This document shows, piece after piece, positions 1-58,793 of a stretch of DNA of 58,793 bases. Both the position numbers and the translations under genes were made by a program. Below the pieces are notes generated by a model. The model was not told the DNA's origin. It worked only from the letters and a program-made list of their open reading frames with translations, and searched no databases. The DNA is taken from assembly GCA_002368955.1 (NCBI GenBank), contig DFDY01000125.1:20049-78841 (forward strand), given 5' to 3'. Position 1 is the stretch's first letter, and every line of letters begins with the position of its first letter. Source of the stretch: Bacteroidales bacterium UBA3816. GTDB taxonomy: Bacteria; Bacteroidota; Bacteroidia; Bacteroidales; P3.

Positions 1-50
1 ACGTTTTGTCGCTCCCAAGCAGCCCCTAAAGAATACGTTTTGTCGCTCCC
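1..50 (+). repeat. Direct repeat ACGTTTTGTCGCTCCC x2 (1-16 and 35-50), function unknown (iteron or protein-binding site candidate)
   Basis: Two identical 16-mers 34 bp apart just downstream of the primase-helicase gene. Copy 1 touches the window edge, so more copies may lie to the left. Confidence 0.8.
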
Positions 51-78
51 GGTCGCCAACTATCGGTGCCAGAGGCAG

Positions 79-108
79 AAAAAAAGCCCCCGGAACTCGT
101 CCGGAGGC
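79..108 (-). terminator. Rho-independent terminator of the primase-helicase operon
   Basis: Minus strand reads GCCTCCGGA-CGAGT-TCCGGGGGC (9-bp stem with one G-U) followed by TTTTTTT, 36 nt after the stop at 144. Confidence 0.75.
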
Positions 109-143
109 CATCCTAAAAACACTATAGACATCCCGAAAGGGCC

Positions 144-3100
144 TTAGGCTGGCGTACTTTCGAAGGGTTGTTCTGAAATGGTGATGTACTCCACCCCGCT
201 GCTCTTGTCGTGTCCGGGGCGGTCATGGGAGTCGTGCATGATCTGAGGATTGAGGCTGTAGCCGAAGTAGCGGCAGAACAGTATCAGCCGTTGCCAGAAC
301 TTCTGCGGGGTGATGTACTGCAGCTCGCGCCGGTTGACACTCTCTTTGTAGCTCTCGAAGAGTTTCTGCCGCTCGATGCGGTTGCGCAGCTCGGTGCCGG
401 CAGTCTCGTAGGGATTGTCTTCGTCGATGCGGTAGTAGTCCATGATCCAGCGGTAGAATCCCTCGGTCATTTGCTGGCGTATCTGTCGTTTCTCCAGATT
501 CTCGCACGGAGCCTCTATCAGGCCGCTGCCGTTCACGCCCCAGTGGTTGTGCTGGGCCTCGAAGTACAGCTGCAGACACTCGGCCATGAAGTTGTAGAAG
601 AGATTCCATTGCTCCGCGTCCCAGTACTCGCTGAAGAACTGGCACCCGAATTCGGCTTCGGGCTTGAAGGTGTCGTCGAAGTAATTGCTGAAGGCTATCT
701 TGAACTGGCGGTCGCGGGCACTGCCGGTGTTGTTGTTGAGGGTGTGGTTGGTGGTGATGTAGAATTTAGGTTTCTTGTGGCCCTCCAGGCTGAAGCGTTT
801 GGTGCCCTTGCCGTTGACGATGACGCTGGAGGTGATGGAGGGGAAGAGCCGTTCGAAGTCGAAATTGATGTCGATGTCGTCCAGCGTGATTACCCTCGTC
901 TGCGGTGTCACCTGCTCCAGGGCAAAGCGGTCGCCCACCAGGTCCAGTCCCTTGGCCGGGATGGTCACCACGTTTATCATCTGCTCCAGGGCCACGCTGA
1001 TGAGCGACTTGCCGCTACGGCCCTGGCTCTCGCAAACGGCACTGATGCGCTCGTCCAGAGCTATGACGGCCTTGGTTACGGCGGGGTTGTGGTATTGGTG
1101 CAGCAGGTAGCCGATGGCCGTCATCTTCGACAGCAGGTGCATCTTGTATTCTTCTGGGTCTAGAGTCAGGCCGTCATATTCCGGTTTCAGCCTGCGGTCT
1201 TCGTCCATTTTCTTGTCCCAGTCGAACCAGCTGGTGAGGATGAGGAACCTCAGGAAGTCGCAGTTCTCAGCCTCGTCGCCCAGGCTGATCTGAAAGCCTT
1301 CATCGGTGTGGCTGACGGTCACCAGTCGTCCCTTCAGGGTGTGGGCATCGAAGGGTATCAGGTCTTGCTGCCAATAGTTGAAAGGGCTGCAGCTCAGGTC
1401 GTGTTCCACGATGCCTTCATTGCTCACCTCCCAGTATTTAGTCTTGAACAGCAGCACCTGCCTTTCTCTTTCCGGAGTGGGAAATTCAGGCTGGAAGACC
1501 GACACCAGGCTCATGTTGGCCGGGCCGAGGTAGTTGGTGTGGTTTCGATAGATCATGTTCAGGGCCTCTTTGTTGCAGATCTGTCTGGCCAGGTCTACTA
1601 CCTGGTCGCGCATTTCGATGGGCAGCGCCCGCTCTATCCGTTGTCCGGTGAGGTGCACCAGGCTGTGTTCACCATTTTCTTCCACGTAGCGATGGTAGCC
1701 GCGGTTTTCGAGGAAGTGCACCAGGTTAACGAGGTCGAACTTGTAGTCCACGTATCGGCTGCCGTCTCTGGCCGTGCGCTCTATCTCGGTCCAGAAGGTC
1801 TCGTCGTCAAGCAGTTCCTGCGCCAGTTCTTTCTTTCCCTCTTCGTTCACACGCCACAGGTTGCGGAAGGCTTTGAAGGTTTCCTGCCCCTTCAGCTGTT
1901 CGAAATGTTTGGCCAAGAACTCGTCCACGTTGCCCAGCCCCCACAGCTTTTGAAGCTTGGCATCGGTGATGGTGGATATCTTGATGATGTCGAAGAGTTC
2001 TGTCTGGCCGCCGGCGGCCACGTTGTTGGTTCCCTCGGCTATCAGCTGTTTGTAGCGGTCGGTGTTCGGCCTCATCATCATCAGCTGGTCGTCCACGCCT
2101 TTCTGCTCGCCTTTGCCCAGCACCAGGTACACCTCTACGTCTATATTGCGGTTCTTCAGGGTCTGGAACCAGTCGCGGAAGTTGCGGGCGGCCGCGAAGA
2201 AGGCCCGCGGCCGCATGGTGGCATCTTTCTCGGGATCCAGGTGGTGGGAGAGGTCGTTCCAGTCGGCATCCATGATGAAGTACACCCGCCGCACGTGGCA
2301 TTGCTCGATTACCCGCACGACGGATTCGGGGAACTGGTGATCTCTTCCGGCCATGCTGTTGATGCCGCTCATGCCGAAGGCCGGACCAACGTATTTGCTC
2401 ACTGCCTCGGCCTTTTTCTCGCCTTCGGTGAAATAGAGGTCGGGCAGCTGTTCGGCCTTACGATAGGCCCTGCGCAGTGCCTCGGGGACATACAGCATCA
2501 CGCTGCTGCCTGCCGGGCTCTTGTACTTGCACATTGTTCCATCGCGCAGAAGGTGGCTCTCAGGGAACTGCCAGCGCACACGGAAGTAAGGCTTTTCCAC
2601 GCCTTTCTGCTCGCCTTTGCCCTTGCGCTTGTCGGTATATGTCATCGGTTTTCCATCCAGGTTAAGGTACTGGATGACCATGTCGTCGCCTGTGGTGGTG
2701 ATGTTGCCGTAGGCATCCACTGTGCCGGCAAAGATGGGGCTGGCCTGCCGGTCTACGCCGTCTTCTTTCCAGATGGCCCGCACGTCGCGCACGCTCAGGC
2801 CGGAGGCCTCCAGCTGCCGGGTGCAGAAGCTCTTGGCCTTGGCGGGTGTGGTGGCCTTGCTGTCGGGCAGGGTGCCGGTTGGATAATCTTTATCGGGTAT
2901 GGTGATGCCGAAGTCTTGGGCCAGCATCGCTATCACATCCTTCCACTCCATCTTCTTGGTGTCCATCAGCAGCTGCACGGGGGTCTTCGCCCCGTAGCCA
3001 CATTTGAAGCACTTCACTATTCCCTTGCTGGGGGCATACTCAAGGCGGCCGTCGTTGCAGAACGGGCATTCGTAGTGGTGGCGTTTGCCGTCTTTGTGGT

Positions 3101-3179
3101 TGTTGAAGTATTTGCCCAGCACGGCCTCCATGGTGGCCGCGTCGAGGATCTTTTGTTTGGTTTCTTCGTCTAGATACAT
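144..3179 (-). CDS. DNA primase-helicase (CHC2 zinc ribbon, TOPRIM-like acidic motif, C-terminal P-loop NTPase)
   Basis: N-terminal CPFC...CFKCG zinc ribbon as in DnaG-type primases. IMDADWND acidic motif. GRSGKS Walker A and ITLDDID Walker B in the C-terminal half. 1011-aa uninterrupted ORF. Confidence 0.8.
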   Translation of the reverse strand: MYLDEETKQKILDAATMEAVLGKYFNNHKDGKRHHYECPFCNDGRLEYAPSKGIVKCFKCGYGAKTPVQLLMDTKKMEWKDVIAMLAQDFGITIPDKDYPTGTLPDSKATTPAKAKSFCTRQLEASGLSVRDVRAIWKEDGVDRQASPIFAGTVDAYGNITTTGDDMVIQYLNLDGKPMTYTDKRKGKGEQKGVEKPYFRVRWQFPESHLLRDGTMCKYKSPAGSSVMLYVPEALRRAYRKAEQLPDLYFTEGEKKAEAVSKYVGPAFGMSGINSMAGRDHQFPESVVRVIEQCHVRRVYFIMDADWNDLSHHLDPEKDATMRPRAFFAAARNFRDWFQTLKNRNIDVEVYLVLGKGEQKGVDDQLMMMRPNTDRYKQLIAEGTNNVAAGGQTELFDIIKISTITDAKLQKLWGLGNVDEFLAKHFEQLKGQETFKAFRNLWRVNEEGKKELAQELLDDETFWTEIERTARDGSRYVDYKFDLVNLVHFLENRGYHRYVEENGEHSLVHLTGQRIERALPIEMRDQVVDLARQICNKEALNMIYRNHTNYLGPANMSLVSVFQPEFPTPERERQVLLFKTKYWEVSNEGIVEHDLSCSPFNYWQQDLIPFDAHTLKGRLVTVSHTDEGFQISLGDEAENCDFLRFLILTSWFDWDKKMDEDRRLKPEYDGLTLDPEEYKMHLLSKMTAIGYLLHQYHNPAVTKAVIALDERISAVCESQGRSGKSLISVALEQMINVVTIPAKGLDLVGDRFALEQVTPQTRVITLDDIDINFDFERLFPSITSSVIVNGKGTKRFSLEGHKKPKFYITTNHTLNNNTGSARDRQFKIAFSNYFDDTFKPEAEFGCQFFSEYWDAEQWNLFYNFMAECLQLYFEAQHNHWGVNGSGLIEAPCENLEKRQIRQQMTEGFYRWIMDYYRIDEDNPYETAGTELRNRIERQKLFESYKESVNRRELQYITPQKFWQRLILFCRYFGYSLNPQIMHDSHDRPGHDKSSGVEYITISEQPFESTPA

Positions 3180-3183
3180 GGTG

Positions 3184-3432
3184 CTATAGCTCCCTGAAGT
3201 GTTTGTTGCGATTGAGGTCTACGCCGCGTTCGGCCAGTCGTTGGCGTGCGCGTGCGCACGAGTCGTGGATGACGTTCCTGTAGTAGTACGGAACATGCTG
3301 TATGTCCTTATTGTTTCGGATGAGCCAGTATTCCTTAGCGGTCTTCAGCGCGTAGCCGAATTCGGCTTCTATGATGCAGGGCATCTCAGTGTCGATTACG
3401 CCCACGTCAAAAATATCAAGTTGGATTCCCAT
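3184..3432 (-). CDS. Hypothetical protein (82 aa), element operon
   Basis: ORF 5 nt upstream of the primase gene on the same strand; no recognisable motif. Confidence 0.5.
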   Translation of the reverse strand: MGIQLDIFDVGVIDTEMPCIIEAEFGYALKTAKEYWLIRNNKDIQHVPYYYRNVIHDSCARARQRLAERGVDLNRNKHFREL

Positions 3433-3553
3433 GTCTTAGTGTTTTTTTAGTTTATCTGCTCCTCCTGCCGGATCTGCCCCGGCCGTTTACTAGTACTAGT
3501 GTGCCGCCTGGCTCGCACAAAGAGGAGGAAGCCCAAATCATGAAAGAAAGTGA

Positions 3554-4168
3554 TTACTCTTGTTGGCACTGGACCTCGTTGGAGGGTATCGCCATTTCGG
3601 AATTAGGAGCAGTACAGTCCGGCGTCTCTTCGGCTCGGGCCGGCTCACCGGCTGCCGGCTCGGCATCGTTTCCGCCCATTCTCTTCGTGACTTCGAGAAA
3701 ACTGCGATGGTTCATCGAGAGGAAGCTGATGCGCAGCTCCTCTATTTGTTCTTCCGTCATTCCGGGCAGGCCCAGGCCAGACACTGTGGAGATGTGCTGC
3801 AGCAGCTTGTGCAGCTCGTTGGTGCTACGGGTCAATTCTTTTGCGTGGCCATTGCAGGCAGCCATTTGGTTGAGGATACCGGTTGTTATGCCAACGATCG
3901 GCCGCACGTTGTCGTTGATCATCTTGCGGTCCTGGTGGGCGATGTCCTGTCCCGACTTGACGGCCTCTTTCAGGGCTTCGGCACTGGCCAGCAGCTGTGC
4001 CATTGATTTGTTGTGGTCGGCATGGATCTGCGACAGCTCGTAGTTCAAGCCGTGCACCTGGCTCTCCAGGTCTTGGAGTTTCTGGTTGCGTTTTTCGTCT
4101 TTCATCGCAAGGTTAATCACCATCAGGATGGCGAACATTGCGCAGATGATAATGAATGAATGATACAT
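3554..4168 (-). CDS. Hypothetical membrane-anchored coiled-coil protein (204 aa)
   Basis: N-terminal hydrophobic helix (FIIICAMFAILMVINL) followed by a heptad-like charged region; same operon. Confidence 0.55.
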   Translation of the reverse strand: MYHSFIIICAMFAILMVINLAMKDEKRNQKLQDLESQVHGLNYELSQIHADHNKSMAQLLASAEALKEAVKSGQDIAHQDRKMINDNVRPIVGITTGILNQMAACNGHAKELTRSTNELHKLLQHISTVSGLGLPGMTEEQIEELRISFLSMNHRSFLEVTKRMGGNDAEPAAGEPARAEETPDCTAPNSEMAIPSNEVQCQQE

Positions 4169-4210
4169 GATAAATAAAATTTAGATTGGTTAATAAAAAG
4201 TGTTTTCTTG

Positions 4211-4468
4211 TCAATTCTGCCACCACTTGCGGCTGTTGTCTACTTCGCGCTGGGGGAATCGTACGCCCTTCAGCCGCACGTTGTGCTGCCTCACGGTCAT
4301 TAGTTTCCCTATTTGATGCCCGAGCAGAGGCTGCAGCAGCCGCACTCGGTAGCTCTGTGATGTCTGCCCCACAATCTCGACCAATACCACATATTGGTTG
4401 AACGTCCCGTCGTAGTTGCGGGTGCGGTGGGTGTAGAAGCCCTGAGGGGCTGTGGTCGTCGAGGTCAT
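4211..4468 (-). CDS. Hypothetical protein (85 aa)
   Basis: ORF whose start overlaps the upstream gene stop by 4 nt (ATGA at 4465-4468). Confidence 0.5.
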   Translation of the reverse strand: MTSTTTAPQGFYTHRTRNYDGTFNQYVVLVEIVGQTSQSYRVRLLQPLLGHQIGKLMTVRQHNVRLKGVRFPQREVDNSRKWWQN

Positions 4469-4713
4469 GGTTGGTTGTTTTTAATTTTGAACATTTTGTC
4501 GTTCCGCTCAAAGGTCTTCAGGTAGCATGGACGGAACATCATCAGGCGGTTCTCCCATAGATAGCGGTAGATCTCTATGCTCTCCGGGGGTAAGCCTATA
4601 CCGCCTGAACGGGCTATGCGCAGCAGCTTAACCTGGTCGATGCCGAACTGCTCCCTCGCCATCTGGGCCCAGCCCCGGCTGAAGACCAATTCATATTTTC
4701 TTTTCTCTGCCAT
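4465..4713 (-). CDS. Hypothetical protein (82 aa)
   Basis: ORF in the operon, translationally coupled to the next gene. Confidence 0.5.
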   Translation of the reverse strand: MAEKRKYELVFSRGWAQMAREQFGIDQVKLLRIARSGGIGLPPESIEIYRYLWENRLMMFRPCYLKTFERNDKMFKIKNNQP

Positions 4714-4735
4714 AATTCATTTTATTTAGTAGTTC

Positions 4736-5209
4736 TCAGATCTTTTCAAAAACAACGCCAGTGGCATCCGACCTGGTGAAGCCGTAACAATATTGCTCAG
4801 GGCACTTGCTCTCTCCAGCAAAGTAACAACCAAGACAGTGATTGACCTCCTTTACTACTTTGAACGTCTTGCCTTGGTGTTCAAATGTGCCCCCAATGGG
4901 GACGTCTTTGGCTTGCCGGTCGATCTCCTGGGCTTGTGTCCATACCATATCGGGCTCTAGATCTTTGGGGAGTGTCTTGGGCTTGTCCAGTATGGCGATG
5001 AGGGTGGCACCGGACATGATGACCTTGTATAGCTCTTCCGAGTCTAGGTCCGAATCATAGAGGTCTGGTAGTACTTGTTCCGGACTGGCGAGCATATACC
5101 ATTTCCCCTTCTGGATCGGCAGTGCCCGCACTTCGTCTGTCAGGGGCACGAATGCCGGTTCCGGATTGGCCTTGATGTGGTGGATCTTGCTTCCTCCTGT
5201 GCTATTCAT
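4736..5209 (-). CDS. Hypothetical protein with Cys-rich C-terminus (157 aa)
   Basis: C-terminal HCLGCYFAGESKCPEQYC cluster suggests a small metal-binding knuckle; 4-nt overlap with the upstream gene. Confidence 0.55.
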   Translation of the reverse strand: MNSTGGSKIHHIKANPEPAFVPLTDEVRALPIQKGKWYMLASPEQVLPDLYDSDLDSEELYKVIMSGATLIAILDKPKTLPKDLEPDMVWTQAQEIDRQAKDVPIGGTFEHQGKTFKVVKEVNHCLGCYFAGESKCPEQYCYGFTRSDATGVVFEKI

Positions 5210-5544
5210 GCTTCACCCCCTTTCGAATCTACCATCATTTCGAGGGTCTTGTAGGTCTGTCTTACCTTCTCGATATGGAACGTGAACACATATTGGTCGT
5301 CAACCTTGCGCTCATCGTTGTAACAAGCCACGAAGTTGCCATCCTTTCTTACTTCGAGACGCTTTGTGCGCGGGTATGTCTTGTTCAGTTCGTCCACCTT
5401 CTGTTGGATCTCCTTCATGAGTTCCTCTACAGCGGCATCGTCGGGGATAAGCGTCTGCCGGAATTCGGTGACGAACGACTGCAACTCCTTGCATTTACGG
5501 TTGGCAGGGCTCCAGGTGTTCACTTTGTCAATAAAATACTTCAT
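5206..5544 (-). CDS. Hypothetical protein (112 aa)
   Basis: ORF in the operon with ATGA overlaps at both ends. Confidence 0.55.
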   Translation of the reverse strand: MKYFIDKVNTWSPANRKCKELQSFVTEFRQTLIPDDAAVEELMKEIQQKVDELNKTYPRTKRLEVRKDGNFVACYNDERKVDDQYVFTFHIEKVRQTYKTLEMMVDSKGGEA

Positions 5545-5639
5545 TGCTCACCTCCTTCCAAGGCTTCGTAGCGTGAGGGGCGGGATTCGCTGATGTTTTC
5601 GGTTTTTTCCTCTAGAGGGTTTTTCGTGTTTTTGTTCAT
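5541..5639 (-). CDS. Possible 32-aa micro-ORF (MNKNTKNPLEEKTENISESRPSRYEALEGGEQ)
   Basis: Not in the ORF track (too short). ATG at 5639 is preceded by purine-rich AGGAAG. Its TGA overlaps the ATG of the next gene (ATGA at 5541-5544). Confidence 0.35.
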   Translation of the reverse strand: MNKNTKNPLEEKTENISESRPSRYEALEGGEQ

Positions 5640-5675
5640 TTTTTCTTCCTTTCTGTTTGTTTGTTATATTTTAGT

Positions 5676-5942
5676 TTAATCGCTCAGATCTGTGGGCATG
5701 TATAGCCTCCAGCCCGACTCGCGGCGCAGGGCTTCGGCCTGTTCCAGGCGCAGCAGGCGGCTGTCGAGCTGACTGATGAAATCTTGGAGCCTCTTGAACT
5801 CATCGGTCACAAAGGTGTACATGGCCATAGAGCTGCGAACAAGATCTTCGCTCATGGTGCCATCAGTGTCCAGCTCGTAGCAGGTACCTGGCACAGTGGT
5901 GGGCACGATGATGCCGCGACGGTCGATGCAGAAGAAAATCAT
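5676..5942 (-). CDS. Hypothetical protein (88 aa)
   Basis: ORF in the operon; 4-nt overlap with 5939..6244. Confidence 0.5.
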   Translation of the reverse strand: MIFFCIDRRGIIVPTTVPGTCYELDTDGTMSEDLVRSSMAMYTFVTDEFKRLQDFISQLDSRLLRLEQAEALRRESGWRLYMPTDLSD

Positions 5943-6244
5943 GCTGCACCTCCTTCCTGTCTTTTTACATCAAAATACGGCTTTAAGGCTTCTTTTACCT
6001 GTGACACCAAAGGCCTGATGTCCAGGCCGGGTTGGTATTCATGGATGTACTTTTCTAACTCCATTTTTGCCTGTGAAACCGTTCTAAAGGCTGTGCGCAG
6101 CTTATCCTGTTCGGGATTGAGGTTTCCCCAAGTGCTTTCCATGTCATTGTCGGAATGATGGATTATTAGGTCGGATGCCAAAGAGGTAAGCACTGCTGCC
6201 ATCCGGATGTCAGTTGCTCGGTTTATTGTTTTATTGTCTTCCAT
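5939..6244 (-). CDS. Hypothetical protein (101 aa), first gene of the leftward operon
   Basis: ORF diverging from the HTH gene across a 93-bp AT-rich gap. Confidence 0.5.
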   Translation of the reverse strand: MEDNKTINRATDIRMAAVLTSLASDLIIHHSDNDMESTWGNLNPEQDKLRTAFRTVSQAKMELEKYIHEYQPGLDIRPLVSQVKEALKPYFDVKRQEGGAA

Positions 6245-6337
6245 AGTGTATTATTTTTCCGTATTTGTGTTTTTTGTTGTATATTTGTATTCGTTTTGTA
6301 TTCGTTTTGTGGTGCAAAAATAATAAAAATTTCAATT

Positions 6338-6742
6338 ATGCAAGATAAAAAAGAACGAAAAATTGATGAAATTAAATTAAGATTATTACAATTTGCTGAA
6401 CATCAAGGAATACCAAAGGGGGATTTTTATAAAAAAATATCCGTCCCTCAATCAAATTTTGGTGGAAAAAGTATGGAAAGTAGTCTTTCTTCAGCAAAAA
6501 TAAGCGAAATTTTGATTATATTTCCTGAGCTTTCTGCTGATTGGCTTTTGCTCGAAAAAGGCGAAATGCTCCGGAAAAACAACCTAAAAAACATGGCTGT
6601 GGCCTCTGCACCCCAAGCTAATGCCAGCAATGGCGACATGTCAATCCAGGCACCCGCCGAACTGCTAGCCCTCCTCACCAGCCAACAGGAAACAATCAAG
6701 TCCCTATCCCGCACAATAGAGCATTTAGCCACAGAAAAATAA
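6338..6742 (+). CDS. HTH transcriptional regulator, phage-repressor-like
   Basis: Start moved to ATG 6338 (MQDKKERK...). N-terminal HTH followed by the ADWLLLEKGEML signature common in Bacteroidales phage/element repressors. Divergent from the replication operon. Confidence 0.7.
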   Translation: MQDKKERKIDEIKLRLLQFAEHQGIPKGDFYKKISVPQSNFGGKSMESSLSSAKISEILIIFPELSADWLLLEKGEMLRKNNLKNMAVASAPQANASNGDMSIQAPAELLALLTSQQETIKSLSRTIEHLATEK

Positions 6743-6836
6743 TTGTTAATAATAAAAATATAAAGATTATGTCTAGCAATTCTAAATCAACCATTATTTC
6801 TTTGGCAGCCGTTGTACTAAAAGAGGAAAATCAACA

Positions 6837-7274
6837 ATGAGTAAAACACAAGTCAATTTTCAGCACTATAGTTTGGTTAAGACAACCATTAAGGATAAGG
6901 TTAAAGAAGAAGCACCATTTGTCGAGGTCGGCGATTTGCTCGAATTTATATCCTACAAGGATAAGAAAGACCGCAAGTTCAACTTAAAGAACAACAAGAT
7001 TTGTTTCTTAGAGGTTCTAAACATAAAAGAGTACGAAAGGTACCTAGTGTATTATGGTATTTTTGCCGTAGCCAAAAGAGACTACAGGCCACCAATTATA
7101 GACACTGAGGAACTAACCGAAAGAGACAATCCAAGAAGCATGAAGGAGGGTGACAAAGACCGCGTTTATTTCGCTCTAAAAATCGAACTGAACGAGAGAC
7201 CTCTGGTTTCGCTGATTTTACAGAGAACTAGTTCCCGTTTCAATTCCAATAGTTTCAAGAATTACCTTACCTAG
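6837..7274 (+). CDS. Hypothetical protein (145 aa), AT-rich cargo; may be the N-terminal half of a gene split by an in-frame TAG
   Basis: ORF in the same frame as 7287..7733, separated only by TAG (7272-7274) plus 4 codons. Confidence 0.5.
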   Translation: MSKTQVNFQHYSLVKTTIKDKVKEEAPFVEVGDLLEFISYKDKKDRKFNLKNNKICFLEVLNIKEYERYLVYYGIFAVAKRDYRPPIIDTEELTERDNPRSMKEGDKDRVYFALKIELNERPLVSLILQRTSSRFNSNSFKNYLT

Positions 7275-7286
7275 TTTTTCAGAGAG

Positions 7287-7733
7287 ATGTACCCAGACGA
7301 AACCTCTTCGGCCATCAGAGTGGATGTTCAAATGTGCAACAGCTTTTTCACAGAAATGCAACGGATGAAAAGAGCTTCCGCTATAGAGGTGAGCTTTGAT
7401 AAGAAAATACTGACTGACAAGTTTTCTTCATTCAGTAAAGACATTATTCATGTCGAGAATAACGTCAAGGTCTCTGTCAAAGCAAAGAGAAAGAAGAATA
7501 TTGAAGAGATGGCTATGGATGCTGCCAATCACATGCATGGAGATAACGAAGACAGCATAACCAATGTCTTTGTGAAGGGATATGACGAGGATGACCACGA
7601 AATGGTCGTAGATATGCAGAAATTGTTCCGCATATCGTCAGATAAGGTTGAGAAGTACGATGGACCGGACGGAACTGGTGAGTTGAATAGTAGGGATATG
7701 TTTAGCCTGCTGTTGGATTATGCGGCCATGTAG
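7287..7733 (+). CDS. Hypothetical protein (148 aa), AT-rich cargo; possible C-terminal half of the split gene
   Basis: Same frame as 6837..7274 (start positions differ by 450 nt); acidic C-terminal region. Confidence 0.5.
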   Translation: MYPDETSSAIRVDVQMCNSFFTEMQRMKRASAIEVSFDKKILTDKFSSFSKDIIHVENNVKVSVKAKRKKNIEEMAMDAANHMHGDNEDSITNVFVKGYDEDDHEMVVDMQKLFRISSDKVEKYDGPDGTGELNSRDMFSLLLDYAAM

Positions 7734-7738
7734 ACGGC

Positions 7739-8254
7739 TCAGTCTTGTTTTGCCTTAAGCACGAGATACAGATGTAGGGCCACTTCGATTGTCTGGCAGA
7801 TGCAGTAGGTCAATACCATTACCAGGACAAGTACAATGGCGTATGAAGAAAAGATGGTTTTATAGTCAAAGAGCAAAGCAATGAGGGACAAAAGAAGCCC
7901 GAAAGCTGTGCAGAAAGTGGTCCAGGTGATGTCGGCCACAAGAAGGTCGAAAAGCGACTTTTCTTTGCCAAGTGACGTTACTTCTATCGGAGTCTTCTTT
8001 GTCCTGTTAATGTTCTCATTGTTCGAAGACACCAAGAGCGCAAGAACGGCAATTAGGAAGCCAAGTAGAATACCGAGTATGTTGCTGGAAGTACCCATGA
8101 AGGTGAGAACCTTTTTCAGGACAGAAACACCACCATAGCGAAGAATGAAAAAAGCAGTTGCAGATAGGAATAGAGGTATCAACATAGAACGAATAAAATG
8201 TTTTAATCCGTTGAGTTTGAAATAGTCATATAATAAAACAATTACATTTCCCAT
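7739..8254 (-). CDS. Small integral membrane protein (about 4 TM helices), AT-rich cargo
   Basis: Hydrophobic segments LIPLFLSATAFFIL, ILGILLGFLIAVLALLV, WTTFCTAFGLLLSLIALLF and YAIVLVLVMVLTY. Start is uncertain: ATG 8254 lies only 4 nt from a TAnnTTTG box, and ATG 8185 is an alternative. Confidence 0.55.
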   Translation of the reverse strand: MGNVIVLLYDYFKLNGLKHFIRSMLIPLFLSATAFFILRYGGVSVLKKVLTFMGTSSNILGILLGFLIAVLALLVSSNNENINRTKKTPIEVTSLGKEKSLFDLLVADITWTTFCTAFGLLLSLIALLFDYKTIFSSYAIVLVLVMVLTYCICQTIEVALHLYLVLKAKQD

Positions 8255-8333
8255 GTTGCAAAAGTACACAAAAAAAAATAATAAATATATTACCACGGAA
8301 ACCCTACTCCATTTTTAACATATAAAAACAGGT

Positions 8334-8534
8334 GGTTCATGTCCCTTATCGCCGCAATTTTCACAACGTCAATTCTTTGTAACTATTTATAACAAAAGCG
8401 GTTCACGTCCCCCAATTGCGACAATACCGCGTCAAAAAACCCAAAAAATCGTCAATTTTTAAAATATAAACCATTCGCCTCCAATGCCTTACAAATCGAA
8501 AAATAGGGACGTTTCAAGTGAGGGTTCAAGTCCC
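8334..8534 (+). repeat. Three copies of a T-loop-like 12-mer GGTTCAnGTCCC (8334-8345, 8400-8411, 8523-8534)
   Basis: Read directly from the sequence. The third copy is the T-arm of the tRNA-like remnant. CGTCAATT also recurs at 8368 and 8450. Confidence 0.75.
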
Positions 8535-8547
8535 TCCCGGGGTACAA
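8510..8547 (+). other. tRNA 3'-end-like fragment (T-arm plus 3' acceptor strand), putative att core
   Basis: GAGGG-TTCAAGT-CCCTC (8520-8536), then CCGGGGT and a discriminator A. The matching 5' acceptor strand ACCCCGG is absent from the preceding 100 nt, so this is not an intact tRNA. Confidence 0.5.
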
Positions 8548-8548
8548 T

Positions 8549-8575
8549 AAGGTGGTCTGGTGACCGCCTTTTTTG
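8549..8575 (+). terminator. Hairpin plus T-run directly after the tRNA-like remnant
   Basis: AAGGTGGTC-TGGT-GACCGCCTT followed by TTTTTT. Confidence 0.65.
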
Positions 8576-8724
8576 TTTTCTACATATTATCTTATGCGGT
8601 GACCGGTGCCCCAGTCCTTAGCGTAAACTACATTTAGCCCAAATCGGTCATTACGCCGTCTACTGATTAAGTCTCTTTAATGCCATATCAGCATTTCCGG
8701 TATAAGCATAGTGACTGATTTGGG

Positions 8725-8761
8725 GTAAAAATAAAGGAGGGTGCCTTTTTAGACACCCTCC
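8725..8761 (-). terminator. Rho-independent terminator of the 1799-aa gene
   Basis: Minus strand reads GGAGGGTG-10 nt-CACCCTCC followed by TTTATTTTT, 29 nt after the stop. Confidence 0.75.
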
Positions 8762-8789
8762 AAAGTATAAAGGTAAGAGAAAGACGGTC

Positions 8790-11700
8790 CTACCGCACAA
8801 TCAGTTTCTTGACAATGTGAACCTTCGAGCCAGAAATCTGCACAAAGTACATGCCTTGTCGCAGGCCTTTCAGTTGCAACTGTATGTTGCAGCCTTCGTG
8901 ACACTGAGCTGGCAGTTGCATGACTGTGCGTCCGGCCATGTCCATGACCTGCACTGTCAGGTGGTCGTTGACACCTGCGAGGGTGAGTGTGGCAGACTCT
9001 TTGGCAGGGTTGGGGTACAGACGGGCGCTTAGACCTTCCTGTGCTCTGTCGATTGCCGTTGCGTTAAATGTTATCTTACACCGATCGCTCCAGATGCTGA
9101 AGGAGTTTTCGGCGCATTGTGTCCGCACATAGACATCGTATTCCTCTTCGGGGTTCAGCCCTTCGATGCGGTAGAAGTTGTCGGTGATGCCATCAACGGT
9201 GGTTCCGCCGTCGGTGTCGAAGTGCTGGAGGCCGTACTGAAGCTGATAGGGGCCGCCCTGTCCCTGCCACCGAATCATCGCCACGCCTCTCTCTTGGTCC
9301 AATATTTCGCTTTCTACATCCCAGACGGGCTCACACGACATGGTGGTGAAGGTGATGATGTTTTGGCTCCAGTTGCCGGGCATTCCGTCACACAGGCTGC
9401 GTATCTTGGCTCGGTAGGTGACGTCAGGGTCGAGTCCTTCCACCGTGAAGGGGCTTTGGGTGACGGTGAAACTGCGGTTGTAGGCGAGGTTGAAGACGTT
9501 GATTTCCCACGCGCTGCCGTTGCCGCTCCAGCTGAAGGTGGCCGAGGTGTAGCCCTCCTGGTCAAGAGCAAAGTCGGTGGGGGCGGGGCAGCCCTCCGAG
9601 GCGGTCACCACTTGCTGGGTGGTCCAGTGCGAGTTGATGCCGCTGGCGCAATGGTTTCGCAGACCTATGGTGTACACGGTATTGGGCTGCAATCCGCTGA
9701 AGATGTGTTGGGTGCCGCTGGCGGTCACGCCAATCACGTTGTCGTTCCAGGCCTGGTCGGTGATATAGGCTTCCACGGTTCCTTCGGCAATGAAGTCCAC
9801 CACGATGCGGTCGTTCTCCTCGCTCAGGTTGGCAATGATGGGAGCCTGGCAGTCGGCACTGGCCACCACGCCTATACGTAGGCTATCCACGAAGGCATAG
9901 TATCGCCAGTCGGAGCAGTAGTTGATGGCCAGGAACTTGGTTGAGGAGGGGAAGTCGCCGCTGAAGAGTTTCCAGGTGATGCCGTTGGTGGTCAGGGTGT
10001 CGGTCCAGACAAAGTCTTCGGGGCTGTTGCCGGTGACGGAGTAGCCCACCCGCATCTTTTCCTGTCCATACATCATGTCGCTGTAGCGGAAGCGGAAGGT
10101 GAGGCTGTCGGCCGAGTTGAGCATGGGAGAGATGAGATACTGGTTGTAGTCGCCCGTGCGGTTGTAGGAACTGAAACAGAAACTGGCACTGCCGGCGTAG
10201 GCCCTGTCGGTGCTGTGGCTCATACGGTTGGGGTTGCCCGGGGCTTTGAGTACTGTGAAACAGATGGCGGGGAATTCGGCCGATTCAAAACTCTCTTCGA
10301 TGGGTGCGCCTGCCTCGACGGTGTAGGCATCGCAAAGCGTGGTGAAGTTCACCTGGGTGCTGGCCGGTGACGGTTGCCCGCCGGCGCAGTAGCCGTTCAC
10401 AAACAGTTCATAGCGGGTGCCCGAGGCCAGACCTGTCAGTGTCAGGGGGCTGGCATTGGCGTTGATGCGCTGCCAGGGGGCGGTGCCCACGGGGCGGTAG
10501 GTCACCTCATAGTCCAACGCCGAACCCGTCCACGACACGGTGGCCGATGTGGGCGAGGTGACATTGACCGTCACGTTGCGGGGCCGCTGGCAAGGCGAGG
10601 CCCCCACACAGGCGGTGAACAGCTCGTAGCCGCTTGCGGACAAGCCGCTATGCGCCACAAACTGAATGGTCAAGGCTCCTGTCTCTGAGGTCAGGGCCAC
10701 ACCCAGAGACTCGGGGCCGTAGGTGGAACTGACCGAGTAGAGGAGGGTGCCGCTAGTGCCTTCGCCCTCATAGATGCGCAGGGTGTCGCCGCCCCATGGG
10801 CAGAGGTCCACGGTGCCGCCCACTATCTGCAAGGCATGGGTGCTGTCGGTGGGACGGATGACGAGGGTTGAGTTGGCCATGTGGTTGTAGTCGTGCTGCA
10901 TTCCGCCGTGGTCGTAGACTATCAGTCCGCATCCCGTCACGGTGTCGGAGCCCACAAAGGGCATCACTACGCTGCCTGCCGCAAAGTCCAACGAGCGCCA
11001 AGCACTCTCACCCATGTCGCACAGGGTTTTCACATATATCGTGTACTTCCCGCCTGTGGTCAGTGGGGGCAGGGAGTAGAAGGTGTCGGTCACCACGGCG
11101 TTGCCAGTGGCCATAGACACGTTGGTGCCCACGGTGTCCCAGGCCAACTGCCAACGGCTGGCATGGCTGGGATTGTTCCAGCTGACCACTATATTGGAGG
11201 CATTCAGGAGGTTGTGGGCCACTATTTGGGTGGCTGGCAGGCAGCCCACGGCTTCACCCACCGTGATGTCGTCCACCACGGCTTCCAGTCCCACCGCCTT
11301 ATGGGCCAAAACAATGTGGTTGCCATAGCCACTGTAGTCTCTTAAGTCATATCTCAGCCATACGTAGCGCGAAAGCGACTGCTGCTCGTCGGTGAGGGTG
11401 TCCAGCCAGTCGATGAAGGTGCCGCCATCGTCAGTCACGCCCACCATGATGCCTTCGCCCTCGCCAATGGGGCTCATGAGGGCCCGCAGGTTGATTTCGA
11501 GGCGGTTGACAGGATATTCAAATTCGGGCAGCACGGCGGCGCGAATGCCGCTGGTGGGCTGCCAGTAGAGGCCGCCGAAGCGGTGGTCCACCACCCCACG
11601 GCTGTAGTTCCAGCAGGGAGGCATCACCCCGTTGGCATAGCTGTCGAAATTCTCTGTATAGGGCACTTGTACCCGGCCGCAGTTCGTCACGGCATTAGTC

Positions 11701-14189
11701 TCCTCCCAGAGGGTGTCACCCTGGCACAGGGCTCCCACGCGAATCGCATAGTGAGTGGCGGGGCTAAGGCCGGCAATGGTGTGACTGGTACCGGTGGTGC
11801 TGCCAGCCGAGATGTAGGTTGAGGCAGTGAGGGGGCGATACTGCACCAGATAGCCCGTGGCGGGCAGCCCCTCTTCTATCCAAGTGAGCGTAAGGCTGGT
11901 AGAGTCGGCTTCCACATCCACCACCATCGGGGCCAGGCAGTCGGACACTTGGCAGTCGGCCAAGAAACGAACATCCACAGCCCCTTGCAGTACCGTGGAG
12001 CCGAACATGGAACCGGGGTTGGCCGGCGAGATGGGGGCAAAGCTGTACCACATCACCGTGGCGTCATAGGGGGTCGTGTGGTAGCACCATTCGGCCGGAC
12101 TCAGGGAGAACTGCGAACTGCTGTGGTTCACCGCCACCACTAGGTTGCTCAGCGTGTCGCGCACAAAGGGAGTGTCGAAACGAATGATTTGCCATCCTGC
12201 CTCGCCAGGGTTGATCACATAGTCCGTCGCCATGGCTGTCAGCCCGCTCAGTGGAACATAACTCGTCCCGCTCAGGCTGTTCAGGGCGGTGTTGCCCATG
12301 TAAAGAGTGATTCCTAGCGGTTCGTTCACACCCGTCGAAGTGCGGTAGGCAATGCCCCGGATGGTGTCGATGTTTGGCATTTCGCTTGTGCGGTATAAAG
12401 TCTGGGCATAGCTGCAGTTGAGGTTTGTGTTGACGAAATAGACCGAACTGGCCGTGCTGCCGTCGCCCGCCACCTCGCTGCATGAGTTGGTCATGAAGGT
12501 GTAGGTCGCGCTGTTGGCCGTGTCGTTCTGGTCGTCGGTCAGGCATATGCTGTTGATGTAGGCCGTGTAGCTGTGGCCAGGGGTCAGACCGGTCAGCACC
12601 ACACTGCTGGTATTCACCAGGGTGTCAAACATCGCAATGGTGGGACTCTCTTGGTCATACAGCCGCACCCATGCCCCCTGGGCGGGGCTGCCGTTGAGGT
12701 TGTCGTACTGCCAGCCGAGCAGGGCCGCAGTGTAATGGACGTTCTCCAGCCGCACATCCGTCACGCGGGCGCAGGTCATGGCCGTGGTGAAGGGGGCAGA
12801 AGCCTTGTAGCTCGAAGTGTCCTGGTCGCATGCCGACCGCACCCAGGCATAATAGGTAGTGCCCTGGTCCAGGCCGCGCAGCACCACCGTGGTGTCGCCC
12901 ACCATGTCGTAGAAAGTGGCACCAAAAGCGTTGTTCTCGCGCGAGTAATAGACATAGTAGCCCTGTGCCGAATCGCCTGCCGAAGGCCATGAGAGGCGTG
13001 CCCAGCGTGAGCCCACGCTGTCCACATCGACCCGCTCGGGTCGGCGGCAGCCGTTGTCGTGCGTAATGCTCAGGTCGTCCACAAAGCCGTTGCCCATCAT
13101 CACATCGGTGCCCTTGAAGAAGAAGGCCACATAGTAGGAGGCCGTGGGGTCGAGGTTGGCAGTGCTGAACTCATAGTCGCGCCAGACATTGTCCATCGTG
13201 CGCACGTCCACCATCGGTATGAAGGTGGAAGTGTCGTGGAGGTCGGTCATAACGCCCACCCGTAGGCGGGCGGCAAACAGATAGAAACCGCCCAAGTCCA
13301 CGCCGTTCTCCAGCTTGGCACGGAAGTTCACAATGATTTCGTTGCCCGGCACCGGCACCAAGGGAGTGGTCACGATGTTCCAACCCGCGGCGCCGAAGAC
13401 CAGGTCCAGCGAGTCGGAGTAAGCCTCCTCGTCCAACACCTGCGGATAGCTGCCGAAAGTGGTGATAGCATTCCAGCACGCGGGCAACTCGCCGAGAGCC
13501 TCGCGGTCGAAAGTGTTGTAGTAGGGCAGCTGCATGGGCGGACACGAGGTGCGGAAACTACTCTCCGTCACGTCCGACGTGTCGCCCGAGCCGCACAGCG
13601 CGCGCACGCCCACCGTGTAGTCGTTGTTCATTGAGAGTCCGGCGAAATAGTAGCTGGGCACGTTTGTCGTTGCCACCATCGCGCCGTTCAGATAGACCAG
13701 CCAGTACGACTCGTCGCCCACCGGCGTCCAGGTCACCATGGCATAAGTGCTGTCGGGCTGGCAGGTTAGGCCAATAGGGTGCACACAACTGGGGCACGCA
13801 GGGAACCCCTCTGCCACCACCGTGCCGCTGGTCACGCCACCCGGCATCACCGAGGCAATCTCGCTCCCGTCGCCATTGATAATGCTAAAGGAAATTTCGT
13901 AGTCCAGCGGGCCGGCAATCCACACGAAGCGCATGGTGTCTCCCGTGCATACAGGCACATTATAGCTACCCTCGTAACCCGACGAGAGCGATACCGTGCC
14001 GCGCAGCACCGTGTCCTGCCACACCTGGAGCGATCCCCCGTTCCAGCCGTCGCCGAACATGTCGCCGCACACGACAGTCACCAGGCAGGCCGACTCGCCC
14101 GGAGGGCACTGGGCTTCGACCTGCCCACAGAACATCAGCAATGCCATCCATAGTGGCATCCACCTTAGTTTGAATTTACTTTTTCTCAT
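8790..14189 (-). CDS. Giant secreted T9SS cargo protein (Fn3-like repeats, LPxCW modules, CUB-like module, type A Por C-terminal sorting domain)
   Basis: Signal peptide MRKSKFKLRWMPLWMALLMFCGQVEAQ. Repeated Fn3-like units. C-terminus LYPNPAKESATLTL...GMYFVQISGSKVHIVKKLIVR is typical of the T9SS type A CTD. 1799-aa uninterrupted ORF. Confidence 0.85.
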   Translation of the reverse strand: MRKSKFKLRWMPLWMALLMFCGQVEAQCPPGESACLVTVVCGDMFGDGWNGGSLQVWQDTVLRGTVSLSSGYEGSYNVPVCTGDTMRFVWIAGPLDYEISFSIINGDGSEIASVMPGGVTSGTVVAEGFPACPSCVHPIGLTCQPDSTYAMVTWTPVGDESYWLVYLNGAMVATTNVPSYYFAGLSMNNDYTVGVRALCGSGDTSDVTESSFRTSCPPMQLPYYNTFDREALGELPACWNAITTFGSYPQVLDEEAYSDSLDLVFGAAGWNIVTTPLVPVPGNEIIVNFRAKLENGVDLGGFYLFAARLRVGVMTDLHDTSTFIPMVDVRTMDNVWRDYEFSTANLDPTASYYVAFFFKGTDVMMGNGFVDDLSITHDNGCRRPERVDVDSVGSRWARLSWPSAGDSAQGYYVYYSRENNAFGATFYDMVGDTTVVLRGLDQGTTYYAWVRSACDQDTSSYKASAPFTTAMTCARVTDVRLENVHYTAALLGWQYDNLNGSPAQGAWVRLYDQESPTIAMFDTLVNTSSVVLTGLTPGHSYTAYINSICLTDDQNDTANSATYTFMTNSCSEVAGDGSTASSVYFVNTNLNCSYAQTLYRTSEMPNIDTIRGIAYRTSTGVNEPLGITLYMGNTALNSLSGTSYVPLSGLTAMATDYVINPGEAGWQIIRFDTPFVRDTLSNLVVAVNHSSSQFSLSPAEWCYHTTPYDATVMWYSFAPISPANPGSMFGSTVLQGAVDVRFLADCQVSDCLAPMVVDVEADSTSLTLTWIEEGLPATGYLVQYRPLTASTYISAGSTTGTSHTIAGLSPATHYAIRVGALCQGDTLWEETNAVTNCGRVQVPYTENFDSYANGVMPPCWNYSRGVVDHRFGGLYWQPTSGIRAAVLPEFEYPVNRLEINLRALMSPIGEGEGIMVGVTDDGGTFIDWLDTLTDEQQSLSRYVWLRYDLRDYSGYGNHIVLAHKAVGLEAVVDDITVGEAVGCLPATQIVAHNLLNASNIVVSWNNPSHASRWQLAWDTVGTNVSMATGNAVVTDTFYSLPPLTTGGKYTIYVKTLCDMGESAWRSLDFAAGSVVMPFVGSDTVTGCGLIVYDHGGMQHDYNHMANSTLVIRPTDSTHALQIVGGTVDLCPWGGDTLRIYEGEGTSGTLLYSVSSTYGPESLGVALTSETGALTIQFVAHSGLSASGYELFTACVGASPCQRPRNVTVNVTSPTSATVSWTGSALDYEVTYRPVGTAPWQRINANASPLTLTGLASGTRYELFVNGYCAGGQPSPASTQVNFTTLCDAYTVEAGAPIEESFESAEFPAICFTVLKAPGNPNRMSHSTDRAYAGSASFCFSSYNRTGDYNQYLISPMLNSADSLTFRFRYSDMMYGQEKMRVGYSVTGNSPEDFVWTDTLTTNGITWKLFSGDFPSSTKFLAINYCSDWRYYAFVDSLRIGVVASADCQAPIIANLSEENDRIVVDFIAEGTVEAYITDQAWNDNVIGVTASGTQHIFSGLQPNTVYTIGLRNHCASGINSHWTTQQVVTASEGCPAPTDFALDQEGYTSATFSWSGNGSAWEINVFNLAYNRSFTVTQSPFTVEGLDPDVTYRAKIRSLCDGMPGNWSQNIITFTTMSCEPVWDVESEILDQERGVAMIRWQGQGGPYQLQYGLQHFDTDGGTTVDGITDNFYRIEGLNPEEEYDVYVRTQCAENSFSIWSDRCKITFNATAIDRAQEGLSARLYPNPAKESATLTLAGVNDHLTVQVMDMAGRTVMQLPAQCHEGCNIQLQLKGLRQGMYFVQISGSKVHIVKKLIVR

Positions 14190-14535
14190 AATCAGTTTAC
14201 TATTATATATCTATATTATTCATCAATCATTAAAAAGTTTCCGCCCCACTGGGCGTTCTGTAATCATTGTGGATTCTTTACTGTAATAACGAAATAAACT
14301 GTCAAAAAACTACATCCGAACCTTTTTTTATTCTTTCCATCAGAAAGTGTGTGTTGTATAGTAAAAATTGAAAGACTTTTGCCCACCCGGAGTCGAGTAT
14401 TCATTCATGCACTCCATTCTTTTCCCTACTATAATAACGGTGGGTTCCATCTATTTACTATTTTAGGGTTTCATCAGACAGACAGAACCCATTTATCTGC
14501 CAGACGACCGTTATGCAAAGTTCGGTTTTCGGGTG

Positions 14536-14543
14536 CAAAGATA
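14536..14543 (-). promoter_or_regulatory. Bacteroidota -7 promoter box (TATCTTTG on the minus strand) for the 1799-aa gene
   Basis: Plus strand reads CAAAGATA. This implies a leader of about 340 nt. Confidence 0.5.
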
Positions 14544-14578
14544 CAATCATTTCACGACATGGCATAATTTGACAAGAA

Positions 14579-14643
14579 AAAACAGCCTAAAATTTGTCCA
14601 TTAGCGTGCATCGTCTCTAAAACAGCCTAAAATTTGTCCATTA
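14579..14643. repeat. Perfect 25-bp direct repeat AAAACAGCCTAAAATTTGTCCATTA x2 (14579-14603, 14619-14643)
   Basis: Read directly; 40-bp period; located 36-100 bp upstream of the minus-strand promoter box. Confidence 0.85.
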
Positions 14644-14941
14644 CACCGAAAATCGGAAGTGCTACTTCGGATTTTCACCGAATTTCTGAAGTAGGGGATT
14701 TGATAATATGGTGTTAATTAAGCAATTGATGTTTATAATATGACTGCGCTTGTTTTTTCTGACACTGGAGAGTATTGGACCGATTTCGCCACGCGGAAGG
14801 AGCGCGTCTTTGACAGTAGCCGGGAGGTGGGCGGCGGCTGGAACAACATTCCGCCACCCTGACTGATTATGTCGGTCAGGCCATCCTTGTTGTCTTTGTG
14901 AACTACGGCGACATTTTTTTGCGTATTGCATTTTTTTTTGC

Positions 14942-14949
14942 TATCTTTG
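14942..14949 (+). promoter_or_regulatory. -7 promoter box TATCTTTG upstream of the alcohol dehydrogenase gene
   Basis: TAnnTTTG preceded by a T-tract, about 200 nt before ATG 15151. Confidence 0.45.
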
Positions 14950-15150
14950 TGGCCGCTAATGAGCTTTTATGCTCACGGAAAAAATGGATTTTTTGGCGTG
15001 GTTGATAGTGTTTTATGCTCTGTATTGGGTTTGCTGAGGCAGGTCCAAAAAAAACACTGAGGCTCCCAAATGATTGCGGCTTCGTTTTTTTCGAGATATG
15101 TTTAATGAACAATCCCACAAGCCGGGGGATAATAAACAATACAATATATT

Positions 15151-16368
15151 ATGCAAAGATTTTGTTTGCCCAGAGATGTTTATCATGGTGAAGGGGCCAT
15201 CGATGCCCTGAAAGGTTTCAAAGGTAAAAGAGCAATGGTCTGCGTTGGCGGCGGCTCGATGAAGCGGTTCGGCTTCCTCGACAAGATTGCCGCCAACCTG
15301 AAGGAGGCCGGCATGGAAGTGCAGCTCTTTGAAGGCATTGAGCCCGACCCCTCTGTGGACACCGTCATGCGTGGTGCCAAGGCCATGATGGACTTCCAGC
15401 CCGACTGGATTGTGGCCGTCGGTGGCGGCTCGCCCATCGACGCGGCCAAGGCCATGTGGATTAAGTACGAGTACCCCGACATCACCTTTGAGCAGATGTG
15501 TGTCGTGTTCGGCATTCCCGAATTGCGCCACAAAGCCCATTTCTGCGCCATCAGCTCCACTTCCGGCACCGCTACCGAGGTGACCGCCTTCTCCATCATC
15601 ACCGACTATCAGAAGGGCATTAAATACCCCATTGCCGACTTCCAGATTACGCCCGACGTGGCCATCGTCGACCCCGCCCTGGCCGAGACCATGCCCCAGA
15701 AACTGGTGGCCCACACCGGCATGGATGCCATCACCCACGGCATCGAGGCATACGTCTCCACCGCCCACTGCGACTATACCGACCCGTTGGCACTCCATGC
15801 CATCAAGATGATTCAGCACGACCTGGTGCCCTCCTATAACGGCGACATGGCCAAACGCCACAGCATGCACAACGCACAGTGTCTGGCTGGCATGGCCTTC
15901 TCCAACGCTCTGCTGGGCATTGTCCACTCCATGGCCCATAAGACTGGTGCCGTCTTTGCCGACTATGGTGCCCACATCATCCACGGCGCTGCCAACGCCA
16001 TGTACCTGCCCAAGGTCATCGCCTACAACGCCAAAGACCCCGAAGCCCTGAAACGCTATGGCCAGATTGCCGACTTCATGGAGCTGGGCGGTGCCAATGA
16101 TCAGGAGAAAGTGCAACTGCTCATCAAGCACCTGCGCGGCATGAACGACGACCTGCGCATACCCCACTGCATCAAGAATTATGGTGCCGACAGCTACCCC
16201 TGCGAGCAAGGTTTTGTGCCCGAGAACGTCTTCTTGGAGCGCCTGCCCCAGATAGCCACCAACGCCATCGGCGATGCCTGCACGGGCTCCAACCCCCGCC
16301 AGCCCAATCAGGAGGAGATGGAACGCCTGCTCAAGTGCTGCTACTACGACACCGAGGTGGACTTCTAA
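15151..16368 (+). CDS. Iron-containing (group III) alcohol dehydrogenase
   Basis: GGGSxxD and GGGSPIDAAKA nucleotide-binding motifs and the His-rich metal site (HGIEAY, HSMAH); 405 aa. Confidence 0.85.
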   Translation: MQRFCLPRDVYHGEGAIDALKGFKGKRAMVCVGGGSMKRFGFLDKIAANLKEAGMEVQLFEGIEPDPSVDTVMRGAKAMMDFQPDWIVAVGGGSPIDAAKAMWIKYEYPDITFEQMCVVFGIPELRHKAHFCAISSTSGTATEVTAFSIITDYQKGIKYPIADFQITPDVAIVDPALAETMPQKLVAHTGMDAITHGIEAYVSTAHCDYTDPLALHAIKMIQHDLVPSYNGDMAKRHSMHNAQCLAGMAFSNALLGIVHSMAHKTGAVFADYGAHIIHGAANAMYLPKVIAYNAKDPEALKRYGQIADFMELGGANDQEKVQLLIKHLRGMNDDLRIPHCIKNYGADSYPCEQGFVPENVFLERLPQIATNAIGDACTGSNPRQPNQEEMERLLKCCYYDTEVDF

Positions 16369-16514
16369 AAGTCCCAATCAGTTAGTTGATTGTTGGTGAA
16401 TTAGTGAAAAGTGAAAAGTAAGTCGACAAATCATTTGTCAAACCACTGATCACTTTTCACTAATCGTTATCTGTTAAAAGTTTGATTTTTATCCAAAGAT
16501 TCATTTTTTTTGAG

Positions 16515-16522
16515 TATCTTTG
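16515..16522 (+). promoter_or_regulatory. -7 promoter box TATCTTTG upstream of the small OMP gene
   Basis: TAnnTTTG about 80 nt before ATG 16602. Confidence 0.5.
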
Positions 16523-16601
16523 CATTTATTATTTGAGCCTCCATGAGGAAGAATTGAATTGATAACAACTTAATAATTAATTAAAAACAACAACATTTAT
16601 T

Positions 16602-17066
16602 ATGAAGAAATTCTTTTTAGTTTTGGCTGCTGTGGTAGCCATGGGTTTCGCAGCAAATGCTCAAGACAACGCTATTGGTCTCCGTTTTGGCGGCGGCAGT
16701 GGCTATGGTGCTGAAGTCTCTTTCCAGAAAGGACTTGGCGGCAACCGTTTGGAACTGGATTTGGGTCTTTCCAACAATTCTAAGGACAACTATTTCCACT
16801 TAAGTGGCATCTACCAGTGGTGCTGGAATATCTCCGGCGGCTGGAACTGGTATGTGGGTCCCGGCGCACAGTTGGGCTACTGCTCCAACCATGGTTTTGG
16901 TCTGGCAGTTGGCGGTCAGATTGGTGTCGAATATAAGTTCAGCATCCCTCTGATGATTTCTTTGGATGTCCGTCCGATGTACAACTTCATCATGCCTGAT
17001 AATTGCCCAGTGTTGAATTCTAATCTGGGATGGGACGCTGCCCTCAGCCTCCGTTACTGCTTTTAA
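16602..17066 (+). CDS. Small outer-membrane beta-barrel protein
   Basis: Signal peptide MKKFFLVLAAVVAMGFAANAQ, alternating Gly/aromatic beta-strand pattern, C-terminal ...LSLRYCF. Confidence 0.7.
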   Translation: MKKFFLVLAAVVAMGFAANAQDNAIGLRFGGGSGYGAEVSFQKGLGGNRLELDLGLSNNSKDNYFHLSGIYQWCWNISGGWNWYVGPGAQLGYCSNHGFGLAVGGQIGVEYKFSIPLMISLDVRPMYNFIMPDNCPVLNSNLGWDAALSLRYCF

Positions 17067-17096
17067 TTTTTAATATTTTTTTTTGGATACAATTTG

Positions 17097-17122
17097 ACCC
17101 TGTCGTGAGACGGGGTTTTTTT
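17097..17122 (+). terminator. Rho-independent terminator after the OMP gene
   Basis: ACCCTGTC-GTGA-GACGGGGT followed by T7. Confidence 0.65.
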
Positions 17123-17310
17123 CTTTTGCCTCGCCGTCGCTGTGCCACCACTTCCCCCACGCTTGCCCATCGCTTCCCTGCCGCAATGAGAGCGGCCGGA
17201 TAGGGAGTCGGTTATGTTTAATATTCGATAGTGAATAGTGGAGGAGAGGTCGTGTCACCCGGAATTCAGAAATTAGAATATAGAATGTTGAGGGATTCGA
17301 TTTTTTTTTG

Positions 17311-17318
17311 TATTTTTG
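17311..17318 (+). promoter_or_regulatory. -7 promoter box TATTTTTG upstream of nadE
   Basis: TAnnTTTG preceded by T9. Confidence 0.45.
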
Positions 17319-17423
17319 CATTTGCTATATGATGGCATAAAAAGAATAAATGACTGATTGTTTCGAGGTTGTCGTGCCGAGACATGGCTCTGGTGCGGCC
17401 CTCGACCCGCTAAAAACACGACT

Positions 17424-18980
17424 ATGAATATCCATATTGTACAACACGACATCGTCACTAACAATCCAGAAGAAAACCTGAAATGGATACTTGAAGAACT
17501 GGAGGCCCCCGAAAGTAAGGAGGCATTGCTGACAGTCTTTCCGGCCTGCACGCTGTGCGGGTCGCCCCTGTTTGGCTCGGTGGCCTACACCGACCTGCAA
17601 AAACGGGCCCAGGCCTGCCTGCAGGAACTCATCCAGCGGTCGGAACACCGCGCCTTCCTGGTGGGCATGCCGCTGCAGATTCAGGACAAAGGCCTGTGCA
17701 ACGCCATTGTCTTTGTGCAGAACTGCGCCATCCGCGGCATCATCACCAAAAAATATCTGGCCCCCGACGAGCAAAAATACTTTGTGCGTGGCGAGGGGGT
17801 GCAGGTGATACAGTATCAGGAACAGTCCATCGCCATTGGCTTCTACGAAGACTTGAAGGAGCTTTCCAAGTCGCACTTGGAGCAGCCCGACATGGTGGTT
17901 TGCTGCGGGTGCAACGTGTTTGACTACAACAAACCCTACCGCATCCGCTACCGTATGCACAAGATAGTGGAGAACCTCAACGCCTCGTTGGTCTTTGTCA
18001 ACCGCATTGGCGGCGAGGGCAGTTTCCTCTTTGCGGGCGGCAGCATGGCGCTGAACGCTGCAGGATCGGTGCTGTGCCAGTTCCCCTACTTCGAGCAGCA
18101 TGCCCAGACCGTGGACTTGCAACTGCTTGACGAATGCGACGACCCCAAACCCGAGGCGGTGGAACTGGTCTACAAGGCCCTCATCATGGGCCTGCGCGAC
18201 TATTTCCGCAAGAACGGCATGCAGCGTTGCGTGGTTGGCCTCAGCGGTGGCATGGACAGCGCCATGGTGTGCGCCTTGGCGGCCCAGGCCCTGGGCCCCG
18301 AAAACGTTCATGGCATCCTGATGCCCTCGCAGTATTCTACCGACCATTCGGTCAAGGATGCCGTAGACTTGGCCAATAATCTGGGCGTGGCCTACGACAT
18401 CGTGCCCATCAAGCCCATGTTCGACACCCTGCGCGAGAGCCTGCGGCCCCTCTTTGGCGACCGTCCCGAGGACGTGACCGAGGAGAACCTACAGGCACGC
18501 ATCCGCGGCACCATCGTCATGGCCTATGCCAACAAGTTCGGTGCCGTCATGCTGAACACCTCCAACAAGTCGGAGGACGCCATGGGCTACGGCACTCTCT
18601 ACGGCGACTGCAACGGTGGCATCAGCGTTATCGGCGACCTCTACAAGACCGAGGTCTACGAACTGGCCGAATACATCAACCGCAACGGCGAAATCATCCC
18701 CCAGAACACCATCACCAAGGCCCCGTCGGCCGAGTTGCGCCCCGGACAGAAGGACTCCGACTCGCTGCCCGAGTACCCCCTGCTGGACGCTATTTTGAAC
18801 CTCCATATAGAGGAACAAATGTGTTTCGACGAGATTGTAGAGGAAGGCTATGACCCCGAAGTGGTGGCTATGGTGCTGCGCAAGGTGCGTCAAAACGAGT
18901 GGAAACGTATGCAGTGTCCGCCCGTGCTCAAGGTCTCGCCCATGTCTTTCAACATCGACCGCAAAGTGCCTATCAGTTAA
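17424..18980 (+). CDS. nadE: Glutamine-dependent NAD+ synthase
   Basis: Start moved to ATG 17424 (MNIHIVQHD...). N-terminal CN-hydrolase-like half plus a C-terminal NAD synthetase with the SGGMDSA PP-loop. Confidence 0.85.
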   Translation: MNIHIVQHDIVTNNPEENLKWILEELEAPESKEALLTVFPACTLCGSPLFGSVAYTDLQKRAQACLQELIQRSEHRAFLVGMPLQIQDKGLCNAIVFVQNCAIRGIITKKYLAPDEQKYFVRGEGVQVIQYQEQSIAIGFYEDLKELSKSHLEQPDMVVCCGCNVFDYNKPYRIRYRMHKIVENLNASLVFVNRIGGEGSFLFAGGSMALNAAGSVLCQFPYFEQHAQTVDLQLLDECDDPKPEAVELVYKALIMGLRDYFRKNGMQRCVVGLSGGMDSAMVCALAAQALGPENVHGILMPSQYSTDHSVKDAVDLANNLGVAYDIVPIKPMFDTLRESLRPLFGDRPEDVTEENLQARIRGTIVMAYANKFGAVMLNTSNKSEDAMGYGTLYGDCNGGISVIGDLYKTEVYELAEYINRNGEIIPQNTITKAPSAELRPGQKDSDSLPEYPLLDAILNLHIEEQMCFDEIVEEGYDPEVVAMVLRKVRQNEWKRMQCPPVLKVSPMSFNIDRKVPIS

Positions 18981-19001
18981 TTCCCGTCAGACAATAATTG
19001 A

Positions 19002-19035
19002 GGCGGCAGCCACTCGGGTTAAAGTGGCTGCCGCC
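19002..19035 (+). terminator. 13-bp GC-rich hairpin after nadE
   Basis: GGCGGCAGCCACT-8 nt-AGTGGCTGCCGCC; the trailing T-run is weak. Confidence 0.5.
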
Positions 19036-19053
19036 TGCTTTGTATAACGGTAA

Positions 19054-19080
19054 ACGCCCGCACCGGAATGGTGCGGGCGT
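19054..19080 (-). terminator. Hairpin after the convergent transporter gene
   Basis: ACGCCCGCACC-GGAA-(T)GGTGCGGGCGT; on the minus strand it is followed by TTTACCGTTAT. Confidence 0.45.
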
Positions 19081-19106
19081 TGTAGTATGGATTGGAAAAT
19101 GAAGCT

Positions 19107-20405
19107 CTAGAGTAAGATGACCAGCACCTGTGCCGCCAGAATGCGCAGGAACATGGTTAGGGGATAGACAGTGGTGTAGGCTACCGAGCTCTCATTGTTG
19201 GGGCAGAGGGTGTTGCTGAAGGCCAGGGCAGGAGGGTCGGTATGCGAACCGGCGATGAGGCCGGCCACCGAATAAATGCTCAGGTTGAAGCAGTAACGGC
19301 CGATGAGCCCCACTATGAAGCAGGGGATGATGGTGATGAGGAAACCATAGATGACCCACATGTAGCCACCGCCCGCAATGGTCTGTATGAACCCGTCGCC
19401 AGCACCGAGACCCACCGAGGCCATGAAGAGGCTGATGCCCGTCTCGCGCAGCATCAGGTTGGCCGACTTGGTGGTATGGGTGGGGAACCGCAGGTCGGGA
19501 CCAATATAGGAGATGATGATGGAAACAATCAACGGGCCACCGGCCAGACCCAGCCTTACGGCCACGGGTATGCCGGGGAAATAGATGGGCACCATGCCGA
19601 GGATGACACCTAGGGCGATGCCAATGAAGATATAGAACAGATGGGGCTTGTTGTCGCGTTCGTTCAAGCGGTTCTGGGCCGCAATACGCGAGGCGCGGGA
19701 CTTCTTGGCCTCAATCTTGGCTTGGTCTTTGGCGGCGCGCTTGTCGTCGTGGGTCTGCAGGCGTTCGGTCATTTTGCGGATAAGCATCAAACCGTTGAAC
19801 GGGGCGTTCTGTTGGAAGAGTGCGTCCTCGTCCTTCCCCTGTTTCAGGAAGATAGAACGCAGCACCACTATGCTCATGATGATGCCCAGCACGCCGAGGG
19901 GATAGGCCACGGCATAGCCCTGTGCAAACATGGGATTGCTGACGCCCTCGTGGATGTCGGAGAAAGTCTGCTGTGCGGCACCAAGACCAGGGGTGTTGGT
20001 CACAGCACCATAAAGGGCACCAATCATGGCCTCGGTAGGCTCGCCGCTCACTTTGATGAACAGCACGGTCAGCAGGCATCCCAGCACTATGGCCAACACG
20101 GCCAGCAGGTTCAGACGGACGCCGCCCGACTTCAGCGAGTGGAAAAAACCCGGACCTACCTCCAGACCAATGGAATAGATAAAGAGGATGAGGCCAAACT
20201 CTTTGGCGAAATGAGACACGTGCGGGTCAATGCCTATGCCCAGCTGTCCCAGCAGGATGCCCACGAAAAGAATCCAGGTTACGCCCAGAGAGATGCCGCG
20301 AAAGCGGATAAGTTGAAGTGCCATGCCCGCCGCTATCACCAGCGACAGTATCAGCACGGAGTTGGCAACGCTCGGTTGCGTGAATAAATCAGTAAACCAA
20401 TTCAT
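19107..20405 (-). CDS. AAE-family (YidE/YbjL-like) putative transporter, short form
   Basis: N-terminus MNWFTDLF...GISLGVTWILFVGILLGQ and two hydrophobic halves as in aspartate:alanine exchanger-type proteins. The halves are joined by a charged linker of about 70 aa. Confidence 0.7.
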   Translation of the reverse strand: MNWFTDLFTQPSVANSVLILSLVIAAGMALQLIRFRGISLGVTWILFVGILLGQLGIGIDPHVSHFAKEFGLILFIYSIGLEVGPGFFHSLKSGGVRLNLLAVLAIVLGCLLTVLFIKVSGEPTEAMIGALYGAVTNTPGLGAAQQTFSDIHEGVSNPMFAQGYAVAYPLGVLGIIMSIVVLRSIFLKQGKDEDALFQQNAPFNGLMLIRKMTERLQTHDDKRAAKDQAKIEAKKSRASRIAAQNRLNERDNKPHLFYIFIGIALGVILGMVPIYFPGIPVAVRLGLAGGPLIVSIIISYIGPDLRFPTHTTKSANLMLRETGISLFMASVGLGAGDGFIQTIAGGGYMWVIYGFLITIIPCFIVGLIGRYCFNLSIYSVAGLIAGSHTDPPALAFSNTLCPNNESSVAYTTVYPLTMFLRILAAQVLVILL

Positions 20406-20514
20406 TTTTTTGAGTTACATTTATTTTTTTACCTATAAAATGAAACTCGGAGGACAGTGCATTCTTCTGACGTACACGGCGTTAGAAGGTTCGACCTAGT
20501 TTCGATTACGGGTG

Positions 20515-20522
20515 CAAAGATA
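20515..20522 (-). promoter_or_regulatory. -7 promoter box (TATCTTTG on the minus strand) for the transporter gene
   Basis: Plus strand reads CAAAGATA, about 110 nt upstream of ATG 20405. Confidence 0.5.
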
Positions 20523-20639
20523 CAAAAGGTTTTTCATTTGGGCAAAAAAACTTCGTTCAACTACTCAGAAATCCAACGGCACAGGGTGGGCAGCCAGCCG
20601 CCAGACACAGAACCACCAATTAAAGTTACCATCCGGCCA

Positions 20640-20676
20640 GTCCCATGCGGCGTGTTCCAGACACGCCGCATGGGAC
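20640..20676. repeat. Perfect 16-bp inverted repeat (hairpin) GTCCCATGCGGCGTGT-TCCAG-ACACGCCGCATGGGAC
   Basis: Read directly; no flanking T-run on either strand. Confidence 0.85.
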
Positions 20677-20791
20677 GCTATTGGGATTATGGGCCTCAGA
20701 ATACATGGTGCTGAATGGTTATCAATTAGGAATTGCACCGTTAATCTGTGTTAAATATGACTGAAGAGATTGTGTATTGGAAAAAACTTCG

Positions 20792-20799
20792 TATTTTTG
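20792..20799 (+). promoter_or_regulatory. -7 promoter box TATTTTTG upstream of riboswitch copy 1
   Basis: TAnnTTTG about 60 nt before the aptamer. Confidence 0.5.
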
Positions 20800-20857
20800 C
20801 ACCCGATTTGGTCATCCAAAAAACGAGGTTTGTTTGCTGTAGACAAATGAAATCTAG

Positions 20858-21022
20858 TTTTTTGGCTGTTAAAAGGGAATTAGGTGAAAGTCCTGAACAG
20901 TCCCGCTGCTGTGAGCTCCAAAACAAACCGCAGCCCAGAAAAGGAAAAGAAAGTCACTGTGTGTCGGCAAGGCACATGGGAAGACGGGCCCCGCGGGGAG
21001 CAAGTCAGAATACCTGCCAAGT
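20858..21022 (+). promoter_or_regulatory. Cobalamin riboswitch, copy 1 (orphan); boundaries approximate
   Basis: AAAAGGGAAUUAGGUGAAAGUCCUGAACAGUCCCGCUGCUGUGAGC ... GUCACUGUGUGUCGGCAAGGCACAUGGGAAGAC ... AGUCAGAAUACCUGCCAAG (B12 box). Confidence 0.85.
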
Positions 21023-21372
21023 CAATTTTTTTTGAAGCTCTCGAGGAAGAAGCATAGAAAAAGCGTCAAGGTCAAGCAAGGCGGAACAGTGCCCGTCCCC
21101 ATTGTGCCGATTCGCATCTTCACTTTGTCCCCAAGTGTTTCAAAGTATTATTGAGGAACAGGAGATTGCTGTTCCCCTGGAGTGCTGAGTGTTTGGTTAA
21201 TTATTGGTTAAATAAATTGTTTTATTGCTACTATCATACGGTCCCCCTCCGGTGCGGAGGGGGCTGCGACAGGGCTCAAAAGGTCAGCACCCACCCAACG
21301 AGAAAGAGAGAAATGCGGCATTAGTTTCCTTATATTATTATTTTGTCTCATATCATCCATAATGCCGAGCGG

Positions 21373-21401
21373 CGGCCCCAAGGTCTGGGGCCGTTTTTTT
21401 T
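21373..21401 (+). terminator. Intrinsic terminator closing the riboswitch-1 transcript
   Basis: CGGCCCCA-AGGTC-TGGGGCCG followed by T8. Confidence 0.8.
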
Positions 21402-21546
21402 GTGGCGGCCTGGGGGTGTGTGGCGGCCAGGGCGGTCGGCAGGCGATGGGTGTGGATGGGGGGCAACGAGGTAGTGCGATAAATATTTATGGGTCGAATA
21501 TGTCCGGAGAAAAGTATAATTCTTTTTGCGTATTAAATATTTTTGC

Positions 21547-21554
21547 TATCTTTG
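21547..21554 (+). promoter_or_regulatory. -7 promoter box TATCTTTG upstream of riboswitch copy 2
   Basis: TAnnTTTG about 35 nt before the aptamer. Confidence 0.55.
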
Positions 21555-21584
21555 CATCTCAATTTGGTCGCCAAGGGTGGCGGT

Positions 21585-21772
21585 TAGTTGGCTGAGGCTA
21601 AGCTGACTGCTGTCTACGGCGTTAAAAGGGAATCGGGTGAAAATCCCGAACAGTCCCGCTGCTGTAAGCTCAAAAAACAGCCCGAATCCCCCATAAGGAG
21701 TCCACTGTGCGGTGCAATAGCCGCATGGGAAGGCAGGGGAGGAGGGGAGCAAAGTCAGAAGACCTGCCAAGT
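21585..21772 (+). promoter_or_regulatory. Cobalamin riboswitch, copy 2, in the leader of the 1735-aa gene; boundaries approximate
   Basis: AAAAGGGAAUCGGGUGAAAAUCCCGAACAGUCCCGCUGCUGUAAGC ... UCCACUGUGCGGUGCAAUAGCCGCAUGGGAAGGC ... AGUCAGAAGACCUGCCAAG (B12 box). Confidence 0.9.
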
Positions 21773-22014
21773 TGAAAGATTTGTTGAACGCTTTCGAGGA
21801 AAGGCGAGGCAAAGAGTTGTGTGTGTGTGGCGATGGGTGACAGAGGAGTTCTAATAGGCCGAATTCTGGGTGTGGCAGGTGCCACAGGTTGTTCACTTTT
21901 TTTCGCGCGCACATTTCCCTCCCCCTTGAGTTTCTGTAGAGAGCTATTTATTAACCCGTCGCCCACATGAGTCGGGCGGCACAAAACAATTAATTTAAAA
22001 TAGTTTCTAAAACT

Positions 22015-25000
22015 ATGCTCAAAAAACTAACAACGCTATGTGCGGGTCTGCTGATGGCAGCAGGTCTGCACGCTCAGGGCCAGGACAACAACAGGCTGTA
22101 CGGAAACCCGCAGCAGGCTGGCCAGGGCATCTACAGGACGATGCAGCAGGGTTCCAAGGGTATTTCTTTCTCGACCGACGACATCGAGTTCTGGTGCGGC
22201 ACCGGCTCCAACGAGGGCACGGTGATCATTGCCTGGGACGACAGCGGCACCGAAACCGCCTACGTGTGGGGCGTGCGCTGGAATGGTTCCAACACCGCCC
22301 TGGGCATGATGGATTCCATTGCTGCCCACGACAGTCGGCTGACGTTCAGCTACACCAGCAGCCTCATGGGCAACGTGCAGTACAGCGACGGCACCACCAC
22401 CCTCAGCAGCTCCACTAACGGCTGGTGCTACTACCTCAACGGCAGCTGGGCAATGAACGCCTACGGCAACCAGCCGGTGGCCGACGGCGATGTGATTGAG
22501 GTGAGTGCCACCTGCATGTTCACCATGACCACGGCCACCGCCGTCGCCGACCCCAACCCCTCGGCCCCCCACGGCAGCACCCGTGTGAGCGTGGGCAACG
22601 GCACGGTGGGTACCAACCTCACCCCTTTCTGCACCTACTACAACCACGGCACCACCGAGTTGCTCTACACGGCGTCTGAGCTCAACTACTGGTCAGGTGT
22701 GGTCGACACCCTTTGGTTTGAGGCCAACTCGGGCGGCAACATGCCCTACTCTCACCTGAAGATATACATGGGCACTACCTCTGCCACACAACTCACCTCA
22801 TGGGAGTCGCTGGACAATCTTCAGCTGGTCTACAGCAACGATTACGGCTACCTTACCAGCACTGCCGGGTGGGAGCCCTTTGTGCTCAACACCCCTTACT
22901 ACTACAACGGCACCGACAACCTCGTGGTGGTCACCTGCCGCCAGGGCACCATCTACAGCTCCAACCAGACCTACCGCTATACCAGCACTGACGGCCGCGC
23001 CCTCTATCTCCAGAGCGACGACAGTTCCAGCTTCGGCACCCTGGCCGGCGCCGCCCGCAACACCCCCACCACTACCCTCTACCGCACCAATCTGCGACTG
23101 AGCATCGACACCCTCGGCACCATTCCCTGTCCCCGACCGGACAGCTTGGCTGTGGACAGCCTCAGCCCCTACTACGCCCACCTGAACTGGCAGACCGACC
23201 GTCCCGCGGGCGGATGGGCGCTCACCTTCAGCCCTGCCGTCGGCGGCACCACCGACACCGTGGTGAGCGTGGCCGGCATTGATCTGAACGGCCTCGTCCC
23301 CTCCACTGAGTACACTGTCACTGTCCGCACCATCTGCGACGCGGGTGACACCAGCCGTGCCGTCAGCATCGACTTCGTGGCCCCCTGCCTGGCCCTGACT
23401 GCCGCCGACCTGCCCTATGTTGAGGACTTCAACGGCTATGCCATGGGGTCGGACGAAGCCATCAGCCCCTGCTGGAACAAAGGCACCAACTACAGTTCCT
23501 ACAACTATCCCTACACCTATCGCAGCACCAATATCGACGGTTCCAACTGCCTCTACTTCTATGCCTACCGACCCTCGTCCTCCTATTCCACGCGTGTCTA
23601 CAGCTATGCCGCCCTGCCCGCGTATGACGGCGACCTTAGCGGCCTGATGCTGCAGTTTGACATGCGCAGCTACAGCGGCACCAGCAGCAATCCCGACCGC
23701 TATTGCAGCCGCATGATAGTGGGCGTGATGTCCGACCCCACCGACACCTCCACCTTCGAGCCGGTCGACACGGTCAGCATTGCCACCCTCAACACCGTCA
23801 TGCACGCCCAGGTCTATTTTGAGAACTACAGCGGCAGTGGCCGCTATGTGGCCCTGATGGACCTGCCCATCGACTCGGCCGACATGCCTGTGCGCGGCAC
23901 TCTGCCCACCTATAGCTGGATTTATGTGGACAACGTTGTCCTTGCCCCCATCCCCACCTGCCGCCCGGTGAGCGACCTGACGGTCCAGGCCCTCGACCAC
24001 AACAGCGCCACCCTCTCGTGGCATGAGAACGGCAACGCCACCAGTTGGGTCATTGGCTACGGCAGCACCAGCCTTGAGGTGAGCACCAATCCCTACACCC
24101 TCACAGGCCTCGCCGGCAGCACCGCCTACACTATCGGTGTGGCCCCCCTTTGCTCCGCCATCGACACCGGCGAGGTGAGCACCGTCAGCATCACCACTGA
24201 CTGCGACCCCGTGCCAGTGCCTTTCGTCGACGACTTTGAGGGCTATGGCGCAGGTAGTTCCGCCGTGATGAACACCTGCTACCGCAAGGGCACCAACTAC
24301 TCCACCGCCTATCCCTATCCTGCCAACTCCCACACCACGGCCACCAGCAGCCGCTGCCTCTCCTTCTATGGCTCCGCCAGCTGTTACAGCTACCTGGCCT
24401 TCCCAGCCATGGACACGGCCATCAGCCAGCTGGTCCTCTCCTTTAAGGCCCTCAAGACCAACGAAGCCTACGGAGTCTTCTATGTGGGCACCATGTCCAA
24501 TGCCAACGACCTGAGCACCTTTGAGCCCTACGACACCGTGGTGGTCAACGGTCTGGACCAGTGGGAGGACAAGGACGTGGTCTTTGCCAACTATAGCGGC
24601 ACCGCCACCCATATTGCCATCCTCACCCGCGCCAGTGCCACCGGCGCAACGCAGTATGCCTTCGTTGACGATGTGATGATAGACATTGTGCCCACCTGCT
24701 TCAATGTTTCCGACCTGCATTCAGTGGACAGCCTCGCCACTTCCTCCAGCCTCACGCTGAGCTGGACCGACCATAGCGCGGCCATCGGCTATCAGATTGG
24801 CTACAAGAGGCACTCCTACGACCCCTTCACCTATGTCACCGCCACCGCTAACCCCTACACCCTTGGCGGCCTGCTGCCCAACACCGACTATATCCTCTCC
24901 GTGACTCCGGTCTGCGCCGTGGGCGACACTGCCTGGACGCGTCTCTGCACCGGCCACACCACCTGCGCCGACACCACCCCCTTGCCCTACGCCGAGAACT

Positions 25001-27222
25001 TCAACGGCGTGGCAGGTGCCACCAACAGCTCCTCCTATTATCTGCCCATCGGGGGGCGCTATGCGCTGCCAGCCTGCTGGACAGTGGCAGTCCTCGACCC
25101 CGCTGGCGGCACTTCTGGCTCCAACGCCCCGCAGGTGTTTGTCAGCACCAATAGCTCCTACAGCTATAACGGCAGCCAGTTCCTGGTCATGCGTGGCTAC
25201 AGCAACACCAAGCCCGCCCTTGCCGCCCTGCCCCTCATGAGCGATGCCGTGCAAAACCTTCAAATCGACTTCGACTATCGCCAGAATTCTGCCTCCTATG
25301 GCCAGTTGGAACTGGGCGTGATGACCGATGCCGACGACACCACCACATTCTTCCCATTACAAGTACTTCCCCGTACCACCAGCTATGTCCACGTGCAGCA
25401 CGACTTCACCCTCGACTCCACCATTCCGGTCGGGGCGCAGTATATTGCCTTCCGCCATTGGCAACAGAACAGCTATAGCAGCTACTGCAGCTATATCGAC
25501 AACGTTTCCGTCACCGTGGCACCCCTTTGCAAGCCTGTACACAATCTGGCTGTGAGCATCAGTAGCGACACTGCCGACATCACTTGGACCAGCACCGTCA
25601 GCGGTGCCACCTTCGAAGTGGGCTATGGCCTTGCTGGCACCGATACCGACAGCCTCACCCTCGTCGGAAACATCTCCGACACGGCTGCCCAGCTGGTGCT
25701 CCCCAATGGCCTTTACGACATCTATGTGCGCACCAACTGTGGCATCGCCTCCAGCCCTTGGGTGGGACCCGTCAGTGCCGCCACAGGCCTCTTCGTGATG
25801 GACGGCACCGACACCCTCAACGCCTGCGGCTATGTGCTGGTGGACCATGCGGGCCTCGATGCCAACTATGGCAACAACCGCCGCGATACCGTGGTGTTCC
25901 TCCCCGCCGACGGCTGCACCACCTATAGAATCAGCGGCCACGTCAGCACCGAGAACAACTACGACTATGTCTACCTTTTCGACACCCCCGACGGCGCCTA
26001 CAGCAGCCGTTACTGCGGTGAGGCCGACATTAACTTCACCTCCTCTACCGGCTTCCTCAAAGTGGTCTTTACCTCCGACGGCAGCTCCGTGCGTGCCGGT
26101 TACATGCTGGGCGTTACCTGCCAGAACCTTCCCGTGGCCATGGCCGACAGCCTTCAGGCAACCGTGGTGGGCGACAGTGCTGCCACACTCAGCTGGGCAG
26201 GCTCGGCCACCACATGGTTGGTCAGTGTCGACGGTCAGACCGACACCGTCCTTGGCCACAGCCACACATTCACTGGTCTCGACCCCTTGGCCCTGCACAC
26301 CTTTGGCGTGGCATCCATCTGCGGCGCCTCCGACTCCTCCAATTGGGCCACCCTCAGCCTTCGCCTTCGCTATAGTGTCAGTGCCACCGCTTCCGACAGC
26401 ACCATGGGCTCCGTCAGCGGCAGCGGCGTCTATCCTTTGGGCGAATATGTAGAGCTTACTGCCACGGCTGCTCCGCACTACCATTTTGTCATGTGGGACG
26501 ACAGCCTTACCACCAATCCCCGCACCGTTTATGTCAGTGGCGATAGGACTCTTGTGGCCATCTTTGCTGCCGACAGCTACACCGTCAGCGCCACCAGCGC
26601 CGATGAAACAATGGGCATCGTCAGCGGCGGCGGCATCTACCCCTATGGCGACACCGTCACCCTCACCGCCACCCCCGCCGAACATCACCATTTCGTCATG
26701 TGGAACGACGGCCTGACCGAACCCGTCCGCACCCTGGTGGTCCTGGGCAGTGCCTCCTATGTGGCCCACTTCGCCCTAGACAGTGTCACCGTTTCTGCCA
26801 CCAGCACCAATCCCGACCAGGGCTTTGTGACCGGCAGCGGCACCTATGCCTATGGCGCCACCGTCACCCTCACTGCCATTTCTCATCCCGGCTATCATTT
26901 TGCCAGCTGGAGCGACGGACTCACCGACAGCGTCCGCACCTTTGTGGCCACCGCCGATGTGCAGCTCTCTGCCACCTTTGACGCTAACCGTCCGAACGGT
27001 ATCGACCCAAGCCCGGCGGATGCCATCAGCATAAGCCTCGAGGGATTGGACATCGTTGTCAATGGAGCTGAAGGGCAGACAGTGACCATCTTTGACCAGA
27101 CGGGCCGCATCCTTGTCAGCGAAATCTGGTCCCTGGGCAAACGTCACCGCATGCCTGCAGCAGGCGTATACCTTGTACGCGTCGGTCACCACCCCGCCCA
27201 AAAGGTGGTCGTGGTCAGATAG
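22015..27222 (+). CDS. Giant secreted T9SS cargo protein with a DUF4430-like N-terminal domain, Fn3-like/LPxCW modules, a CUB-like module, 3 InlB-B-repeat-like units and a type A CTD
   Basis: Signal peptide MLKKLTTLCAGLLMAAGLHAQ. NGWCYYLNGSWAMNAYGNQPVADGDVIEV motif (nt 22417-22503). C-terminus ...GQTVTIFDQTGRILV...AGVYLVRVGHHPAQKVVVVR. 1735-aa uninterrupted ORF. Confidence 0.85.
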   Translation: MLKKLTTLCAGLLMAAGLHAQGQDNNRLYGNPQQAGQGIYRTMQQGSKGISFSTDDIEFWCGTGSNEGTVIIAWDDSGTETAYVWGVRWNGSNTALGMMDSIAAHDSRLTFSYTSSLMGNVQYSDGTTTLSSSTNGWCYYLNGSWAMNAYGNQPVADGDVIEVSATCMFTMTTATAVADPNPSAPHGSTRVSVGNGTVGTNLTPFCTYYNHGTTELLYTASELNYWSGVVDTLWFEANSGGNMPYSHLKIYMGTTSATQLTSWESLDNLQLVYSNDYGYLTSTAGWEPFVLNTPYYYNGTDNLVVVTCRQGTIYSSNQTYRYTSTDGRALYLQSDDSSSFGTLAGAARNTPTTTLYRTNLRLSIDTLGTIPCPRPDSLAVDSLSPYYAHLNWQTDRPAGGWALTFSPAVGGTTDTVVSVAGIDLNGLVPSTEYTVTVRTICDAGDTSRAVSIDFVAPCLALTAADLPYVEDFNGYAMGSDEAISPCWNKGTNYSSYNYPYTYRSTNIDGSNCLYFYAYRPSSSYSTRVYSYAALPAYDGDLSGLMLQFDMRSYSGTSSNPDRYCSRMIVGVMSDPTDTSTFEPVDTVSIATLNTVMHAQVYFENYSGSGRYVALMDLPIDSADMPVRGTLPTYSWIYVDNVVLAPIPTCRPVSDLTVQALDHNSATLSWHENGNATSWVIGYGSTSLEVSTNPYTLTGLAGSTAYTIGVAPLCSAIDTGEVSTVSITTDCDPVPVPFVDDFEGYGAGSSAVMNTCYRKGTNYSTAYPYPANSHTTATSSRCLSFYGSASCYSYLAFPAMDTAISQLVLSFKALKTNEAYGVFYVGTMSNANDLSTFEPYDTVVVNGLDQWEDKDVVFANYSGTATHIAILTRASATGATQYAFVDDVMIDIVPTCFNVSDLHSVDSLATSSSLTLSWTDHSAAIGYQIGYKRHSYDPFTYVTATANPYTLGGLLPNTDYILSVTPVCAVGDTAWTRLCTGHTTCADTTPLPYAENFNGVAGATNSSSYYLPIGGRYALPACWTVAVLDPAGGTSGSNAPQVFVSTNSSYSYNGSQFLVMRGYSNTKPALAALPLMSDAVQNLQIDFDYRQNSASYGQLELGVMTDADDTTTFFPLQVLPRTTSYVHVQHDFTLDSTIPVGAQYIAFRHWQQNSYSSYCSYIDNVSVTVAPLCKPVHNLAVSISSDTADITWTSTVSGATFEVGYGLAGTDTDSLTLVGNISDTAAQLVLPNGLYDIYVRTNCGIASSPWVGPVSAATGLFVMDGTDTLNACGYVLVDHAGLDANYGNNRRDTVVFLPADGCTTYRISGHVSTENNYDYVYLFDTPDGAYSSRYCGEADINFTSSTGFLKVVFTSDGSSVRAGYMLGVTCQNLPVAMADSLQATVVGDSAATLSWAGSATTWLVSVDGQTDTVLGHSHTFTGLDPLALHTFGVASICGASDSSNWATLSLRLRYSVSATASDSTMGSVSGSGVYPLGEYVELTATAAPHYHFVMWDDSLTTNPRTVYVSGDRTLVAIFAADSYTVSATSADETMGIVSGGGIYPYGDTVTLTATPAEHHHFVMWNDGLTEPVRTLVVLGSASYVAHFALDSVTVSATSTNPDQGFVTGSGTYAYGATVTLTAISHPGYHFASWSDGLTDSVRTFVATADVQLSATFDANRPNGIDPSPADAISISLEGLDIVVNGAEGQTVTIFDQTGRILVSEIWSLGKRHRMPAAGVYLVRVGHHPAQKVVVVR
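26371..26979 (+). repeat. Three tandem coding repeats of about 68 aa (divergent InlB B-repeat-like)
   Basis: YSVSATASDSTMGSVSGSGVYPLGEYVELTATAAPHYHFVMWDD / YTVSATSADETMGIVSGGGIYPYGDTVTLTATPAEHHHFVMWND / VTVSATSTNPDQGFVTGSGTYAYGATVTLTAISHPGYHFASWSD; units start at about 26371, 26575 and 26782. Confidence 0.8.
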
Positions 27223-27237
27223 GAAAAGACTGATTGA

Positions 27238-27618
27238 CTACACTTCCGAAGGAGGGCAGGCGCGAGCGGCCCTCCTTCTTTTATTTCCCCCGGCGGCTAC
27301 AATGCCATAGGATGCTGCCACGAGCGAACGCAGCAGATGCGCCGGGGCGACTGTGGCATCCACGCCAATCCAGTATTTGGACGAACAGTTATAGGGGTTG
27401 CCGATGAAGGAGTGCTGCTCCTTGAGCGATTCGATTTCCTCGGGAGGAGCTTTCAGGTTGACTTGCTCTAGGTGGTTGATGTCAAAAAAGAGGAACATGT
27501 GGCCGTGGGTGTAGAAAGCCAGCACGTCGCGGGCAGCGGCGAACTGCTGGAAGGGAAATTTCTCTTCCACCTCGGGTCCTAACCCGAGGGCATAGTTGCG
27601 GAGTTCTTCAACGTTCAT
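27238..27618 (-). CDS. MmcQ/YjbR family DNA-binding protein
   Basis: MNVEELRNYALGLGPEVEEKFPF...YWIGV pattern typical of the family; 126 aa. Confidence 0.65.
   Translation of the reverse strand: MNVEELRNYALGLGPEVEEKFPFQQFAAARDVLAFYTHGHMFLFFDINHLEQVNLKAPPEEIESLKEQHSFIGNPYNCSSKYWIGVDATVAPAHLLRSLVAASYGIVAAGGNKRRRAARACPPSEV
27249..27286 (+). terminator. Terminator after the 1735-aa gene
   Basis: AAGGAGGGC-11 nt-GCCCTCCTT followed by CTTTTATTT. It overlaps the 3' end of the convergent ORF. Confidence 0.6.
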
Positions 27619-27910
27619 GCCCTAATAACTTTCTTTGTACCCATTTTATTGTACGAACTGAAGAAATTGAGTTCTGAATAGCGTATCATGAGTGACAGCC
27701 GCCCCACTTAGAATTCAAAACTCGGAATTCAGTAATATAAAACAATAGAAACGCCTGAAAGTCAGTCTTCCTCCGACCAGCCGGGCGAACCAATGGTTTT
27801 CCCACCCACGGACTCTCTTTGGACTATCAAAAATCCCCGTCCGGCAGCAAGAGGCAGATGCATGGTCGCAATGGTGCCAGAAAGGCTTTTGCGCATTCAT
27901 TTTTTTTTTG

Positions 27911-27918
27911 TACCTTTG
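27911..27918 (+). promoter_or_regulatory. -7 promoter box TACCTTTG upstream of the helicase gene
   Basis: TAnnTTTG preceded by T-tracts, 21 nt before ATG 27939. Confidence 0.6.
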
Positions 27919-27938
27919 CATTTTTAAATTTGAGAGCT

Positions 27939-30389
27939 ATGGAAATGAATCCGCAGGTTGAACTGGCTGAAAGATATGTGATGGAGACGGGCGTATCGCT
28001 CTTCTTGACCGGCAAAGCTGGGACGGGGAAGACTACTTTTCTGCACCGAGTGGTGGAGCACTGCAACAAACGCAACGTGGTGCTGGCCCCCACGGGGGTG
28101 GCTGCTGTGAATGCGGGCGGGGTGACGATACACAGTTTCTTTCAACTGCCCTTCTGTCCCTATCTGCCCGATGTGCCGGAGCTGGTGACGGAATATCAGA
28201 TGAGCGACCAGAAGAAACAACTGCGTAAGTCAAAGATTGACATTATCCGCACGTTGGAACTGCTCATCATTGACGAGATAAGCATGGTGCGGGCCGACCT
28301 GCTGGACGCGGTGGATGACGTGCTGAGGCGCTATCGACGCAACAGTCGTCCCTTTGGGGGCGTGCAGTTGCTGATGATAGGCGACGTGCAGCAACTGGCT
28401 CCTGTGGTGACGGACGACGAGAAGCCCTATATGGACCGCGTCTATCCCTCGCCATTCTTCTTCCACAGCAAGGCTCTGCAAAGGGTGAACTATGTCACCA
28501 TTCAGCTTACCACTATTTACCGTCAGCAAGACCCCACCTTTGTGAGGCTGCTGAACAATATCCGCGAGGGCCGTTTCGACAGCGAGACATTGAGGGCCTT
28601 GAACGCCCGAGTGAAAGCCTCCACTGTCGCCAGCGGCCCCAGCAAGGCCGGCGAGCAGGACCCCATCCTACTGACCACGCACAACTATCAGGCCGACCGT
28701 GTCAACCACCAGCGCATGGAGGCCTTGCAGACCGAGCCATTCATGCTGCAGGCAGCGGTGGAGGGCAATTTCCCCGAGTCGTCTTTCCCCACGGAACGCG
28801 AGCTGACATTGAAACCAGGAGCACAGGTGATGTTTGTGAAGAACGACAGCAGCGGTGCCCACCGCTACTACAACGGCAAGATTGGCACTGTGGAGGGCCT
28901 GCGTGAGGAGACGGACGAGGAGGGAAAGAAAGAGAGGGTGGTGGCCGTGGTGGACGAAAACGGAGACACCATTCGCGTGACTCCGGAGAGGTGGGAGAAC
29001 GTGAAGTATGAGATTGACCCTACTGACAACCAGATAAAGCAGGTGGTGGATGGCACGTTCACACAGTTTCCGCTGAAGACGGCCTGGGCCATCACTATCC
29101 ACAAGGCGCAGGGGCTTACCTTTGACCGCGTGCAGGTGGATGCCTCTGCCGCGTTCACCTACGGACAAGTGTATGTGGCACTGAGCCGCTGCCGCAGTCT
29201 GAAGGGACTGACGCTGCTGGCCCCCATCAGCGAGCGGAACGCGTTCGGAAGCCAGGACATTGACCATTTCAACAGCACCCTTACGAAGCCCGAAGAGGCT
29301 GCCGAACGGCTGGAGGGCTACCGCAGGGCGTATTACTATGAGGTTCTGTTCGAGCTGTTCGGCTTCGGGGCGGTGCAGCATGATGTGGAGGGGTTGGAAA
29401 GACTTTTCCAGAATCATCTGCGCACCACATATCCCGAGATGTGCAGCACGCTGACTGAGGTGACGGGAACGCTTTCGGCGCAGGTGTCGGACGTGGCTGA
29501 ACGGTTTCGCAGGCAACTGGGCTCCATAGGACAGATGGGCGATGAGCAGTCGCGAGCACTGATGGCAGACCGTATTGCAAAGGCCACGGACTATTTCTTA
29601 TCGCAGTTGGAACAGGTGCACGAAAAGGTGCGGCCGATGCTGGGCGTGAGTGTGGACAACAAAGAGGTGGCCCGCCGCCTCAAGGAGATTGCAGAAAGTT
29701 ATATGAATTCCATGGGGCTGAAGGCCGAACTGCTGAAATTGGTACGGCAGGAGGGGTTCGACATAGCAAAATACCAGAAGGCCAAGGTCGACTTTTCGCT
29801 TCAAAAGCCCAAACGCCAGCGGGTGCAGAGGGACGAGGAGGTATACGGCAATGTGCGCAATCCCAAGCTGATACGCATACTGACCAAGTGGCGTACCCGG
29901 TTGGCCAAGGAGAACCAACTGCCTGCCTACACCATCCTGCAGCAAAAGAGCCTGCTGGCCATTGCCGACCAACTGCCGAGGGACGGCAAGGCACTGATGA
30001 AAATTCCGGGGATGGGCACTGCAAAGGTGGCCAGATATGGAGCAGAGATTGTGCGAATGGTGGAAGACTATGTGGAGGAACAGGAGGAGAAGAAGGAACC
30101 CACTTGGATGCGGGCGGCGCGGCTCTATGCCCAAGGCAAGTCGGTGGAGGACATCGCCGGCGAGATGCTGCGGGCGGTGGGCACGGTGGATGGCTATATC
30201 TATACTGCCGTGGAGAATGGGGCTTTGGATGCCGACCTGGTGGTTTCGGAAGAGGCACAGGATGAGATTGTGGACTATATGCTTGAGCATCGTGAAATGA
30301 GCACGCTGAAAAGTGTTTATGAACATTTTGAGGGCAAGTACAGCTACTTGGAACTGCGGGTGGCACGATTGCAGATGAAGGATTTATAG
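27939..30389 (+). CDS. PIF1/RecD-family ATP-dependent DNA helicase with C-terminal HRDC and HTH regions
   Basis: Start moved to ATG 27939 (MEMNPQ...). Walker A GKAGTGKTT, Walker B LIIDEISM, QGLTFD motif, HRDC-like LPAYTILQQKSLLAIA...IPGMG. Confidence 0.85.
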   Translation: MEMNPQVELAERYVMETGVSLFLTGKAGTGKTTFLHRVVEHCNKRNVVLAPTGVAAVNAGGVTIHSFFQLPFCPYLPDVPELVTEYQMSDQKKQLRKSKIDIIRTLELLIIDEISMVRADLLDAVDDVLRRYRRNSRPFGGVQLLMIGDVQQLAPVVTDDEKPYMDRVYPSPFFFHSKALQRVNYVTIQLTTIYRQQDPTFVRLLNNIREGRFDSETLRALNARVKASTVASGPSKAGEQDPILLTTHNYQADRVNHQRMEALQTEPFMLQAAVEGNFPESSFPTERELTLKPGAQVMFVKNDSSGAHRYYNGKIGTVEGLREETDEEGKKERVVAVVDENGDTIRVTPERWENVKYEIDPTDNQIKQVVDGTFTQFPLKTAWAITIHKAQGLTFDRVQVDASAAFTYGQVYVALSRCRSLKGLTLLAPISERNAFGSQDIDHFNSTLTKPEEAAERLEGYRRAYYYEVLFELFGFGAVQHDVEGLERLFQNHLRTTYPEMCSTLTEVTGTLSAQVSDVAERFRRQLGSIGQMGDEQSRALMADRIAKATDYFLSQLEQVHEKVRPMLGVSVDNKEVARRLKEIAESYMNSMGLKAELLKLVRQEGFDIAKYQKAKVDFSLQKPKRQRVQRDEEVYGNVRNPKLIRILTKWRTRLAKENQLPAYTILQQKSLLAIADQLPRDGKALMKIPGMGTAKVARYGAEIVRMVEDYVEEQEEKKEPTWMRAARLYAQGKSVEDIAGEMLRAVGTVDGYIYTAVENGALDADLVVSEEAQDEIVDYMLEHREMSTLKSVYEHFEGKYSYLELRVARLQMKDL

Positions 30390-30392
30390 GAT

Positions 30393-31139
30393 ATGAGATT
30401 AAGACTGGCTGTTTGGGTCATGCTGTTAGGGCTTATGGCCGGTTGCAGGGGACCGGTGGGGGAGATAGAGCACGGTAGGGATTCTGCACCCGACAGTGTG
30501 GAAGAGAAGAAGCTTTTGGCTGCAGCCGACTCGCCAATGGAGACGCGTCTGAGAGAAATGGGACTGGTGGATGTGCAGGAGTTGGATGCAACCATCGGTG
30601 TGCATCTGGTTTACGCCACGGAGGAGAACTTTATGGGAGAGGTACTATATCGTGACCTGCACAAGGCTTTCCTGCTGCCAGAGATGGCTGAGCGGGTGGT
30701 GCGGGCGCAGGCACTGCTGAAGGCCGAGCGACCGGAATTGTCGCTGATGATATTGGATGCCGCACGGCCGCTTTCTATCCAACGTAAGATGTTTCACTTG
30801 GTGGCAGGCACGCCACGGAATATCTATGTTTCCAACCCCAAGCATGGACCAGGGTTGCACAACTATGGGGCTGCGGTGGATGTCACGCTGGCCGACACGT
30901 TGGGTCGGCAACTGGATATGGGGACAGAGTTTGACCATTTTGGCCTCGAGGCTCATACGGACATTGAGACCCAGTAGGTCCGTGATGGTAAAATCAGTCA
31001 GGAGGCCCTTGAAAACCGCCGTCTGCTGCGCCGTGTAATGAAAGAGGCGGGACTGAAGCCTCTGCGGTCGGAGTGGTGGCACTTCAACCTCATGTCGCGT
31101 GAGCAGGCCCGCCAGCAGCTGAAACCAATCGACTGGTGA
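30393..31139 (+). pseudogene. D-Ala-D-Ala dipeptidase (VanX/DdpX, peptidase M15D) lipoprotein gene interrupted by an in-frame TAG at 30975-30977
   Basis: The ORF stops at TAG. The same frame then continues for 53 codons to TGA 31137-31139 and encodes ...RSEWWHFNL, the conserved Glu/His active-site motif of the family. Confidence 0.7.
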
Positions 31140-31324
31140 AAGCACAAAAGAGGTGACTGTCACGAGGCTTTTGCGATAATTTTATTGATTAATTGGTTCA
31201 GGCTAGCAATATCATTACGATTATAGTAAAATAAGAATTCTTGCCGATTATCAGATGTACTATTAAATTTTGCCATAAAGTAGAAGGGGGGGGCATTCGG
31301 ATGCCGTTTATTCGCTGGTATGGG

Positions 31325-31873
31325 TCAGAGAATGGCTTTGATACAGTCTTCTACTTGGGCCATATCTTTGGTGGGTTCGAAGCGGGCTACGACCCGGCCG
31401 TTGCGGTCGACGAGGAATTTAGTGAAGTTCCATTTGATGTCGGATGAGGTGCGCCAGTCGGTACCTGTCTTGTCGAACATGTCTACGAGTAGAGGGGCAA
31501 TCTTGTTGTCCATGTCGAAGCCTTCGAAGCCTTTCTGGCTTTTGAGGAAGGTGTAGAGGGGCAGCTCGTTGGGACCGTTGACTTCGCTTTTCTTGAACTG
31601 GGGGAAGTCGGTGCCGAAACGGAGGGAGCAGAACTCGGTGATTTCGTCGTCGGAGCCGGGGGCTTGATGGCCGAACTGGTCGCAGGGGATGTCGAGGATT
31701 TCGAGTCCTTGATCCTTGAGTCGGCGGTAGATGGATTCGAGGTCTTCATACTGAGGGGTGAATCCGCAACCGGTGGCGGAGTTGACTATGAGGAGGACTT
31801 TGCCTTTGTACTGGTTAAGGCTGACGGTGTTGCCCTTTTTGTCGAGCAGGTTGAAGTCGTAAATTGTTGTCAT
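31325..31873 (-). CDS. Glutathione peroxidase family protein
   Basis: LIVNSATGCGFTPQY and PCDQFGHQAPG motifs; 182 aa. Confidence 0.85.
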   Translation of the reverse strand: MTTIYDFNLLDKKGNTVSLNQYKGKVLLIVNSATGCGFTPQYEDLESIYRRLKDQGLEILDIPCDQFGHQAPGSDDEITEFCSLRFGTDFPQFKKSEVNGPNELPLYTFLKSQKGFEGFDMDNKIAPLLVDMFDKTGTDWRTSSDIKWNFTKFLVDRNGRVVARFEPTKDMAQVEDCIKAIL

Positions 31874-31894
31874 ATTGAGTGTGTGTTATTTGTG

Positions 31895-32593
31895 TTATTC
31901 ATGAATGTCTTCAATGGCGCGCTCCAGGAAGAGGTTGAGCGGAAGGCTGGCCTTCCATACTTTGAGCACTTGGTCGAAAAGTTTATCGGTGAGGATGTAC
32001 TTCTCGGGCATGTCGTACATGGTGGTGTAGTCGGTCCATTTGAGTAGGTCCACATCTGGCCAGTCGGCGGGAAAGCCCTTGGGCGGACGGCTGAGTTTCT
32101 TGCGGGTGAAAAATTGGTTGCCGAAGTATTTCTTGTAGTTGGGTTCGTTCATGATGGCTTTGAACTCGTCGGTGCAGTAGAATATCTCCTGCCTGATAGC
32201 GGCCAGCTGTTTGGGAGTGGGCATGAAGAAACCGCCACCGAGGGAGCAGCCTCTTTGCAGACCGTAGTCACCAACACCCACCTGCATATAGTAGCCTGGG
32301 GAGCAGACGGTGCGGTCGCCGCCGGAGTAAAGGAAACAGGCAATATGGGTCTTGTAGGGACGTTTGTCGGTGGTGAAGCGTAGGTCGCGATAGATGCGGT
32401 AGACGCATTGTTTGGCCTGCAGGTTGCGCAGGCCGGAGTCGAACGGGGTCATGGCATCGATGAGGGCTTGGGTGAAGTTGAGGAAGTCGGACTGGATGGC
32501 GGTCCAACGCGGTTTGTTGGCATTGAACCAGTCGCGATTGTTGTTGACAAGGAGCTCATTGAAGAATTGTAGTGTGTCTGAGTGTATTCTCAT
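31895..32593 (-). CDS. DUF2461 (TIGR02453) family protein
   Basis: FFNELLVNNNRDWF...YRIYRDLRFTTDKRPYKTH pattern. Confidence 0.75.
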   Translation of the reverse strand: MRIHSDTLQFFNELLVNNNRDWFNANKPRWTAIQSDFLNFTQALIDAMTPFDSGLRNLQAKQCVYRIYRDLRFTTDKRPYKTHIACFLYSGGDRTVCSPGYYMQVGVGDYGLQRGCSLGGGFFMPTPKQLAAIRQEIFYCTDEFKAIMNEPNYKKYFGNQFFTRKKLSRPPKGFPADWPDVDLLKWTDYTTMYDMPEKYILTDKLFDQVLKVWKASLPLNLFLERAIEDIHE

Positions 32594-32618
32594 TTTATAA
32601 AAATATCATTTGAAAATG

Positions 32619-32647
32619 CAAAAATACGATTTTTTTTCGTAATTTTG
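32619..32647. promoter_or_regulatory. Back-to-back divergent -7 boxes (minus TATTTTTG 32619-32626; plus TAATTTTG 32640-32647)
   Basis: TAnnTTTG on both strands between the divergent DUF2461 and MFS genes. Confidence 0.5.
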
Positions 32648-32697
32648 CAATCTCGTTTTGTGAAAAGAAATTAAAGTAACAAATATTAATAACTATT

Positions 32698-34161
32698 ATG
32701 GCAGAAAAAGTTTACAAATTAATGAATGACAACCCAGTGGCACGCTGGGCAGCGCTGTTTCTGATAGCGTTTATGATGTTTTTCGGCTACATGTTTGTGG
32801 ATGTTATGTCGCCACTGCAGAGTATGATTGAGGTGGAAAGAGGTTGGACTCCTTCCATTTTTGGTACATATGCGGCTGGTGAATATATCTTGAATGTGTG
32901 TGGTTTCCTTATCTTGGCCGGTATTATTCTGGATAAGATGGGCATCCGTTTCACTGGCACTTTGTCGGCTTCGCTGATGCTGCTTGGTGCCATCATCAAG
33001 TTCTACGGCATTAGCGACGGTTTTCAAGAGACGGCCTTCTGTGGATGGCTGGGTTCCTGGTGGACGGCCATGCCGGGCAGTGCCAAGATGGCCGCTTTCG
33101 GCTTCATGATTTTCGGCTGCGGCTGTGAGATGGCCGGTATCACTGTTTCACGTTCCATTGCCAAGTGGTTTGAGGGCAAGGAGATGGCTTTGGCTATGGG
33201 TCTGGAGATGGCTATCGCCCGCGTGGGTGTGTTCGCCATTTTCTCCATTAGCCCCATCCTGGCCGAGAAGATGGGTACTTCGCTTTTCGGACATCCCACG
33301 GTGGTGGCCCCTGTGGCTTTCTGCACCTGCTTGCTGTGCATCGGCCTGATTTTCTTCCTGGTGTTCTGTGTCATGGACAAGAAGTTTGACAAACAGCTGG
33401 GTGCTGCTGCTGCCCAGGCTGGTGCCGACGAGGAGGAGCAGTTCAAGGCCAGCGACATACTGAAGATTTTCGGTAGCAAGATTTTCTGGGTTATCGCCCT
33501 GCTGTGTGTTCTTTACTACAGCGCCATTTTCCCCTTCCAGCGTTATGGAGCCAACATGCTGCAGTGCAACCTTGACGGCATCACTCCCCAGCAGGCTGCC
33601 AACATCTTCCGCTGGTTCCCCATCGGTGCTGCCGCCATCACTCCGTTCCTGGGTGCCTTCCTTGACAATAAGGGCAAGGGTGCCACGATGCTTATCTTCG
33701 GTGCGCTGCTGCTGATTATTTGCCATCTGGTGTTTGCCTTCCTGTTGCCTGCCACGCGCAGTGCTTTGCTGGCATACGTGACCATCGTGGTGCTGGGAGT
33801 TAGCTTTGCATTGGTTCCCGCCGCTCTTTGGCCCAGTGTTCCCAAGGTGATGAATCCTCGCTATCTGGGCAGTGCCTACTCCCTGATTTTCTGGGTGCAG
33901 AATGTGGGTCTCTGCTTCGTGCCGATGCTCATCGGCGGTGTGTTGCAGAGCAGTAATGCCAATAATCAGGCCGTCATAGCTGCCAAGGAGGCTATAGCCA
34001 ACGGTGCCACCGACACCTTCATCCCTTACGACTACACGGTGCCTCTGGTCATCTTTGCCTCATTCGGCATCTTGGCCCTGCTGCTAGCCATCTACCTGAA
34101 GGCTATCGATAAGAAGCATGGCTACCATTTGGAAGAGCCCAATATCAAGAAGGCTGAATAA
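32698..34161 (+). CDS. MFS transporter
   Basis: About 12 hydrophobic helices with a central hydrophilic loop; 487 aa. Confidence 0.8.
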   Translation: MAEKVYKLMNDNPVARWAALFLIAFMMFFGYMFVDVMSPLQSMIEVERGWTPSIFGTYAAGEYILNVCGFLILAGIILDKMGIRFTGTLSASLMLLGAIIKFYGISDGFQETAFCGWLGSWWTAMPGSAKMAAFGFMIFGCGCEMAGITVSRSIAKWFEGKEMALAMGLEMAIARVGVFAIFSISPILAEKMGTSLFGHPTVVAPVAFCTCLLCIGLIFFLVFCVMDKKFDKQLGAAAAQAGADEEEQFKASDILKIFGSKIFWVIALLCVLYYSAIFPFQRYGANMLQCNLDGITPQQAANIFRWFPIGAAAITPFLGAFLDNKGKGATMLIFGALLLIICHLVFAFLLPATRSALLAYVTIVVLGVSFALVPAALWPSVPKVMNPRYLGSAYSLIFWVQNVGLCFVPMLIGGVLQSSNANNQAVIAAKEAIANGATDTFIPYDYTVPLVIFASFGILALLLAIYLKAIDKKHGYHLEEPNIKKAE

Positions 34162-34182
34162 GACATTTGGCCCAAAATAAAG

Positions 34183-34221
34183 AATCCGAGAGCGGCAAAG
34201 TCGGCTCTCGGATTTTTTTTA
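34183..34221 (+). terminator. Rho-independent terminator (usable by both convergent genes)
   Basis: AATCCGAGAGC-10 nt-GCTCTCGGATT followed by T7. Confidence 0.8.
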
Positions 34222-34232
34222 TTTGCGGTGCT

Positions 34233-34907
34233 TTAAGCTTTTGTGATGGATAGCAATTCGGCTTTGATGCCGTCCACTCGGAACTTGATTTCGAAGCCTG
34301 CGAATTCCATTCCATAGATGCGCTCGGGGTCGTGTTGGTATTGCGGACGGGGGTCGTGGGCAAGCACGTCCAGCAGGGGCTGCCGTAGGTGGGCAGGGAG
34401 TCTCTCCAGCAGGGTAGGGTCGCAGCTTACTTCAAGCAGCTGTTCGGCGGGGCGGGTGGCAAAGCCACTGCGGGCACTGGGGTGGCTGTCGGTATAGGGT
34501 AGGTAGGGCTTGATGTCGTAGATGGGGGTGCCGTCCATGAGGTCGGCACCGCTGACATAGAGTACGGGCCCCAGCTGTGGGTCTTCCGCTATGTGGTCTA
34601 AGTGGACGGAAGACAGCCCCAGGGGGTTGGGGCGGAAAGGGCTGCGGGTGGCGAAAACGCCCATGCGGCAGTTGCCTCCGAGTCGTGGGGGGCGCACTGT
34701 AGGCGTCCAATGGTCGCGCACGGCCTGACTGAATTGCCAGATGAGCCAGATATAGTCGAAATCTTTCAACCCTCGCACGGCTTCCGCTACGCGGTATTCG
34801 GGTTCAAAGACTATGCGGCCGGGGGTGGCTACGATACCCGCCTGTCGGGGGACTCCGAACTTGGTGGAGAAACAGGTCTCGATATGGGCGATGGGTTTCA
34901 ACAACAT
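34233..34907 (-). CDS. trmO: tRNA (t6A37-N6)-methyltransferase TrmO (YaeB/TsaA family)
   Basis: Start moved to ATG 34907 (MLLKPIAHIET...). GVFATRSPFRPNPLGLS motif. Confidence 0.8.
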   Translation of the reverse strand: MLLKPIAHIETCFSTKFGVPRQAGIVATPGRIVFEPEYRVAEAVRGLKDFDYIWLIWQFSQAVRDHWTPTVRPPRLGGNCRMGVFATRSPFRPNPLGLSSVHLDHIAEDPQLGPVLYVSGADLMDGTPIYDIKPYLPYTDSHPSARSGFATRPAEQLLEVSCDPTLLERLPAHLRQPLLDVLAHDPRPQYQHDPERIYGMEFAGFEIKFRVDGIKAELLSITKA

Positions 34908-34918
34908 AAAGAGAGTGC

Positions 34919-35575
34919 TTAAAATCTCAGGTAGGGTGCGAGCCAGTACATGAGGCTGGCACTGAGGATGCCAAATCCGGCCCCGGCCAAAACATCGGCG
35001 GCCCAGTGGCGGTTGTTGTACACCCTCATGCATCCCACGCCTGTGGCCACGGCATAGCCTGCCACGGCTATGGCGGGGTAGTTTTGACCATACTCGCGGC
35101 GGAGAATTTCGGCTCCCATAAAGGCGGTCATGGTGTGGCCCGAGGGGAAGCTATTGAAGACACCCCCATAGGGGCGCTCTTCCTGTATGAGGTGTTTAAA
35201 CCCTTGGCTGAATCCGAAGGAGAGAATGGCGGCACCTCCGGTGAGGCTGGCAAGGTCGCGCCAATTGTGCCGGCTCTCGACGCCGCAGAGTTTCAGCATG
35301 GGTACTGCAGCCAAGGGAGCATATTGGAAATAGTTCTCTATCTCAAAACGGTTGTGCCCGTCACTCTGTGTCCACTGCTGGATGGGAACGTTGATGTGGC
35401 GGTCTAGATAGTCGATGCCAGTAATTGCCGAGCCTGCAGTAATCAAAAGACTTGGGGTGAGGACATCGGCAAAGTGGATGGAGTGGTCATAACTGCATGT
35501 GAGGGTGTCGCTCCTTTGGGCTAGAGAAGGAATGACAAACGAGAGGAAGATGGTTATGAGCAGTCCCTGTTTCAT
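34919..35575 (-). CDS. PAP2 family phosphatase
   Basis: Signal sequence and SFPSGHT...RHWAADVLAG acid-phosphatase motifs. Confidence 0.8.
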   Translation of the reverse strand: MKQGLLITIFLSFVIPSLAQRSDTLTCSYDHSIHFADVLTPSLLITAGSAITGIDYLDRHINVPIQQWTQSDGHNRFEIENYFQYAPLAAVPMLKLCGVESRHNWRDLASLTGGAAILSFGFSQGFKHLIQEERPYGGVFNSFPSGHTMTAFMGAEILRREYGQNYPAIAVAGYAVATGVGCMRVYNNRHWAADVLAGAGFGILSASLMYWLAPYLRF

Positions 35576-36318
35576 GATGGATTATCTTTGCATACTAAAA
35601 CACCCTGATAAATATGGGGGACCACAGGACAGGTGTCCTGCCGGAAGGCAAATTCCATGTCGCGTATGGCCCGCTCGCCAAAGCCGTTGAGGCGTTTGGC
35701 GTGGCTGGCATGTTGCAGGGAGAAGCCGTGGGGGTCGCCGTGGCAGAGGTCCCACAGGGCCATGGCCATATGGACGGCATCGTTGGAGGAGGCGTATAGA
35801 CCTGAACTGACAAGGCGTTGGCATAGGGCACCGGCAAAGAGCGTGTCTTCAACGCTGAAGTCGTTCTTCCAGCCGCTACAGAGTATGACTAGGTCCTGCG
35901 GCTGGCTGAGCAGTTGCTCGGTGAGGGCACTGATGTTGGCAAAACAGCCCACAAGGGTGCGGTCGGCATCGCTGCCGCGCATTATGCACACCGTTCCATT
36001 GGTGGTGCTGTAGGCAATGCGCTGGCCACGAAGGTCCATGGCGAGGTATTCTGTGGGAGAGTTGCCGCATTCGGCCCCATCCACTTTCTTGCCGCCCCGC
36101 TCGGCGGCACGCAGATAGCCCTGCTGGCGGTAGGCCTCCAGGGCCTGCAGCGAGTCCAAGGGGACAATCTCTTCAACCCCCGCAGTGAAGGCAGCACAGA
36201 TGGCCGTGGTGGCGCGCAGTACGTCTACGGCCACAGTGGTGTGATGCTGCTTGATGCTGCGCCACTCGTAGAGGGCGGGAGTGAGGGATAGTTCAATCTG
36301 TGAAACATTCATTGCCAA
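35572..36318 (-). CDS. 2-phosphosulfolactate phosphatase (ComB) family protein
   Basis: VAVDVLRATT motif and family-like length. Overlaps the upstream gene by about 20 nt. Confidence 0.7.
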   Translation of the reverse strand: MAMNVSQIELSLTPALYEWRSIKQHHTTVAVDVLRATTAICAAFTAGVEEIVPLDSLQALEAYRQQGYLRAAERGGKKVDGAECGNSPTEYLAMDLRGQRIAYSTTNGTVCIMRGSDADRTLVGCFANISALTEQLLSQPQDLVILCSGWKNDFSVEDTLFAGALCQRLVSSGLYASSNDAVHMAMALWDLCHGDPHGFSLQHASHAKRLNGFGERAIRDMEFAFRQDTCPVVPHIYQGVLVCKDNPS

Positions 36319-37081
36319 AAGCGTCTTCGTTATATTTTTCGCGTTCGATGCTTCCGTCGGTGTTCATCAGGAAGCTGTAGAAATTGGGGTTGGCGGAGGT
36401 GAACTGGTCTTGTTTGAACATCCAGCGGCTAGCACTGGTGGGCATGTTGCGGAGGGCGAAGTCGCTCATGCCCTGCAAAAGCAGGCAGCGGTGGGCCAGC
36501 GGTGGGTCAAGCTCGGTGGTCTTGATGAAAGCCAGGTCGGCAGCCAGCTCTATGGGGTCGCCTTTGTCATCGACGGGCTGAATCTTGTCGCCGCGCACCC
36601 AAGTGTGCATCAGTTCCAGCCCCGACTTGACCGACCGAAGCGTGTATTCGGCAAAGACTACCACTTCGTTGACTTCGGGCTGAGCCCATTTGTGTATGGC
36701 TACCAGCAGGATGGCGTCGACGCCGTAGAGCCGATTGAGGTCGGAAATGTTGTCGAGCATCAGTTGGCGGTAGGTCTTACCGTATTTCTCCAGTATGGTG
36801 TTGCCTGCCAGCGGGGGTATGGTGTAGTAGCCCTGGCTGACCAGAGGCTCAACGCAGGTTTGCTGCATGAAGGTGGCGGCCATGTCCAACTCTTCGTTGA
36901 GGGCATGGTCCTGAGTGTTCTTCTCCTGTTGGCGTTTTGAGTTGTCCTGGGTGGGAACAATCAGGATGGTGAATGGCTGCTCTTTGTACAGCTCTTCGTA
37001 TGTGGCCGCTTTCTTTTGGCTCTTGCAGGAAACTATCAGCAGGAGGCCGAGGAAGGCGATGATTAACTTGGTGCGATTCAT
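36293..37081 (-). CDS. DUF799 (GNA1162-like) lipoprotein
   Basis: Lipoprotein signal LLLIVSC. FTILIVPTQDNS...VDAILLVAIHKW pattern of the family. Confidence 0.65.
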   Translation of the reverse strand: MNRTKLIIAFLGLLLIVSCKSQKKAATYEELYKEQPFTILIVPTQDNSKRQQEKNTQDHALNEELDMAATFMQQTCVEPLVSQGYYTIPPLAGNTILEKYGKTYRQLMLDNISDLNRLYGVDAILLVAIHKWAQPEVNEVVVFAEYTLRSVKSGLELMHTWVRGDKIQPVDDKGDPIELAADLAFIKTTELDPPLAHRCLLLQGMSDFALRNMPTSASRWMFKQDQFTSANPNFYSFLMNTDGSIEREKYNEDAFGNECFTD

Positions 37082-37120
37082 AGTGATAGTCGTTTATTGG
37101 GTTGAGTGGAATAGGTGTTT

Positions 37121-38035
37121 TTATTCTTCTTGCGTTTCGGCTGACTGGTTTTTTGCAGCCCGCTTGGCCTCTTTTTCGGCCTGTTTGGCAGCCTTTTCGG
37201 CTTCTCGCTGGGCCTTGACGGCGGCCTTTTCGGCCTCCTTTTGAGCTTTTTCCTCGGCCTTTTTGGCTTCGGCGGCGGCCTTCTCGGCGGCGCGTTTGGC
37301 CTCCAACTCAGCCTTCTTCGCCTCCTCTTTGGCTCGTTGTTCGGCTTTCTTGGCCTCGGCGCGTTCGCGTTCGGCGGCCTTCTTAGCCTCTTCCTTGGCT
37401 CTCTGTTCGGCTTTCTTGGCTTCGGCCTTTTCGCGTTTGGCTTTTTCCTTCTCCTTGGCCAAGGCTTTGCGCTCGGCCTCTTTGGCCTTGGCGCGTTCTG
37501 CTTTGGCCTTCTTGGCGGCTAGGACTTTGGCTTCCTTTTCCTCCAACTGCTGCTGTTTGAGCATCTTTTGATACTCGGGGTCGGCCTCTAGTTGCTGCTG
37601 TTGGGCCAATTCCTCGGGAGTGTACTCCACCTTGATGGTGTCCAGCGACTTTAGGTCAATCTTGCAGGTATCGAAGTGGTTGTCGGCGGCCAGTTTGGGC
37701 GTATAGGTCTGCTTGAGGAAGTCAACGTATTTAGAACTGTTGGGAAAGAAGGTCTTCTCGTTGTTGAACATGACGTTGGCTTGCTTCAGACAGCCCAGCT
37801 GTGCCAGCACGATGCCGTAGTCGGCATACTGCCCGGGATGTATGACACGGGCATCGAGGTTGTTGTTGATGGCCTCGGCATAGGTCTTGCAGAGAGCCAG
37901 CAGCCGCACCTGTGTGGGCTTGTGCTGGTAGTGCATCAGTGGGGCAGGGTTGTTCACCAGGGTGCCCTCGTTGTAGCAGGCCGTGAGCAGCAGTGTTGCT
38001 GCCAGGGGTAATAATATGCTCTTCCTTATAGACAT
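37121..38035 (-). CDS. DUF4810-like lipoprotein fused to a Lys/Ala/Glu-rich helical tail of about 150 aa
   Basis: Start moved to ATG 38035 (MSIRKS..., lipobox LLTAC). HPGQYADYGIVLAQLG...NNEKTFFPNS resembles DUF4810. The tail contains AEAKKAEQRAKEEAKKA twice. Confidence 0.65.
   Translation of the reverse strand: MSIRKSILLPLAATLLLTACYNEGTLVNNPAPLMHYQHKPTQVRLLALCKTYAEAINNNLDARVIHPGQYADYGIVLAQLGCLKQANVMFNNEKTFFPNSSKYVDFLKQTYTPKLAADNHFDTCKIDLKSLDTIKVEYTPEELAQQQQLEADPEYQKMLKQQQLEEKEAKVLAAKKAKAERAKAKEAERKALAKEKEKAKREKAEAKKAEQRAKEEAKKAAERERAEAKKAEQRAKEEAKKAELEAKRAAEKAAAEAKKAEEKAQKEAEKAAVKAQREAEKAAKQAEKEAKRAAKNQSAETQEE
37124..37590 (-). repeat. Low-complexity coding repeats (KAE-rich)
   Basis: GCC/GAA/AAG-rich reiterated DNA encoding EAKKAEQRAKEEAKKA-type units. 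Confidence 0.8.
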
Positions 38036-38063
38036 ATCTTTGCGGTTTGTGTCATAAAAAATA

Positions 38064-38438
38064 AACGGCAGCCTCATAAGCCGGGTTCTGTCCTGTCGCG
38101 GACGACAGTCTCTATCATCAATCTACTGCCGACGTCGCCGTCGGCCTCTATCAACCTACCCCCCGACAACGGGCGAGCCAGCCCTTCACTGTCGGTATAT
38201 TTGGTCTTTCAACCCATAAGGTTTACCATCGGGCGACATTGCTGCCGCCGGTCGTGGGCTCTTACCCCGCGCTTGCACCCTTACCCGTAGGCGGTTTCTC
38301 TTTCTGTGGCACTCGCTGTCAGCAGGGCGCTTTCCTCCCTGCTGCCTTCCTGTTAGGAAGTATGGTGGCTCGCGTTGCCCGGACTTTCCTCCCGCAGCAC
38401 CCCTAAGGGCTCTGCCGGCGATAGAGTCAGCTGCCGTT
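38064..38438 (-). ncRNA. rnpB: RNase P RNA, bacterial type A
   Basis: Minus strand contains GGGAGGAAAGTCCGGGC, GCCACAGAAA, GGGTAAGGGTGCAAG, GGTAAACC and ACAGAACCCGGCTTA. P1 pairs ACGGCAGC (5') with GCTGCCGT (3'). Confidence 0.9.
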
Positions 38439-38449
38439 ATTTCAATCTG

Positions 38450-38457
38450 CAAAAGTA
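38450..38457 (-). promoter_or_regulatory. -7 promoter box (TACTTTTG on the minus strand) for rnpB
   Basis: Plus strand reads CAAAAGTA, about 12 nt upstream of the predicted RNA 5' end. Confidence 0.6.
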
Positions 38458-38891
38458 CAAAAAAAAATAGATATAATGATATTAATTATTTATAATCGGG
38501 CAAAAGTCTAGTGAAAATGCCCTTTTTTGCGCCCTATAGATGCCTCTTTTGCCTCTCTCTGGGCAATCTGCAAGTAGTCCCCAATGGTCTTTTCCCCGTC
38601 TTTTCTTCTCAGCGATTCACTCACTACCGGAACACATTCCACTTGCTTTGTGAGCGGGTGGGTTGTATTTCGGAAGTAGTTTTATGGTGTTTTGGGTGCT
38701 TTTTTGACTTGGTCCATGGTGGTTTGACCTTTTTTTGGGCTTTTTTGTCTCTCAGACTGGAAAAAATGCTATTTTTTTTGTTTTAGTTTAGTTGTTATTT
38801 ATCAGGTGCTTGCGAGTAAAAAGTGCCTTCGGTGAAAAAAAAATTTTCGATTCTTTGCAACAAAATCGACTTTTTTCAGTCTAATAAGTAG

Positions 38892-39449
38892 ATGAATACC
38901 GAATTGGAACAAATAGTAGAGGGTTGCAAAAAAAAGCAGCCGCTGGCGCAAAAGCTTTTGTACGAGAAGTTTGCACCGGAAATGCTAGGCGTTTGCATGC
39001 GATATACCCATTCGCGGGACGAGGCGCAGGATTTGTTGCATGACGGTTTTATCAAGGTTTTTGAGAGTATCGGTTCGCTGAAGAAATCGTCCTCCGTGAG
39101 GTCGTGGATGTACAAGGTGATGGTGAATGAGTCGTTGTCCTACCTGACGAAACTGGGTCCGGTGAATTACATGGATTTCGACACGGTGGATGAAGAGGAT
39201 GAGGAAATTATGGCTCAGACGGATTACTCACCCTGGGAGGGCAAAGTGTTCTCGATGGAACAAATTGTCAATGCCATACAGATGCTGCCCGATTTTTACA
39301 GGATGGTGTTCAATTTGCACGAGGTGGAAGAAATGGATTATCCTGAAATAGCGAAACAAACGGGGAAGTCGGTTTCTACAGTGAGGTCTGGATACTCCCG
39401 AGCATGCAAAATGTTGAGAAATATATTGTTGAATTATTATAAATTGTAA
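38892..39449 (+). CDS. ECF-type RNA polymerase sigma-70 factor
   Basis: Region 2 (DEAQDLLHDGFIKVF) and region 4 HTH (MDYPEIAKQTGKSVSTVRSGYSRA); 185 aa. Confidence 0.85.
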   Translation: MNTELEQIVEGCKKKQPLAQKLLYEKFAPEMLGVCMRYTHSRDEAQDLLHDGFIKVFESIGSLKKSSSVRSWMYKVMVNESLSYLTKLGPVNYMDFDTVDEEDEEIMAQTDYSPWEGKVFSMEQIVNAIQMLPDFYRMVFNLHEVEEMDYPEIAKQTGKSVSTVRSGYSRACKMLRNILLNYYKL

Positions 39450-39453
39450 AGAT

Positions 39454-40320
39454 ATGAATGAGAATTTGAAGAACTACAGCACTCAGCCCGACCCCGAAGT
39501 CTGGAATAGGATAAGCAAAACCTTGCGCCGACGTTATTTCCGTCGACAGGCCTTGGGTGCTTCCATTGGAATGCTGATAGCCGTTGCGGCTGTGGTGGGA
39601 ATTCAGCTGTTGCCATATGACGAGCAGCCGACGCTGGCCTCGCAGACCTTGCCCGAGGTGGCTCAGTTGACCCCCAATGAGCGGACTGTCGCTCCCCAAT
39701 TGCAGGAGTCTACTGTCCAGGCCGTTCCGGCCCAGCAGCAGTTGCAGGAGCCCGTTTCGGCCACGGTGGCACCGGTGGAGGAATCCCCCGCCCCGAAGAC
39801 GGTTGCCGTTCCGGTTGCTCCGGTGATTAAGCCTCTGACTGTGGCCAGTCAGGCCCTCCCTGCTCGGATGGAGGAGCCAGCCCCACAAGTGTTTGTTGCC
39901 GAGGTTCCCTCGGAACACACAGCGCTTTCGAGTGAAGACCCACAGCCGGTTGTGGCCGAAAGTGAGGCCGCGGCTACTCCTGCCGTCGCTCCCTCACCAA
40001 AGGTCACTAGCCCCAACGGCATGATAGAGGACACGATTCTTTGGGTGCCCAACGCCTTTGCGCCAGCCTCGGACGACCCCAACATTACCACTTTCCGTGC
40101 CCATCTCAACAAGCCGGAAGTGAGCATCCTCAATTACCGCATCACCATTTTCAACCGCTCGGGTCATCAGGTGTTCCACAGCACCGACATCAATCAGGTC
40201 TGGGATGGCACCTACAAGGGCCGCCCCCTGCCGCAAGCTGGATATGTATACGTCATCTATTATGTCGACAAGGATGGCCTTACACATCAGCGTAAAGGCA
40301 CCGTTGCGTTGATTAGGTAG
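39454..40320 (+). CDS. Single-pass membrane protein (anti-sigma-like N-terminus) with a C-terminal T9SS type B sorting (gliding-motility CTD) domain
   Basis: Starts 4 nt after the sigma gene. TM helix ALGASIGMLIAVAAVVGIQLL, then a P/A/Q/V-rich linker. C-terminus VPNAFAPASDD...ITIFNRSGHQVF...WDGTYKGRPLPQAGYVYVIYYVDKDG...KGTVALIR. Confidence 0.75.
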   Translation: MNENLKNYSTQPDPEVWNRISKTLRRRYFRRQALGASIGMLIAVAAVVGIQLLPYDEQPTLASQTLPEVAQLTPNERTVAPQLQESTVQAVPAQQQLQEPVSATVAPVEESPAPKTVAVPVAPVIKPLTVASQALPARMEEPAPQVFVAEVPSEHTALSSEDPQPVVAESEAAATPAVAPSPKVTSPNGMIEDTILWVPNAFAPASDDPNITTFRAHLNKPEVSILNYRITIFNRSGHQVFHSTDINQVWDGTYKGRPLPQAGYVYVIYYVDKDGLTHQRKGTVALIR

Positions 40321-40343
40321 CGTGGCTCTGAGATTGTAGAAAG

Positions 40344-40378
40344 AAAAAGCCTACTCCTTCCACGGAGCAGGCTTTTTG
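40344..40378. terminator. Bidirectional terminator between the convergent genes
   Basis: A5-GCCTACTCC-TTCCAC-GGAGCAGGC-T5 (one mismatch in the stem). Confidence 0.65.
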
Positions 40379-40399
40379 TTGTGTCGTATGTGCCTGTTG

Positions 40400-41239
40400 T
40401 TATAGGCTTCGTAGCCAGGTGATTTCTTCTGCCCAGCGGGTGGGGTCGGGGGTTTCGAGGATGATGGGCATGTTGTCGAAACGGGGGTCGTGCATGAAAC
40501 GGGTGAAAAATTCCTTGCCGAGGAAGCCGTTGCCGAGGGTTTCGTGCCGGTCAACGTGCGAGCCAGAGTTTTTCTTGCTGTCGTTGAGGTGGATGGCACG
40601 GAGATACTGGAATCCGATGATGGACTCGAAGTCGTCGAAACAGAATTGGTAGCCCATCTCGGTGCTGATGTCGTAGCCGGCGGCAAGGGTGTGGCAGGTG
40701 TCGATGCACACCCCGACACGGCTTTTGTCGTCGATACCGTCAATAATACGGCGGATATGCTCAAAACGCCAGCCCAGATTGGTTCCCTGTCCGGCAGTGT
40801 TCTCGATGACGGCCGTGACCCCATGGGTTTGGCTGAGGGCTAGGTTCACCTCGCGGGCAATTTGGTCGAGACATTCTTCCTCGCTTATCTTGTTCAGGTG
40901 GCTGCCCGGATGGAAGTTGACCATGGTGAGGCCCAGTTGCTCGGCTCGTTGCATCTCGTCGAGGAAGGCGTTGCGGCTTTTCTGGAGTGTCTCTTCGTCG
41001 GGCGACCCAAGGTTGATGAGGTAGCTGTCGTGGGGCAGCACCTGCTTGGGGTCGAAGCCACGCTCGGCCAAGAGGGTGCGGAAAGCATTGATTTCGCCCG
41101 TGGCTAAGGGCTTGCTGACCCAGCTGCGCTGGTTGCGGGTGAAGAGGGCAAAGGCGTTGGCTCCAATCGCCTCGGCATTGAGGATGGCGTTGCACACGCC
41201 CCCAGAGGCACTCACATGGGCTCCAATGTATTTTGTCAT
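40400..41239 (-). CDS. nfo: Deoxyribonuclease IV (endonuclease IV)
   Basis: Start moved to ATG 41239 (MTKYIGAHVSASGG...). HDSYLINL, NFHPGSH and IENTAGQG motifs. Confidence 0.9.
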   Translation of the reverse strand: MTKYIGAHVSASGGVCNAILNAEAIGANAFALFTRNQRSWVSKPLATGEINAFRTLLAERGFDPKQVLPHDSYLINLGSPDEETLQKSRNAFLDEMQRAEQLGLTMVNFHPGSHLNKISEEECLDQIAREVNLALSQTHGVTAVIENTAGQGTNLGWRFEHIRRIIDGIDDKSRVGVCIDTCHTLAAGYDISTEMGYQFCFDDFESIIGFQYLRAIHLNDSKKNSGSHVDRHETLGNGFLGKEFFTRFMHDPRFDNMPIILETPDPTRWAEEITWLRSL

Positions 41240-41402
41240 ATTGTGTTGTTTTGCTGTTTGACTATTGACAGTGGGCAATTCTGTGTTGCAATACGGAGTG
41301 TTTTATTGGCTCATCGGTTTGTTTGGTAGTATCGTGGCGAGTATTACACGAGGAGATACTTCAAATGGTGTATCTTTTGTCAATGGGTTGACTAAAGTGT
41401 GT

Positions 41403-41951
41403 CTACGATAGTTGGACCTCACCGGTTGTGGCTTCTTCGGGATTGCCCTCGCCCTTGGGGTTGGGACCCCACTGGTTGGGACCGTATTGCGAGTCGGTGA
41501 AGAGCCAGACCAAGAAGAGAATGGCGATGAACAACAGGGCCATACCGATGATTATGGTGACCCCAGTTCCATAATTACCTAAGTTGATTATCTGGGCTAT
41601 GATGGACGCACCGAAGTAGAGGAAGGCCCAGTAGCCAGAGCGGCCAATGTCGTGCATACGGCGGACAAAGACTGCGATGCTGGGGACCAGCACGGCCAGA
41701 TAATATATCAAGTATATGTATATAAACGGATTCTTTAGCATGGTCACGACCATTTCCATTTCGCTGAAGTCTTCAATGTCGCCACCGGACATGGCTACAG
41801 CGTAGCTCATTTTGAAGATGGGTACCATCAAACCGATAATGAAAATCAGCATGATGATGAAATTGATGACGGTGAACCACCAGTACTCTTTTCTGCGGGC
41901 ACGACCGCTGAAGTCGGCATACTGCTTAAAGCATTTGAAAAACCATTTCAT
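41403..41951 (-). CDS. DUF805 family inner-membrane protein
   Basis: GRARRKEYWWF signature and 4 hydrophobic helices. Confidence 0.75.
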   Translation of the reverse strand: MKWFFKCFKQYADFSGRARRKEYWWFTVINFIIMLIFIIGLMVPIFKMSYAVAMSGGDIEDFSEMEMVVTMLKNPFIYIYLIYYLAVLVPSIAVFVRRMHDIGRSGYWAFLYFGASIIAQIINLGNYGTGVTIIIGMALLFIAILFLVWLFTDSQYGPNQWGPNPKGEGNPEEATTGEVQLS

Positions 41952-42035
41952 TGTAAAAGTGTTTTTTGATGGGTTGATATTTGTATATTGAAAAACAAGG
42001 TGGATTCCATGCCGAACCCACCTTGTTTCTATTAA

Positions 42036-42779
42036 TTACAGCAGGAAGGTTATGTCGTCATCCAGGCCGTACTCTTTGGTGTTCTCCATCTTGGTCTTGA
42101 AGACCTTCATCTTGTTGGGTTTGCCAATGAGGGAGAGTTTGCCGTCCTCAAGCAGCAGTGCGGTAGCTTCGCGGATGGCGGCCACGGTGGCCTTGGGGTT
42201 GACCATGATATACTCTTTCAAGCGGTCGTCACGGGTCTCGCCGCCGTGTTTGGGGTCGAAGAAATCAGTGTAGTGGGGGTTGATTTGGAAGGGAACAAGA
42301 CCCATGCAGTCGAACGAGTCGGGCATGACGATAGGCATGTCGTTGGTGGTGCAGAGGGTGGGACCAGCCACATTGCTGCCGGCACTCCATCCCATGTAGG
42401 GCATACCGTCGAAGGCGCGCTGGCGGATGGCCTGCATAAGGCCCGTGCGCTGCAGTTGGCGAACAAGGTGGAAGGTGTTGCCGCCACCCACGGCCACGCA
42501 GTCGGTGTCGTAAACCGCATTGATGGGCAATGCCTTGTGGTGCACGCTGGTGAGTTTCACGCCAAACTCGGCGTATACTTTGGCCACTTTGGCCTCGTAG
42601 GCATCATAGCTCTTGGTGAGGCCGCCTTCAGCCAGACTTACGCCGGCAAAGGGAACGAAAAGTACTTTTTTAACACTGTGCCGACGGCAAAAGTCGGCAA
42701 TCATGTCCTTGCACCAGCCGAGGTAGGCCTCGCCGCGCATGGTGCTGTTGCTGATAAGCAAGAGGTTTCTTTTATCCAT
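42036..42779 (-). CDS. pepE: Dipeptidase E (peptidase S51)
   Basis: LLLISNST...VLFVPFAG...VGGGNTFHL pattern. Confidence 0.8.
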   Translation of the reverse strand: MDKRNLLLISNSTMRGEAYLGWCKDMIADFCRRHSVKKVLFVPFAGVSLAEGGLTKSYDAYEAKVAKVYAEFGVKLTSVHHKALPINAVYDTDCVAVGGGNTFHLVRQLQRTGLMQAIRQRAFDGMPYMGWSAGSNVAGPTLCTTNDMPIVMPDSFDCMGLVPFQINPHYTDFFDPKHGGETRDDRLKEYIMVNPKATVAAIREATALLLEDGKLSLIGKPNKMKVFKTKMENTKEYGLDDDITFLL

Positions 42780-42797
42780 AGTGTTATTGTTTAGGAG

Positions 42798-44744
<1,947 letters not shown>

Positions 44745-44867
44745 TTATTGTAATTTTTTTCCGTTCAAAATAATTTGCAAAGATACGATTTTTTATTGAC
44801 ATAATGAGTACAAATCTATAAAAAAATATATTTTCTTTCTTTTAACGGTTGTTTTGTTTTTTATTCG

Positions 44868-44875
44868 TATATTTG
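44868..44875 (+). promoter_or_regulatory. -7 promoter box TATATTTG upstream of the DUF4835 gene
   Basis: TAnnTTTG 10 nt before ATG 44885. Confidence 0.55.
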
Positions 44876-44884
44876 CAAAAGAAT

Positions 44885-45817
44885 ATGTTTAAAAGATGTG
44901 TGGCCATACTGCTGGTAATCACACTCTTGGGCATTGCTCATGCCCAAGAGTTCAATTGTGCCGTGTCGGTCAATTACCAGAAATTACTCAACACGACTCA
45001 AGCCTTTGAGTCGACCGATAAGACTGTGTTCAACAATTTGAAGCAGGCCTTAGAGGACTTCATCAACAACCGTCGTTGGACCAATCTTGAGTTCGAGCAG
45101 CAAGAAAAAATCGACTGCTCCTTCAGCCTCATCCTCACCGAACGCTCCTCTGCCACCGATTTCAAAGGGCAAATCTCTTTCCAGATGCGGCGCCCGGTCT
45201 ACAATTCCACCTACACTACCGGCATGTTCAACTATATCGAGTCTGCCTCCGACTTCTCGTTTGTCTACAATGAAAGTCAGCCGCTCGACTTCGACGTAAA
45301 TACCTTCTTTGGCAATCTTTCCTCCGCAGTTTCCTACTATCTTTACATCATGCTGGGCATGTATTTCGACAGTTTTGCCCCCAATGGCGGCGAGCAGTTC
45401 TACGAGGTGGCCCGCACCATCTGTCAGACCGCTTCCTCCAACGACGGGCTCTACCGTGGATGGAAAGGCACCGAAAGCCAGAAGGCTCGCTACTGGTTCA
45501 TGGAGAACCACACAAACTCTGCCTACGCGGGCCTGCATAATGTCTACTACCTGTATCACCGCCTTGGGCTCGACATGATGACCAAGGACCAGCCCCAGGC
45601 ACGCCAGAACATCCTGGGGGCTCTCCAGACGTTGCAACAGGTGCACAAATCACGTCCCAACCTTCTCTCCGTCCAGCAGTTTGTCGATGTCAAGATCTCC
45701 GAGCTGGTGAGCATCTTTACGCCTGCCCCGGCCGACGAGCAGAAGCAGGTCTACGACATCATCAAGGACATCAGCCCCATCAACGTCACCAAATTGAAGA
45801 ATTTTAATCAGAAATAA
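44885..45817 (+). CDS. DUF4835 family protein (a family linked to the T9SS in some annotations)
   Basis: Start moved to ATG 44885 (MFKRCVAILL...). Signal peptide; EFNCAVSVNYQK...DFINNRRWT pattern. Confidence 0.7.
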   Translation: MFKRCVAILLVITLLGIAHAQEFNCAVSVNYQKLLNTTQAFESTDKTVFNNLKQALEDFINNRRWTNLEFEQQEKIDCSFSLILTERSSATDFKGQISFQMRRPVYNSTYTTGMFNYIESASDFSFVYNESQPLDFDVNTFFGNLSSAVSYYLYIMLGMYFDSFAPNGGEQFYEVARTICQTASSNDGLYRGWKGTESQKARYWFMENHTNSAYAGLHNVYYLYHRLGLDMMTKDQPQARQNILGALQTLQQVHKSRPNLLSVQQFVDVKISELVSIFTPAPADEQKQVYDIIKDISPINVTKLKNFNQK

Positions 45818-45841
45818 CAAACTCTTAAAATTAAACATCAT

Positions 45842-47158
45842 ATGACTCAAATTCCCATACAGAAAGAGGTAATCGATAGGATTGCCCAACAGAACAAAAT
45901 AGCCAACCCCGGCAAGGCATCCATCCGCGAGATGCGCAAGATGATTCAGGACGTTGAAAAGGAAACTGATGTCCGCTTTGTGAAGATGGAGATGGGCATC
46001 CCCGGCCTCCCTGCCCCGCAGGTTGGTGTTGAGGCCCAGATTGAGGCCCTGCGCAACGGCGTGGCCAGCATCTATCCCGAAATCTACGGCACCGCCGACT
46101 TCAAGAAAGAGGCCGCCCGCTTTGTGAAGAACTTCCTCGACATCGACGTCACCCCCGACTGCTGCGTGCCCACCGTGGGTTCCATGCAGGCAGGCTTTGC
46201 CAGCTTCCTCACCCTCACCCGCTACGATGCCAAGAAGACCAAGGTCCTCTTCATCGACCCCGGTTTCCCCGTCCAGAAACAGCAATGCCGTGTCCTTGGC
46301 ATCCCCATGAAGACCTTCGATGTATACGAATACCGCGGCGATGCCCTGCGCACCAAACTAGAAGAAGAACTGAAGGACGGCGACGTGGCCTGCCTCATCT
46401 ACAGCAGCCCCAACAACCCCGCTTGGTTCTGCTTCACCGAACATGAACTTCAAATCATTGGCGAGATGGCCAACAAATATGGCGTGGTGGTCCTCGAAGA
46501 CGATGCCTATTTCCTCATGGACTTCCGCAAGGACTACAGCGTCCCCGGCAAGGCCCCGTTCCAGCCCACCGTGGCCAAGTATACCGACCGTTACGTGCTG
46601 ATGATTTCCGGCTCCAAGAGCTTCAGCTATGCCGGTGAGCGTATCGCCATGATGATTTGCAGCCCCAAACTGTTCAATATGGAGTGCCCCGACCTGGCCC
46701 GCTTCTACAGCCAGACGCAACTCGGCCGCGCCCTCATTTTCGGCACCCTCTACTGCCTCAGCTCCGGCACCGCCCACAGCGTACAGTACGCCATGGCCGC
46801 CATGCTCAAAGGGGCCAACGACGGCACATTCAACTTCGTCAAAGACATCAAGGAGTACGGTGAGAAGGCCAGCGTGATGAAGAAACTCTTTACCAATAAC
46901 GGCTTCTACATCGTCTACGACAAAGATATGGGCGAAGACATCGGCGACGGCTTCTACTTCACTTTCTGCTATCCTGGCTTCGGCGGCGTCGACCTGCTCA
47001 ATGAGCTCATCCGCTATGGCATCAGCGCCATCGCACTTGACATTACCGGCAGCCACAAACAGGGCATCCGCGCCTGCGTGGCCCTGGTGCAGCGCGACCA
47101 GTTCCCCGATCTCAAGGCCCGTCTGGAGAAATTCCACGCCGACCATCCTGTGAAGTAA
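45842..47158 (+). CDS. Pyridoxal-phosphate-dependent aminotransferase (class I/II fold)
   Basis: 438-aa ORF with NNPAW and SGSKSFSYAGERI (PLP-lysine region) motifs. Confidence 0.8.
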   Translation: MTQIPIQKEVIDRIAQQNKIANPGKASIREMRKMIQDVEKETDVRFVKMEMGIPGLPAPQVGVEAQIEALRNGVASIYPEIYGTADFKKEAARFVKNFLDIDVTPDCCVPTVGSMQAGFASFLTLTRYDAKKTKVLFIDPGFPVQKQQCRVLGIPMKTFDVYEYRGDALRTKLEEELKDGDVACLIYSSPNNPAWFCFTEHELQIIGEMANKYGVVVLEDDAYFLMDFRKDYSVPGKAPFQPTVAKYTDRYVLMISGSKSFSYAGERIAMMICSPKLFNMECPDLARFYSQTQLGRALIFGTLYCLSSGTAHSVQYAMAAMLKGANDGTFNFVKDIKEYGEKASVMKKLFTNNGFYIVYDKDMGEDIGDGFYFTFCYPGFGGVDLLNELIRYGISAIALDITGSHKQGIRACVALVQRDQFPDLKARLEKFHADHPVK

Positions 47159-47175
47159 TGCCCCTCGCATAAGTC

Positions 47176-47222
47176 AAAAAAAAGATAGCCGAGACCCAAG
47201 AGGTCCCGGCTATCTTTTTTGC
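47176..47222. terminator. Bidirectional terminator
   Basis: A8-AGATAGCCGAGACC-CAAGA-GGTCCCGGCTATCT-T6 between convergent genes. Confidence 0.8.
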
Positions 47223-47303
47223 TTTGAAAATAGTGCAACAATGAGGTTTCAAGGAAAACTGCTGTACTATTGGAGGTCTGCAAAACTTCGGTCTGCCCTT
47301 TCC

Positions 47304-48239
47304 CTATTGCTTTTGCAGCCATTCTTTGACGTGGTCGAACACGATGTCGGCGCGGATGTCGAAAGCCTCGCGCGAAGCGTAGCCGATATGTGGCACGCAG
47401 ACGCAGTTGGGGGCGTTCAGCAGCGGGTGATTCTGAGGCAGGGGCGGCTCGTTCTCATACACGTCGAATCCGGCTCCCAGCAGTTGCCCGTTGTTTAGTG
47501 CGGCGGCAACGGCGTCTATGTCGCACACATTGCCCCGTGCGGTGTTGATGAGCAGGGCGGTTTTCTTCATCAGTTTCAGTTCCTTGGCTCCAATTAGGTG
47601 ATGGGTCTCGGCGTTGAGCGGAACATGCAGGGTGACGATGTCGCTCTCCTGCAGCAGCTGTTCCAGGCTGACGTATGTGGCCCCGAGTTCCTTCACCTCT
47701 GGGTGCTCGCTGCGGTTGTAGGCCAGCACCTGGCAGCCGAAGGCCTTCAGCAGGCGGACGACCGCGGTGCCAATGGCACCGGTGCCTACCACGCCTACGG
47801 TCTTGCCTTTCAGTTCGCGACCCAGATACGAGCCACGACCTTCGCCTCTGCGGATGGCGCCGTCAAAGCGGGTCACCTGCCGCAGCAGGTCGAGCATCAG
47901 ACCTACGGCCAGTTCGCTCACTGCCGTGGTGGAATATCCGGCGGCATTCTGCACGGCGATGTTGTGCTCCTTGCAATAGGACAAGTCTATGTGGTCCAGT
48001 CCCGTAAAGGCCACCGAAAGATATTGCAGCCGCGGGCATTGTTTCAGTACGTCGGCAGGCAACTTGATGTTGGAAATGACGGCCACCTCGGCCTCGCGCA
48101 GGCGGGCGGCTAGTGTCTCGGCGTCCTCCTTGCGGTCCATATAGTAGTCGAAGGCGTGGCCGTGGGCGGCAAATTCCTTCTTCAGTTCTTCGAAATGCTC
48201 CTGGCTTATGCCCAGAGGCTCTACACAAGTAATTTTCAT
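47304..48239 (-). CDS. D-isomer-specific 2-hydroxyacid dehydrogenase (glycerate dehydrogenase-like)
   Basis: Start moved to ATG 48239 (MKITCVEPLG...). GVVGTGAIGTAV NAD-binding loop; NTARG and HIGYAS motifs. The upstream part of the track ORF is Arg/Gly-rich junk overlapping the next gene. Confidence 0.85.
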   Translation of the reverse strand: MKITCVEPLGISQEHFEELKKEFAAHGHAFDYYMDRKEDAETLAARLREAEVAVISNIKLPADVLKQCPRLQYLSVAFTGLDHIDLSYCKEHNIAVQNAAGYSTTAVSELAVGLMLDLLRQVTRFDGAIRRGEGRGSYLGRELKGKTVGVVGTGAIGTAVVRLLKAFGCQVLAYNRSEHPEVKELGATYVSLEQLLQESDIVTLHVPLNAETHHLIGAKELKLMKKTALLINTARGNVCDIDAVAAALNNGQLLGAGFDVYENEPPLPQNHPLLNAPNCVCVPHIGYASREAFDIRADIVFDHVKEWLQKQ

Positions 48240-48250
48240 GATGTTTAATG

Positions 48251-48817
48251 TTATTTCTTCTTTTTTACGCTGAAGCCAAAGCTGCCCAGTTTCTCGCCCA
48301 AGCCGTAGTACTTGCCGTGCGAATAGGCCAGGGGTTTGGCGTGGTTCAGTTGGAAGGCTCCGGTGCCTTTGTCTATCAGTTTCTCTTCGGCGTTGACGGC
48401 CACCACGTTGGCCAGAAACATGTCGTGGCTGCCCAGCGGGCGTATGTCCACCACGCGGCATTCTATGTTCAGCGGGCTTTCGGCAATCAGCGGAGCCTGC
48501 ACCACCTGCCCCTTCTCGGGCGTGAGGTGCATCTCCTTGAACTTGTCGAAGTCGCGGCCGCTGCGCACGCCGCACCAGTCCGTGGCTCGGGCCAACTCCT
48601 CGGTGGTCAGGTTGATGACGAACTCGCCTGTGCGCTTGATAATCTCATACGAGTGACGTTCGTGCCGCACCGATATATAGCACATGGGCGGGTCGCTGCA
48701 AACCGTGCCCGTCCATGCAATGGTCAGTATGTTGTAGTTCTCCGGCCGGTCGCCGCAGCTGACCATCACAGCCGGCAGCGGATAGATGAGGGTTCCGGGT
48801 TTGAAAGGAACTTTCAT
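48251..48817 (-). CDS. Flavin reductase-like FMN-binding protein
   Basis: YPLPAVMVSCG...NILTIAWTG pattern; 188 aa. Confidence 0.75.
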   Translation of the reverse strand: MKVPFKPGTLIYPLPAVMVSCGDRPENYNILTIAWTGTVCSDPPMCYISVRHERHSYEIIKRTGEFVINLTTEELARATDWCGVRSGRDFDKFKEMHLTPEKGQVVQAPLIAESPLNIECRVVDIRPLGSHDMFLANVVAVNAEEKLIDKGTGAFQLNHAKPLAYSHGKYYGLGEKLGSFGFSVKKKK

Positions 48818-48823
48818 GGGCCG

Positions 48824-50284
48824 TTATTCTTTGAATCTCTTCTCCAGTTCGTCAATCCAGTAGCGGAACTGCTTGTCGGTCTCGGCCAGGTTGGCCACCG
48901 TCTTGCAGGCGTGCAGCACTGTGGCGTGGTCCTTGTTGCCGCACTGCAGGCCTATGATGGCCAGCGACGACTTGGTCATCTTTTTGGCAAAATACATAGT
49001 CAGCTGGCGGGCCTGCACAATCTCACGTTTGCGGGTTCGCGACTGGATGCTGTCGATGGGGATGTTGAAATAGTCGCACACCACTTTCTGTATGTAGTCG
49101 ATGGTCACTTCGCGGTTGGTGCTCTTGACAAACTTGTCCACCATCTGGCGGGCCAGGTCGAGGGTGATGTCGCGGCGGTTCAGCGATGATTGCGCCATCA
49201 GCGAAATCAGTGCCCCTTCCAGTTCGCGCACGTTCGTATTGATATTGTAGGCAATGTATTCAATCACATCCTCGGGCATTTCCACGCCGTCGTTGGCCAG
49301 TTTCTGCTTCAATATCTTCATGCGGGTCTCCACATCGGGCGGCAGCAACTCAGCGGCCAGGCCCCATTTCAGTCTCGAAGTGAGGCGGGTTTCCAGCCCC
49401 TGCAGCTCGCTGGGGGCTTTGTCGCTGGTGATAATCAGCTGTTTGCCGGCCTGGTGCAGGGTGTTGAAGATGTGGAAGAAAGCCTCCTGGGTGCGGGTGG
49501 CCTTGTTGGCCCAGAACTGTATGTCGTCCACAATCAGCACGTCCACCATCTCGTAGAAGTGCACAAAGTCGCTCGTGGTGCCGTTGCGGCCGGCGTCCTG
49601 ATACTGCTGCATGAACTGCTCCGAGGTCACGTAGAGGACTATCTTTTCGGGGTGAAGCTCCTTGGTCTTCAGTCCGATGGCATTGGCCAGATGGGTCTTT
49701 CCCAAGCCTACGCCGCCGTGGAGCATCAGGGGGTTGAAGGCCGTCTTGCCGGGGTTCTCGGCCACGGCATAACCGGCTGCGCGGGCCAGGCGGTTGCATT
49801 CGCCCTCCACAAAGTTGGTCAGCGTGTAGGACGAGCTCAGCTGCGAGTTGATGCGCACTTTCTGTATGCCCGGAATGACGAAGGGGTTGGGAAACTCGCG
49901 GCTCTCCTCGCGGTTGAGGTTCATGGGCACCTCAGTGGCGCGGTTGACGGTCGACTGCCGGCCCGACGAGGGGATGCGGGTGGTGATGGGCGACTCGGAG
50001 ATACTCGTGTCCATTACTATACTATATTGTAGGCAGGCGTTGGGACCCAGCGTCAGGCGGATGGCGTCCTTCAGCAGGTCGGCATAGTTCTGCTCCAGCC
50101 ACTCGAAGAAGAACTGGCTCGGCACTTGAATGATCAGGGTCGTCCCGTCCAGTTTCACTGGCACGATAGGCTCAAACCAGGTGCTGAACACCTTTTCGTT
50201 CTCCTTGCCTGCCAGGTTGTCCTTGATAAAGCTCAGGCACTCTTCCCACACTCTCTGATAATCTTTCTCCATATATCTTTTCAA
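48824..50284 (-). CDS. dnaA: Chromosomal replication initiator protein DnaA
   Basis: GGVGLGKTHL Walker A, LIVDDIQF, the C-terminal DNA-binding box KDHATVLHA, and the N-terminus VWEECLSFIKD. Confidence 0.95.
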   Translation of the reverse strand: MKRYMEKDYQRVWEECLSFIKDNLAGKENEKVFSTWFEPIVPVKLDGTTLIIQVPSQFFFEWLEQNYADLLKDAIRLTLGPNACLQYSIVMDTSISESPITTRIPSSGRQSTVNRATEVPMNLNREESREFPNPFVIPGIQKVRINSQLSSSYTLTNFVEGECNRLARAAGYAVAENPGKTAFNPLMLHGGVGLGKTHLANAIGLKTKELHPEKIVLYVTSEQFMQQYQDAGRNGTTSDFVHFYEMVDVLIVDDIQFWANKATRTQEAFFHIFNTLHQAGKQLIITSDKAPSELQGLETRLTSRLKWGLAAELLPPDVETRMKILKQKLANDGVEMPEDVIEYIAYNINTNVRELEGALISLMAQSSLNRRDITLDLARQMVDKFVKSTNREVTIDYIQKVVCDYFNIPIDSIQSRTRKREIVQARQLTMYFAKKMTKSSLAIIGLQCGNKDHATVLHACKTVANLAETDKQFRYWIDELEKRFKE

Positions 50285-51000
50285 TCTTTTGTTTGCTGTT
50301 TTTGCATTACTTATGGAACTTGGCTGTCCATCTGTTTACGATGCAAAGTTGCAACATTTTTGTCACCTATCTGTGCGTAAAAATATTTTGCATATATCAA
50401 TTTTTTTTTGTAAAGCACTTTACTGTTTTCCCACCCCTTTCCCCTCGCCCAATCCCCAAAAAACTGAAAAATAACCCCTTTAATTTTTCTTCTATTTTTT
50501 TCGCCCCCGTAATATACGATTTTTCTTCCAAATTGGGAGTTTTTTTTCTATTTTTTTTGCTTTTTTCGCCTTTTCTGTTCATATCTCTCACAACTTACTG
50601 AAAGCGAATTTTGTATTTGTTGAAAACCTTGCAAGTGGTTTGATTGCAGTGGGTTGCTTATAATTGTCTGATTTTCAAAAAGGAGTCTGGAAGGCCGTTT
50701 TTTCTAAATGGTTCGTTTGCAAACGAATGGTTTTTTATCCACATTTGGCGGTTGACAATTTTATTTTCTCCACCCTCCTTTCCCCATTAGAAAAAATGGC
50801 AAATTTTATTGTTTTTTCCCCCTCCGCCGACCTTTCCTCCTCATTGGCAGCATTTACCGTTTTTCTCAGTCCGAATTTTGTCCGATTGCTGTTTTTTCTC
50901 AGCCCATATTTAACATTCTAGGCTACCTCTTTTTTTCATTTCTTTCCAACTGGAAGAATGTGAATGCAGTAATTGTGCGTATTTACTCAGACTGAATATA
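50285..51000. other. Candidate oriC / DNA-unwinding region upstream of dnaA
   Basis: Long T/A-rich tracts (50395-50580), one perfect DnaA box, and gene orientation diverging from this gap. Only one perfect box was found by eye. Confidence 0.4.
50735..50743 (+). promoter_or_regulatory. Perfect DnaA box TTATCCACA
   Basis: Exact 9-mer in the dnaA upstream intergenic region. Confidence 0.6.
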
Positions 51001-51492
51001 AAGCACTATTTCATAACAATTTATTCGCTCCCCACCCAATAGGGTAGCGTGTGGGAATCGGCTCGCTTTTGGGTGGGGAGCGTGTCGGTAGTGGGGCCGA
51101 CTCGGATTAAGGCTGTTTTCTATTTGCCGTGCGGCCTACAGAGGGCTGTCGCTGAGGGACCTTCGGCACGGATTGTCGGCGCAATGAACTCAAACCACTA
51201 CAGGTCATTAGACCGACACTTGGTCATAAAGTCTTCATTTCAAGGTGTATTTATGCCATGTCAGCAGTTCTTTCAGCGTCTTGGCTACCTCCCTGTCTTG
51301 GTGTGGTTCGCTACGCCTGCGACGGTGAAGCTGCCCATCTGCTCGAAACAAATACTAATCTGACACAAATTCTAACGACCTATTTGGGTTAAATGGTGGG
51401 ACAAAGTGGTGTATTACAACAGGGTAGTGGAGGCGGGCGACGGAAAGGGATTTTTTTTTATTGAAAAATGTATATATTATAAAAAAATTGAG

Positions 51493-51500
51493 TACCTTTG
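51493..51500 (+). promoter_or_regulatory. -7 promoter box TACCTTTG upstream of serC
   Basis: TAnnTTTG about 60 nt before ATG 51563. Confidence 0.55.
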
Positions 51501-51562
51501 CAACCGATTTCGAACTGAAAAAAAGAACAAAAAACATTATAAATAACTTAAACTCAAATCAA

Positions 51563-52666
51563 ATGAACAAAGCACATAATTTTAATGCAGGTCCTTGCCC
51601 CCTGCCTAAAGAGGCTGTCGAATCCACTATCGCAGCTATCCGCAACTTCGACAACACCGGAGTTGGCCTGATGGAAATCTCTCACCGTACCCCCGGTTGG
51701 GAGCGTGTAATGGCTGAGACCCGTCAGCTCTGGCGCGACCTTATGAACATTCCTGAGGAGTATGAGATTCTCTTCCTCGGCGGCGGTGCCAGCACCCTGT
51801 TCCTCGATATTCCCGCCAACTTCCTCAACAAGAAGGCTGCCTACCTGCAGACCGGTGTTTGGGCCAAGAAGGCCGTGAAGGAAGCCAAGCTCTTCGGACC
51901 CGTCGACGTGGTTGCCTCCAGCGAGGACAAGACCTACAGCTACATCCCCAAGAACTACACCATCCCCACCGATGCCGACTACTTCCACATCACTACCAAC
52001 AACACTATCTATGGTACCGAGATCAAGTACGACATTGACAGCCCCGTGAAGCTGATTGCCGACATGAGCTCCGACATCATGAGCCGTCCCGTCGACGTGA
52101 CCAAGTATGCTTGCATCTATGGTGGTGCCCAGAAGAACGTGGGTCCTGCCGGTGTCACCTTCGTCATCGTTCGCAAAGACCTCCTCGGCCAGATTACCGA
52201 CCGTCAGTACATGAACCCCCTGCCCACCATGGTGGACTTCCGCACCCATGCCGCTGCCGAGGCCAAGAACATCTCCATGTTCAACACTCCTCCCGTGCTC
52301 CCCATCTTCGTCATGCACGAGACCCTGAAGTGGGTGAAGTACACCGTTGGCGGTCTGGATATGATGAACGCCTACAACACCAAGAAATCCAACATGCTCT
52401 ATGAGGAAATCGACCGCAACAGCCTCTTCCGCGGCACCGCTGAGAAGGAAGACCGTTCCATCATGAACCACTGCTTCGTCATGGCTGAGGGTCGCGAGAA
52501 CCTTCAGGACGAGTTCATGGCCTTCGCCAAGGAGCGTCAGATGGTCGGCATCAAGGGCCACCGCAGCGTTGGTGGTTTCCGCGCCTCCCTCTACAACGCC
52601 GTCACCATCGAGGACGTCGAGGCTCTCATCCAGTGCATGCAGGACTTCGAGAAACTCCACAAGTAA
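51563..52666 (+). CDS. serC: Phosphoserine aminotransferase
   Basis: Start moved to ATG 51563 ([15 protein letters not shown]...). [14 protein letters not shown]-lysine motif. Confidence 0.9.
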
Positions 52667-52754
52667 GAATTAATTAACAACCCAAGACTCTCTAGGCTCC
52701 CGGGCTTTTCCGGTACCTAGAGGGTCTTCTATAAAAAAACAGAAAAAGACTATA

Positions 52755-53675
52755 ATGAAAGTTTTAGTTGCTACCGAAAAGCCTTTCGCAAAAGTTGCCG
52801 TTGACGGCATCCGCGAAGTTGTTGAGAAGAACGGCCACACCCTGGCTGTCCTCGAAAAATATACCTCTGTCGACCAGTTCTACGCTGCCGTTGCCGATGC
52901 CGACGCTCTCATCGTCCGCTCCGACAAGGTCACCAAGGAAGTGATTGACCACGCCAAGAACCTCAAGATTGTCGTCCGCGCCGGCGCTGGCTTCGACAAC
53001 CTCGACCTCGCCGCCTGCACCGCTCGCGGCATCATCGCCATGAACACCCCCGGCCAGAACAGCAATGCTGTTGCCGAGTTGGTCATGGGCCTGCTCGTCT
53101 TCGCCGTCCGTAATTTCTACAATGGCAAGTCTGGCTCCGAGCTCAAGGGCAAGAAACTGGGTATCCTCGCCTTCGGCAATGTGGGACGCAACGTGGCCCG
53201 TATCGCCAACGGCTTCGGCATGGAAGTCTATGCTTACGATGCATTCCTCACCGCCGACCAGATCAACCAGTCCGGCCTGGCCAAGGCTGTCGCCAACCAG
53301 GATGCTCTCTTCGAGACCTGCGACATCGTGTCCCTCCACATCCCCGCTACCGCCGAGACCAAGCAGAGCATCAACTACGCTCTGGTCAACAAGATGCACA
53401 AGGGTGGCATCCTGATCAACACCGCCCGTAAGGAAGTCATCAACGAGCCCGAACTGCTCAAGCTGATGGCCGAGCGCACCGACATCAAATACATCACCGA
53501 CATCATGCCCGATGCCGATGCCGAGTTCAAGGCTTTCGAAGGCCGCTACTTCGCCACGCCCAAAAAGATGGGTGCCCAGACCGAAGAGGCCAACATCAAC
53601 GCCGGTATTGCCGCCGCCAACCAGATCAGCGATTTCTTCGCTACTGGCAACACCCGTTTCCAGGTGAACAAATAA
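52755..53675 (+). CDS. serA: D-3-phosphoglycerate dehydrogenase (short form)
   Basis: 2-hydroxyacid dehydrogenase fold (ILAFGNVGRNVA, NTARKE) immediately downstream of serC. Confidence 0.8.
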   Translation: MKVLVATEKPFAKVAVDGIREVVEKNGHTLAVLEKYTSVDQFYAAVADADALIVRSDKVTKEVIDHAKNLKIVVRAGAGFDNLDLAACTARGIIAMNTPGQNSNAVAELVMGLLVFAVRNFYNGKSGSELKGKKLGILAFGNVGRNVARIANGFGMEVYAYDAFLTADQINQSGLAKAVANQDALFETCDIVSLHIPATAETKQSINYALVNKMHKGGILINTARKEVINEPELLKLMAERTDIKYITDIMPDADAEFKAFEGRYFATPKKMGAQTEEANINAGIAAANQISDFFATGNTRFQVNK

Positions 53676-53701
53676 TAATATTGTTTTTGCTCAATAGACA
53701 G

Positions 53702-53730
53702 AAAGGGGAGACGCAAGCCTCCCCTTTTTA
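53702..53730 (+). terminator. Rho-independent terminator after serA
   Basis: GGGGAG-ACGCAAGC-CTCCCC followed by T5. Confidence 0.75.
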
Positions 53731-53741
53731 CTTTCCTAGCC

Positions 53742-54653
53742 ATGATTTGCATCTTCAATCCCGAACACGACCTCTGCCTGGCCAACGGCAATCCCCATTA
53801 TATGCCGCCCGCCTCGGCCCTTCGTTTTGCACGGCAGAGTGCGGCGTTGATGCAAATACTTTACCCCGAAGCCGAGGCCTGCATCCCTGCGGCGGAGGTG
53901 GGCTCTATATCTTCAGGCCTATGGTCTCAGGTTGTCCCGTGGGGCTGGAATAGTGTCTTGAAGGGGCAACTCCTAGCCTGTGGCGTACCCGCTATTTGGC
54001 TTCCCTCTGACGACGACCTTTGCCGTTGGCGCAACCTGCAGCACCGCTCCACATGGCTTGCGTTGCAGCCCGACAGCCGCGCAGTCACCTCCGTTTCCCA
54101 GGTGCAAGCCCTCCTCGCTGTTCACTCCCAGCTGGTGCTGAAAGCCCCCTGGTCGGGTTCGGGCCGTGGAATCCGTTGGGTGACTGACGGAATGAACAAG
54201 CTTGATGTCAGCTGGCTGGAGAAGGTGGTGAGGCAACAAGGTTGTGCCATTGCCGAACCCCGCCGGCAGGTAGCCGAGGAATTTGCCCTCGAATATATGG
54301 TTTGGGCCGATAGGCTGGAGTTCAGGGGATTCTCTCTTTTTACCTCAGCCAATGGCGTATACCAGGGCAACCTGCTCCTGCCTGATGAGGCCATCCGTAG
54401 CCGTGTCCACTTCGCCCCCTCAGAGCAGCAAGAGCTGGAGATCTGGCTTCAAGCCCACCTCATTGGCCACTACCAAGGTCCCCTTGGCGTTGATTATCTC
54501 CACACCACAGACGGCCAGAACCACCTCAGCGAACTCAACCTCCGCCACACCATGGGCATGCTCGCCCACGCCTACCTTGCTCAGCATCCTGAGTCGCAAG
54601 GTGCCCTATTTGTGCCAACTGAGAATTGTTTTTTTCACCTTGTCAATGAGTGA
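53742..54653 (+). CDS. Conserved hypothetical protein, possibly ATP-grasp-like
   Basis: 303-aa ORF. LVLKAPWSGSGRGIRWV resembles the ATP-grasp phosphate-binding strand-loop. Function not recognised. Confidence 0.55.
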   Translation: MICIFNPEHDLCLANGNPHYMPPASALRFARQSAALMQILYPEAEACIPAAEVGSISSGLWSQVVPWGWNSVLKGQLLACGVPAIWLPSDDDLCRWRNLQHRSTWLALQPDSRAVTSVSQVQALLAVHSQLVLKAPWSGSGRGIRWVTDGMNKLDVSWLEKVVRQQGCAIAEPRRQVAEEFALEYMVWADRLEFRGFSLFTSANGVYQGNLLLPDEAIRSRVHFAPSEQQELEIWLQAHLIGHYQGPLGVDYLHTTDGQNHLSELNLRHTMGMLAHAYLAQHPESQGALFVPTENCFFHLVNE

Positions 54654-54664
54654 GCACCCTTTCC

Positions 54665-54934
54665 TCATCGTTTTTCATCTTCTTTGAGAACTGATACCCG
54701 AACCGATGTACTTGACATTGTCTCATACTCCATCACTTTAGGTTTCACGTCAAGCTGTAGCCCGATAGTGTCAAGAATATCCAGCAAAGTGGTTATCTGT
54801 GGGTTCCCTTTACCGCGTTCAATGGCCACAAGCGTGTTGACGGCAACCCCCGAAAGCTCCGAAACGGTGCGCTGGTTCACCCCCAGCTCCGCCCTTCGCT
54901 CCCTGATAATCTGTCCAATTTCCTTCAAGTCCAT
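54665..54934 (-). CDS. XRE/HipB-like (y4mF-type) HTH regulator
   Basis: Start moved to ATG 54934 (MDLKEIGQIIRERRAELGVNQRTVSELSGVAVNTLVAIERGKGNP...). TACTTTTG -7 box on the minus strand at 54962-54969. Confidence 0.7.
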   Translation of the reverse strand: MDLKEIGQIIRERRAELGVNQRTVSELSGVAVNTLVAIERGKGNPQITTLLDILDTIGLQLDVKPKVMEYETMSSTSVRVSVLKEDEKR

Positions 54935-54994
54935 AATACCAATATATTGCAATTTTCCTTGCAAAAGTACTACTTTTTTCCCATTTAGCAAAAT

Positions 54995-55018
54995 AAAATC
55001 GCAATATGTTGCGATTTT
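54995..55018 (-). terminator. 10-bp hairpin plus T-rich tail on the minus strand
   Basis: Minus strand reads AAAATCGCAA-CATA-TTGCGATTTT followed by ATTTTG. It lies downstream of a minus-strand -7 box at 55205-55212. Confidence 0.5.
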
Positions 55019-55737
55019 ATATCATATTATCCATTTAATGAACACAAATCTTACTTATCCACACAAATCATTGTTTCATTTTACTTTCTTTTAGATCGTA
55101 CCTTAGTGGGCTGTGGCGTCGCCTATGGAGGAGAAGGAATGACGAAAGAACCTTATGTGAACGAGCAATAGAATGTTCACTTACTTACCGCCCGTTTCCA
55201 AATGCAAAGATAATGCGGATAACGACATAGCAATCTTTTTCGCCCCCCCCACCAAAAAAAAATAATCCCCCCTTTTTTACAAAAGAATTGTAACATGTAT
55301 CTTTCACCTCCCTCATGCAGTGTTCACTGTTCATTGCATTTTTTTTCCCTTCCACTTCGATTCCATTTTTGGTTATTTATAAAAGACAACACAACCTATG
55401 CAAAATAATCTTACTAATTGAAAAATAATTCGTACCTTTGCACCTTGAATTAATGCAGTACTAACAAAAGAAAACAACATATCTAACAAAGAAAATAAAC
55501 ATACATAAATAACATAGCGTTTGCTATTTGTTCCGACCTAACTGAAACGTGGAACTTTCATCAAAGGCTCAAAGGATGACAAATAGAAATGCTTGCCGAT
55601 GGGCGAGCGTTTTAGTCTTTCCTTTGAGAGGTATTCCACGACCGCAGTTAGGGGACGAGATTGCTCGCCTTCTTTTTTGTCTGTGGTCGTCGGAATGTAT
55701 ACAAGGAATCGGTAGCATCGCACAAACAGCAACCACT

Positions 55738-55965
55738 ATGCAGATACACATAGGTCACATTATCCGCGACGAACTGCACCGACAAAGTCACACAAACCAG
55801 TGGCTCGCCGACCAATTGAGCGTGGATCGCAGCACAGTACAACGCTTATTCAATAAACCATCCATTGACACTCAGCAGCTACTACGTATTAGCAAAGTGC
55901 TTGGAAAGGATATGTTTGTATATTATTCCCAAGTCTTGAATGACGTAGCAGATGTTGCCACGTAG
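55738..55965 (+). CDS. Small HTH protein (75 aa)
   Basis: Start moved to ATG 55738 (MQIHIGHIIRDELHRQSHTNQWLADQLSVDRSTVQRLFNKPSIDTQQLLRISKVL...), a pattern common in small Bacteroidales XRE-like regulators. Confidence 0.65.
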   Translation: MQIHIGHIIRDELHRQSHTNQWLADQLSVDRSTVQRLFNKPSIDTQQLLRISKVLGKDMFVYYSQVLNDVADVAT

Positions 55966-56000
55966 CAATATTTGCTACATCGTGAATGTCATATTCGTTG

Positions 56001-56008
56001 TAATTTTG
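56001..56008 (+). promoter_or_regulatory. -7 promoter box TAATTTTG at the head of the AT-rich cassette
   Basis: TAnnTTTG 28 nt before ATG 56036. Confidence 0.5.
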
Positions 56009-56035
56009 CATTTATAAATTTATAAGTAAAGGCAC

Positions 56036-56188
56036 ATGCAACAGATTATAGCATATATTATTCAACAGGCAGCTGCGCTTGGTATGAGTGCATTACAGTA
56101 TATTACGAACATTTATCCTGACCTAGTTCGGCGGTATGGGCATCATCTTGTGATTATAGTTATAGAATACTTCAAGAAAAACAGTTAA
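56036..56188 (+). CDS. Possible 50-aa ORF (MQQIIAYIIQQAAALGMSALQYITNIYPDLVRRYGHHLVIIVIEYFKKNS)
   Basis: Not in the track (too short). Lies between the promoter box and the next gene, 13 nt upstream of ATG 56202. Confidence 0.3.
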   Translation: MQQIIAYIIQQAAALGMSALQYITNIYPDLVRRYGHHLVIIVIEYFKKNS

Positions 56189-56201
56189 TAAAATTCAAGG
56201 A

Positions 56202-56786
56202 ATGAAAACAACAATCATTAAAATCGGAATCGTCCTTTCTTGCATGGTGATGGGGTTTACTCCCATTGCGAAAGGACAAATCTACAGTAGCGAGGACTGT
56301 TTTTATGCGCGGGCAGGGGAAAATGAGGTTTGTTATGTGGTAAAGTTCCAAGGTTCTAAAGTATGGTTGAAGAGGGACTATCATTCAGGTGTCCGACATA
56401 ATCTAGCTAAGTCTAAAAACTATTATGAGAATGAGGTTTGGTATGACCAAAAAGATGGGGTAGATATGTATGAATACGTGCCATCAATGTCTACTTCACA
56501 AAGAGAAGTATACAAACGCGTGATAAAAAGTGCCATATATAAAGCTGGTTGTTATTCTTGCCGGTTTTATCCTTCTTTAGGTTACTCTGTTGGATGTGGT
56601 AGACATGGTTACGAAGAAATTCAGACCTATTATGTAGCCTTTTCGAAAGACAAGTCTTCGTTTATTGAATGGCATGTAGATGCGGATGATGTCGACAAAG
56701 AAATACGAGAAAAGGAAGCCTATACTCGAATCCCAAAGCAAGACCTAATGCCTAAAGCCGCCAATTATGACTTTCTCAATGAGTAA
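56202..56786 (+). CDS. Exported hypothetical protein (194 aa)
   Basis: Signal peptide MKTTIIKIGIVLSCMVMGFTPIAKGQ; AT-rich; overlaps the next gene. Confidence 0.6.
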   Translation: MKTTIIKIGIVLSCMVMGFTPIAKGQIYSSEDCFYARAGENEVCYVVKFQGSKVWLKRDYHSGVRHNLAKSKNYYENEVWYDQKDGVDMYEYVPSMSTSQREVYKRVIKSAIYKAGCYSCRFYPSLGYSVGCGRHGYEEIQTYYVAFSKDKSSFIEWHVDADDVDKEIREKEAYTRIPKQDLMPKAANYDFLNE

Positions 56787-57489
56787 ACATATTTTAGTTG
56801 TTGTGCTGGTGCTATGGTGCATTGCTGTGCCAGCTCAGAATGTCCACTACTATAAGTTGGTGCATACCAAAATAGACGGTGTGGACAACAAAAACGTATC
56901 GGGTGGACAGTTCATCACGTTTGTTAGCGATATTTGCTTTGAGTCGAATAACAAGGGGGTGGGGGTAAACCACGGTAAACTGACTCGTAACGATAATTAC
57001 AGCAACGCACAATATACAACCTATCAGGGTTCGAGTTATTGGGGAAGTTCAACTACATTCAAATTCAATGCTGACAAGAGCGTACTGAATGTGATATTGG
57101 ACAATGGAGACATATTCGTCTACAAACGTACCTCTCCGCCAGCGGGCGTTACCACTTGCTCTCTAATCCGAAAGAAACAGAGCGGAGGTGGAACTACTAC
57201 AGGAGGCTATAATCCCCCAATAGTATATCCACCAGTGCAACAATATCCCCAAGGGCAAAACCAGCAACAACAGTACCAGCAACCCCAAACTCCCACTCAG
57301 ACTCGAACACAACAACAGCAGCCAACTAGGACGAAATGCACATATTGCAACGGGACGGGTGAAATAACAAAAGAGGACGGCTTTTCTCTCGGTCTGGGTA
57401 CTAAGTATTGTGACAAATGCAAAAAGACCGTTTCGAAAGGCCACTATCATGCCCCATGCCCCTTCTGCCATGGAAAAGGATATCAATAG
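56779..57489 (+). CDS. Exported or membrane-anchored protein with a Gln/Pro-rich linker and a C-terminal DnaJ-type CxxCxGxG zinc finger
   Basis: Start ATG 56779 (alternative 56767). Hydrophobic N-terminus HILVVVLVLWCIAVPAQN. Linker QQYPQGQNQQQQYQQPQTPTQTRTQQQQP. C-terminus CTYCNGTG...CDKCKK...CPFCHGKG. Confidence 0.6.
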   Translation: MSKHILVVVLVLWCIAVPAQNVHYYKLVHTKIDGVDNKNVSGGQFITFVSDICFESNNKGVGVNHGKLTRNDNYSNAQYTTYQGSSYWGSSTTFKFNADKSVLNVILDNGDIFVYKRTSPPAGVTTCSLIRKKQSGGGTTTGGYNPPIVYPPVQQYPQGQNQQQQYQQPQTPTQTRTQQQQPTRTKCTYCNGTGEITKEDGFSLGLGTKYCDKCKKTVSKGHYHAPCPFCHGKGYQ

Positions 57490-57552
57490 TCTTTAACGTC
57501 CACAACATAATTCAAAATATAAACTATTGTTTAACGCAAATTATATAAACCA

Positions 57553-58416
57553 ATGGAAAAACGTATAATTATAGAGTGTCTTTTGGCCATGCTAGTTTGT
57601 AGCTCCTGCAAAACATACAACATGCTACCTTATCCACAAGTTGGCGTAACAGTTGCAAACCATCAATTCACAATTCAAAATATGGATAACAATGGTATGT
57701 GTGACGTAAAGACGTTAACTGCTCATTATGAAGGCTTCGATATTGAGTACTCCATTAATAAGAAATGGATAATGACTTTTACCATAGTTAACAAAACAGG
57801 CAACAGCCTTATTATAGATAAGTCGAAATGCTATGTGTTGTATGATGGCTACTCTAGAGAGTTGTTTAAAGATGTACGTTCAGGCAGAATGACAACTTTC
57901 AACAATGTTCAAGATGCTATCAACAATGTTCAAACTACAGAAAATAGTGTTACATTCCAAATACCGCCTTATTCAAAGTGGACTCTACCGATTGAAGAGT
58001 GCAATCTCCAAGTATGGAAAAAACTTCCTGATTGTCCTACCACAGTAGGTACATATAATCACTCAATTTATGATGCAAATGAAAACGTTGAATTTGTTAT
58101 TATCTATTCCTTCGACTATACTTTGTCCCAATGGAAAACATCAAGAAACAGAATATGGATAGGTAGTAGTATTGTTGAGAATAGTACTATGAATGGGTCA
58201 CCAAAAATTGGTGATGTCACATGGAATTGTGGAACTGCAATATCAGAAATTAAAAATTGTGACTACTCTGAATATAATAGAGTTTTTAAGGAAAATAAAC
58301 GTCGGGAGGAGCATAACGATAGAGTGGCAGAAACGAAGGCAACGCTTTTATTGATAGCTATAAGTCCTATAATACTTGCTGGAATAGCCGGGATGCTATA
58401 TCTTATCTTTGATTAG
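57553..58416 (+). CDS. Probable lipoprotein with a C-terminal transmembrane anchor (287 aa)
   Basis: N-terminus LLAMLVCSSCK (lipobox-like); C-terminus ATLLLIAISPIILAGIAGMLYLIF. Confidence 0.6.
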   Translation: MEKRIIIECLLAMLVCSSCKTYNMLPYPQVGVTVANHQFTIQNMDNNGMCDVKTLTAHYEGFDIEYSINKKWIMTFTIVNKTGNSLIIDKSKCYVLYDGYSRELFKDVRSGRMTTFNNVQDAINNVQTTENSVTFQIPPYSKWTLPIEECNLQVWKKLPDCPTTVGTYNHSIYDANENVEFVIIYSFDYTLSQWKTSRNRIWIGSSIVENSTMNGSPKIGDVTWNCGTAISEIKNCDYSEYNRVFKENKRREEHNDRVAETKATLLLIAISPIILAGIAGMLYLIFD

Positions 58417-58793
58417 CTTCTCAACATTGTAGAGCGGCACGTTCTCCATCCAGTCTTGGTCTTTGTAGGGCAATGTGGAGAATCGCACGCCTTTGAGGTC
58501 GGGGTTTTTCTCTATGAAGGTGCGTAGCGACTTGGAGTGGACATTTGCCTCGGCCTTTACCTCGATAGGCAGTATACGCTGTTCTGCCTGTACGATGAAG
58601 TCGACCTCCATCTGCGAATCATTGGTTGCGTAATAGTGGATGGGGAGCGCGGAAGGCATCATCTGCGACAGTACATACTGTTCAGAGAAAGCACCTTTAT
58701 ACTCAGAGAAAGCATTGTCGCCCAACAACACATCCTTTGCTGGTGCGTCCATCTGAGCACCAAGCAGTCCCACATCGTTCATATACAGCTTGA
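58396..58793 (-). CDS. C-terminal part of an AAA-ATPase/DUF4143 family protein (5' end outside the window)
   Basis: ...YYATNDSQMEVDFIVQAEQRILPIEVKAEANVHSKSL... matches the DUF4143 nuclease-like C-terminal pattern. The ORF runs off the window edge. Confidence 0.65.
   Translation of the reverse strand, partial: KLYMNDVGLLGAQMDAPAKDVLLGDNAFSEYKGAFSEQYVLSQMMPSALPIHYYATNDSQMEVDFIVQAEQRILPIEVKAEANVHSKSLRTFIEKNPDLKGVRFSTLPYKDQDWMENVPLYNVEKLIKDKI

What the first reader, a model, noticed from the sequence alone, without database searches (positions are those of the whole stretch)
21547..27222. Cobalamin riboswitch driving a monocistronic 1735-aa T9SS-secreted protein with a DUF4430/transcobalamin-like N-terminal domain
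Seen in sequence: (a) 21585-21772 carries the cobalamin riboswitch core almost base for base, including the B12 box AGUCAGAAGACCUGCC, with a TAnnTTTG box about 35 nt upstream. (b) TGGCAGGT (21873-21880) is complementary to the B12-box strand ACCTGCCA (21762-21769). It is also half of a small hairpin (21871-21886) followed by T7 (21897-21903), which suggests an antiterminator/terminator switch. (c) The only gene served is 22015-27222, closed by a terminator at 27249-27286, and no BtuB/TonB-dependent receptor is adjacent. (d) After the signal peptide, residues about 50-165 end in NGWCYYLNGSWAMNAYGNQPVADGDVIEV. This fits my memory of the DUF4430 (PF14478) signature W-x-Y-x-[VL]-N-G...D-G-D-x-I, a fold related to the cobalamin-binding beta domain of transcobalamin/intrinsic factor. 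The rest is Fn3-like/LPxCW modules, a CUB-like module, three InlB-B-like repeats and a type A T9SS CTD. Established knowledge: Bacteroidota B12 riboswitches normally control BtuB transporters and surface lipoproteins such as BtuG/BtuH. Inference: this is a T9SS-delivered, cell-surface or released corrinoid-capture protein, with a different export route and architecture from the known B12 piracy proteins.
Basis: partly seen in the sequence, partly recalled or inferred. Interest (0 to 1): 0.8.

Follow-up and report, generated by a model that had tools for sequence, protein, structure and literature searches.

The report
Riboswitch-controlled secreted B12-binding candidate protein
A rumen Bacteroidales gene switched by a vitamin B12 riboswitch encodes a giant secreted protein whose tip resembles the B12-binding domain of human transcobalamin, and about 100 related genes, all unnamed in public databases, are wired the same way, many of them inside B12-uptake operons.

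Summary
Rfam RF00174 matches 21559-21775 at 85.4 bits. The 1735-aa ORF is monocistronic, and no B12 transporter gene lies in the window.

The N-terminal domain (aa 47-181) scores below Pfam's DUF4430 cut-off (18.9 against 23.8 bits). It nevertheless belongs to a large family: 829 clusters, usually with 2-7 tandem copies per protein. Some members pass the DUF4430 cut-off. A confident AlphaFold model (pLDDT 94.9) finds as its top 19 PDB matches only a DUF4430 structure and transcobalamin, haptocorrin and intrinsic factor.

Of 34 relatives, 29 carry a Por_Secre_tail sorting domain for the type IX secretion system (T9SS). The window's C-terminus aligns to that profile at 95% probability.

A cobalamin riboswitch precedes the gene in 37/37 reference-genome loci and 63/67 metagenome loci. 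Many of those loci are operons with clear BtuB, BtuG and BtuF homologues, and others carry nrdDG.

The corrinoid-capture reading is therefore well supported, but B12 binding is untested. The proposed terminator is not canonical.

Verdict: a new variant of a known kind. Interest 0.66.

The parts
20818..21035 (+). Upstream cobalamin riboswitch aptamer (RS1), not in the finding. It has its own TAnnTTTG box at 20793-20800 and a U8 run at 21027-21034.
   Evidence: RF00174 81.0 bits, E 2.1e-18. About 75% identical to the RS2 core.
21036..21400 (+). Non-coding stretch after RS1, ending in a strong intrinsic terminator at 21371-21400. Either a relic of a deleted paralogue or a B12-controlled non-coding RNA.
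   Evidence: Only short TTG/GTG-start ORFs. No blastx similarity to family proteins. Terminator with a 10-bp stem and T8.
21525..21554 (+). Bacteroidota-type promoter-like elements for RS2: TTTG at 21525-21528, TAnnTTTG at 21538-21545 and 21547-21554.
   Evidence: Read from the sequence. The consensus is from general knowledge; function was not tested.
21559..21775 (+). Cobalamin riboswitch aptamer (RS2) that controls the ORF. The B12 box is at 21753-21768.
   Evidence: RF00174 85.4 bits, E 1.1e-19.
21789..21806 (+). Conserved hairpin CGCUUU-CGAGGA-AAGGCG just after the aptamer. A P13/L13-like element, outside the Rfam model.
   Evidence: The motif is present in 37/38 related leaders, with compensatory stem changes.
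21873..21903 (+). Anti-B12-box TGGCAGGT (21873-21880), small hairpin, 11-nt spacer and T7 (21897-21903).
   Evidence: 8-nt exact complement, duplex -15.4 kcal/mol. Complements of 7-11 nt occur in six related loci. Not called as a terminator.
21939..21944 (+). GAGAGC, able to pair with the 5' arm (GCUUUC) of the conserved hairpin. Candidate alternative pairing.
   Evidence: The MFE fold pairs them. An exact GAAAGC lies 23-67 nt before the ATG in 17/38 related leaders.
22015..27222 (+). ORF of 1735 aa: the riboswitch-controlled T9SS cargo protein. The signal peptide is aa 1-20 (22015-22074). It has no lipobox.
   Evidence: The identical protein occurs on 4 rumen metagenome contigs.
22153..22557 (+). 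N-terminal transcobalamin-like (SLBB/DUF4430-related) domain, aa 47-181: the putative corrinoid-binding head.
   Evidence: Pfam DUF4430 18.9 bits. Family of 829 clusters. AF2 pLDDT 94.9. Foldseek hits to 3u7z and to transcobalamin, haptocorrin and intrinsic factor.
22573..26364 (+). Scaffold, aa 187-1450: alternating Fn3 modules and unassigned modules of about 170-190 aa, plus a CUB-like module (aa 1258-1368, 25786-26118).
   Evidence: Pfam fn3, 3 stretches. Cubilin CUB hit E 4.5e-4. 23-27% identical to the neighbouring T9SS protein at 8790-14189. The other modules have no PDB sequence hit.
26365..26973 (+). Three InlB B-repeat (Flg_new_2) domains, aa 1451-1653.
   Evidence: PF18998 89.6 bits, 3 stretches.
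27025..27219 (+). C-terminal T9SS sorting domain, aa 1671-1735.
   Evidence: DUF6383 20.6 bits and TIGR04183 14.7 bits, both below their cut-offs. hhalign against the family's Por_Secre_tail CTD profile: 95.4% probability, E 1.7e-8.
27248..27286 (+). Terminator-like hairpin after the ORF. It overlaps the 3' end of the convergent yjbR gene.
   Evidence: Read from the sequence. Not listed by the scan, whose loop limit is 8 nt.

Best explanation
This is a cobalamin-repressed gene for a type IX-secreted corrinoid-capture protein.

Shown:
- A genuine cobalamin riboswitch with its own promoter-like boxes precedes a single ORF.
- The ORF starts with a Sec signal peptide, not a lipoprotein signal, and ends in a T9SS C-terminal sorting domain.
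- Residues 47-181 form a beta-grasp domain of the transcobalamin-like SLBB/DUF4430 kind.
- Relatives of this domain are almost always riboswitch-controlled and often sit in btuB/btuG/btuF operons.

Inferred:
- When intracellular adenosylcobalamin is plentiful, the aptamer folds and the 240-nt leader shuts expression off. How it does so is unresolved. A conserved hairpin after the aptamer, its alternative partner near the start codon, and an 8-nt anti-B12-box are the candidate moving parts.
- When B12 is scarce, the protein is exported by Sec and then the T9SS. Its C-terminal domain is removed, and the protein is either anchored by its C-terminus to the outer membrane or released.
- Anchoring by the C-terminus would place the N-terminal binding head at the far end of a stalk of about 1500 aa made of Fn3, CUB-like and InlB-B modules. 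There it would bind corrinoids and pass them to a BtuG-BtuB system encoded elsewhere in the genome.
For: - Riboswitch: RF00174 at 85.4 bits.
- Conservation: riboswitches found by nhmmer upstream in 37/37 reference-genome loci with upstream sequence, of which 14/14 tested pass Rfam's gathering score, and in 63/67 metagenome loci of a more distant subfamily.
- Domain, by sequence: family of 829 representative clusters. DUF4430 above the cut-off in relatives: 37, 25.1 and 33.5 bits; 8 of 34 match at E<=0.001.
- Domain, by structure: AF2 model pLDDT 94.9, pTM 0.90, with a beta-hairpin (E63-68, E71-78) right after the helix (H49-59). This hairpin is the hallmark of the transcobalamin-like clade (PMC1796856). 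Foldseek ranks 1-19 are 3u7z and transcobalamin, haptocorrin and intrinsic factor, probability 0.92-1.00.
- Export: Por_Secre_tail in 29/34 relatives and DUF6383 in 4. The window's CTD aligns to the family CTD profile at 95.4%. DUF6383 is described as a putative T9SS targeting domain (PMC9722745). Other T9SS cargo genes lie in the window.
- Context: operons <RS>[SLBB][SLBB][BtuG-like][BtuF-like] and <RS>[BtuG-like][SLBB][BtuB-like]. The BtuB-like protein matches B. thetaiotaomicron BtuB1 at E 2.4e-189. The BtuG-like protein matches the partner chains of BtuB complexes at E 1e-55.
- nrdDG, the B12-independent ribonucleotide reductase, follows the gene in about 10 loci.
- In a rumen Bacteroidales relative, genes next to cobalamin riboswitches are the ones most strongly repressed by cobalamin (PMC11575231).
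Against: - No binding data exist for any member of the family.
- This protein's own DUF4430, DUF6383 and TIGR04183 scores are all below their curated cut-offs.
- Foldseek E-values are modest (3e-3 to 9e-2) and TM-scores are 0.42-0.58.
- In transcobalamin the beta domain binds B12 together with an alpha/alpha-toroid domain, which is absent here.
- The SLBB superfamily also includes domains that bind polysaccharide or DNA (PMC1796856).
- This gene and its closest subfamily are not next to btuB or btuG, and most of the protein looks like an adhesin scaffold.
- The expression platform has no canonical terminator.
Confidence: 0.6

Rival explanations
1. It is a surface adhesin induced by B12 starvation. 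In this reading the SLBB head binds something other than corrinoids, such as a glycan or the surface of a B12-producing partner. The riboswitch merely times expression to B12 scarcity, for example to attach the cell to producers or to feed particles.
For: About 85% of the protein is Fn3, CUB-like and InlB B-repeat scaffold, typical of adhesins. A paralogous scaffold protein without the head lies nearby. SLBB domains in other clades bind polysaccharides (PMC1796856). This subfamily is not adjacent to btuBG.
Against: The structural matches are specifically to the transcobalamin-like clade and include its hairpin insert. Small family members consist of little beyond SLBB repeats and a CTD, and they sit inside btuB/btuG/btuF operons.
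Confidence: 0.17
2. It is a corrinoid-sequestering competition factor rather than an uptake component. The protein would be released by the T9SS to lock up B12 away from competitors, or to store it, with no dedicated hand-off to BtuG/BtuB.
For: Same evidence for binding and secretion as the main explanation. The gene is stand-alone, with no transporter partner. Relatives carry up to 7 binding domains per chain.
Against: Other subfamilies are co-transcribed with BtuB/BtuG/BtuF homologues, which points to uptake. Repression by intracellular B12 fits a need-driven acquisition function.
Confidence: 0.13
3. The regulatory link is incidental or a relic. In this reading the riboswitch lineage primarily controls nrdDG or other B12-regulon genes, the SLBB gene was inserted behind it, and in this genome the switch no longer has a meaningful role.
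For: In about 10 related loci nrdD-nrdG follow the SLBB gene behind a single riboswitch. The window also holds an orphan riboswitch with no gene.
Against: The riboswitch is kept in about 100 of 104 loci regardless of what follows. RS2 scores 85 bits with an intact B12 box and conserved accessory hairpin. The orthologues L019 and L024 keep the riboswitch with no nrdDG.
Confidence: 0.05

Closest known systems
BtuG, BtuH, BtuJ and BtuK surface corrinoid-binding proteins of Bacteroides thetaiotaomicron
   Same: They are extracellular accessory B12 binders of Bacteroidota under cobalamin riboswitch control. Relatives of this protein sit in the same kind of btuB/btuG/btuF operon (PMC13616437).
   Different: The known proteins are all lipoproteins, with beta-propeller, DUF4465 jelly-roll or BtuH-specific folds (PMC13616437, PMC12751083). 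This protein has no lipobox, has a T9SS sorting domain, and has a beta-grasp SLBB head. Its gene is stand-alone.
C-terminal (beta) domain of transcobalamin, intrinsic factor and haptocorrin (Pfam DUF4430; SLBB superfamily, transcobalamin-like clade)
   Same: Same fold, with the clade-specific beta-hairpin after the helix. These structures fill Foldseek ranks 3-19. The C-terminal W-x-Y-x-x-N-G...G-D motif aligns to PF14478.
   Different: There is no alpha/alpha-toroid partner domain. The domain is about 135 aa, with a strongly conserved N-terminal extension of about 45 aa (W-x-G-x-G-S-N ... A-W-G-x-R-W). Sequence identity is 9-18%. The setting is bacterial and T9SS-exported, and relatives often carry tandem arrays.
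Secreted or cell-wall-anchored DUF4430/SLBB proteins of Firmicutes and archaea (Burroughs et al. 2007; structure 3u7z from Ruminococcus gnavus)
   Same: They are bacterial transcobalamin-like domains with signal peptides, predicted to scavenge B12 (PMC1796856). 3u7z is the best structural and sequence-profile match.
   Different: Those proteins use Gram-positive anchors and are linked to CbiO/CbiQ-type transporters. The present family is in Bacteroidales, uses the T9SS, and is linked to a riboswitch and to BtuB/BtuG.
Cobalamin riboswitch regulon (RF00174): btuB, cob genes, and B12-independent isozymes such as nrdDG
   Same: Classical aptamer with a B12 box. In relatives the regulon includes btuB and nrdDG.
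   Different: The target here is a single giant T9SS cargo gene. A paralogous orphan riboswitch lies 740 nt upstream.

Membership tests
Cobalamin riboswitch (Rfam RF00174) | Covariance-model score at or above the gathering score of 31.5 bits | tested here: met
   85.4 bits for RS2 and 81.0 bits for RS1.
Cobalamin riboswitch (Rfam RF00174) | Conserved B12 box in the 3' part of the aptamer | tested here: met
   AGTCAGAAGACCTGCC at 21753-21768.
Cobalamin riboswitch (Rfam RF00174) | Ligand-dependent control of the downstream gene | not testable with these tools
   The only support is positional conservation, in about 100 of 104 related loci.
Pfam DUF4430 (PF14478), transcobalamin-like C-terminal domain | Whole-protein score at or above the gathering score of 23.8 bits | tested here: not met
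   18.9 bits, E 0.0021, aa 113-163. Relatives do pass: 37.0, 25.1 and 33.5 bits.
SLBB superfamily, transcobalamin-like clade (Burroughs et al. 2007) | Beta-grasp core with a two-strand hairpin inserted after the helix | tested here: met
   In the AF2 model (pLDDT 94.9), helix 49-59 is followed by strands 63-68 and 71-78. Foldseek ranks 1-19 all belong to this clade.
SLBB superfamily, transcobalamin-like clade (Burroughs et al. 2007) | Binds cobalamin or another corrinoid | not testable with these tools
   No docking or binding assay is available. Operon context in relatives supports it.
T9SS type A cargo (Por_Secre_tail PF18962 / TIGR04183) | C-terminal sorting domain above the curated cut-off | tested here: not met
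   TIGR04183 scores 14.7 against 23. PF18962 is not reported. DUF6383 scores 20.6 against 23.7.
T9SS type A cargo (Por_Secre_tail PF18962 / TIGR04183) | C-terminal domain homologous to accepted CTDs by profile comparison | tested here: met
   hhalign probability 95.4%, E 1.7e-8, against 20 CTDs drawn from loci whose family proteins mostly hit Por_Secre_tail. 29/34 family proteins have PF18962.
T9SS type A cargo (Por_Secre_tail PF18962 / TIGR04183) | N-terminal Sec signal peptide, and a T9SS in the genome | tested here: inconclusive
   MLKKLTTLCAGLLMAAGLHA|QGQ looks like a type I signal peptide, but no predictor was run. Other CTD proteins (Por_Secre_tail, CHU_C) are in the window. No core T9SS genes were seen in the window.
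BtuG/BtuH/BtuJ/BtuK surface lipoproteins | Lipoprotein signal (lipobox cysteine), and a propeller, DUF4465 or BtuH fold | tested here: not met
   No lipobox: Cys9 follows T-T-L and is not conserved in relatives. No DUF4465 or DUF5074 hit. The fold is a beta-grasp.

The most novel reading that the evidence does not exclude
Rumen and hindgut Bacteroidales may have an undescribed outermost tier of B12 capture. It would consist of T9SS-exported 'bacterial transcobalamins' carrying one to seven transcobalamin-like binding domains per chain, all repressed by cobalamin riboswitches. The window protein would be a 'fishing-rod' variant, with a single binding head on a stalk of about 1500 residues anchored by its C-terminus. 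The orphan riboswitch 740 nt upstream might additionally drive a B12-controlled non-coding RNA.
Probability: 0.45. Interest if true: 0.78.

Novelty: new variant of a known kind. Interest (0 to 1): 0.66.

Why it matters
B12 is a contested nutrient in gut and rumen communities, and it gates propionate production in rumen Bacteroidales.

All Bacteroidota surface B12 binders characterised so far are lipoproteins studied in human-gut Bacteroides. A riboswitch-controlled, T9SS-exported family built from the same fold as mammalian transcobalamin would matter in four ways:

- It would add a new export route and a new binding module to B12 acquisition.
- It would link the T9SS to vitamin scavenging.
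- It would give a bacterial Gram-negative counterpart for studying how the transcobalamin beta domain binds corrinoids without its alpha domain.
- It would supply easily expressed domains of about 135 aa for direct testing.

Tried and rejected
- The first AF2 run used a 3-sequence alignment and gave pLDDT 39. It was discarded.
- phmmer of the domain against PDB gave only a chance-level levanase hit. The profile search gave 3u7z at only E 0.13.
- The search for related loci with the 43-sequence alignment failed for lack of a conserved stretch. A 7-sequence alignment was used instead.
- I looked for a canonical terminator at 21871-21903. The scan finds none, and constrained and segment folds do not give a clean terminator/antiterminator pair.
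- I tested whether the anti-B12-box is general. It is present (7-11 nt) only in the window and six loci, and absent from the closest orthologues L019 and L024.
- I searched the 21031-21420 region for remnants of a deleted family gene by blastx and blastn. Nothing was found beyond identical contigs.
- Self-BLAST of the protein found no internal repeats at E<=1e-3.
- PDB sequence searches of the aa 186-380 and aa 461-662 modules found nothing.
- A literature search for DUF5074 as BtuG was uninformative. It was replaced by a PDB sequence search.
- Searches for papers linking the T9SS, DUF4430 and cobalamin riboswitches found none describing this family.
- Every source name returned for the short relatives listed is 'hypothetical protein'.


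Full report
**1. Observation**

Rfam places a cobalamin riboswitch aptamer at 21559-21775 (+), at 85.4 bits against a gathering score of 31.5. The B12 box AGTCAGAAGACCTGCC is at 21753-21768, and TAnnTTTG boxes lie at 21538-21545 and 21547-21554.

The only ORF served is 22015-27222, 1735 aa. The upstream gene is a divergent Asp-Al_Ex permease and the downstream gene is a convergent yjbR. A GC-rich hairpin followed by a T-rich tail lies at about 27248-27286. No BtuB, BtuG or BtuF gene is in the window.

The predicted duplex is -15.4 kcal/mol, and only 3% of shuffled leaders match it. The proposed terminator, however, is not canonical. The T7 run is 11 nt from the small hairpin, the scan does not call it, and folds prefer other pairings.

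**2. The protein**

Pfam finds three fn3 and three InlB B-repeat (Flg_new_2) stretches. It also finds a sub-threshold DUF6383 at the C-terminus (20.6 against 23.7 bits) and a sub-threshold DUF4430 at aa 113-163 (18.9 against 23.8 bits, E 0.0021). TIGR04183 is sub-threshold as well.

The N-terminus is a type I-like signal peptide with no lipobox.

The C-terminal 85 residues align to a profile of CTDs from 19 family proteins and the window's neighbouring T9SS protein at 95.4% probability, E 1.7e-8. DUF6383 is described as a putative T9SS targeting domain in P. gingivalis PG2216 (PMC9722745). Two other T9SS cargo genes lie in the window: Por_Secre_tail at 8790-14189 and CHU_C at 39454-40320.

The best PDB sequence match of the CUB-like module is a cubilin CUB domain, E 4.5e-4. 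The middle scaffold is 23-27% identical to the neighbouring 1799-aa T9SS protein, which has neither the N-terminal domain nor a riboswitch.

**3. The N-terminal domain**

An exhaustive profile search found 829 representative clusters at E<=0.001 and 64 at E<=1e-30. Most of the listed proteins carry 2-7 tandem copies.

Several members pass the DUF4430 cut-off: P0003 at 37 bits, P0060 at 25.1 bits and the L119 protein at 33.5 bits.

With a 43-sequence alignment, AlphaFold2 gives pLDDT 94.9 and pTM 0.90. The model has a helix at 49-59 followed directly by a beta-hairpin at 63-68 and 71-78. This insert defines the transcobalamin-like clade of the SLBB beta-grasp superfamily (PMC1796856).

Foldseek against PDB returns the DUF4430 structure 3u7z first. 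Ranks 3-19 are exclusively transcobalamin, haptocorrin and intrinsic factor, including the isolated beta domain bound to cyanocobalamin (5np4). Probabilities are 0.92-1.00, and TM-scores normalised to the small targets are 0.52-0.58. E-values are modest (3e-3 to 9e-2) and identity is 9-18%. This is therefore a distant relative, not a Pfam-level member.

The family adds a strongly conserved N-terminal extension of about 45 residues.

**4. Comparative context**

*Reference genomes.* A scan of reference genomes gave 39 loci, all from rumen, horse, deer or chicken gut Bacteroidales MAGs.
- Every locus with upstream sequence (37/37) has a cobalamin riboswitch 60-300 nt before the start codon.
- 14/14 loci re-tested with Rfam pass the gathering score.
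- Of 34 complete family proteins, 29 carry Por_Secre_tail and 4 carry DUF6383.
- The orthologues in Candidatus Colimorpha merdihippi and a horse-faeces MAG (L019, L024; 43-46% identity over the aligned length in BLASTP) keep both the architecture and the riboswitch.
- In about 10 loci the gene is followed on the same strand by nrdD-nrdG, the B12-independent ribonucleotide reductase, with no second riboswitch.

*Metagenomes.* A second scan used a more distant subfamily and gave 80 metagenome loci.
- 63 of the 67 loci with at least 400 nt upstream have the riboswitch.
- The recurrent gene orders are <RS>[SLBB ~397 aa][SLBB ~326 aa][DUF5074][Peripla_BP_2] and <RS>[DUF5074][SLBB][TonB-dependent receptor].
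- The receptor matches B. thetaiotaomicron BtuB1 (8blw_A) at E 2.4e-189.
- The DUF5074 protein matches the non-BtuB chains of BtuB complex entries 8p97, 8p98, 8bmx and 8blw at up to E 1e-55, so it is BtuG-like (PMC10404256).

The family is thus embedded in genuine B12-uptake operons. The window gene is a stand-alone member with a single head and a giant scaffold.

**5. Mechanism**

The best-supported reading is a B12-repressed corrinoid-capture protein that is exported by the T9SS and either anchored at the surface or released.

From established T9SS biology, cargo is anchored through its C-terminus after CTD removal. That would place the N-terminal binding head at the distal tip of the long scaffold. 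This step is inference.

The expression platform has three candidate elements:
- A hairpin CGCUUU-CGAGGA-AAGGCG at 21789-21806 is conserved in 37/38 leaders, with compensatory changes. Its position fits the P13/L13 element of cobalamin riboswitches (my own knowledge).
- A possible alternative partner, GAGAGC, lies at 21939-21944. An exact GAAAGC occurs 23-67 nt before the ATG in 17/38 relatives.
- The anti-B12-box is shared by only six relatives, where it sits in a hairpin whose other arm mimics the B12 box and which is followed by a U/C-rich tract.

Whether control acts on transcription or on translation is not resolved.

**6. The orphan riboswitch**

RS1 (20818-21035) is about 75% identical to the RS2 core, and the similarity continues into the first nucleotides of the leader. 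It has its own TAnnTTTG box and a U8 run directly after P1.

It is followed by about 335 nt with no credible ORF and no remnant of a family gene. The stretch ends at a strong terminator at 21371-21400. Both riboswitches are present on the independent contigs L042 and L043.

In L014, two riboswitches in tandem each drive a family member. RS1 may therefore be what remains after a paralogue was lost. Alternatively it may drive a B12-controlled non-coding RNA. This was not resolved.

**7. Comparison and novelty**

The known Bacteroidota B12 surface binders (BtuG, BtuH, BtuJ, BtuK) are lipoproteins with other folds (PMC13616437, PMC12751083, PMC8941943).

Secreted transcobalamin-like SLBB proteins were predicted as B12 scavengers in Firmicutes and archaea in 2007 (PMC1796856).

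I found no paper linking DUF4430/SLBB domains, the T9SS and cobalamin riboswitches. Every source name returned for the short relatives listed is 'hypothetical protein'.

I rate this a new variant of a known kind. The function class and the regulation are known. The export route, the binding module in this phylum, the tandem arrays and the giant single-head architecture are new. Corrinoid binding is untested, which caps confidence at about 0.6.

Noticed in passing
window 20793-21400 (+): A second, orphan cobalamin riboswitch (81 bits) with its own promoter-like box. It is followed by a U8 run, about 335 nt without an ORF, and a strong terminator. It could be a relic of a deleted paralogue or a B12-controlled non-coding RNA.
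   Followed up: partly
window 25786-26118 (aa 1258-1368): The best PDB sequence match of the CUB-like module is cubilin (3kq4_B, E 4.5e-4), the receptor of intrinsic factor-B12. Neuropilin CUB domains also match, so this is probably generic CUB similarity.
   Followed up: partly
L008, L013, L015-L017, L020, L022, L030, L034 (downstream of the family gene): nrdD-nrdG (class III, B12-independent ribonucleotide reductase) directly follow the riboswitch-controlled SLBB gene on the same strand. No second riboswitch intervenes, which suggests a joint B12-starvation operon.
   Followed up: partly
L028 5154-5344 (-): A divergent second cobalamin riboswitch (99 bits) faces an acetyl-CoA hydrolase/transferase gene and a porin-like gene.
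   Followed up: no
L003 6862-7599 and the equivalent region of many family proteins: A conserved domain of about 240 aa (motifs DFAVFENSF, LELAFVEVSSDG) lies between the SLBB repeats and the T9SS tail. It has no Pfam or PDB sequence match. It is absent from the window protein.
   Followed up: partly
window 8790-14189 (-): A paralogous 1799-aa T9SS protein (five fn3 stretches, Por_Secre_tail at 45.9 bits). It shares the scaffold modules at 23-27% identity but has no SLBB head and no riboswitch.
   Followed up: partly
L014 3695-5249 and 5548-12144: Two cobalamin riboswitches in tandem, each driving its own family member: a 443-aa protein with 2 domains and a 2082-aa protein with 3 domains.
   Followed up: partly
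window 38061-38437 (-); 42798-44738 (-); 48824-50284 (-): RNase P RNA (class A, 221.5 bits), gyrB and dnaA. The window probably lies near the chromosomal replication origin.
   Followed up: no
P0179: One family hit comes from a Fibrobacteria bacterium, so the domain may not be confined to Bacteroidales.
   Followed up: no
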